32,533 nt of DNA, taken from assembly GCA_018830295.1 (NCBI GenBank), contig JAHJSM010000002.1, forward strand, positions 80,598-113,130, given 5' to 3'. The position numbers and the translations under genes are program-made. The notes beneath the pieces were generated by a model, which saw nothing but the letters and a program-made list of their open reading frames with translations, was not told the origin of the DNA and searched no databases. This stretch comes from Patescibacteria group bacterium. Its GTDB lineage: Bacteria; Patescibacteriota; Minisyncoccia; Portnoybacterales; UBA2143. Positions 1-32,533 of the stretch are shown here, in pieces (position 1 is the stretch's first letter; each line of letters starts with the position of its first letter).

Positions 1-81
1 GAGAAGTGGGAGGCGTATAAGAAGCAGACGGCCGAGAAGGCGGAGGATATCGCGGAGAAAATGAATGAGTTGGGGATATAA
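1..81 (+). CDS. mraZ: C-terminal fragment of an MraZ-like protein (5' end outside window)
   Basis: Frame 1 is open from base 1 to TAA at 79-81 (EKWEAYKKQTAEKAEDIAEKMNELGI*). It sits directly upstream of rsmH, and the E-x-W-x-x-Y ... IAE tail resembles MraZ C-termini. Only 26 codons are visible. Confidence 0.45.
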   Translation, partial: EKWEAYKKQTAEKAEDIAEKMNELGI

Positions 82-85
82 AAAT

Positions 86-964
86 ATGAATCATATTCCT
101 GTTCTTTTGAAAGAGGTTTTGGAATATTTAGACCCGAAGTCGGGAGAGGATTTTATTGACGGGACTTATGGATTTGGAGGGCATAGCGCGGAGTTGTTGG
201 AGAGGAATAAGCCAGATGGAAGAGTTTTGGGGATTGAGTTGGATGAGGATGTTGTGGAAATTTTAAAAAAGGAGCCGTTGGATGAAAGATTAGTTTTGGT
301 TCAGGGGAGTTTTGCCGATTTGGAAAAAATCGCGGAGGAAAATAATTTTAATAAAGTAAGCGGGATTTTGCTTGATGTGGGAATGTCTTCGTGGCAGATA
401 GAGGAAAGCGGGCGCGGATTTTCTTTTCGAGGAGATGAGCCATTAGATATGCGTTCTGACGGGGAAAGAGAATTGACGGCGGAGGAAATTATTAACCGAT
501 GGACAGAGAAAGAACTGACGAAGATTTTTGATAAATATGGCGGGGAAAGATTCGCCCAGAGAATCGCTCGGGCGATTTGTCAGGAGAGGAAAAGCGAGCG
601 GATTAAGACGACTCGCCAGTTGACAGAAATTATTAGAAAAGCGATTCCGGCGAGCCAGAGACATCAAAAAATTCATTTAGCGACAAGGGTTTTTCAGGCA
701 TTAAGAATAGTTGTCAACGGCGAACTTGAAAATTTAGAAAGGGTTTTGCCGCAAGTGTTACGACTCTTAGAAAAAGGTGGACGGCTGGCGGTAATTTCGT
801 TTCAGTCATTGGAAGATAAAATCGTTAAAAATTTTTTTCGCGAAGAGGCAAAAAAGGACGGGCTGAAAATTTTGACCGAAAAGCCGATTGTTCCGGGGGC
901 GGAGGAAGTTCGAGATAATCCTCGGAGCAGGAGCGCGAAGATGAGGGCGGCGACAAAACTATGA
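86..964 (+). CDS. rsmH: 16S rRNA (cytosine1402-N4)-methyltransferase RsmH
   Basis: ORF 65-964. It has the N-terminal HIPVLLKEVLEYL signature and the GTYGFGGHS SAM-binding motif typical of RsmH/MraW. ATG at 86 is preferred because a start at 65 would overlap the upstream stop at 79-81. Its TGA overlaps the next ATG (ATGA at 961-964). Confidence 0.93.
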   Translation: MNHIPVLLKEVLEYLDPKSGEDFIDGTYGFGGHSAELLERNKPDGRVLGIELDEDVVEILKKEPLDERLVLVQGSFADLEKIAEENNFNKVSGILLDVGMSSWQIEESGRGFSFRGDEPLDMRSDGERELTAEEIINRWTEKELTKIFDKYGGERFAQRIARAICQERKSERIKTTRQLTEIIRKAIPASQRHQKIHLATRVFQALRIVVNGELENLERVLPQVLRLLEKGGRLAVISFQSLEDKIVKNFFREEAKKDGLKILTEKPIVPGAEEVRDNPRSRSAKMRAATKL

Positions 965-1290
965 CTGCTTATATTAAATCAAAAAAGTTTGGAGGGAGGG
1001 GACATGATCGAGGTATGTTTGCTTTGAGCGCGCTGATTTGTTTTTCCATTTTTTGTTCCGTGGTTTTTTGTTTGGTTCAGGCGAATAATTTAGTTGGCTG
1101 CAGTTATGAAATTAGGGAACAGAAAGAGCGAATCACGGTTTTGGAAACGGAAGCGCGCGACTTAGAATCTCTTGTGGCGCAATGGCGCTCGCCGTCTAAT
1201 TTGGAAAATTTAGTTCAATCGTTGGGAATGGTTGAGGCGGGAGAAATCATTTATTTAGAAAAGGAGAAGATGGTAGCGGTGAAGGATTAA
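961..1290 (+). CDS. FtsL-like small bitopic cell-division protein
   Basis: 109 aa with a single TM segment (FALSALICFSIFCSVVFCLVQ) followed by a charged, coiled-coil-like region. It lies between rsmH and the PBP gene, as in dcw clusters. The call rests on position and topology, not sequence identity. Confidence 0.55.
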   Translation: MTAYIKSKKFGGRGHDRGMFALSALICFSIFCSVVFCLVQANNLVGCSYEIREQKERITVLETEARDLESLVAQWRSPSNLENLVQSLGMVEAGEIIYLEKEKMVAVKD

Positions 1291-1294
1291 GATT

Positions 1295-3016
1295 ATGAAG
1301 CACTGGCGGATTTATTTATTGGCGGTTGTTGTTTTGTTGACTGGAAGCGGGATTTTTGCCCGTTTATTTTCTCTCCAAATTTTACAGTATGACTCGTTTA
1401 GCGCTTCGGCGCAGAATAAGCAGGATTTTTATCGGGAGTTATTTCCAGAACGAGGCGAGATTTTTACGCAGGACTTATCCGCTCTTCAAAGAACGGGGCA
1501 AGCGGTTTATCACCCATTAGCCGTTAATAGAGAATTTCAAAAGGCCTATCTTATTCCAAAGGATATTCCCGAAGAGCGCAAAGATGAATTAGCTGACAAG
1601 CTTTCCGCAATTCTTGATTTAGACAAGGAGACAGTTTGGCAAAGAATTAATAAAAAAGACGACCCTTATGAGCCGCTTAAGAGCAAAATTAGCCAAGAGG
1701 CGGCTCAAAAAATTGAGGAACTTAAAATTGAAGGGGTTGGATTGGCTCCGGAGACCTGGCGTTATTACCCTAATATCTCTTCGTCTTGCCATTTGACTGG
1801 ATTTGTGGGCGACTCTGATGAGGGAAAAACAGGGCAGTACGGCTTGGAAGGGTATTATGAGGATAAATTAAGCGGCGAGGCGGGCTCTATTAAGGGCAAG
1901 AAAGATGTGGCCGGCTATTGGATTCCTTTTTTAAACGACGAGATGGAACCGGCTGAAGACGGAGCGGATTTGATTTTGACTGTTGACCAAAATATTCAAT
2001 TTAAGGCGGAAAAAGAACTTCGACAATTAGTGGAACAATGGAACGCGGAGAGCGGTAGTATTATTATCATGGAGCCGAAAAGCGGGGCGATTCGAGCAAT
2101 GGCGAACTGGCCTGTTTTTGACCCGAATGAATATAGCGTTGTGGAAGATATTGATGTTTTTCTTAATTCGTCAACCCAAAAAGCATATGAGTTGGGTTCG
2201 GTTTTTAAGCCAGTTACTATGGCGATTGGGATAGACAGCGGTTCGGTCACCCCTCAAACAACTTATGTTGACGAAGGGCAAATTAGAATTAAGGGGAGCG
2301 TGATTAATAATGTTGACGGGAAGAGTTACGGGGAGCAGACGATGACGCAGGTTTTGGAAAAGTCGCTTAACACGGGCGCGGTTTTCGTCCAGCGGGCGAC
2401 TGACATAGAGACATTTCAGGACTATATCCAAAGATTTAATTTTGATTTGCCGACGGGCGTGGATTTGGCGGGAGAAACGGCAGGAGATATTAGCAACTTA
2501 TTCAGCGAGAGAGAAATTAATTTGGCGACGATTTCTTTTGGGCAGGGGATTACAGTCAGCTCTTTGGGTATGGTGGCCGCTATCGGGGCGCTTGCCAATG
2601 AGGGAAAATTAATGAGGCCTTTTGTGGTTGAAAAGATAGTTTATCCAGATGGGAAGGAGGTTGTGACGGAGCCGCAAGTTAGCGGGAAGGTGGTATCTTC
2701 GGAGACGGCCAAAGAGGTGACGAAGATGCTTGTGAGCGTGGTGGAGAATGGTTTTGGAAAGCCAGCGAGGATTTCGGGCTATGATATCGCCGGCAAAACG
2801 GGAACGGCGCAAATGGCTGATTCTGAAAATGGCGGGTATTCAGAGGAGACGATTCATAGTTTTGTCGGGTTCGCGCCCGCTTTTGAGCCAAGGTTTGTGA
2901 TTTTAATCAAGATGGATAAGCCGCAAGGCATTCGTTTCGCTTCGGATTCGGTTAGTCCTGTTTTTAGGCGGTTGACGGAATATTTATTGCAGTATTTAGA
3001 AATACCGCCACGGTAA
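1295..3016 (+). CDS. ftsI: Class B penicillin-binding protein / peptidoglycan D,D-transpeptidase (FtsI-type)
   Basis: 573 aa with an N-terminal TM anchor. Transpeptidase motifs are SVFK (SxxK), SLN (SxN) and KTGTA (KTG). It is in dcw cluster context. Confidence 0.88.
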   Translation: MKHWRIYLLAVVVLLTGSGIFARLFSLQILQYDSFSASAQNKQDFYRELFPERGEIFTQDLSALQRTGQAVYHPLAVNREFQKAYLIPKDIPEERKDELADKLSAILDLDKETVWQRINKKDDPYEPLKSKISQEAAQKIEELKIEGVGLAPETWRYYPNISSSCHLTGFVGDSDEGKTGQYGLEGYYEDKLSGEAGSIKGKKDVAGYWIPFLNDEMEPAEDGADLILTVDQNIQFKAEKELRQLVEQWNAESGSIIIMEPKSGAIRAMANWPVFDPNEYSVVEDIDVFLNSSTQKAYELGSVFKPVTMAIGIDSGSVTPQTTYVDEGQIRIKGSVINNVDGKSYGEQTMTQVLEKSLNTGAVFVQRATDIETFQDYIQRFNFDLPTGVDLAGETAGDISNLFSEREINLATISFGQGITVSSLGMVAAIGALANEGKLMRPFVVEKIVYPDGKEVVTEPQVSGKVVSSETAKEVTKMLVSVVENGFGKPARISGYDIAGKTGTAQMADSENGGYSEETIHSFVGFAPAFEPRFVILIKMDKPQGIRFASDSVSPVFRRLTEYLLQYLEIPPR

Positions 3017-3166
3017 ATTTTCAATTTCCAATTTTCAATTTCCAAACAATTCTCAATGAATTAATTTTCAAACAAGAAAAGACAAGAAAAAAAATTCAGG
3101 AATTAAAAAATTGAAAATTATAGAATTGAAAATTCATTGAAAATTGGAAATTGAAACTTGAAAATT
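3017..3166. repeat. AT-rich long inverted-repeat element (TTTTCAATT-type left arm, AATTGAAAA-type right arm), copy 1
   Basis: The left arm (about 3016-3073) is an imperfect reverse complement of the right arm (about 3111-3166). The 23-mer AATTGAAAATTCATTGAAAATTG at 3124-3146 is identical to 11816-11838 in copy 2. The element fills the whole ftsI-murF intergenic gap. Confidence 0.8.
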
Positions 3167-4459
3167 ATGTCTATTCTCCAATACATCCTCAAAATTTTAT
3201 CGCAGATAATTCTTTGGCGTTATCGTCCGCGGGTGGTTGGCATTACGGGGAGCGTTGGGAAGACGGGCGCGAAGGAGGCGATTTACCGCGTTTTGAGGCG
3301 GCATTTTAAGGCGCGGCGGAATATTAAAAATTATAATAATGAACTAGGAGTTCCTTTGACTATTTTGGGTTCGGAAACGGGCGGCAATTCGGTTTGGCGC
3401 TGGCTGAAAATATTTTTGAAAGCGTCGAAAACTATTATTTGGGAAAAGAATTATCCGGAGATATTGATTTTGGAAATGGGGATTGATAAGCCGGGAGATA
3501 TGAAATATTTGATGAGTTTTGTCCCGGTTGATGTCGGCGTGATGACGGCGATTGGCGAATTTCCGGTTCATATAGAATTTTTTCCAGAAAAAGGGAGGTT
3601 AGTTGAGGAGAAGGCGCTTTTACTCAAATCGTTGCCCGCGGGCGGTTTGGCTGTTTTGAATTATGACGATTTGTCGGTTCGGATGGTTGGTGACGATTTG
3701 CCAGAAAAAGTTCGCGTTATTCAGTATGGATTTGGGGAAGGGGCTGATTTGCGAATAGATAATTATCAGATGAGAATCGGCGATTTAGAGAAAAACGACT
3801 TTGGAATTAATTTTAAGATTGATTATAAGGGAAGCGCTGTTCCGATGAGATTGCCTGGGGTTTTGGGCAAACAGCAAGCTTCTACGGCCGCGGCCGCGAC
3901 GAGCGTGGGCGTTTTTTTTGGGTTGAATTTAGTTGATATTTCAAGGGCGGTTAAAAGGTATCGCGCCTTACCTGGTCGGACTAATTTATTAAAGGGAATT
4001 AAAAATAGTTATGTTCTTGACGATAGTTACAACGCTTCGCCGCTCGCTGTTTTGGCGGCTTTAGATATTTTGGAAGAGGTTGGGGATTCGCGCAGGAAAA
4101 TAGTTGTTTTGGGCGATATGTTGGAACTGGGTAATAATATGGAAATAGCGCATCGGCAAATAGGCGCGAGGGCGGCCAAGGTGGCTGATTTGCTTTTTAC
4201 AGTTGGCGACCGCGCGCGTTTTATCGCTGATGAGGCGCGGCAAAAAGGAATGCCGCGAGAAAATATTTTTGATTTTTCTGATGTTCAAAAAGCGGCCTTG
4301 GCGGTTCAAGAAAAAATCGCGGAGGGCGATATTATTTTAGTCAAAGGGTCGCAATCAATGCGGATGGAAGGGGTTGTTAAAGAGATTATGGCTGAACCTG
4401 AAAAAGCGGATAAGTTGTTGGTCAGACAAGGGCGAGGATGGACAAATCAAGTTATTTGA
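3167..4459 (+). CDS. murF: Mur ligase family protein, MurF-like (UDP-MurNAc-tripeptide--D-Ala-D-Ala ligase)
   Basis: It carries the P-loop GITGSVGKTGAKEA, the central LNYDD region, and a C-terminal VLDDSYNASPLAVLAALDIL motif typical of MurF. The ORF track starts at TTG 3158, but ATG 3167 is preferred. The P-loop lies unusually close to the N-terminus. Confidence 0.78.
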   Translation: MSILQYILKILSQIILWRYRPRVVGITGSVGKTGAKEAIYRVLRRHFKARRNIKNYNNELGVPLTILGSETGGNSVWRWLKIFLKASKTIIWEKNYPEILILEMGIDKPGDMKYLMSFVPVDVGVMTAIGEFPVHIEFFPEKGRLVEEKALLLKSLPAGGLAVLNYDDLSVRMVGDDLPEKVRVIQYGFGEGADLRIDNYQMRIGDLEKNDFGINFKIDYKGSAVPMRLPGVLGKQQASTAAAATSVGVFFGLNLVDISRAVKRYRALPGRTNLLKGIKNSYVLDDSYNASPLAVLAALDILEEVGDSRRKIVVLGDMLELGNNMEIAHRQIGARAAKVADLLFTVGDRARFIADEARQKGMPRENIFDFSDVQKAALAVQEKIAEGDIILVKGSQSMRMEGVVKEIMAEPEKADKLLVRQGRGWTNQVI

Positions 4460-4486
4460 GGCACAATAAAGTCGGACTTGTCTATT

Positions 4487-4558
4487 GGCCCTATCGTCTA
4501 GTGGTTAGGACTCCAGATTCTCATTCTGGCAACAGGGGTTCGATTCCCCTTAGGGCTA
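4487..4558 (+). tRNA. tRNA-Glu (anticodon CUC)
   Basis: Manual cloverleaf: acceptor GGCCCTA/TAGGGCT, D arm GTCT-AGTGGTTA-GGAC, anticodon arm CCAGA-TTCTCAT-TCTGG (anticodon CTC), T arm AGGGG-TTCGATT-CCCCT, discriminator A. Total 72 nt, with no encoded CCA. Confidence 0.9.
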
Positions 4559-4578
4559 CGCGAAAGGGGGTGAAAAAG

Positions 4579-4833
4579 ATGGCAGAACAATTAATTGGAA
4601 GGGTTACTCATTATTTCACCAATATTGGGGTGGCGGTTATTGAGGTTGTTAAGGGAGGGCTGGAAGTAGGCGATAAAATTCATATTAAGGGGTCGACGAG
4701 CGATTTTGAGCAAGCGATTGATTCAATGCAAGTGGAGCATCAAGAAGTTAAGAAAGCGAAAAAGGGGGATATGTTTGGGTTGAAAGTCGCTCAACACGCG
4801 CGAGAAGGCGACGAGGTGTATAAAGCGGCGTAG
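4579..4833 (+). CDS. Small EF-Tu domain-2-like beta-barrel protein (translation elongation factor-like protein)
   Basis: 84 aa (MAEQLIGRVTHYFTNIGVAVIEV...GDKIHIKG...KKGDMFGLKV...EGDEVYKAA). A good SD (AAGGGGG) lies 8 nt upstream of ATG 4579. The longer ORF from 4438 would run through the tRNA and is rejected. Confidence 0.6.
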   Translation: MAEQLIGRVTHYFTNIGVAVIEVVKGGLEVGDKIHIKGSTSDFEQAIDSMQVEHQEVKKAKKGDMFGLKVAQHAREGDEVYKAA

Positions 4834-4851
4834 ATAACTACTCAAATTTTT

Positions 4852-5745
4852 ATGAAAAACGGAAAGACCAAAGTAAAATGCTTGGCGCTTTTGTCGGGCG
4901 GCCTGGATTCTATTTTGGCTGTCAAAATTTTACAAAAACAGGGGGTTGTCGTAACTGGCTTATGTTTTGCCAGTTATTTTTTTAAATCAGAGTTAGCCGA
5001 AAGGGCGGCTGAATGGTTGGGAATAGATTTAAAAATAGTTGATATTTCGGACGAACATTTAAAAATGGTTAAGTCGCCCGTTTATGGATACGGCAAAAAC
5101 GCGAATCCATGTATTGATTGCCACTTAATGATGTTAAAAAAAGCGAAAGAGATAATTCGGCTATCCGATAGCCGAACACATTTTGTCGCGACAGGGGAGG
5201 TTTTGGGGGAGCGACCGATGTCGCAGAATAAGGGGGCGTTGGAATTGTTGGAAAAAGAGTCGGGACTTTCGGGGTATTTGCTTCGCCCTTTGTCGGCGCG
5301 GTTACTTGAGCCGACCATTCCTGAAAAAGACGGTTGGGTTGAGAGGGAAAAACTTTTGGCCATTTCGGGGCGGCAGAGAAAAGAGCAGATGACTTTGGCG
5401 GAAGAATTTGGCCTCAAGGATTACCCGACGCCGTCGGGCGGGTGTCTTTTGACAGATCCAGAATTTGGCAAACGCCTGAAAGAACTTTTTAAACGCTGGC
5501 CGGATTGCGATGGGAACGATGTTTTGCTGTTGAAATTGGGGCGCCATTTTTGGGTTGGGGATGACAAAATTGTTGTGGGACGGAATGAGGGAGAAAACGC
5601 GGAAATTAAAAAATTGTCCGAGGAAAAAGATGTTGTGATGGAGCCAGAAGATTATCCCGGTCCGACGGTTTTAGTGAGAAGCAAGGGAGAAATTTCGGAG
5701 GAGATAGTGAAAAAAGCGAAAGAGCTGATGAGAAAATATTCTTAA
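4852..5745 (+). CDS. PP-loop ATP-pyrophosphatase, ThiI/MnmA-like tRNA thiolation-type enzyme
   Basis: It has the SGGLDS PP-loop near the N-terminus, an NPCIDC cysteine motif, a TGEVLGERPMSQ segment resembling the ThiI TGE-LGQ-SQ region, and a conserved C-terminal GGCLLTDP. The exact family is not resolved. Confidence 0.65.
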   Translation: MKNGKTKVKCLALLSGGLDSILAVKILQKQGVVVTGLCFASYFFKSELAERAAEWLGIDLKIVDISDEHLKMVKSPVYGYGKNANPCIDCHLMMLKKAKEIIRLSDSRTHFVATGEVLGERPMSQNKGALELLEKESGLSGYLLRPLSARLLEPTIPEKDGWVEREKLLAISGRQRKEQMTLAEEFGLKDYPTPSGGCLLTDPEFGKRLKELFKRWPDCDGNDVLLLKLGRHFWVGDDKIVVGRNEGENAEIKKLSEEKDVVMEPEDYPGPTVLVRSKGEISEEIVKKAKELMRKYS

Positions 5746-5750
5746 GTTTT

Positions 5751-5781
5751 GGGGGCTGCCCCCGTTGCGGGGGCAGCCCCC
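5751..5781. repeat. GC-rich palindromic repeat, type A (GGGGGCTGCCCCC-GTTGC-GGGGGCAGCCCCC)
   Basis: The 13-14 bp stem is perfect and the hairpin starts 5 nt after the stop at 5743-5745. No T-tract follows. The same unit occurs at 15113-15143, 15891-15922 and 18365-18395. Confidence 0.9.
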
Positions 5782-5793
5782 ATTATCTCACTT

Positions 5794-6516
5794 ATGCCTT
5801 ATTTTTCTTTTACTCAATTTCATATCGGACCAATTACTTTCCAGACATGGGGGACGCTTTTGTGGTTAGCTTTTTTGGTTGGTTATTGGATTTTTTTGAG
5901 GGGGGCGAAGAGGGAGGGGGTTAAAGAGAAAGAGATTTTTTTGCTTGTGCTTTGGGTTTTTGGAGGAGCGCTTTTGGGCTCCCGTTTTTTATATTTTCTA
6001 CAATTTAGCGCTGGGGGATTCGCTTTTCACGGAGGTCTTTTGGGCGGGATGCTGGCGGGCTGGCTTTACGCTGGGAAAAATAAGTTGAATTTTGGGCGAC
6101 TGGCTGATTTGGCGGCGCCGGCGCTCGCTTTGGGAATTTTTATCGGACGGATTGGCTGTTCCTTAATTAATGACCATCCGGGGGTTTTAACAGATTTGCC
6201 TTGGGCGATTGAGTGGCCTGACGGGGCTTTGAGGCATCCAGTTGCGGAGTATTTGGCGCTTAACGCGTTAATTATGTTTTTTGTTTTATGGCGAATTCGT
6301 TTTTTTGTCAAAAAGCGAGGACAATTGTTTATTATTTTTTTGGTTTGGTATAATGTAGCGCGATTTTTTCTTGATTTTACGCGGGCGGCGGACACAGAGT
6401 TGATTTATTATAATTTAATGATTAGTCAGTGGATGTCTTTGCTTATTTTAGCGGGAGTGAGCGCGTTTTTGTTTTATTCGGCTTTAGTAAAGCCGACTGG
6501 TATTGACAGGTTTTGA
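5794..6516 (+). CDS. lgt: Prolipoprotein diacylglyceryl transferase
   Basis: Polytopic membrane protein with Lgt-like FHGGLLGGMLAG and IGRIGCSLINDHPG motifs. ATG 5794 is preferred because the ORF-track start (TTG 5749) only adds a translation of the type A palindrome (GAAPVAGAAP). Confidence 0.88.
   Translation: MPYFSFTQFHIGPITFQTWGTLLWLAFLVGYWIFLRGAKREGVKEKEIFLLVLWVFGGALLGSRFLYFLQFSAGGFAFHGGLLGGMLAGWLYAGKNKLNFGRLADLAAPALALGIFIGRIGCSLINDHPGVLTDLPWAIEWPDGALRHPVAEYLALNALIMFFVLWRIRFFVKKRGQLFIIFLVWYNVARFFLDFTRAADTELIYYNLMISQWMSLLILAGVSAFLFYSALVKPTGIDRF
6476..6498. repeat. Hairpin repeat type C (TTCGGCTTT-AGT-AAAGCCGA), copy inside the lgt 3' end
   Basis: It is nearly identical to ATTCGGCTTT-GGT-AAAGCCGAAT at 15262-15284. 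It lies 16 nt before the lgt stop and encodes ...YSALVKPTG... Confidence 0.7.
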
Positions 6517-6531
6517 TAATTAGTTTATAAT
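6503..6531 (+). promoter_or_regulatory. Consensus sigma70-type promoter (TTGACA-N17-TATAAT)
   Basis: TTGACA lies at 6503-6508, followed by an exact 17-nt spacer and TATAAT at 6526-6531. It overlaps the lgt stop codon and points into the small-ORF transcription unit. Confidence 0.6.
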
Positions 6532-6653
6532 ATGAAGCAGTTGGGGGGCTGTGGAGAACTTTCCTTGTGATTAACTCTCTAACTGGTAAAATATAGTTAA
6601 GATATAGTTTTTTAATAATTTAATAGATGGGAGCATCTGAAAGGGGGTACGAG

Positions 6654-6881
6654 ATGATGCCTAATATGGAAGAAATGATTTTTTGCTCGGAGTGCGACTT
6701 TATTGAAAAGGAACATCCTCGTTGGATAATGGGGATGGAATTTCCTTTTTGTAAGGTGACAGGGGAACCAATTCTTTATCCGCGCAAACCAAAAGTAAGT
6801 TGCGCGGCGCTGGATAGGAAAAATGGAAATGGATATAACGGAAACGGAAACGGAGGCGGAAACGGCGATGGAAGACACTAA
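6654..6881 (+). CDS. Small hypothetical protein, 4 Cys (CxxC plus 2) with a C-terminal Asn/Gly repeat tail
   Basis: 75 aa from ATG 6654, with SD AAGGGGG 6 nt upstream: MMPNMEEMIFCSECDF...FCKVTGE...SCAALDRKNGNGYNGNGNGGGNGDGRH. It is bracketed by the consensus promoter (6503-6531) and an intrinsic terminator (6893-6938). The alternative in-frame ATG at 6627 has no SD. Confidence 0.55.
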   Translation: MMPNMEEMIFCSECDFIEKEHPRWIMGMEFPFCKVTGEPILYPRKPKVSCAALDRKNGNGYNGNGNGGGNGDGRH

Positions 6882-6892
6882 AAACAACAGAC

Positions 6893-6938
6893 AACCGCTT
6901 GTTGGCAAATAAAGAGCCAATGAGCGGTTTTTATTTTT
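6893..6938 (+). terminator. Rho-independent terminator of the small-ORF unit
   Basis: The stem pairs AACCGCT..TTGGC with GCCAA..AGCGGTT (7+5 bp with an internal loop). The loop is AAATAAAGA and a T-rich run (TTTTTTATTTTT) follows. Confidence 0.7.
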
Positions 6939-6963
6939 GTAATTTTTATTGTATAATAGAAGC

Positions 6964-9630
6964 ATGGTCAAATCATGGCATAGTTTTTCGGTTAAGAAGA
7001 CAATTGAGGAATTGAAGACGAGGGTCGGCGGGTTGAGCGAGAGAGAGGCGGAAAAGCGGCTGGGAAGGTATGGGTTGAATGAAATTCCTTCGGAAAAATC
7101 TTCTTCAAAAATTAGATTGTTTTTGAGGCAAATCAAGAGCCCGTTGATATATATCTTAATCATTGCGGGCGTTGTTGCTTTTCTTTTGGACGATTACACA
7201 GACAGCGTTGTTATTTTTGCCGCTGTTTTTTTGAATACGATTATCGGCTATTTACAGGAGGACAAGGCGAGCCAAGCGCTTGAAAAATTGAAAAAGGTTT
7301 TACAAGCGAAAGCGGTTGTTTTCCGCGGCGGCGAGGAAAGAGAGATTTTGCGAAAAAATATTGTTCCGGGCGATATTGTTTTTTTAAGGGCGGGAAATAA
7401 AGTTCCGGCTGACGCGCGGATTATTGAAGCGCGCCATTTAACAATTAACGAGTCGGTTTTAACGGGCGAATGGCTTGCCGCTAAAAAAAACGCGGCGGTT
7501 TTGCCAAAGGAAACGCCGCTCGCGGACAGGGATAATATGGCGTATATGGGAACGATTATTGAAAGCGGGTGGGCAAAAGCGGTCGTAGTCAAAACGGGCG
7601 CGTCGGCGGAAGTCGGGCAAATCGCGGAAATGGTCAGAGAGGGGGGGGAGAAAGAAACTCCCTATCAAAAGAAATTATCTCGTCTTGGAAAGATTGTGAG
7701 CATAGTTGTTATTATCGCTTCTTTTGGAATTTTTCTTGAAGGAATTTTAAGGGGGGAAAATTTTGTTGAAATTTTTACTATTTCAATCGCGGTGGCGGTG
7801 GCGGCTATTCCCGAGGGCTTGCCGATAGCCATGACGGTTGTTTTGGCGTTGGGAATGGGAAGAATTTTGAAAAAAAAGGGCTTGGTTAGAAAACTTGCTT
7901 CTGCGGAAACATTAGGCAGCACTTCAATAATTTTGACGGACAAGACAGGGACATTAACGGAAGCCAAAATGAGCGTTGCTGGTATTTTCACTGGCGCGAA
8001 CGAACTTTTCAAAGGCGGCGGGTTCGTAAAAAACAAAAATGGGAATCATAAGGAGCGGCATATTAGGGTTATGAAAATGGCAATGCTTTGCAACGAGGCG
8101 TTTGTTGAAAATCTTGACGAGCCGACGAGTGAATGGATAGTTCGCGGCGCTCCCACGGAAAGAGCTCTGCTTTTGGCGGGCATTCAAGCGGGTCTTTCTA
8201 AAAGAGAACTTGAAGAGAAACAGCCGTTGATTGATAAACTTTTTTTTGACCCTTATTACAAATACGCGGTTAGTTTGCGTAAATTGAACGATGAGAAAAA
8301 TATTCTTTATCTTGTTGGTTCGCCCGAAAAAATTCTTTCTATGTCTGGTTCTTTAGACAGCGGCGGAAAAAAAGAAAAACTTCTTTTGAGCGATTTCGCG
8401 AAAATTAAAAACAAAATTGATGATTTAACAAAGAGCGGTTTAAGAGTTCTCGCGGTTGCTTACAAAGAAACAAAAGAGCAGGCGATAGACAGAGACGAAG
8501 AGGAAAAACATAAAGAAATGGTTTTTGTCGGGCTTTTCACCTTACATGACCCGATTAGACCAGGCACAAAAGAGGTCATGGATATTTGCAGGCGGGCGGG
8601 GATGAGACCGATTATTGTTACGGGTGACCACAAATTGACTGCTTGGATGGTCGCGTCTAAACTCGGTTTTAATATTAAAGAGGAGGATATTTTAGAAGGG
8701 AAGGATTTGGCGAAGATGTCTGACAAAGAACTTGAAAAATGTCTCAAAAAAGTTCAGATTTACGCTCGGGTTGAGCCAGCTCAAAAATTAAGAATTGTCA
8801 ACGCTTGGAAAAAAAGAGGCGAAGTTGTCGCGATGACGGGCGACGGCATTAATGACGCGCCGGCTTTAAGGCGGGCGGATATTGGCGTCGCGCTGGGTTC
8901 AGGAACGGATGTGGCGAAAGATGTTTCCGATATGGTTCTTTTGACGGATAATTTTAACATTATTGTGGCGGCGATAGGGGAAGGCAGGACGATTATTGAT
9001 AATATTAGGAAAGTCATTACTTATTTGTTGTCCAGCGGTTTTACGGAAATTATTTTAATTGGCGTTAGTTTGTTTTTTGGATGGCCATTGCCTGTTTTGG
9101 CGGCTCAAATATTATGGATAAATTTGATTGTGGACGGTCCGATTGGCATTAGTTTGGCGTTTGAAAAAAGAGAAAAGGATGTGATGCGGCAGAAACCCAA
9201 GGACTATGGTCTTTCTTTGTTGGATAAAAAGATGAAGATTTTGATTTTTATTATTGGGATTATGACAGACTTTCTTTTACTCGGATTGCTTTACTGGCTT
9301 TTGAGATACACAGAATATGACATATCGCGCATTCGCTCAATTATTTTTGCCGGCTTGGCTATCGGTTCTTTGTTTTATATTTTTTCCTGTAAAAGTTTGC
9401 GAAGAAATATTTGGCAGATAAATATATTTTCCAATAGATATTTAATTTACGCCTGGCTGTCGGGGGTCTTGATGCTGGTCGCGGCTCTTTATATTCCCTT
9501 ACTGCAGAAATTTTTAAGAACTGTTCCATTAAATCTTTTTGATTGGTCGCTTGTCCTTGGAGTGGGATTTTTGAATATGGTTTTAATTGAGGCGACGAAG
9601 TATTGGTTCATAAGCAGGCGAAGGAAATAA
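6964..9630 (+). CDS. P-type cation-transporting ATPase (P2/Ca2+-ATPase-like)
   Basis: It has the DKTGTLT phosphorylation motif, the TGDGINDAPAL hinge, TGES-like LTGEW, PEGLP in M4, and about 10 TM segments. ATG 6964 is preferred over TTG 6949. TATAAT at 6952-6957 lies 6 nt before the ATG. Confidence 0.92.
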   Translation: MVKSWHSFSVKKTIEELKTRVGGLSEREAEKRLGRYGLNEIPSEKSSSKIRLFLRQIKSPLIYILIIAGVVAFLLDDYTDSVVIFAAVFLNTIIGYLQEDKASQALEKLKKVLQAKAVVFRGGEEREILRKNIVPGDIVFLRAGNKVPADARIIEARHLTINESVLTGEWLAAKKNAAVLPKETPLADRDNMAYMGTIIESGWAKAVVVKTGASAEVGQIAEMVREGGEKETPYQKKLSRLGKIVSIVVIIASFGIFLEGILRGENFVEIFTISIAVAVAAIPEGLPIAMTVVLALGMGRILKKKGLVRKLASAETLGSTSIILTDKTGTLTEAKMSVAGIFTGANELFKGGGFVKNKNGNHKERHIRVMKMAMLCNEAFVENLDEPTSEWIVRGAPTERALLLAGIQAGLSKRELEEKQPLIDKLFFDPYYKYAVSLRKLNDEKNILYLVGSPEKILSMSGSLDSGGKKEKLLLSDFAKIKNKIDDLTKSGLRVLAVAYKETKEQAIDRDEEEKHKEMVFVGLFTLHDPIRPGTKEVMDICRRAGMRPIIVTGDHKLTAWMVASKLGFNIKEEDILEGKDLAKMSDKELEKCLKKVQIYARVEPAQKLRIVNAWKKRGEVVAMTGDGINDAPALRRADIGVALGSGTDVAKDVSDMVLLTDNFNIIVAAIGEGRTIIDNIRKVITYLLSSGFTEIILIGVSLFFGWPLPVLAAQILWINLIVDGPIGISLAFEKREKDVMRQKPKDYGLSLLDKKMKILIFIIGIMTDFLLLGLLYWLLRYTEYDISRIRSIIFAGLAIGSLFYIFSCKSLRRNIWQINIFSNRYLIYAWLSGVLMLVAALYIPLLQKFLRTVPLNLFDWSLVLGVGFLNMVLIEATKYWFISRRRK

Positions 9631-9633
9631 ATT

Positions 9634-10596
9634 ATGATTTTAAATCAATTTTTAATTTTTGTTGTTTCGTTTCTTGTTTTGATTTTTTCCAGCAAATGGC
9701 TGGTTGGAGCGTTAACAAAAATCGCTAAATTTTTTGGCTGGAAAGAATTTATAGTTGCTTTTTTTACAATGGCTCTTGCTAGTTCCATCCCTAATCTTTC
9801 CGTGGGATTAAGTTCTGCCTTGCGCGGGATTTCCCATCTTTCTTTTGGAGAAATTGTCGGAGGAAATATAATTGACCTGACCGTAACGGTCGCCTTAGCG
9901 GCTTTGGTTTCAAGAAATGGTCTAAGGGTTTCCGGAAAAACCGTTCAAGTCAGCGCTGTTTTTACTTTAATCATTGCTATTTTACCCTTGATTTTGATTT
10001 TTGATGGAAACCTTTCCCGCCCAGACGGCGTTGTGCTAATTTTTGCCTTTCTTATTTATAGTTTTTGGCTTTTTCGCAAAAAAGAAAGATTTAGCAAGGC
10101 GTATAACCATAACACAGACCCGATTACCGCGAAGAGTTTTTTCAAGGGCTTAGGAGGGATCTTGGCGGCTGTGGCTTTGCTTTTATTCGCCACGGAGGGA
10201 ATTGTTAATTCGGCAGTTTATTTTTCAAGTATGCTGGGTTTGCCTCTAACGCTGGTTGGAATGTTTGCGGTTAGTATTGGGAATACCATGCCAGAGATTT
10301 TTTTTAGCATCCAGGCGGCGAAAAAGGGCAAGGATTGGATGGTTCTCGGTAATTTACTTGGCGCCGTTATTTTGCCGGTGACCTTAGTTTTAGGAATTGT
10401 TGTTTTAATCCATCCGATAGAAATTACCAATTTTTCGCCTTTTGTGATTGCGAGATTTTTCTTGGTGATTTCGGCGATGTTTTTTCTAATATTTTCGCGG
10501 ACGGGGAAAAGGGTTTCCAAGAAGGAGGCGATTTTTCTTTTGTTGGTTTATTTGTCTTTTATTGTCGCGGAGTTTCTGTTTGGGCAGAATGGGTAG
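9634..10596 (+). CDS. CaCA family Na+(K+)/Ca2+ exchanger membrane protein (YrbG-like)
   Basis: 320 aa polytopic protein with two alpha-repeat-like segments (ALASSIPNLSVGL and SIGNTMPEIFFSI). It starts 4 nt after the ATPase stop. Confidence 0.8.
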   Translation: MILNQFLIFVVSFLVLIFSSKWLVGALTKIAKFFGWKEFIVAFFTMALASSIPNLSVGLSSALRGISHLSFGEIVGGNIIDLTVTVALAALVSRNGLRVSGKTVQVSAVFTLIIAILPLILIFDGNLSRPDGVVLIFAFLIYSFWLFRKKERFSKAYNHNTDPITAKSFFKGLGGILAAVALLLFATEGIVNSAVYFSSMLGLPLTLVGMFAVSIGNTMPEIFFSIQAAKKGKDWMVLGNLLGAVILPVTLVLGIVVLIHPIEITNFSPFVIARFFLVISAMFFLIFSRTGKRVSKKEAIFLLLVYLSFIVAEFLFGQNG

Positions 10597-10636
10597 GGGT
10601 ATTGAGTTTTTTGATTGAGTGTGATAATGTTGGGTT

Positions 10637-11671
10637 ATGGAGTATTTCATTATTTCACTTTTAGTTCTTATTATTCTTGGATTAAGCATTGGTCTTTTTT
10701 TATTGTTTAAAAAAAAGAGCGGAGAAGGAAACGGCGAATCGTTTTTGATGCTTCAACAGCAGTTGAGCCAATTAAGTCAGGCGATGGACGGCAAAATGAA
10801 CGAGTCGGCGAGGGCGATTCAGGAGCAGTCGGGACAGAACGCGAAGATTATCCGCAATGTGACGGAGCGGCTGACAAAGTTGGACGATACCAATAAGCAG
10901 GTCATGGGATTCGCGGAACAGTTGCAATCGCTGGAAAATATTTTGACTAATCCGAAACAAAGAGGTATATTGGGAGAGTATTATTTGGAGACAGTTTTGA
11001 AAAATGTCCTTCCGCCAAGCGGCTATCAGATGCAGTATGATTTGGGCGATGGGGAAATAGTTGACGCGGCGGTTTTTATTAAAGACAAAATTCTTCCGAT
11101 TGATTCAAAATTTTCTTTGGATAATTACAACAGGATTGTTAAAGAGAAGGACGCGAATAGAAGAGCGCAATTAGAGAAGAGATTTAAGATTGACCTGAAA
11201 GCGCGAATTGACGAAACGGCGAAATATATCAAACCTAAAAAAGGAACGATGGACTTCGCTTTTATGTTTATTCCTTCAGAAGGAATTTATTACGATTTAT
11301 TGGTCAATCGGATAGGCGCGATTAAAGTCAACACGCGTGATTTGATTGAATACGCTTTTCAGGACAGGCATGTGATTATTGTTTCGCCAACTTCTTTTCA
11401 CGCTTATTTACAGACAGTTTTGCAGGGCTTGCGGGCTTTACAGATAGAAGAGTCAGCCAAGGGAATACGAAAAGGAGTGGAAGCGCTCGCTAAGCATTTG
11501 AATAGTTACGAAACATATTTACAGAAAATGGGCAGTAATTTAGGGACAACGGTTAAAATGTATAACAGCGCCTATAAAGAGTTTGGGAAAATAGACAAGG
11601 ATGTCATGAAAATCACGGAGGGGGAGTCAAAGATGAAGGTTAAGGAGATAGATAAGCCGGTAGCAGAATAA
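10637..11671 (+). CDS. rmuC: DNA recombination protein RmuC
   Basis: It has an N-terminal TM, a long coiled coil, then an RmuC nuclease-like core (PKQRGILGEYYLETVL, DAAVFIKDKILPIDSKF, FMFIPSEGIY). Confidence 0.88.
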   Translation: MEYFIISLLVLIILGLSIGLFLLFKKKSGEGNGESFLMLQQQLSQLSQAMDGKMNESARAIQEQSGQNAKIIRNVTERLTKLDDTNKQVMGFAEQLQSLENILTNPKQRGILGEYYLETVLKNVLPPSGYQMQYDLGDGEIVDAAVFIKDKILPIDSKFSLDNYNRIVKEKDANRRAQLEKRFKIDLKARIDETAKYIKPKKGTMDFAFMFIPSEGIYYDLLVNRIGAIKVNTRDLIEYAFQDRHVIIVSPTSFHAYLQTVLQGLRALQIEESAKGIRKGVEALAKHLNSYETYLQKMGSNLGTTVKMYNSAYKEFGKIDKDVMKITEGESKMKVKEIDKPVAE

Positions 11672-11866
11672 GAGAATAATTCTCAATTTTCAATTCTCAA
11701 TTTTCAAACAATTTTCAATAATTAAATTTTCAAACCCGCCCGCAATTGCTATAGCGTTGCAGACGGGCGCGGGAATGACAAAAAAAGAGACGGTTTGATG
11801 GTTTGAAGATTGTAAAATTGAAAATTCATTGAAAATTGAAAATTAGAAATTGAAAATTTTATTTAT
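11672..11866. repeat. AT-rich long inverted-repeat element, copy 2, with a GC-rich central insert
   Basis: The left arm is at 11676-11735 and the right arm at about 11813-11858. It shares the 23-mer at 11816-11838 with copy 1, plus CAAACAATTYTCAATRAATTA..ATTTTCAAAC in the left arm. The central 11736-11773 segment is a GC-rich imperfect hairpin (CCCGCCCG...CGGGCGCGGG). Confidence 0.8.
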
Positions 11867-12190
11867 ATGTTTGCAGTTATAAAAACGGGCGGGAAACAAT
11901 ATTTGGTTTCCGTCGGCGATAAAATTAAAATAGAGAAGATAGATACCGCTGATAAAAAAGAGGTTGTTTTTGATGAGGTTTTGTTAGTTGTAGACGACAA
12001 GGAAGAAGTTAAAATAGGCGCTCCTTTTATTAAGGGCGCCAAAGTTAAGGCGAAGGTCCTGGCGCAAGATAAGGCCAAGAAAATTATTATTTTTAAATAC
12101 AAAGCCAAAAAGCGATACCAAAAGAAAACTGGTCATCGTCAGCCGTATACGGAAATTGAGATAACGGGCATTTTACTTTCTACCTCTTAG
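11867..12190 (+). CDS. rplU: 50S ribosomal protein L21
   Basis: The sequence MFAVIKTGGKQYLVSVGDKIKIEKI...GHRQPYTEIEI is a canonical L21. Confidence 0.95.
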   Translation: MFAVIKTGGKQYLVSVGDKIKIEKIDTADKKEVVFDEVLLVVDDKEEVKIGAPFIKGAKVKAKVLAQDKAKKIIIFKYKAKKRYQKKTGHRQPYTEIEITGILLSTS

Positions 12191-12769
12191 TGCGTTGGAG
12201 AGGGTGTTTTCGTCGGTGTATTCTAAGTCGCTTCCAGTTGAGAGGCCGCGCGCTAAGCGGCTTGTTTTTATTTTTAAGGGGGCAAGGAGGCGTTCTATAT
12301 AGAGAGTAGTTGTATCTCCTTCGGTTGTCGGGCTTAAAGCGAAAATTATTTCTTTAATTTCGTTTTGGGCGTTTTTTACTCTTTGAATAAGTTCCCTGAT
12401 TTTTAGTTTGTCCGGGCCGAAGTTGTCGGCGGGGGAGATGAGTCCGCCTAAAACATGGTAGAGCCCTTGATATTGCCCTGTTTTTTCAATAGGAGGAATA
12501 TTGAGGATATTTTCCACAACGCAGATGATGCTTTTGTCCCTTTTGGTGTTTTGGCAGATAAGGCAGAGTTTTTCGCTTTCGGCGATGTTGAAGCATTGGG
12601 GGCAGAGATGAATTTCGTTTTTTATATTTTTAATTAAGGAGGAGAGTTGGTCAAGGTCGTCTTGGCTTTGGCTGATTAAATAAAAAACGAGCCGTGTAGC
12701 GGCGCGAGGTCCGATGTCGGGAAGTTTGCTTAATTGTGATGATAATTTTTTGATTTGTTCAGGGGGCAT
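12173..12769 (-). CDS. recR: Recombination protein RecR
   Basis: It has an HhH N-terminus (LPDIGPRAATRL), a C4 zinc finger (CPQCFN...CLICQN) and a Toprim region. Its 3' end overlaps the rplU 3' end by 18 nt. Confidence 0.94.
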   Translation of the reverse strand: MPPEQIKKLSSQLSKLPDIGPRAATRLVFYLISQSQDDLDQLSSLIKNIKNEIHLCPQCFNIAESEKLCLICQNTKRDKSIICVVENILNIPPIEKTGQYQGLYHVLGGLISPADNFGPDKLKIRELIQRVKNAQNEIKEIIFALSPTTEGDTTTLYIERLLAPLKIKTSRLARGLSTGSDLEYTDENTLSNALRGRK

Positions 12770-12770
12770 A

Positions 12771-14123
12771 TTACATATATTTCTCTAAATTCTTGAAGCT
12801 GACTTGGCTTTCATTGAAGAAGAGTTCTATCTTTCCGGTTGGACCATTGCGGTGTTTAGCGACGAAAATGTCGGCGATGTTTTTTCTTTCGCTGTTTTCT
12901 CGGTCTTTATCTTCGCGGTAAATAAAGAGGACGACATCAGCGTCTTGTTCGATCGCGCCTGAATCGCGAAGGTCGGAAAGTTTAGGAATGGAAGGGGATC
13001 GGCTTTCAACGGCGCGGCTTAACTGGGAAAGGGCGAGGACAGGGAGATTAAGTTCGCGAGCAAGCCCTTTGAGGGAACGAGATATTTCGGTCATTTGTTG
13101 GACGGGCGGATCGCTTGGATTGCGAGGAAGAATCATTTGGATGTAGTCAATCATAATTAACCCCAAATCATGTTCTGATTGGAGACGCCGCGCCATCGTC
13201 CGCATTTGCATAATTGTCGGGGAGGGCGAGTCGTCAATGTAAATAGGAGCGCTTGATAATTCATCCATCGCTTTTTGAATTCTTTGAAAGTCGTTATCAG
13301 GTCCTTCGCCCGAGAGTTTTCCTGTTCTCATCCGCCAGAGGTCAACTTTCGCTTGCGCGCAAATTAGACGGTCAATTAACTGTTCTTTTGCCATTTCAAT
13401 ACTGAAAATCGCCACGGGAACTTTGTTTTTTACTGCCGCGTTGCGGGCGAAATCAAGCGCTAGCGTGGTTTTACCTAAACTTGGTCGGGCGGCGAGAATA
13501 ATCATATCCGATTTTTGAAAGCCAGCTAAATAATTGTCTAAATCAGGATATCCAGTCGGTACACCCCTAGTCATTTCGTCGCCTCGGTGGAGTTTATCTA
13601 TTCTCTCAAAGGCCTCCTCTAAACTGTCTTTAATGAGAACGAATTTTTGTCCAATTGTTTTTTGCGAAATGCTGAAAATTTTCTGTTCGGACGAATCAAC
13701 CAAATGTTCCACATCTTCCGGCTCGCCGTAACTTAATTGGGCGATTTGGTCGGACGCTTCAATTAAATCGCGCAGGGTTTTTTTGCTTTTGACAATTTTG
13801 GCGTAATGGACGATATGTGCGGCCGTGGGAACGGCGTTGACTAAGGTCGTCAAATAACTGGCGCCACCCATTTCTTTCAACTGGTTTTTTTCTTCCAAAC
13901 GGTTGGTCAAACTTAAAAGGTCGATCGGTTCGTTTTTTGCGTAAAGACCGAGCATCGTTTCGTAAATATCGCTGTGAATTCGTTTATAAAAATCCTCGGG
14001 CGCGAGCGTATCGGCGATCTTAATAATCGCTTTTTTGTCCAGCATTAAAGAGCCAAGAACAGATTGTTCGGCTTCAATGTTTTGTGGCGGGAGACGACCT
14101 TCAATTTTTTTCTTTACAACCAT
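12771..14123 (-). CDS. dnaB: Replicative DNA helicase DnaB
   Basis: It has PPQNIEAEQSVLGS at the N-terminus, Walker A (ARPSLGKTT), and the IMIDYIQM and ALSQLSR motifs. ATG at 14123 is preferred over 14192, which would overlap corA by 79 nt. No intein-size insertion is present. Confidence 0.92.
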   Translation of the reverse strand: MVVKKKIEGRLPPQNIEAEQSVLGSLMLDKKAIIKIADTLAPEDFYKRIHSDIYETMLGLYAKNEPIDLLSLTNRLEEKNQLKEMGGASYLTTLVNAVPTAAHIVHYAKIVKSKKTLRDLIEASDQIAQLSYGEPEDVEHLVDSSEQKIFSISQKTIGQKFVLIKDSLEEAFERIDKLHRGDEMTRGVPTGYPDLDNYLAGFQKSDMIILAARPSLGKTTLALDFARNAAVKNKVPVAIFSIEMAKEQLIDRLICAQAKVDLWRMRTGKLSGEGPDNDFQRIQKAMDELSSAPIYIDDSPSPTIMQMRTMARRLQSEHDLGLIMIDYIQMILPRNPSDPPVQQMTEISRSLKGLARELNLPVLALSQLSRAVESRSPSIPKLSDLRDSGAIEQDADVVLFIYREDKDRENSERKNIADIFVAKHRNGPTGKIELFFNESQVSFKNLEKYM

Positions 14124-15028
14124 TTTTTCTTTTTGAAATAGGCGACCATTATTCCTGTAGTGAAGAACATAATCGCGAGAACTATAAGCCATGTATATTG
14201 ACCTCTTTCAATCGATGGGATATTGCTAAAGACATTCATTCCGAAAAATCCGACAATGACGCTTAAAGGGAAGGTGATAAAAGAAACGACAGTCAGAAAC
14301 TTCATAATATCGTTTAATTTGTAAGAGAGCAAGGAATTGTTTGTCTGTTCAATGGAAGCGACAAGTTCGCTGTGGTTTTCAAGGGCGTTCCAGACCCTGA
14401 TTGATGAACCAATAACCTCTTGTGTAAGGGGTTTGAGCGCTGTTCCGAAAAATCGCAGCGATTTTTTGCCCAGTATTTCCAAGACCGAACGCTGGGGTTT
14501 AACGGCGCGGCGGAAATCAATAATATCTTTTTTAATAATGGAAATTTCGGCAAGCATTTCTTTTTCTTTTCCTTGGAAAACATTGTGTTCAATTTCTTCA
14601 ATTTTTTCGCTGATGTGGTCAAGCATTGGCAGGCAAGAGTCAATGAGCCAGTCAAGCAAACTAAAGAGCAAATGCCCTCGGCTTTTGAAATATTGCGCTT
14701 GGTGGTAATCCTGAACTTGGCAATCGTTAAAAAATGTTTCCAGAGAAGGAATGTTTTCGTTGTGGCTGGTAATTAAAGTGTCGCCGACGACAATTAAGTC
14801 CAATTCAACGGGCTCGGTTTGGCGGGTTTCAGGGTCGTAAACGGGAAAATAGAGGACGAGGAAAAGTTGTTCGGGATATTCCTCTATTTTAGGACGGTGA
14901 AGATTGGGTAGAAACTGCTGGACGATAAAGGGATGGAGGTTGAATTTTTCCTTGAGTTCGTCCAGGTCTTTTTGTTTTGGATTTTGAATGTCAATCCAAT
15001 TGATATTATTGGCTGTTATTTTTTTCAT
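14114..15028 (-). CDS. corA: Magnesium/cobalt transporter CorA
   Basis: 304 aa with a cytoplasmic N-domain and two C-terminal TM segments carrying the GMN motif (FFGMNVF). Confidence 0.92.
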   Translation of the reverse strand: MKKITANNINWIDIQNPKQKDLDELKEKFNLHPFIVQQFLPNLHRPKIEEYPEQLFLVLYFPVYDPETRQTEPVELDLIVVGDTLITSHNENIPSLETFFNDCQVQDYHQAQYFKSRGHLLFSLLDWLIDSCLPMLDHISEKIEEIEHNVFQGKEKEMLAEISIIKKDIIDFRRAVKPQRSVLEILGKKSLRFFGTALKPLTQEVIGSSIRVWNALENHSELVASIEQTNNSLLSYKLNDIMKFLTVVSFITFPLSVIVGFFGMNVFSNIPSIERGQYTWLIVLAIMFFTTGIMVAYFKKKKWL

Positions 15029-15064
15029 AATTTTGTTAAGTTATTTATTTTTTTAATCATTTTC

Positions 15065-15073
15065 ATATTACCA
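15065..15073 (-). promoter_or_regulatory. Candidate extended -10 box (TGGTAATAT) for corA
   Basis: The reverse complement of 15065-15073 is TGGTAATAT. This matches the TGGTAnnnT pattern seen before several other genes and lies about 37 nt upstream of the corA ATG. Confidence 0.35.
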
Positions 15074-15084
15074 TATTTTTTAAA

Positions 15085-15143
15085 CCGGGGACAGTCCCCG
15101 CGGAGTTAAGACGGGGGCTGCCCCCGCAACGGGGGCAGCCCCC
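15085..15143. repeat. Composite GC-rich repeat (type B half + TTAAGAC linker + full type A hairpin)
   Basis: The sequence is CCGGGGACAGTCCCCGCGGAGTTAAGACGGGGGCTGCCCCCGCAACGGGGGCAGCCCCC. It closely matches 18337-18395. Confidence 0.9.
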
Positions 15144-15152
15144 ATGGGATTT

Positions 15153-15187
15153 AAAAAGTGTTCAACCTTCAGGGTTGAACACTTTTT
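15153..15187. terminator. Perfect bidirectional intrinsic-terminator hairpin (A5-GTGTTCAACC-TTCAG-GGTTGAACAC-T5)
   Basis: The 10-bp perfect stem is flanked by A5 and T5. The core is identical to the terminator after tRNA-Lys (30925-30949). Here it lies upstream of both flanking genes (corA and grpE diverge). Confidence 0.75.
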
Positions 15188-15261
15188 AAAGATTAAAGGT
15201 CTGACCTTTTTGACATAACCTTTTTGTTAAAATTTCTTTGCAAAAATTTGGGGGTTGTATA

Positions 15262-15284
15262 ATTCGGCTTTGGTAAAGCCGAAT
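15262..15284. repeat. Hairpin repeat type C (ATTCGGCTTT-GGT-AAAGCCGAAT)
   Basis: The 10-bp stem is perfect. A related copy lies at 6476-6498. Confidence 0.8.
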
Positions 15285-15319
15285 GGGGGGGCAGCCCCCT
15301 AAGACGGGGGACTGTCCCC
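15285..15319. repeat. GC-rich half-units (type A half GGGGGGGCAGCCCCC + TAAGAC + type B half GGGGGACTGTCCCC)
   Basis: These are the same building blocks and linker as 15085-15143 and 18337-18395, in a different arrangement. Confidence 0.8.
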
Positions 15320-15331
15320 AGTCCATCATTC

Positions 15332-15371
15332 TTGATATTTTTTTGCTAAAGTGGTAGGATTGTGGTAAGAT
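15332..15371 (+). promoter_or_regulatory. Tandem candidate promoters for grpE
   Basis: P1 is TTGATA(15332-37)-N17-TGgTAGGAT(15352-60). P2 is TTGCTA(15343-48)-N17-TGgTAAGAT(15363-71). The P2 -10 box ends 8 nt before ATG 15380. Confidence 0.5.
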
Positions 15372-15379
15372 AATTTGCG

Positions 15380-15886
15380 ATGAATAAAAAAGAAAACGAA
15401 AAAGATACGACGGTATATATCAATGAGGACTTGGACGCGGAGGGACTTGGGGGGAAATTGAAGCGGTTGCGGAAGAAGTTGAAGGAATGTCAGAAGGAGA
15501 AGGAGGGGTATTTAAACCAGGCGCAGAGGGCTGGGGCTGATTTGATTAATTATCGGAGGCGACAGGAGGGGGCTTTGGAGGAGATTGTGAAGCGGGCAAG
15601 CGACGGTCTGATTCGGGAGTTGCTTCCTGTTTTGGATAGTTTAGAAATGGGCGCGCGGGAGAATGAAGGAGTTGGATTGATTAAGGAGCAGTTGGAGGCG
15701 GTTTTGGGAAAACGCGGAGTCAAGGCGATTGAGGCGGTTGGGGAAAAGTTTAATCCCGAACTGCACGAGGCGATTGAGCAGGTTGAGTCGGAAGAGGAAT
15801 CGGGGATTGTTGTTGAGGAAGTTCAAAAAGGATATTTTTTAGGAGAAAAAGTTTTGAGAGTAAGTCGAGTGAAGGTAGGGAAATAA
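15380..15886 (+). CDS. grpE: Nucleotide exchange factor GrpE
   Basis: 168 aa with an N-terminal coiled coil, an LINYRRRQE motif and a C-terminal beta-domain (GYFLGEKVLRVSRVKV). Confidence 0.92.
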   Translation: MNKKENEKDTTVYINEDLDAEGLGGKLKRLRKKLKECQKEKEGYLNQAQRAGADLINYRRRQEGALEEIVKRASDGLIRELLPVLDSLEMGARENEGVGLIKEQLEAVLGKRGVKAIEAVGEKFNPELHEAIEQVESEEESGIVVEEVQKGYFLGEKVLRVSRVKVGK

Positions 15887-15890
15887 ATAA

Positions 15891-15922
15891 GGGGGCTGCC
15901 CCCGTTGCGGGGGGCAGCCCCC
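15891..15922. repeat. GC-rich palindromic repeat, type A
   Basis: GGGGGCTGCCCCC-GTTGC-GGGGGGCAGCCCCC starts 4 nt after the grpE stop. No T-tract follows. Confidence 0.9.
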
Positions 15923-15939
15923 AATGTTAATTTATTTAG

Positions 15940-15968
15940 TTGGCAGTTAATTTTTCTAGGGTTATAAT
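15940..15968 (+). promoter_or_regulatory. Candidate sigma70-type promoter for hsp20-dnaK (TTGGCA-N17-TATAAT)
   Basis: TTGGCA lies at 15940-15945, followed by a 17-nt spacer and TATAAT at 15963-15968. Confidence 0.5.
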
Positions 15969-16006
15969 TTAACAGTAGAAAGAAAAGCCGTCAGCAATGC
16001 GTATTT

Positions 16007-16456
16007 ATGCCTATTAAATGGCAGCCATTTAAGGATTTTGAGAAGCCCGCGGATCTTCCAGAATTATTTGGAGGTGAGGAAAACGGAATGATGCCTTTTT
16101 TGCCTCAGATGCCTTTTCAATTGGAAGAGCCGTCGGTGGATATTTATCAGGACAAAAATAATCTCTATTTAGAGGTTTCTTTAGGCGGAATGAAGCCGGA
16201 GAATATTGATATTTCTATTGAGAATAATGTCTTAATTATTCAAGGCAAGAGCGAAGCGAAAGAAGAAATTAAAGAAAAGGATTATTTGCGGAAGGAGATT
16301 AGAAAAGGAGCATTTCGTAGAATGATTAAATTGCCCGCGCAGGTTTTGGAAAAGAAAGCGAGCGCGGAAGCTATCGGGGGATTGCTTAAGATCACAATGC
16401 CTAAGGCATCAAAGAAGGCGTCTCAAGCGAGTCAAGTGCCGATAAAAATAAAATAA
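16007..16456 (+). CDS. Hsp20/alpha-crystallin family small heat-shock protein
   Basis: The alpha-crystallin domain pattern runs VDIYQDKNNLYLEVSLGGMKPENIDISIENNVLIIQGK...FRRMIKLP...GLLKITMPK. Confidence 0.88.
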   Translation: MPIKWQPFKDFEKPADLPELFGGEENGMMPFLPQMPFQLEEPSVDIYQDKNNLYLEVSLGGMKPENIDISIENNVLIIQGKSEAKEEIKEKDYLRKEIRKGAFRRMIKLPAQVLEKKASAEAIGGLLKITMPKASKKASQASQVPIKIK

Positions 16457-16468
16457 TTTTTAAAAACT

Positions 16469-18328
16469 ATGAGTAAAATAATTGGTATTGATTTAGGGAC
16501 ATCTAATTCCGCCGCGGCGGTTGTTGAGGCGGGGAAGCCGGTGATTATTCCTTCAGCCGAGGGAACGATTGTCGGAGGCGGAAAGGCGTTTCCTTCTTAT
16601 GTCGCCATGACGAAAGATGGCGAACTTTTGGTGGGCGAGCCAGCGCGACGGCAAGCGGTGACCAATCCCGAAAACACGGCGAGCGCTTTTAAGCGCAAAA
16701 TGGGGACGAAGGAAAAGTATCTTTTGGGGGGCAAGGAATATACGCCCCAGCAGTTATCGGCTTTTGTTTTGCAGAAAATTAAAAAGGACGCGGAAAGGTT
16801 TTTGGGCGAGCCGGTGACAAAAGCCGTTATTACCGTTCCCGCCTATTTCAGCGACGCGCAAAGACAAGCGACTAAAGACGCGGGCGCGATCGCGGGACTG
16901 GAAGTGGTTCGCATTATTAACGAGCCGACCGCCGCTTCGCTCGCTTACGGCGTTGATAAAGCAGGCAAAGAAGAGAAAGCGCTTGTTTTTGATTTTGGAG
17001 GCGGAACTTTAGATATTACGATTTTGGAAATGTTCTCGGTTGACGAGGATGATGAAAAAGGCAAGACAAGCGGATTTGAGGTTAAATCAACTTCGGGCGA
17101 CACAGAACTAGGCGGAACAGATATGGATAAGGTTTTGTCGGATTACATTGTTGAGAAATTTAAAAAAGATAATGGCATTGATTTGAAACAAGACAAAACC
17201 GCCTTACAGAGAGTAATAGAGGCGGCGGAAAAAGCGAAGATTGAACTTTCTTCCACTTTAGAGACAGACCTTAATTTGCCTTTTTTGAGCGCTGGCGCCG
17301 AAGGACCAAAGCATTTAGTCATGAAAATTACGAGAGCGAAACTGGAAGAATTAATTAAGCCGATTGTTGAAAAATGTCGCAAGCCGATGGAGCAGGCGTT
17401 GAATGACGCGAAATTGACGCCGACCGATATTACGAAAGTTATTTTAGTCGGCGGACCGACAAGAATGCCGATTTTGCAAAAATTTGTTGAGGACTACATT
17501 GGAGGCAAAATTGAGAGAGGGGTTGACCCGATGGAGTGCGTCGCGATGGGCGCGGCGATTCAGGGCGCGGTTTTAGGCGGAGATATGAGGGAGATACAAC
17601 TATTAGATGTGACGCCTTTGACATTGGGGATTGAAACACTGGGCGGGGTTTTAACGCCTTTGATTGAACGAAACGCGACGATCCCGACTTCTAAAAGCCA
17701 GGTTTTTTCCACGGCGGCTGATAGTCAGCCAGCGGTGGATATTCATATTCTACAAGGCGAAAGACCAATGGCGGCGGATAACAGAACACTTGGACGATTT
17801 ATTTTAGACGGCATTCCGCCCGCGCCGAGGGGCGTTCCGCAGATTGAGGTTTCGTTTGATATTGACGCGAATGGAATTTTGAATGTCAAGGCGGCAGATA
17901 AGGCGACGGGTAAGGAGCAACATATTACGATTACGGATTCTTCGGCTTTGTCAAAGGAAGAAATTGAAAAAATGAAAATGGAAGCGGAAACGCACGCAGT
18001 TGATGACCGCAAAAAGAAAGAATTGATTGACGCGCGCAATCAAGCGGATACGCTTATTTCCTCAACGGAGAAGGCCTTGAAGGATTCGGGCGATAAGGTT
18101 AAAGAGGAAGACAGAAAAAATGTGGACGAAAAATTAGAGGCGCTCAAAAAAGCGAAAGACAGCGCGGCGATAGATGAATTAAAAAAAGCGATTGATGATT
18201 TGTCGCAGGAAATTCAAAAAATTGGCGCGCAATTGTATAAAGATGTTGAAAAAGAAAAAGCAGAGCAATCGGAACCGGAGATAAAAGATAAAACAGTGGA
18301 AGGGGAGTATGAAGAGGTGAAAGAGTAA
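16469..18328 (+). CDS. dnaK: Molecular chaperone DnaK (Hsp70)
   Basis: It has the [18 protein letters not shown] and [11 protein letters not shown] signatures and a C-terminal lid with an acidic tail. Confidence 0.97.
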
Positions 18329-18336
18329 TTATGACA

Positions 18337-18395
18337 GGGACAGTCCCCGTTGCGGGGTTAAGATGGGGGCTGCCCCCGCAACGGGGGCAGCCCCC
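18337..18395. repeat. Composite GC-rich repeat (type B half + GTTGC + TTAAGAT linker + full type A hairpin)
   Basis: The sequence is GGGACAGTCCCCGTTGCGGGGTTAAGATGGGGGCTGCCCCCGCAACGGGGGCAGCCCCC, starting 8 nt after the dnaK stop. Confidence 0.9.
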
Positions 18396-18482
18396 AAAAT
18401 TACCAAAAACCCTTGACAAAAATAGTATAATCTTGTTAAGATGCGATTGCCTGAGATACAGGCATTTTTTATTACAAAAAAT

Positions 18483-19169
18483 ATGAATTATAAGAAAGCG
18501 GGGAAAATTGTTTTAGGGAAAAAGTGGCTTGTTTTTTGGGCGACTATTTTGGGCGCTGTTTTGATTTTTGATTTAATGGTAATTCAAGCGCCGGATTATA
18601 AAGCTAATTCAAAAATTTTGGTTGTTCAAAAGCAAGTGGCGGGGCAGGATATTTATACGGTTTCTAAATCGGCGCAATATCTTGTTCGTATTTTGAAAGA
18701 GGGGATTTATTCAGATAGTTTTTTTGAAAAAGTTATTCAATTGCCTTATGGCGTAGATGAAGCGGATTTTCCGTCTAAGCCAAAAGAAAGGCGAAAAGAA
18801 TGGGAAAAAACCGTTCAGGCGATTATTGTCCGCGATTTAGGCGTGATGGAAATTAATGTTTTTTATCCTGAAAAAGAAAAAGCAGAACAGATTAGTCGCG
18901 CGATTACCGATGTTTTGTTAACGGAACATAATTTTTATCATGGTGGCGGAGATAATGTCGCGTTAAAGGTTTTGGATGAGCCGTTGGCGAGCGAAAGACC
19001 AATGACTCTTGGTTTATTGTTCGGCTCGGTTTTAGGCGCTTTAATTGGATTTTTAATCGGCGTTGGATGGGTTTTGAGGAAATGGTTAAGAGGTGAAGGA
19101 AGCGATGGGCGTTCGGGCGAGGGATTTACTTCTATTGGCGAGGAAATAGAGAAGAGAAGGGGAGAGTAA
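18483..19169 (+). CDS. Wzz/YveK-like polysaccharide chain-length determinant (PCP) family protein
   Basis: It has an N-terminal TM (WLVFWATILGAVLIFDLMV), a periplasmic-type domain, then a Pro-containing segment and Gly-rich C-terminal TM (PLASERPMTLGLLFGSVLGALIGFLIG) typical of Wzz/PCP. ATG 18483 is preferred, but the in-frame ATG 18441 remains possible. Confidence 0.7.
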   Translation: MNYKKAGKIVLGKKWLVFWATILGAVLIFDLMVIQAPDYKANSKILVVQKQVAGQDIYTVSKSAQYLVRILKEGIYSDSFFEKVIQLPYGVDEADFPSKPKERRKEWEKTVQAIIVRDLGVMEINVFYPEKEKAEQISRAITDVLLTEHNFYHGGGDNVALKVLDEPLASERPMTLGLLFGSVLGALIGFLIGVGWVLRKWLRGEGSDGRSGEGFTSIGEEIEKRRGE

Positions 19170-19181
19170 AAACACAAAGAC

Positions 19182-19212
19182 GGGGACAGTCCCTGTTGCG
19201 GGGACTGTCCCC
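19182..19212. repeat. GC-rich palindromic repeat, type B (GGGGACAGTCCC-TGTTGCG-GGGACTGTCCCC)
   Basis: The 12-bp stem starts 12 nt after the stop at 19167-19169. The loop contains the same GTTGC core as type A. Confidence 0.9.
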
Positions 19213-19337
19213 TCGGGGTTTGGAAATTTGCTTTTTGGGCGGAAAAAGGTTTTTGTCCAAAAAGGAGGTTTTGAAAGATCTTTGAAAATTAAATAATAAT
19301 TATAAACTGCCGTTTCGCGGCGAGAGGAAGGTGGAGA

Positions 19338-20168
19338 ATGAAAAGAATTACGATAGCAATGTTAGTATCGGTTTTTCTTTTTGCCGCTCTATTTGGATGC
19401 GGCGGTCGGCGATATATTATGGCGGAGAAGGACATTTCAAAGGATTTAGTTTTGCCTGAAGAGACGCCTTATTGCGTTATTTGGGCGGAGATTAATCCGA
19501 TTCTTGAAAGGTCGGAGCCGGGGAGGAATCATTATTTGCATTTTGAAAATGGCGATTCTTTTCTTGGGGCTCGGGTTTATGTTGGCAATCAAAAGAAGTT
19601 TATGATTGTCGCGCATAAATCTGAAATTGACCTTACTCAAAAAGCTGTCATTTCTTCCCGAAGCGGAAAGAGGTTTTATTCTCTTGATGGGAAAGAAATT
19701 TATAGCAAGGACGGATTTTTGGTTCCCGAATTTAATTGGGCGAAAATCGCGTCTTTAAAAGAAAGCGAGATTAAAATTTGGCAGAATATTTTGCCGGGGT
19801 CTGAAGAGGATAAAAATGTTCAGGCAATCTCGACTGGAATTGGGAAAGAGATGGATAGGCAATATCCAAATTTGTTTGAAAGGGCATTGTCTCGGGTGGC
19901 GAAAATTACCACAGAAGATATTGTTTTGGCCGGCGCGACTGATTTTACCAGTTTGTTTGGGATATTCGGAATTCGCGCCTGGGTTCTTGTTGAGGCGTTT
20001 GTTGAGAAAGCTGATTTGTCCTTGCCATATTATGATACGGCTTTGGTAAATCGTTTTCAGATGGCGCTGGAAGTAGCTCCTGTTTTTGTAAAAATAGATA
20101 ATGCCGTGGAGCAATATTACAAAGACAGGGCGCTATGGTGGAAATTGTATGGTGAGGATATGAAGTAA
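19338..20168 (+). CDS. Hypothetical lipoprotein
   Basis: It has a signal peptide with a lipobox-like LFGC (MKRITIAMLVSVFLFAALFGCGG) and a strong SD (GGAAGGTGGAG). I do not recognise the mature domain. Confidence 0.7.
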   Translation: MKRITIAMLVSVFLFAALFGCGGRRYIMAEKDISKDLVLPEETPYCVIWAEINPILERSEPGRNHYLHFENGDSFLGARVYVGNQKKFMIVAHKSEIDLTQKAVISSRSGKRFYSLDGKEIYSKDGFLVPEFNWAKIASLKESEIKIWQNILPGSEEDKNVQAISTGIGKEMDRQYPNLFERALSRVAKITTEDIVLAGATDFTSLFGIFGIRAWVLVEAFVEKADLSLPYYDTALVNRFQMALEVAPVFVKIDNAVEQYYKDRALWWKLYGEDMK

Positions 20169-20177
20169 TCCAGAAAA

Positions 20178-20214
20178 GATAGGGACAGTCCCCGCAACAG
20201 GGACTGTCCCTATC
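20178..20214. repeat. GC-rich palindromic repeat, type B, opposite orientation (loop CGCAACA)
   Basis: GATAGGGACAGTCCC-CGCAACA-GGGACTGTCCCTATC has a 15-bp stem and starts 9 nt after the stop at 20166-20168. Confidence 0.9.
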
Positions 20215-20248
20215 AAACTATTAAAACCATAAAAAGGAGGTGGGTGTT

Positions 20249-21754
20249 GTGAAAAAGTTTTTGTTTGCCGTAACAATAATGGCAATAATGGTTTTCGCGA
20301 ATCCTGCCTTTTCTTCGGATAAGAGCGGGGTTCATATCGTAAAAAAAGGTGATTCTATTTATAGAATTGCCACAAAAGTTTTCCATCTGAATTGGGGACA
20401 AGTTAGAACAGACGCGAAAAATAGGAATTTAATTTTTCCGGGTCAGAAAATTAGTTTATCTGATTTAATTGACGCGTCCGTTCTAAAAAAAGTTCGGATT
20501 GGAAGTAATCCCTTTAGGAGTAAAGGAATTAATCCGCTTTCGCAAAAGCAAATTGCTAAAGATAGAAGAGGATTGATTGAGATTTGCGGCTTGTCAGGAG
20601 CGGAAGCCGATAGAATTCTCGCGATTCACAAAAAATCTATTGCGGAAAAATCACAAGATGGTTTTAGGTGGGATTTAGTTGGCAATAAAGATAAGTTCGA
20701 CTTAATGCTTTTTGGCAATATGAAGGTTGTTTCCAACCTAATTGTTGTTGAAAAACTAAGCTTAAAGCATTCAGCCCGCGTTTATAGTATTAGCGGAAAA
20801 CAAATTTGGTATATCTTGCGCTGCGGGAATTGGGCAATTAGAGGGAAAAAAATTCCTCCGCCACCTGCGCCGCCTTTCGCCGATATGGGCGAATTAGAAA
20901 GGGCAATTGCTAAAATTCAACAACCTAAAGAATACAAGTGGGACTGGGATTCTACTTGGGGCGCGTTTGATGAAAGATATACCGACGGGAATAAAGTGAA
21001 GGGTTGGTGGCAATCCACGACTCTTTATCCTGTTGTTCTTGATGATGACGAAGGCAATGAGTGGGCTTTTGGGCTCAACTACACTACTCGCAATTGGAAG
21101 GGCAAAACAGGTGAAGAAGACCCATTTCGCTATAAAGGAGATGTGGATATTTGGTCTTTGGCCGGACGATTTCGAGATGATTCTCGCGATTGGGAAGCGA
21201 TTAGCCGCGTTGGTTTAGGCAATCGTAAGGACAAAGGATTTTTGGTTAACGAATACGGCCGCTACGATATGAAGCAGAAAACAGATATTTTAAATATCTA
21301 TAATTCTGTTGAGTATAGCGGACGGACTAACGAAAAATGGTTTAGCAAGACCCGCGGCTCAATGGAGTTGGAATTTGGCTATAATGAGAAAAAGGAAGAC
21401 CATTGGGAAGGGCAAGCGTTAGGCGGCGAGCCCGACGACAAAAACGCTTATAATATATCGTTATACAGTGACATATATAGTTTGAACCAAAAAAAGTCCG
21501 TCCAAATCTGGGCGGAAGGCAGGAGTACTTATTACGCCGAGCATTATAGGCTGGGTAATAGGATAGCGGGAGGATTATCTTTTTGGAATGGTTCCATTAA
21601 GGTAGGTCCCGGATATACACACTGGAATAGTAGTCATGCCGATTCAAAAGGGTGGTATGGCGAAGTGAGTTTATATAATCTCTATCACACAATTGTTGGT
21701 TATCCAGCAGGGGATGATTGGGATTTTGAGAAAGATATAGAAGAGGGATATTAA
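20249..21754 (+). CDS. Secreted LysM-domain protein with a large aromatic-rich beta-type C-terminal domain
   Basis: GTG 20249 is preceded by AAAGGAGG. The signal peptide is MKKFLFAVTIMAIMVFANPAFS and the LysM motif is HIVKKGDSIYRIATK...NLIFPGQKISL. A PPPPAPP linker leads to about 270 aa rich in W/Y/G/D/N, with alternating hydrophobic strands (EWAFGLNYTT, SMELEFGYNE, AYNISLYSDIYSL, GWYGEVSLYNLY). Confidence 0.75.
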   Translation: MKKFLFAVTIMAIMVFANPAFSSDKSGVHIVKKGDSIYRIATKVFHLNWGQVRTDAKNRNLIFPGQKISLSDLIDASVLKKVRIGSNPFRSKGINPLSQKQIAKDRRGLIEICGLSGAEADRILAIHKKSIAEKSQDGFRWDLVGNKDKFDLMLFGNMKVVSNLIVVEKLSLKHSARVYSISGKQIWYILRCGNWAIRGKKIPPPPAPPFADMGELERAIAKIQQPKEYKWDWDSTWGAFDERYTDGNKVKGWWQSTTLYPVVLDDDEGNEWAFGLNYTTRNWKGKTGEEDPFRYKGDVDIWSLAGRFRDDSRDWEAISRVGLGNRKDKGFLVNEYGRYDMKQKTDILNIYNSVEYSGRTNEKWFSKTRGSMELEFGYNEKKEDHWEGQALGGEPDDKNAYNISLYSDIYSLNQKKSVQIWAEGRSTYYAEHYRLGNRIAGGLSFWNGSIKVGPGYTHWNSSHADSKGWYGEVSLYNLYHTIVGYPAGDDWDFEKDIEEGY

Positions 21755-21780
21755 AAAATACTGAAAAGGAGGTAGGAGAG

Positions 21781-22440
21781 ATGAGAAATCTTATCAGATT
21801 AGGAATAGTGGCGTGCTTAATGTTTTTTTTAGTAAGTTGCGCTCATCAGAAAGATGATAGTTGGAAAGAAAACATTGCAGCCGATATGAAATCGGACATT
21901 AAAGAAGCAGACGACGCTTTCGCGAAAAAAGAAAAAGTGGAATCGTTGGTTCCTGTGTTTGAACTTTTGGATGGAGGGAAAATGATCAAAGTGACTTTTG
22001 AGGGATCTTATTTGGTTCCTAAGAATGACACAAAAGCGCCTCCATTTGAACCATCGAGAATTCGTTTAGTTTCTCTTTTTAAAGAAAGAGGCGGATATAA
22101 AACAAAGTTTTTCTCCGAAGTTAAAGTGGCTAATGGCACGGCTGTTATAACCATTCCCAATCCGGCGCTAAGGTTCGGAGAGCCATTTGTTGATGGATGG
22201 TGGGGGATGGGAATAAGCGTTAAGAACGAACTGGGTTATTTAATGATTAACCCAGACAATAATTTTACGGCTTATAAAACCACTATCTTCAATAAGGCCG
22301 ATATTAACACATTGTTGATTTGCCCGGTCTTTTACAAAGACAAAGTAAGACCATTGAAGGAAGTTCTGGCGGAAAAAAAGATTAAAATGGATGATTTTAT
22401 TTCTGCTAATAGGTGGGGCTATTGTCCCGAATTGAAATAA
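21781..22440 (+). CDS. Hypothetical lipoprotein
   Basis: It has a signal peptide with lipobox LVSC (MRNLIRLGIVACLMFFLVSCAHQ) and a strong SD (AAAGGAGGTAGGAG). It starts 26 nt after the LysM gene, so the two are probably co-transcribed. Confidence 0.7.
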   Translation: MRNLIRLGIVACLMFFLVSCAHQKDDSWKENIAADMKSDIKEADDAFAKKEKVESLVPVFELLDGGKMIKVTFEGSYLVPKNDTKAPPFEPSRIRLVSLFKERGGYKTKFFSEVKVANGTAVITIPNPALRFGEPFVDGWWGMGISVKNELGYLMINPDNNFTAYKTTIFNKADINTLLICPVFYKDKVRPLKEVLAEKKIKMDDFISANRWGYCPELK

Positions 22441-22451
22441 CAACAAACAAA

Positions 22452-22481
22452 CCCTTGTGTTGAGGAACGCAAGGGTTTTTT
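22452..22481 (+). terminator. Intrinsic terminator between convergent genes
   Basis: The CCCTTG/CAAGGG stem (22452-57 / 22470-75) has a 12-nt loop and is followed by TTTTTT. The T-run overlaps the stop of the minus-strand gene. Confidence 0.55.
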
Positions 22482-23706
22482 ATTTGGCTTGCTTGAGCCA
22501 GGCGGCTATTAGTATCCAGAGGTTCCATTGGAGGGCAGTTGTCCGCAGAATGTTGTCAAAGAATCCGGCGGCGAATAAACTTAGGCAGATGGTGAAAATT
22601 CCCAAGGCCATAATTTTTTCTTTTCCAACGGATTTTATAAACTTTTTTAAGAGATAAAATAACGAGGCGGAGATAAGCCATAAATAGGCGGCTAATCCTA
22701 AGGCGCCGTTTTCAACGAATATTTTTAAGTAATCGTTGTGCGCCTCTAAACTGCCCCATTGAAACCCGCGGTAATATTCAACCAATCGTTCAAATGTTCC
22801 GCTTCCGTATCCGAACCAAGGTTGCCAGAGGGAGACAGGAATAATATCTTGCCAAAGACGCAAGCGCCAGATGACTGAGCCGTAAGGGTCTAAAGAAATT
22901 AGTTCCCAAAGCCGTTGCTGGAAAACATCGGAAAAAAAGTAAAGCAGAATAAAAAACAAAGCGCCAGCAAGAAGTAATTTTCTGTATTTAAAGATGCCAA
23001 AAATTAAAACAAAAAACATCAAGCAAGCAAGCGCGCTGCGAGTATATGTCGCTAAAAGCAAAACAGTTAGAACAACAGCGGAAATAAGAAAAATGGCGTT
23101 GGGCTTTTTTTTATTTGCTAAAATTAAACTGATAATTATCCCTAAGATGAAGAAAGTGTAGAAGGCGAAGAGGTTGGGATGCGCGAATGTGCCGTAAATT
23201 CTATTAAAACCGCCGAAATCGTCGGGTAATCCGAATCCGCCAATGAGTTGGATGGTGGCGAAAATCGCGGGCGGGATATAGCTGATTAAAATAATTTTTA
23301 AGAGCAAGAACCAATCTTTTTTACTATTGACTAATTTGTAAGCGATAAAATAGAGAAAGAAAATGCTGGATAATCGGATAAATTCTCTGGCGCTGGCTGT
23401 TTGGTCTAATGAATAAAAAATGCTCAAAAAAATTAGTCCTAGAAAAGCGGAAATAGGGTAAAAGAGAGGGGCTGAAATGATAGATTTCAAGTTTTTTAGG
23501 ATAAAAAACAGGGAGATAATAAAAACGATGCTGCCGATAATGGCGTTGAGATTGAAGGATGGCAGGGTGTAATAAATACTAAATTCTTTTTGACCAAGAA
23601 TATCCAAAGATGGTCGCAGGAGCGTTAAAGAGAGCAAAAAATAAAATAGTTTTTTACCCGTTTTAGGGTTGACTTTTTCTGTGTTTTTTGGTAGAGTATG
23701 GGGCAT
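22480..23706 (-). CDS. O-antigen ligase / Wzy_C family polytopic membrane protein
   Basis: 408 aa with about 10-12 TM segments. It has a YTRSALACLMFF segment and a C-terminal loop (GYGSGTFE...EAHNDYLKIFVENGALGL) characteristic of the Wzy_C / O-antigen ligase domain. Confidence 0.8.
   Translation of the reverse strand: MPHTLPKNTEKVNPKTGKKLFYFLLSLTLLRPSLDILGQKEFSIYYTLPSFNLNAIIGSIVFIISLFFILKNLKSIISAPLFYPISAFLGLIFLSIFYSLDQTASAREFIRLSSIFFLYFIAYKLVNSKKDWFLLLKIILISYIPPAIFATIQLIGGFGLPDDFGGFNRIYGTFAHPNLFAFYTFFILGIIISLILANKKKPNAIFLISAVVLTVLLLATYTRSALACLMFFVLIFGIFKYRKLLLAGALFFILLYFFSDVFQQRLWELISLDPYGSVIWRLRLWQDIIPVSLWQPWFGYGSGTFERLVEYYRGFQWGSLEAHNDYLKIFVENGALGLAAYLWLISASLFYLLKKFIKSVGKEKIMALGIFTICLSLFAAGFFDNILRTTALQWNLWILIAAWLKQAK
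23669..23697 (+). promoter_or_regulatory. Candidate promoter for the radical SAM gene (TTGACT-N17-TGgTAGAGT), embedded in the divergent gene's 5' coding region
   Basis: TTGACT lies at 23669-74, followed by a 17-nt spacer ending in TGG and TAGAGT at 23692-97. ATG 23707 is 9 nt downstream. Confidence 0.5.
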
Positions 23707-24786
23707 ATGTTCAATTTTAATAAAAACTTATCTTCTGATATTAAGGACGCTGTTTTGGCGGTGACTTATCAATGTAATAGTTGCTGTCAATTTTGCTATA
23801 TTTGGCAGAGTCGAGAAACATTTTCTTGTCAGCCCTCTGATTATGAAAATTTACCACGAAATCTTGAGAGCGTCAATATTAGCGGAGGCGAACCGTTTTT
23901 GAGGCCTGATTTGCCCGAAATTGTCAGGGTCATCAGCCGTCGATGTCCTCAAGCCAAAATTATTATTTCCACCAATGGGTTTTTGCCCAGTATTATTAAA
24001 AAAAGAATGACGGAAATTATTAAATTCAAGAGAGATATTGGCGTAGCGGTTTCTTTGGATGGATTTGGAAAGGTTCACGAGGAATTAAGGGGATTTCCCG
24101 GCGGTTTTAGTTTGGCCTTGGAAACGATACGGCTTTTGAAAGAATTAGGCTTAAAGGATTTGAAGATCGCTTTTACTTTGAATAATGAGAATATAAATCA
24201 ATTAAAAAGGGTCTATCAATTGAGCGGAGAATTAGGCGTTGAGTTTAGTTTGGCAGCTTGTCATAATTCTTCCCATTATTTTCAAATAGAGAATAATAAA
24301 ATTGGCAAAATTGCAACGGTTAAAAAAGAAATTAATTGGCTTATAGAGCAGGAATTAAAAAAGTTTTCGTTGAAGCGATGGGCAAGAGCGTATTTCGCTT
24401 GGGGACTTATCAAATTTTTGGAGGAAAAACAAAGGGTCTTGCCTGATTATTCGGGGCTGGCGTCGGTTTTTATTGACCCCTTTGGCAATATTTATCCTTC
24501 GGATGTTTGGGATTTGAAAATAGGGCGATTGGAAGAAGTCGGGGATTGGGATGAATTTGCCAAAGGAACGCAAGGATTAGTTTCTTTTGGAGAGAAGCCA
24601 GTTAACTGGATGGTTTGTACGGCGAGGCAGGCGGTAAAAAGGCATCCGTTTCGGGTTGGATGGTGGGTTTTAAAGAAAATAGTAAAACGGTTAAGATGGG
24701 GGCAGTCTCTAAAATTAAAAACGGGGACAGTCCCTCGCGGCGAGGGACTGTCCCCTCTAAGATATGAAAATTCTTCAAATAAATAA
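23707..24786 (+). CDS. Radical SAM domain protein
   Basis: It has CNSCCQFC (CxxxCxxC) near the N-terminus, a GGEPFL SAM-binding motif, and a TIM-barrel-like alternation. ATG 23707 is preferred over 23698. The last 30 or so codons are a translated GC-rich repeat. Confidence 0.82.
   Translation: MFNFNKNLSSDIKDAVLAVTYQCNSCCQFCYIWQSRETFSCQPSDYENLPRNLESVNISGGEPFLRPDLPEIVRVISRRCPQAKIIISTNGFLPSIIKKRMTEIIKFKRDIGVAVSLDGFGKVHEELRGFPGGFSLALETIRLLKELGLKDLKIAFTLNNENINQLKRVYQLSGELGVEFSLAACHNSSHYFQIENNKIGKIATVKKEINWLIEQELKKFSLKRWARAYFAWGLIKFLEEKQRVLPDYSGLASVFIDPFGNIYPSDVWDLKIGRLEEVGDWDEFAKGTQGLVSFGEKPVNWMVCTARQAVKRHPFRVGWWVLKKIVKRLRWGQSLKLKTGTVPRGEGLSPLRYENSSNK
24723..24755. repeat. GC-rich palindromic repeat, type B variant (15-bp stem, loop CGG), inside the radical SAM ORF 3' end
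   Basis: The sequence is GGGGACAGTCCCTCG-CGG-CGAGGGACTGTCCCC. It is preceded by a degenerate TTAAGATGGGGGCAGTCTC at 24691-24709 and ends 8 nt before the next ATG (24764). Confidence 0.9.
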
Positions 24787-25963
24787 ATTTTTCTTTTTGA
24801 AAGGGGGAGCGGAGCGGTATTTTTTTGATTTGGCGGAATTGCTTTCGGCGGAGGGGGAGCGGGTTTCGGTTTGGAGCGCGCGGCATCCTCTGGATTTTTC
24901 TAAAAGAGAAGGATTTTTGAAGGATTTTAAAAAAGTTAGGCGGATTTTTTGGAATAGGGATGCGGTTAAAAAATTAGAAAAGGTAATTGAGCGAGAAAAA
25001 CCAGATGTCGCTCATTTGCACAATATTTTTGGGCATTTTTCTCCTTCTATTATTTTTGCTTTAAAAAAACGCGGGATACCGATTGTCATGACACTGCATG
25101 ATTATAAGTTTTTTTGCCCTAATTATAAGTTTTTTACGCGAGGCAAGGTTTGTTTTGATTGTCTCAAAAAAAGAAATTATCGCGCTTGTTTTTATAAAAA
25201 ATGCGTTCATAATTCGCGGATAAAAAGTTTCTTAGGGTATTTGGAAGGGAAATGGCAGAGAGATTTTTTGAAGGCCGCCCATAAAATAGATATGTTTTTA
25301 GCGCCGAGTTTGTTTATTAAAGAAAAGGCGTTGGAATGGGGGATTCCTTTTGATAAAATTATTCACCTGCCAAATTTTATTACTATTGACAATTTAGAAA
25401 AAATTAGGCAGAATAAGGACGAAAAATACATCTTGTATTTTGGGCGATTAAGCGAAGAGAAAGGAATTGCTCTTTTAATTAAAGCGTTTCTGAAGGCGGT
25501 TGACAAAGAAGCAAATGGCTGGAAGTTAAAAATAGCTGGCGACGGTCCAGAAGAAGAGAATTTAAGGAAGATAGCTAAGAACGAGGATGGCGTGGAATTT
25601 TTAGGACGATTAAATAGTGAGGCGCTGAAAGAAAAGATTTTTAACGCGCGGTTGGTGGTTGTTCCTTCTCTTTGGCCGGAAAATTTTCCGTACAGCGTTT
25701 TAGAAAGCTTCGCTTTGGGTAAGACGGTTTTAGCCGCCAAGATTGGGGGATTGCCAGAAATGATTGAAAATGGTAAAACAGGATTGCTTTTTGAGGCGGG
25801 CGATAAAAATGATTTGGCGGAAAAAATCCTTTGGGCGATGAGTCAGCCAGAGAAAATAAAGAAAATAGGAGAAAATGCGCGGGAAGAGGCTTTGAAAAAG
25901 TATGGCTCGGAGGGGCATTATAAGAAATTAAAACGGGTTTATGAACGAATTAAGAATGACTAA
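24764..25963 (+). CDS. Glycosyltransferase family 4 (GT-B, GT1/GT4-type)
   Basis: It has the N-terminal MKILQINKFFFLKGGAERYFFDL typical of GT4, and a C-terminal E-x7-E region (ENFPYSVLESFALGKTVLAAKIGGLPEMIENGKTGLLF). Confidence 0.88.
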   Translation: MKILQINKFFFLKGGAERYFFDLAELLSAEGERVSVWSARHPLDFSKREGFLKDFKKVRRIFWNRDAVKKLEKVIEREKPDVAHLHNIFGHFSPSIIFALKKRGIPIVMTLHDYKFFCPNYKFFTRGKVCFDCLKKRNYRACFYKKCVHNSRIKSFLGYLEGKWQRDFLKAAHKIDMFLAPSLFIKEKALEWGIPFDKIIHLPNFITIDNLEKIRQNKDEKYILYFGRLSEEKGIALLIKAFLKAVDKEANGWKLKIAGDGPEEENLRKIAKNEDGVEFLGRLNSEALKEKIFNARLVVVPSLWPENFPYSVLESFALGKTVLAAKIGGLPEMIENGKTGLLFEAGDKNDLAEKILWAMSQPEKIKKIGENAREEALKKYGSEGHYKKLKRVYERIKND

Positions 25964-27269
25964 AATTATCGCGGCGGTTTGTTTGGTCCTTGTCGTGACA
26001 GGAAGTTTTATGCTGTGGCAAAATGGTTGGATTGAAGGAAGCATCCAAAAGATAGAACAGATTTCTTTTTTGAAAATACTTCCTAAATTGGCTGGCTTTG
26101 GCGAGGAGAGAAATTATCTTTTGCTTTTTCAAAATAATTTGGAATTAAGGCCAAGCGGAGGGTATTTGGGCGCTTTTGGAATTATTAAAATAAAGAACGC
26201 GGGAGTGGTTTCTTTTGAAATGCACGATACAAATATTTTTGACGGATTTGGCAAAGTTCAAACAGAGCCGCCTCAACCGATGAAAGAACATTTAGGCATT
26301 AGCAATTGGCAAATGAGGGATGGTAATTGGTCTCCTGATTGGCCGACGGCGGCGCGGCAGGTTGAATATTTTTATCGCCTTCAAGGCGGAACGGAGAATT
26401 TTGACGGGGTCATCGCGCTTAACGCGTCTGTTTTGCCTGATTTAATGGAATTAATTGGTCCGGCTTATTTAGAGGAATTTGATAAAGAATTTGTTGCGGA
26501 GACGGTTCTTTATGATTTGGAATACGAAACCGAGAGGGGTTATCTTGAAAGGGGGATTGACGCGGGTGAAAGAAAAACGGTTTATAAAGCGTTGGTTAAG
26601 AATGTTTTAGGGGGGATAACAGAAAATAATTTTTGGCAAAAGAACGATTTAAGAGGATTGGTTATGAACGAATTGGCTGAAAAAAATATTCTTTTGTTTT
26701 TTAAAGACGAGAAAGAGCAAGAAGTGGTTGACGAACTTGGATGGAGCGGACGGGTTGACCAGTCGCATTCAGGCGATTATTTAATGATTGTTGAAGCGAA
26801 TTTAGGCGCGAGAAAAAGCAACGCTTTTGTGACGAGGGAAGTGGAATATTTAGTTGATTTTTCAAAGGACGCGCCTATGGCTAATTTGAAAATTAAATTT
26901 ACGCATATAGGCGGAGAAAAAGATTGGTTTAACCATGACTATCAAGTTTATTTAAGAATTTACGCGCCGTATAAGAGTTGGCTTTTGGCTGCTTACGGAA
27001 CCGAGGACGAGACAGAATTTTTAGATGAATTTGGCAAAACGGTTTTTGGCAATTGGATTATTATTCCGTCGGGCGAAACAAAAACTGTTGAATTTTCTTA
27101 TCTCTTGCCATCGCGATTGAAAGACGAAACGGATTATCAGATTTTGGTTCAAAAGCAATCGGGGATTAACAGCTTACCCCTTAAGTTTATTTTCAAGGAA
27201 GGCGAACGCGAAGAAGTTGAAGAAAACATTATTAAGAACGACTGGGAGGGAGTTATTGAAAGAAAATGA
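25941..27269 (+). CDS. DUF4012-like membrane-anchored extracytoplasmic protein
   Basis: It has an N-terminal TM followed by YLLLFQNNLELRPSGGYLGAFGII, NW..DWP and DGVIALNASVL segments that I recall as the DUF4012 signature. The alternative start ATG 25956 overlaps the GT4 stop (ATGACTAA). Confidence 0.7.
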   Translation: MNELRMTKIIAAVCLVLVVTGSFMLWQNGWIEGSIQKIEQISFLKILPKLAGFGEERNYLLLFQNNLELRPSGGYLGAFGIIKIKNAGVVSFEMHDTNIFDGFGKVQTEPPQPMKEHLGISNWQMRDGNWSPDWPTAARQVEYFYRLQGGTENFDGVIALNASVLPDLMELIGPAYLEEFDKEFVAETVLYDLEYETERGYLERGIDAGERKTVYKALVKNVLGGITENNFWQKNDLRGLVMNELAEKNILLFFKDEKEQEVVDELGWSGRVDQSHSGDYLMIVEANLGARKSNAFVTREVEYLVDFSKDAPMANLKIKFTHIGGEKDWFNHDYQVYLRIYAPYKSWLLAAYGTEDETEFLDEFGKTVFGNWIIIPSGETKTVEFSYLLPSRLKDETDYQILVQKQSGINSLPLKFIFKEGEREEVEENIIKNDWEGVIERK

Positions 27270-28372
27270 AGATAGCAATGATTGGGCAAAAAGGAATACC
27301 AACTCTTTTTGGGGGAATAGAGCGGCATGTCGAGAAAATTTCTTGTTCTTTAGCGCGGGAAAAAAATCGCGAGGTTTTTGTTTACGCGCGCTCTTATTAC
27401 ACGCCTAAGAAAACTAAAAAATTTAAGGGGGTAAATATTATTCATTTGCCCAGTATTCAGACAAAGCATTTGGACGCGATTAGCCATATCTTTTTAGCGA
27501 GTTGGCACGCTATTTTTAAAATTAGAGCAGATGTCATTCACTACCATGGCGTTGGTCCGGCTTTATGTCTTTGGATCCCAAAACTTTTTAAGCCGAGCGC
27601 GAAGGTGGTTTTTACTCTTCATTGCCACGATTATTTTCATAAAAAATGGGGAAGCGCGGCTCGGTTTTTCTTGCGTTTTGGAGAAATGATTGGATGTTTA
27701 TTGGCGGACGAGGTGATCGCGGTTTCCGAAGAAATTCAGGAATATATCGCGAAGACATATAAGAGGAAAAGTTCTTTTATTCCCCACGGGGTTGACGAGG
27801 AAGAGAAAATACCCGCTGATTTAATTGTGAGAAAATGGGGACTGAAAAAGGATGGATATATTTTGGCGGTGAGCCGTTTAATTCCTCATAAGGGCATTCA
27901 TTATTTAATTGATGCTTATCAAAAAATTAAGACGGATAAAAAATTGGTTATCGTCGGTCCTTCTTTTTATACGCGCGATTACAAGAACGAACTTGCGCAA
28001 AGAGCCAAAAATGATACGCGGATTATTTTTTTGGATGCCCAGCAAGGAAAAATTTTGAAAGAACTTTTCAGCAACGCTTGTTTGTTTATCAACCCTTCAG
28101 AACAAGAGGGTTTGCCTGTGACGGTTTTAGAAGCGGCGAGTTTTGGTGTTCCGATTCTGCTTTCGGATATTAAAATTCATAAAAAAATGCTTGGGGATAA
28201 TGTTTTTCTTTTTAGGAATAAAAGTGTTAAGAACCTCGCGGAAGAAATGGAGAAAATTTTAGGGGAACAAAAAACGCCCCTTAAAAAATCTCGTCAAGCG
28301 AAAAATTATCTTAAAAACAATTACGACAGTTGGGCGGGAATTGTGGAGAAAACTGTTTTGAAGTATATTTGA
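27266..28372 (+). CDS. Glycosyltransferase family 4 with a DUF1972-like N-terminus
   Basis: MKIAMIGQKGIPTLFGGIERHVEKIS resembles the DUF1972-type GT4 N-domain. The C-terminal NPSEQEGLPVTVLEAASFGVPILLSD is a GT-B motif. ATGA start/stop overlap at 27266-27269. Confidence 0.85.
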   Translation: MKIAMIGQKGIPTLFGGIERHVEKISCSLAREKNREVFVYARSYYTPKKTKKFKGVNIIHLPSIQTKHLDAISHIFLASWHAIFKIRADVIHYHGVGPALCLWIPKLFKPSAKVVFTLHCHDYFHKKWGSAARFFLRFGEMIGCLLADEVIAVSEEIQEYIAKTYKRKSSFIPHGVDEEEKIPADLIVRKWGLKKDGYILAVSRLIPHKGIHYLIDAYQKIKTDKKLVIVGPSFYTRDYKNELAQRAKNDTRIIFLDAQQGKILKELFSNACLFINPSEQEGLPVTVLEAASFGVPILLSDIKIHKKMLGDNVFLFRNKSVKNLAEEMEKILGEQKTPLKKSRQAKNYLKNNYDSWAGIVEKTVLKYI

Positions 28373-28386
28373 TTTTGTGGTATAGT
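28358..28386 (+). promoter_or_regulatory. Candidate promoter (TTGAAG-N17-TGgTATAGT) 6 nt upstream of ATG 28393
   Basis: TTGAAG lies at 28358-63 and TATAGT at 28381-86, preceded by TGG. It sits in the last codons of the GT4 gene. Confidence 0.45.
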
Positions 28387-28392
28387 GGCGGT

Positions 28393-29154
28393 ATGGATAA
28401 GAATCGCATGGTTCAATCAGTTATTGTGGGTTTAGCCGCCGTCATCGCCGCCGCTAGTTGGGCGGGGTTGAAGGGTTTTTTGTTTGAGGGCGGAAATTGG
28501 ATTTTTCCAAGCGTTGGTTTTTTGGTTTTATTGGTTTTTTTGTCTTTAAATTGCTTGTTGACCAAATCAAAAATTAATCTTTTCATTACTCTTACTTTTG
28601 TTTTGGTTAGCTTTTTGTTTGCTTTTGGAATTAATTTAAGTTATTTGGCTGTTTTAATTGTCGCGCTTTTACTGTTTTCTTTTGGGTTCGCGCGCGCGAT
28701 TAACGAAAAAGAAAATAGGATTAAAATTCAAATAGGTAAAATTCTTCGGAAAGGACTGCCTTCGGTTTTAACAGGTCTCGCTTTAATTATTGCCGCTGTC
28801 TATTATTTCTCTCCTTTGGCGGCGCAGTGGCAGGGCAAAATTGAAATTCCTCGTCCTTTATTTGACGCGATTTCTCAACCAATGATTGATAGCGCTTCTT
28901 TAGGCAGCAGCGAAGAAATTGGCGATATGATTTATGATTCGGTTAATCAGAGTGTTAACAAATATAGCCAAAATTATGAAGAGTATATTCCTTTTGGATT
29001 AGCGGTCGGAGTTTTTTTCACGGTGAAAGCGCTAGGTATTGTTTTAATATGGTTAGTCATACTTTTAAGCGCCGCGATTTTTAAAATTTTGGTTTCTTTC
29101 GGCGCGGTTAAAATACACGAGAAGGCGGTTTTGCAGGAAGTAATGGAAACATAA
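28393..29154 (+). CDS. Hypothetical polytopic membrane protein
   Basis: 253 aa from ATG 28393 with about 6 predicted TM segments. I recognise no family. The ORF-track start at 28330 would overlap the GT4 gene. Confidence 0.6.
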
Positions 29155-29156
29155 CT

Positions 29157-30245
29157 ATGGATTATTATAAAATATTGGGGGTTGAGAAGAGCGCTTCGGA
29201 GGATGAAATTAAAAGGGCATACAGAAAATTGGCTCTTAAATATCATCCCGACCGCGCTTCGGAGGATAAGAAAAAAGAATACGAAAAAAAATTTAAAGAG
29301 GTGAGCCAAGCGTATGGCGCTTTGTCTGATAAAAACAAAAGGGCGCAATACGACCAATACGGGCAGACATTTAATGGCGGAGGATTTGGGCAAGGTCAGG
29401 GATTTTCTGGACAGGATTTTAGCCATTTTTACGATGTTTTTGGTGGGCAGGATAATTTTGAGGACTTGGGATTTAGTAGAATTTTTGAACAGGCGTTTGG
29501 CGCCAGGCGGGGGGCGAGGCAAAGGGCGGAATACGGGCAGGACATCGCTTTGGATATGGAAATAGATTTAGAAGAGGCGTTTCGGGGCGTTAAGAAAGAG
29601 GCGGATTTGCGGAAGATGGTTCTTTGCGCGAAGTGCGGCGGAAAGGGAGGAGAGTCGTTAAAAAAATGTCCAGTTTGCCAAGGAAGCGGATATGAGCAAG
29701 TAAGAGGCGGGGGATTGTTGAGTATGTTTATTCAACAGAGACCTTGCTCGCGATGCCACGGACGAGGCGAGGCGCCGGAGAAAATTTGTTCCGAATGCCG
29801 TGGACAGGGAAGAGTTAAGGAAATAAAAAAAGTTAAAATTGCCGTTCCTGAAGGAATTGACGGGGGGCAGGTTTTGAAAATGTCGGGGCAGGGAGAAGCG
29901 GGACCTTATGGCGGACCAGCGGGGGATTTGTTTGTTAATATTCATATTCGCCCGCATAAATATTTTAAGCGACAGGGGAATATTTTGATTTTTGATTTGG
30001 ATATAAACTTTACGCAAGCGGCTTTGGGAGATAAAATAGAGATACCGACTTTAGATGGCAATGTTAAATTAAAAATACCAGCGGGAATTCAGCCGGGGGA
30101 ATTGATACGATTAAAAGGAAAGGGGATGCCGCGTCTTCATGGCGGAGGGCATGGCGATATGATAATTAAAGTTCAGGTTAAGGTTCCTAAAAAAATGTCT
30201 TGGAAGCAGAAAAAGGTTATTAAAGAATTAGGGGAGATTATTTAA
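29157..30245 (+). CDS. dnaJ: Molecular chaperone DnaJ (type I)
   Basis: It has a J domain with HPD (YHPDR), a G/F-rich linker, four CxxCxGxG zinc-finger repeats ([32 protein letters not shown]) and C-terminal substrate-binding domains. Confidence 0.96.
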
Positions 30246-30251
30246 ATTTTT

Positions 30252-30797
30252 ATGGAATTTCGCCAATTTTTAGCAAATTTGCATGTTGGGGCGGCTTCGG
30301 GGTGGGATTTATTTATCGCGCTGATTTTTTTGATTGCGGTTTTGGTCTATGGTTTTTTTCTTGGGCGGAATAGGATGATTGTTTTACTTTTGAGCAGTTA
30401 TTTTTCTTTTTCTATTGCACAGGCGATTCCGTGGTCTCGCTTTTCGTCTTTAGGTTGGCTAGGAATGAGCGAAGGGCCGTCGGCGTCTCTGATGATTTTG
30501 GTTTTTTTGGGATTGATTTTGCTTTTTTATTTCTTAATTCCGCGCTCTGTTTTGAGTTCTGTTTTCAGAGTTAAAAAAAGAGGGGATGCTTCGTGGATAC
30601 AATTATTTATTTTAAGCGTCGCTCAAGTCGGGTTGTTGGCGATGATAATTATTTCTTTCCTGTCTGAAGAAGTTGTCGTCACCTTGAGTTATTCCATTCA
30701 AAAAGCGCTTGTCGGTCCTGAAGCGCGATTTGTTTGGATTCTTCTTCCGATTTTGGTGATGGTTTTGATGAGGAGGAATATCTCTAAAAAAGATTGA
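30252..30797 (+). CDS. Hypothetical membrane protein (possibly CvpA-like)
   Basis: 181 aa with 4 TM segments. The N-terminal WDLFIALIFLIAVLVYGFFLGRNR loosely resembles the CvpA family, so the assignment is weak. Confidence 0.5.
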   Translation: MEFRQFLANLHVGAASGWDLFIALIFLIAVLVYGFFLGRNRMIVLLLSSYFSFSIAQAIPWSRFSSLGWLGMSEGPSASLMILVFLGLILLFYFLIPRSVLSSVFRVKKRGDASWIQLFILSVAQVGLLAMIIISFLSEEVVVTLSYSIQKALVGPEARFVWILLPILVMVLMRRNISKKD

Positions 30798-30837
30798 TTT
30801 TTTTAGAGATTTTGTATAAGATACCTAAGGTTTTTAC

Positions 30838-30910
30838 GCGCCGTTAGCTCAGTTGGCAGAGCAGCTCCCTTTTAAGGAGATGGTCGGGGGTTCAACTCCC
30901 TCACGGCGCA
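30838..30910 (+). tRNA. tRNA-Lys (anticodon UUU)
   Basis: Manual cloverleaf: acceptor GCGCCGT/ACGGCGC, D arm GCTC-AGTTGGCA-GAGC, anticodon arm GCTCC-CTTTTAA-GGAGA (anticodon TTT), variable TGGTC, T arm GGGGG-TTCAACT-CCCTC, discriminator A. Total 73 nt, with no encoded CCA. Confidence 0.9.
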
Positions 30911-30919
30911 CTTTCTAAC

Positions 30920-30955
30920 AAAAGGTGTTCAACCTTCAGGGTTGAACACTTTTTT
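30920..30955 (+). terminator. Intrinsic terminator after tRNA-Lys (same hairpin as 15153-15187)
   Basis: The sequence is AAAAG-GTGTTCAACC-TTCAG-GGTTGAACAC-TTTTTT. Confidence 0.8.
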
Positions 30956-30973
30956 GTTGGGGATTATTAACAA

Positions 30974-31002
30974 TTGATTGTTGGGGGGAAAAGTGGTAGA
31001 TT
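30974..31002 (+). promoter_or_regulatory. Candidate promoter for aspS (TTGATT-N17-TGgTAGATT) ending 6 nt before the ATG
   Basis: TTGATT lies at 30974-79, followed by a 17-nt spacer ending in TGG and TAGATT at 30997-31002. The ATG is at 31009 and no SD is present. Confidence 0.5.
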
Positions 31003-31008
31003 ATAACC

Positions 31009-32418
31009 ATGAGAAGAATTTTAAATATTAAGGCGGTCGGGGAGATTGGTGAGGAGGTTAAATTGGCAGGGTGGGTCCATCAGCGGCGGGACCATGGGCG
31101 GATTATTTTCGCCGACTTGCGCGATAGGAGCGGAATTGTCCAGCTTGTTTTTTTGCCTGAAAATACGGTTTTGTATAAGCTTGCTAATTCCTTAAGAAGC
31201 GAATGGGTGATTGAGGTTGTGGGCAAGGTTAATAAGAGGCCCGGGAAAATGGTTAATGAAAAAATTTCCACAGGCGAGATTGAAATAGAGGTTAAGGAAT
31301 TGAAAATATTAAACGAAGCGAAAACGCCGCCTTTTGAAGTGGCGGAAGGCGCCAAGGCGAAAAAAGTGGGCGAGGAGGTTCGTTTGAAATATAGATATTT
31401 AGATTTGCGCCGTCCGAAGATGCGAAAAAATTTGTTTTTGCGGCATAAGATTGTTAAAACAATCAGGAATTTTATGGACAAGAGAGGATTTCTGGAAGTA
31501 GAAACGCCGCTTTTGACTAAATCAACGCCCGAGGGTTCGCGGGATTTTTTGGTGCCGAGCCGTTTGCATCCGGGAGAGTTTTACGCCTTGCCTCAAGCGC
31601 CTCAACAATTGAAGCAGTTATTGATGGTTGCGGGAATTGAGAGATATTTTCAAATTGCCCACTGTTTGCGCGACGAGGATTTGAGAGGAGACCGCCAGCC
31701 GGAATTTACCCAACTTGATATAGAAATGTCATTCGTTAAACGGGCGAATGTTATGGGCTTGGTTGAAAAACTTGTTTTGGAGGTTGTTAAGAAATTAATT
31801 GTATTAGACAAGGGACTATCTAAAAAACTTACATTTAAGCCGTTTTTGAAATTAGATTATCAAGAGGCGATTAAAAAATATGGAACAGACAAGCCCGATT
31901 TAAGAAAAGATAAAAACGACCCGAATGAGTTGGCTTTTGTTTGGATTGTCAATTGGCCTTTGTTTGAATGGAACAGCGATGAAAAAAGATACGAGTCCTG
32001 CCATCATATTTTTACTTCTCCCGTGGATGAGGATTTGCCTATTTTGGAAAAAGAGCCGCTGAAGGTTCGTTCGCGGCAATATGATTTGGTTCTTAACGGA
32101 AATGAAATTGGCGGGGGAAGCATTCGGATTCACCATCGGGACCTTCAGGAAAAGATTTTTAAATTGGTTGGTTTGGGCAAGGAGGAGGTTGAAGATAAAT
32201 TTGGTCATTTATTGAGGGCGTTTGAATACGGAGCGCCTCCCCATGGCGGACTAGCGATTGGATTAGACCGTCTTTTGATGGTGCTTTTGAACGAGGAAAA
32301 TATTAGGGAAGTGATCGCTTTTCCGAAGACGGGCGACGGGAGGGACTTAGTCATGGAAGCGCCGAGCGCGGTGACTCCGGAACAGTTGAGGGAGTTAGGA
32401 ATAGAGATAAAGAAATAA
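31009..32418 (+). CDS. aspS: Aspartate--tRNA ligase (bacterial-type core, short form)
   Basis: It has an N-terminal OB anticodon-binding domain, motif 2 (FQIAHCLRDEDLRGDRQPEFTQLDIEMSF), GGGSIRIH, and motif 3 (GGLAIGLDRL). At 469 aa it is shorter than the roughly 590 aa usual for bacterial AspRS. Confidence 0.93.
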   Translation: MRRILNIKAVGEIGEEVKLAGWVHQRRDHGRIIFADLRDRSGIVQLVFLPENTVLYKLANSLRSEWVIEVVGKVNKRPGKMVNEKISTGEIEIEVKELKILNEAKTPPFEVAEGAKAKKVGEEVRLKYRYLDLRRPKMRKNLFLRHKIVKTIRNFMDKRGFLEVETPLLTKSTPEGSRDFLVPSRLHPGEFYALPQAPQQLKQLLMVAGIERYFQIAHCLRDEDLRGDRQPEFTQLDIEMSFVKRANVMGLVEKLVLEVVKKLIVLDKGLSKKLTFKPFLKLDYQEAIKKYGTDKPDLRKDKNDPNELAFVWIVNWPLFEWNSDEKRYESCHHIFTSPVDEDLPILEKEPLKVRSRQYDLVLNGNEIGGGSIRIHHRDLQEKIFKLVGLGKEEVEDKFGHLLRAFEYGAPPHGGLAIGLDRLLMVLLNEENIREVIAFPKTGDGRDLVMEAPSAVTPEQLRELGIEIKK

Positions 32419-32421
32419 AAA

Positions 32422-32533
32422 ATGTTGGGTAAATTTTTAATTACTATATTGCTTATTTTTGAGCCGCTTATTTTTTCTGTTGAACCAGTTCAACAGCCGT
32501 TGCCCATTGAGGCGCCCGTTGAGGAAGAAATTG
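32422..32533 (+). CDS. 5' fragment of a hypothetical secreted/membrane protein (continues beyond window)
   Basis: ATG at 32422 lies 3 nt after the aspS stop. The frame stays open to the window end (MLGKFLITILLIFEPLIFSVEPVQQPLPIEAPVEEEI...) and the N-terminus is hydrophobic. Only 37 codons are visible. Confidence 0.35.
   Translation, partial: MLGKFLITILLIFEPLIFSVEPVQQPLPIEAPVEEEI

Follow-up and report, generated by a model that had tools for sequence, protein, structure and literature searches.

Three consecutive genes, all on the plus strand of the window (the whole 32,533-nucleotide stretch of DNA that was analyzed), encode a lipoprotein (lp1), an exported LysM-barrel protein and a second lipoprotein (lp2). 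We propose, giving the idea about even chances, that this trio forms the core of a CPR-specific, peptidoglycan-tethered complex built around an OMP-type barrel, and that the complex would provide a Wzy-type glycan pathway with its outer conduit or anchor. The proposal builds on the gene structure, the LysM domain, the predicted barrel fold, the asymmetry of the strand faces, the restriction to CPR bacteria and the synteny of the locus, all of which come from tool results. The genes of the trio and the segments of the middle protein are as follows.

19338..20168, plus strand: lp1, lipoprotein of 276 aa; signal peptide with lipobox LFGC, Cys21
20249..21754, plus strand: LysM-barrel gene, 501 aa from the likely start GTG 20249; identical to cluster representative P0001
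20249-20314, plus strand: signal peptide of the LysM-barrel protein, ending ANPAFS
20333-20458, plus strand: LysM, residues 32-73
20486-20839, plus strand: alpha/beta middle domain
20855-20875, plus strand: PPPPAPP hinge, residues 206-212
20942..21670, plus strand: predicted C-terminal 12-strand OMP-type beta-barrel, residues 235-477
21671-21697, plus strand: conserved LYNLYH helix after the last barrel strand
21781..22440, plus strand: lp2, lipoprotein of 219 aa; canonical lipobox LVSC, Cys20

The open reading frame lister puts the start of the LysM-barrel gene at GTG 20240; GTG 20249, giving 501 aa, is the likelier start. The Shine-Dalgarno core, GGAGG, lies at 20236-20240. The export signals that the first-pass annotation had read in the three genes (LFGC, ANPAFS and LVSC) are all present, and the CPR-type organism it had allowed for is borne out by near-identical DnaK and trio proteins, which carry the names Candidatus Portnoybacteria or Patescibacteria. 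Its suggestion that the trio may be a new envelope, attachment or export module agrees with everything found here.

CPR bacteria, or Patescibacteria, account for much of bacterial diversity, and their envelopes are almost unknown because the cells are uncultured and have been seen in no more than a handful of cryo-EM studies. In current models of how envelopes evolved, they figure as a lineage whose outer membrane was lost. A conserved, wall-tethered OMP-type barrel would offer a testable handle on what covers the CPR cell wall; it bears on how surface glycan crosses or attaches to the wall, and on whether beta-barrels can assemble without BAM. Three protein families (the barrel domain, lp1 and lp2) are newly defined by the analysis, together with a recognizable nine-gene locus that can be used for annotating CPR genomes.

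The LysM-barrel protein and its predicted fold

The LysM scores 22.5 bits against a Pfam cut-off of 20.9 (PF01476) and is found by Pfam in 29 of the 44 barrel family members (best E=1.7e-21); the family profile also matches the LysM-bearing PDB chains LytE and SafA. Together with the PPPPAPP stretch at residues 206-212, this upholds the LysM and proline-rich linker that had been described for the 501-aa middle protein. The hinge differs in length among homologues, as expected of a spacer, and the signal peptide is the only helical TM segment of the protein. The chain ends in an acidic tail of 27 residues; in the homologues the tails are variable, low-complexity or short, the variable tail after the conserved helix being 27 to about 130 residues long.

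For residues 235-477, AlphaFold2 predicts 12 long antiparallel strands with pLDDT of about 90 (range about 85-96), an even strand number such as OMP-type barrels have. A Foldseek search of the PDB gave 62 matches at E<=1e-3, the best 50 of which are all transmembrane beta-barrel proteins, almost all from bacterial outer membranes. The top matches are the 12-stranded autotransporter barrels Hbp (3aeh, E=1.7e-7), NalP and BrkA, the last with a target-normalized TM-score of 0.60 and an rmsd of 5.9 over 259 columns; the polysaccharide porins PgaA (4y25) and PelBC (9h80) are also among the matches. Across the search, target-normalized TM-scores are mostly modest (0.25-0.6) and the rmsd values high. 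In BFVD, autotransporter and OMP barrels again rank first. The beta-barrel or sheet pattern that the first-pass annotation had surmised from alternating hydrophobic and polar stretches is thus supported by the prediction, and all five of the peptides it quoted are found within residues 274-482.

The two faces of the strands differ sharply in charge. On the apolar face 1 of 68 residues is charged, against 26 of 74 on the other, and this asymmetry is kept in 10 homologues (0-2 of 68 and 22-26 of 74, respectively). When the best parity was picked for each strand, 3 of 71 apolar-face residues were charged, compared with 8.0 +/- 1.6 in 5000 within-strand shuffles, of which 15 reached the observed asymmetry. 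Furthermore, strand boundaries and alignment columns place the apolar-face residues of five tight hairpins in register, forming a belt about 9 residues wide with aromatic residues at its rims. The domain, which is rich in Gly (11.5%), Tyr (7%) and Trp (5.8%) and has no Cys, shows the apolar girdle and aromatic rims of an OMP-type barrel and would have its polar interior. The Foldseek matches and the geometry suggest in addition that the barrel is closed and turns its apolar side outward. A canonical C-terminal beta-signal, in which the last strand closes the chain with an aromatic residue, is not found at the chain end, where the last strand (469-477) is followed by the conserved helix and the variable tail.

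It might be argued that the barrel is a prediction artefact and that this W/Y/G-rich domain adopts another all-beta fold (sandwich, solenoid or open meander, for example) and serves as a soluble glycan- or wall-binding module. The shallow alignment used for AlphaFold2 (15 sequences), the whole-chain pTM of 0.52 and the large rmsd in Foldseek all speak for this view. We nevertheless think it quite improbable: the high pLDDT extends over all 12 strands of the best model, the five models of the protein are alike in mean pLDDT (70-78), closed membrane barrels are the only folds in the best 50 of the 62 PDB matches and in the significant BFVD matches, and the strict dyad pattern with its conserved charged face is hard to reconcile with a sandwich.

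The barrel has no Pfam, NCBIfam or PDB sequence family match, and none of the 44 family members matches a Pfam OMP family. Judged by sequence, it is a new family. When 1.84 billion proteins were searched exhaustively with the profile, no more than 46 clusters were recovered; their named members are all Patescibacteria but one, on a contig binned to Candidatus Electrothrix. Since the family is so rare, and since lp1 is missing from one locus (L022), the module is not a general component of the CPR envelope. That neither the lipoproteins nor the C-terminal domain belong to a recognized family, as initially stated, is confirmed in that Pfam, NCBIfam, PHROGs and PDB sequence searches return the LysM only; a soluble enzyme family, raised at that stage as the counter-possibility, gave no confident match for the C-terminal domain, lp1 or lp2.

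Comparison with known barrel systems

The nearest layouts are those of the OmpA/OmpM tethers, taken up below, and of inverse autotransporters (type Ve; intimin, invasin, YeeJ). The latter have, as here, a signal peptide, a periplasmic, peptidoglycan-binding LysM, a 12-stranded barrel and a conserved helix after the last strand, where they carry the pore-filling linker. Barrel-only members with very short C-terminal extensions exist, as do members with co-encoded downstream partners or substrates, such as ZirTSU (PMC4943183). One could therefore picture a type V-like secretion device, in which the barrel moves or displays its own C-terminal tail or lp2 at the surface, and the rank of autotransporter barrels as best structural matches fits this picture. 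However, no IAT_beta (PF11924) match was obtained in the 44 members at E<=0.01, whereas the positive controls intimin, YeeJ and YchO match it at E=6e-91 to 8e-114, and hhalign gives a probability of 0.5% for the barrel domain against the intimin, YeeJ and YchO barrels. Nor is there a C-terminal Big/Ig passenger: only the 27-residue acidic tail follows the barrel, and its counterparts in homologues are variable and low-complexity, while lp2 is itself lipid-anchored. The mode of action would also need BAM/TAM and an outer membrane, and CPR bacteria are regarded as monoderm and without outer-membrane machinery (PMC6744442; PMC10160955). Inverse autotransporters differ in host, the lineage of the LysM-barrel protein being considered monoderm and BAM-less, and in genetic setting, being lone adhesin genes as opposed to a member of a glycan locus with two lipoproteins. 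On balance we give the secretion scheme little credence.

The type Va translocators (Hbp, NalP, BrkA, EspP) share the 12 strands, but they carry a passenger and a pore helix N-terminal to the barrel, and nothing passenger-like is seen in the LysM-barrel protein. Pfam finds no classical autotransporter domain (PF03797), and the N-terminal part consists of the LysM and the small alpha/beta domain.

OmpA and OmpM/SlpA, like the LysM-barrel protein, combine a barrel with a flexible or proline-rich spacer and a wall-binding domain. In the OmpM type the wall-binding domain is N-terminal and the barrel C-terminal, which is also the order here. Such a layout lets one polypeptide span the wall and a hydrophobic layer, and tethering in Terrabacteria, to which CPR bacteria belong, is of the OmpM type (PMC10160955). 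The differences concern the wall-binding module (OmpA_C or SLH, as opposed to LysM), the strand number (8, or 16 and more, as opposed to 12), the extra alpha/beta domain between LysM and hinge in the present protein, and the host, in which no outer membrane is known.

With Wza-type OPX proteins and the export porins PgaA, AlgE, BcsC and PelB the likeness lies in the genetic setting. Here, too, the gene adjoins a PCP/Wzz gene and glycan-assembly genes, and a barrel is accompanied by cognate lipoproteins, as polysaccharide export porins are by PelC, AlgK and PgaB. Those porin barrels have 16-18 strands, however, and Wza forms an alpha-helical barrel, in contrast to the 12 beta strands here; the systems cross a true periplasm and an outer membrane, show no sequence similarity to the trio, and differ from it in that the TPR domain is missing here. 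Pfam detects neither Poly_export (PF02563) nor SLBB in the trio or the 44 members; genomic pairing with a PCP gene is the sole trait shared with OPX/Wza.

The glycan locus and the two lipoproteins

The remaining features of the locus and its surroundings are listed below.

5749..6516, plus strand: lgt, prolipoprotein diacylglyceryl transferase (Pfam LGT, E=1e-42)
18441..19169, plus strand: small Wzz/PCP-like chain-length determinant with two TM helices and no kinase domain
19183..19211, no strand assigned: GC-rich intergenic palindromic repeat, GGGACAGTCCC-N7-GGGACTGTCCC, with a terminator-like score on the minus strand
19271..19300, plus strand: sigma-70-like promoter candidate upstream of lp1, TTGAAA-18-AATAAT (consensus scan)
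20182..20210, no strand assigned: the palindromic repeat again (second copy), in the gap that separates lp1 from the barrel gene
22449..22478, plus strand: intrinsic-terminator-like hairpin followed by a T-run, closing the trio and common to the convergent Wzy_C gene
22480..23706, minus strand: Wzy_C membrane protein, O-antigen ligase/polymerase family (Pfam E=1.1e-17)
23698-24786, plus strand: radical SAM
24764-25963, plus strand: first GT4
25941-27269, plus strand: DUF4012
27266-28372, plus strand: second GT4
28330-29154, plus strand: TgpA_N-like membrane protein

The first-pass annotation had placed the trio between a Wzz-like and a Wzy_C gene, with lgt in the same window, and Pfam finds all three. 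The Wzz/PCP-like protein, whose TM windows are residues 30-48 and 190-208, matches Pfam Wzz at E=2.7e-4, below the cut-off, and NCBIfam polys_exp_MPA1 at E=1.4e-6. In most of the full-length loci that were inspected, the gene directly upstream of the module is of this kind (Wzz/GNVR in L001-L005, L016, L017, L021 and L022), and Wzy_C, convergent with the trio, is never missing where a locus extends far enough to include it. Members with only about 25% identity are still surrounded by the order PCP(Wzz)-[lp1]-barrel-lp2-Wzy_C-radical SAM-GT4, synteny with the PCP, lp2-like, Wzy_C, radical SAM and GT4 genes being kept at profile E-values of 1e-9 to 1e-32. The part from radical SAM to the TgpA_N-like gene (23698..29154), after which dnaJ starts at 29157, is repeated in the same order in L001-L005, L017 and L021. 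The barrel is linked most tightly to the PCP gene, the lp2-like gene and Wzy_C. The adjacency in relatives on which the first-pass annotation had staked the trio holds, very distant relatives included, with the refinement that lp1 is not in all loci. Neither a Wzx flippase nor an initiating transferase is found in the locus.

It is this place within a conserved locus, PCP(Wzz)-[lp1]-barrel-lp2-Wzy_C-radical SAM-GT4-DUF4012-GT4, that leads us to propose a distal glycan conduit or anchor. The LysM-barrel protein would be exported by Sec and bind peptidoglycan through its N-terminal LysM, and the proline-rich hinge of variable length would join the LysM to the 12-stranded barrel with its apolar girdle and charged lumen. 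The Lgt-dependent lipoproteins lp1 and lp2 may contact the barrel as its partners. So arranged, the module could serve, tethered to the wall, in the export or display of the undecaprenyl-linked glycan of the locus, and would be the functional counterpart of the OPX protein or beta-barrel porin that partners PCP in diderm bacteria.

An alternative destination of the barrel would be the membrane of a host cell, with the LysM on the peptidoglycan of the episymbiont or of the host; the resulting junction would serve uptake or adhesion. CPR bacteria are regarded as host-dependent and as rich in proteins for cell-cell interaction (PMC6744442), an exported barrel requires a target if its own cell offers no cognate membrane, and a hinge of variable length suits the bridging of a gap. 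We regard such a host-directed pore or attachment device as very unlikely, since a gene so strictly linked to PCP, Wzy_C and GT genes is more likely to have a cell-autonomous role in glycan biology, and a stable monomeric 12-strand barrel is unlike the known pore-forming toxins, whose barrels are oligomeric.

Both lipoproteins have a lipobox with its Cys, and lgt is in the genome, so lipidation is predicted from sequence for both. The lgt product is the enzyme needed for lipidating lp1 and lp2. Conservation of Cys21 in lp1 is 90% or higher among 21 homologues; Phe at position -2 of LFGC is atypical, the homologues having TGC, SGC or SAC. Twenty-six homologous clusters were found, and every one with a source organism name is from Patescibacteria/Parcubacteria. 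The alignment has 35 invariant columns. AlphaFold2 models an N-terminal beta domain (residues 45-151) with pLDDT of about 90, and lp1 has no Foldseek, Pfam or PDB match. Toward the C-terminus, residues about 177-244 (nt 19866-20069) form an extremely conserved segment that the monomer model leaves unplaced, with pLDDT below 50, and that reaches a Kyte-Doolittle value of 1.58 at residues 204-222. Because this most conserved segment is disordered when lp1 is modeled alone, its folding probably requires contact with the barrel or a membrane.

This hydrophobic segment could also cover the girdle of the barrel, which leads to a different view of the protein, namely that it is not membrane-embedded but associates with the wall as a structural or lattice protein, much like an S-layer or the Thermotoga toga. 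The girdle would then either be buried by oligomerization or by lp1 helices, or hold a glycolipid by its lipid or undecaprenyl moiety. CPR bacteria have no known outer membrane (PMC6744442), and the toga is a largely proteinaceous beta-barrel sheath with SLH and LysM tethers (PMC10160955). Still, a rare, lineage-restricted family is unlike a main envelope lattice, and the width and aromatic rims of the girdle are those of lipid-embedded barrels; the lattice is in our opinion unlikely.

The barrel of the proposed conduit or anchor may instead be seated in a lipid layer, although no membrane that could hold an OMP-type barrel is known in CPR bacteria (PMC6744442; PMC10160955). That a Patescibacteria subclade makes a lipid-embedded OMP-type barrel without BAM, tethered by LysM and served by two dedicated lipoproteins, we consider doubtful. 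If true, it would mean an unseen outer lipid layer, a cytoplasmic-membrane barrel or a host-membrane barrel, and an outer lipid layer would be either a relic of diderm Terrabacteria ancestry or an independent invention.

By comparison of its relatives, lp2 is fast-evolving. It is beta-rich by sequence, usually ends in a C-terminal PEL motif, and matches no known family in Pfam, NCBIfam and further family searches. Its close relatives form 3 clusters only. Counterparts by position occur in L001, L003 and L004, with about 30% identity (E=1e-12 to 2e-19), and their profile also picks up the gene downstream of the barrel in L006, L008, L009 and L016 as well as, weakly, the one in L017; some analogues have a plain signal peptide in place of the lipobox. 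As to variation elsewhere in the locus, lp1 is common but not universal; in L004 it is fused to a LysM-TM protein, and in L022, the locus without lp1, UppS and PAP2 lie directly upstream.

The promoter candidate preceding lp1 is no more than a consensus match (10/12), and sites of this kind are not more numerous in the region than in shuffles. The repeat at 19183-19211 pairs with that at 20182-20210 with 100% complementarity, so that the two copies flank lp1.

The exported trio and its predicted barrel

Three consecutive plus-strand genes had been described in the first-pass annotation as encoding exported proteins within a glycan locus, and the ORF listing contains them as described:

19338-20168, plus strand: lipoprotein lp1 (276 aa)
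20249-21754, plus strand: LysM-barrel protein (501 aa)
21781-22440, plus strand: lipoprotein lp2 (219 aa)

The N-terminus of lp1 is MKRITIAMLVSVFLFAALFGC, with a lipobox cysteine kept in at least 90% of 21 homologues; lp2 has the canonical lipobox LVSC, and lgt lies in the same window (5749-6516), both as reported earlier. The listed start of the middle ORF is the GTG at 20240. Because the Shine-Dalgarno core GGAGG occupies 20236-20240, GTG 20249 is likely the true start, and it yields a 501-aa protein identical to P0001, a representative of the homologue clusters. The features previously read from this protein were all recovered, namely a signal peptide ending in ANPAFS, a LysM at residues 32-73 (Pfam, 22.5 bits against a cut-off of 20.9), the PPPPAPP linker at residues 206-212, and the quoted peptides of alternating residues, five of five within residues 274-482. 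Upstream of lp1 there is a promoter-like site, and lp2 is followed by a hairpin with a T-run. The flanks, too, are as first given: a weak Wzz-like chain-length-determinant (PCP) gene upstream and Wzy_C downstream on the minus strand. The assignment to CPR bacteria is correct, with near-identical DnaK, DUF4012, lp1 and lp2 proteins deposited as Candidatus Portnoybacteria or Patescibacteria.

The earlier guess of a beta-barrel-type structure is borne out by prediction. Using a 15-sequence alignment, AlphaFold2 modelled the middle protein with a mean pLDDT of 77.8 and disordered linkers; residues 235-477 (pLDDT ~85-96) are modelled as a run of 12 antiparallel strands, each 9-23 residues long, with short turns between them. 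Foldseek found 62 PDB matches at E<=1e-3, and the best 50 of them are all transmembrane beta-barrel proteins, nearly all from bacterial outer membranes. The top matches are 12-stranded autotransporter translocators (Hbp 3aeh, E=1.7e-7; NalP, AIDA-I, BrkA, EspP and EstA), with BrkA giving a target-normalised TM-score of 0.60 and an rmsd of 5.9 over 259 columns. These are followed by OmpG, OpcA, FadL and the polysaccharide porins PgaA and PelBC, and the same barrel class tops the matches in the viral structure library BFVD.

When residues are split by parity within the AlphaFold2 strands, two unlike faces emerge. The first, rich in V, I, L, F, W, Y, A and G, has almost no charge, with 1 charged residue among 68 in the window protein and 0-2 in each of nine homologues; the second has 22-26 of 74 residues charged, many of them invariant (E319, R323, R329, D331, E358, K370, R372, E376, E426, R428, K454 and E475). 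As a control for choosing the parity post hoc, residues were shuffled within strands 5000 times and the best parity was re-chosen each time; the best face carries 3 charged residues as observed versus 8.0 +/- 1.6 when shuffled, and just 15 of the 5000 shuffles get down to the observed figure. At five tight hairpins (strands 5/6, 8/9, 9/10, 10/11 and 11/12), the apolar residues of the adjoining strands pair in register to form a belt of about nine residues with Trp/Tyr at its rims (e.g., W318-Y359 and Y404-Y431), past which strands 5-7 reach as a charged protrusion. The domain contains 11.5% Gly, 7% Tyr, 5.8% Trp and no Cys, and no hydrophobic helix was found in the protein apart from the signal peptide. 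That the barrel is an artefact of prediction is very unlikely in our judgement given this charge partition and its shuffle control. A 12-stranded barrel has a radius of ~11 Angstrom and cannot be packed with a hydrophobic core; the apolar face therefore most likely points outward.

Residues 45-151 of the lipoprotein lp1 form a confident N-terminal beta domain in AlphaFold2 (pLDDT ~90), yet the family's most conserved segment, residues 177-244 (AKITTEDIVLAGATDF..LFGIFG.R.W....ADLSLPYYDTA), has a pLDDT below 50 and includes a borderline-hydrophobic stretch (residues 204-222, Kyte-Doolittle 1.58). Since it is strongly conserved without a confident monomer fold, the segment behaves as would be expected if it folded against a partner or a membrane. 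Foldseek returned no fold relatives of lp1 at E<=0.001.

Distribution and gene neighbourhood

LysM is the sole match for the trio in Pfam, NCBIfam and PHROGs; the barrel domain, lp1 and lp2 matched no model in these collections. Among the 44 family members scanned with Pfam, LysM (29/44) and GH113 (1/44) are the only matches, and none of the 44 matches an OMP, autotransporter or inverse autotransporter (IAT_beta) model. Searches of PDB sequences with profiles of all three families returned LysM chains alone or nothing significant. An exhaustive HMM search of 1.84 billion representative proteins with the barrel profile found 46 clusters at E<=1e-3; it is a better census than a scan of the genome collection by one peptide pattern, which gave four loci only. 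All family members with a source name are from Patescibacteria, save one GH113-barrel protein. With that exception, the barrel family is new, rare and restricted to CPR bacteria, in a small group of Patescibacteria. A phage origin of the barrel was rejected on zero PHROG matches and on BFVD matches that are generic OMP barrels.

The GH113-barrel protein (P0083, 756 aa, positions 2991-5261 of locus L013) is the most divergent barrel homologue and has an N-terminal GH113 glycoside hydrolase in place of LysM. Its gene neighbours are murD on one side and murG/murC on the other; the contig, 8 kb long, is assigned to a Candidatus Electrothrix (cable bacteria) bin. This may be a mis-binned CPR contig or else a genuine non-CPR family member.

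As the first-pass annotation had asked of relatives, the trio genes generally stay adjacent, distant relatives included. Close relatives (46-73% identity) share the order CorA(-)/GrpE/HSP20/DnaK/Wzz/[LysM-TM protein]/lp1/barrel/lp2/Wzy_C(-)/radical SAM/GT4/DUF4012/GT4. Distant barrel homologues (profile E=1e-9 to 1e-32) keep PCP(GNVR/Wzz)-lipoprotein-barrel-lp2-like-Wzy_C(-)-radical SAM-GT4, and this core persists despite differing outer flanks in L012, L014, L016, L017, L021 and L022. The HMM found lp1 in L001-L009 and L014. In L010, L016 and L017, the lipoprotein upstream is a candidate for a divergent lp1, its alignment to lp1 being collinear but of low hhalign probability (37%, E=3.5e-4); in L022, the lp1 position has no gene, and UppS and PAP2 lie directly upstream instead. 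Close lp2 homologues form three clusters only; its positional analogues are homologous (~30% identity, E=1e-12 to 2e-19), and the lp2 profile also picks up the downstream gene of L006, L008, L009, L016 and, with a weak match, L017.

The bracketed LysM-TM gene, missing from the window, lies between Wzz and lp1 at these positions:

L001, 4588-5151
L003, 4215-4931
L004, 2953-4461
L021, 9199-9978

Its product carries LysM at the N-terminus, a single TM helix and, on the cytoplasmic side, a Cys/His motif (CPIC...H..KH) similar to that of small zinc fingers. L004 and L005 have an in-frame fusion of this gene with lp1, encoding a 502-aa protein; the fusion ties the wall-binding and lipoprotein parts together.

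In the window and L021, DnaJ comes after the glycan/barrel locus, which therefore sits inside a dnaK-dnaJ chaperone cluster. In the window, grpE-hsp20-dnaK (15380-18328) is followed by ~11 kb of envelope genes and then by dnaJ (29157-30245), the entire locus being nested; the nesting recurs in L021, and the grpE-hsp20-dnaK flank in L001-L003.

A possible role in the envelope

Literature searches yielded no description of a LysM barrel or of any OMP in CPR bacteria or Parcubacteria, and CPR bacteria are regarded as monoderm, having lost the outer membrane (PMC6744442, PMC10160955). The module formed by the trio is real and conserved and had not been described before; in it, an OMP-type barrel tether or pore appears in an unexpected lineage and context. 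All that we propose past fold and synteny is inferred.

The closest architecture is that of the inverse autotransporters, in which LysM precedes a 12-stranded barrel (PMC4943183), an order confirmed on the sequences of intimin and YeeJ and common to the window protein. Unlike them, the window protein has neither an IAT_beta signal nor a passenger. Intimin, YeeJ and YchO were taken from E. coli genomes, their IAT_beta domains confirmed, and aligned with the barrel profile; homology was rejected at an hhalign probability of 0.5%. A type-V-like secretion device would agree with the autotransporter translocators among the fold matches, but with no passenger to secrete we consider it very unlikely. 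OmpA/OmpM tethers, and the polysaccharide-secretion porin-plus-lipoprotein pairs PelBC, PgaAB and AlgEK, are functional analogues with no sequence relationship.

With a wall-binding module, a variable-length hinge and an apolar-girdled barrel, the protein would share the design of envelope tethers or pores such as OmpA, OmpM and intimin. Its linkage to PCP, Wzy_C and glycosyltransferases is unbroken, extends in one case to undecaprenyl-phosphate metabolism, and speaks for a surface-glycan pathway. The PCP of diderm bacteria has an outer export protein as its partner. The barrel with lp1 and lp2 might be the matching distal element, a conduit or anchor for the locus glycan; taken whole, we rate this statement at roughly even chances, with higher confidence in its structural part. 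The barrel could sit in an as yet unrecognised lipid-containing layer outside the wall, on the cytoplasmic membrane's outer face, in a proteinaceous lattice or in a host membrane. A non-membrane lattice or binding role would suit a monoderm cell and is unlikely beside an apolar belt with Trp/Tyr rims. A host-directed pore, for which the host membrane would be the site, has a slim chance next to the linkage with glycan genes.

Other elements of the window

A family of GC-rich palindromic intergenic repeats (GGGGGCTGCCCCC-GTTGC-GGGGGCAGCCCCC; variant GGGACAGTCCC-N7-GGGACTGTCCC) occurs at:

5750-5782
15113-15145
15287-15319
15891-15923
18335-18397
19183-19211
20182-20210
24693-24755

Each arm is nearly self-complementary, copies directly follow stop codons, and the rest of the genome has ~42% GC. 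There is a copy on either side of lp1, and a pair is read through by the radical SAM ORF at its 3' end. The repeats may be REP-like elements or act as terminators. A perfect hairpin, AAAAAGTGTTCAACCTTCAGGGTTGAACACTTTTT, is present in two copies 97% identical, at 15153-15187 (after the corA region) and 30920-30954 (after tRNA-Lys), likely as bidirectional terminators.

Two AT-rich intergenic blocks of AATTTTCAATTT-type units (3015-3170 and 11676-11860; 76-86% identity between them) each form an inverted repeat of 56-59 nt around a spacer of 39-63 nt, one between PBP and Mur-ligase genes and the other between rmuC and rplU. GC skew is strongly positive throughout 1-32533, every 1-kb bin falling between 0.06 and 0.43; the bins at 13-14 kb and 22-23 kb are the lowest and underlie minus-strand genes. 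The plus strand carries most of the long ORFs. The listed start of a 131-aa ORF (4438-4833) is probably wrong, since tRNA-Glu(CTC) (4487-4559) lies inside its 5' part and its only match is a weak one to EF-Tu domain 2. The second tRNA in the window is Lys(TTT), at 30838-30911.
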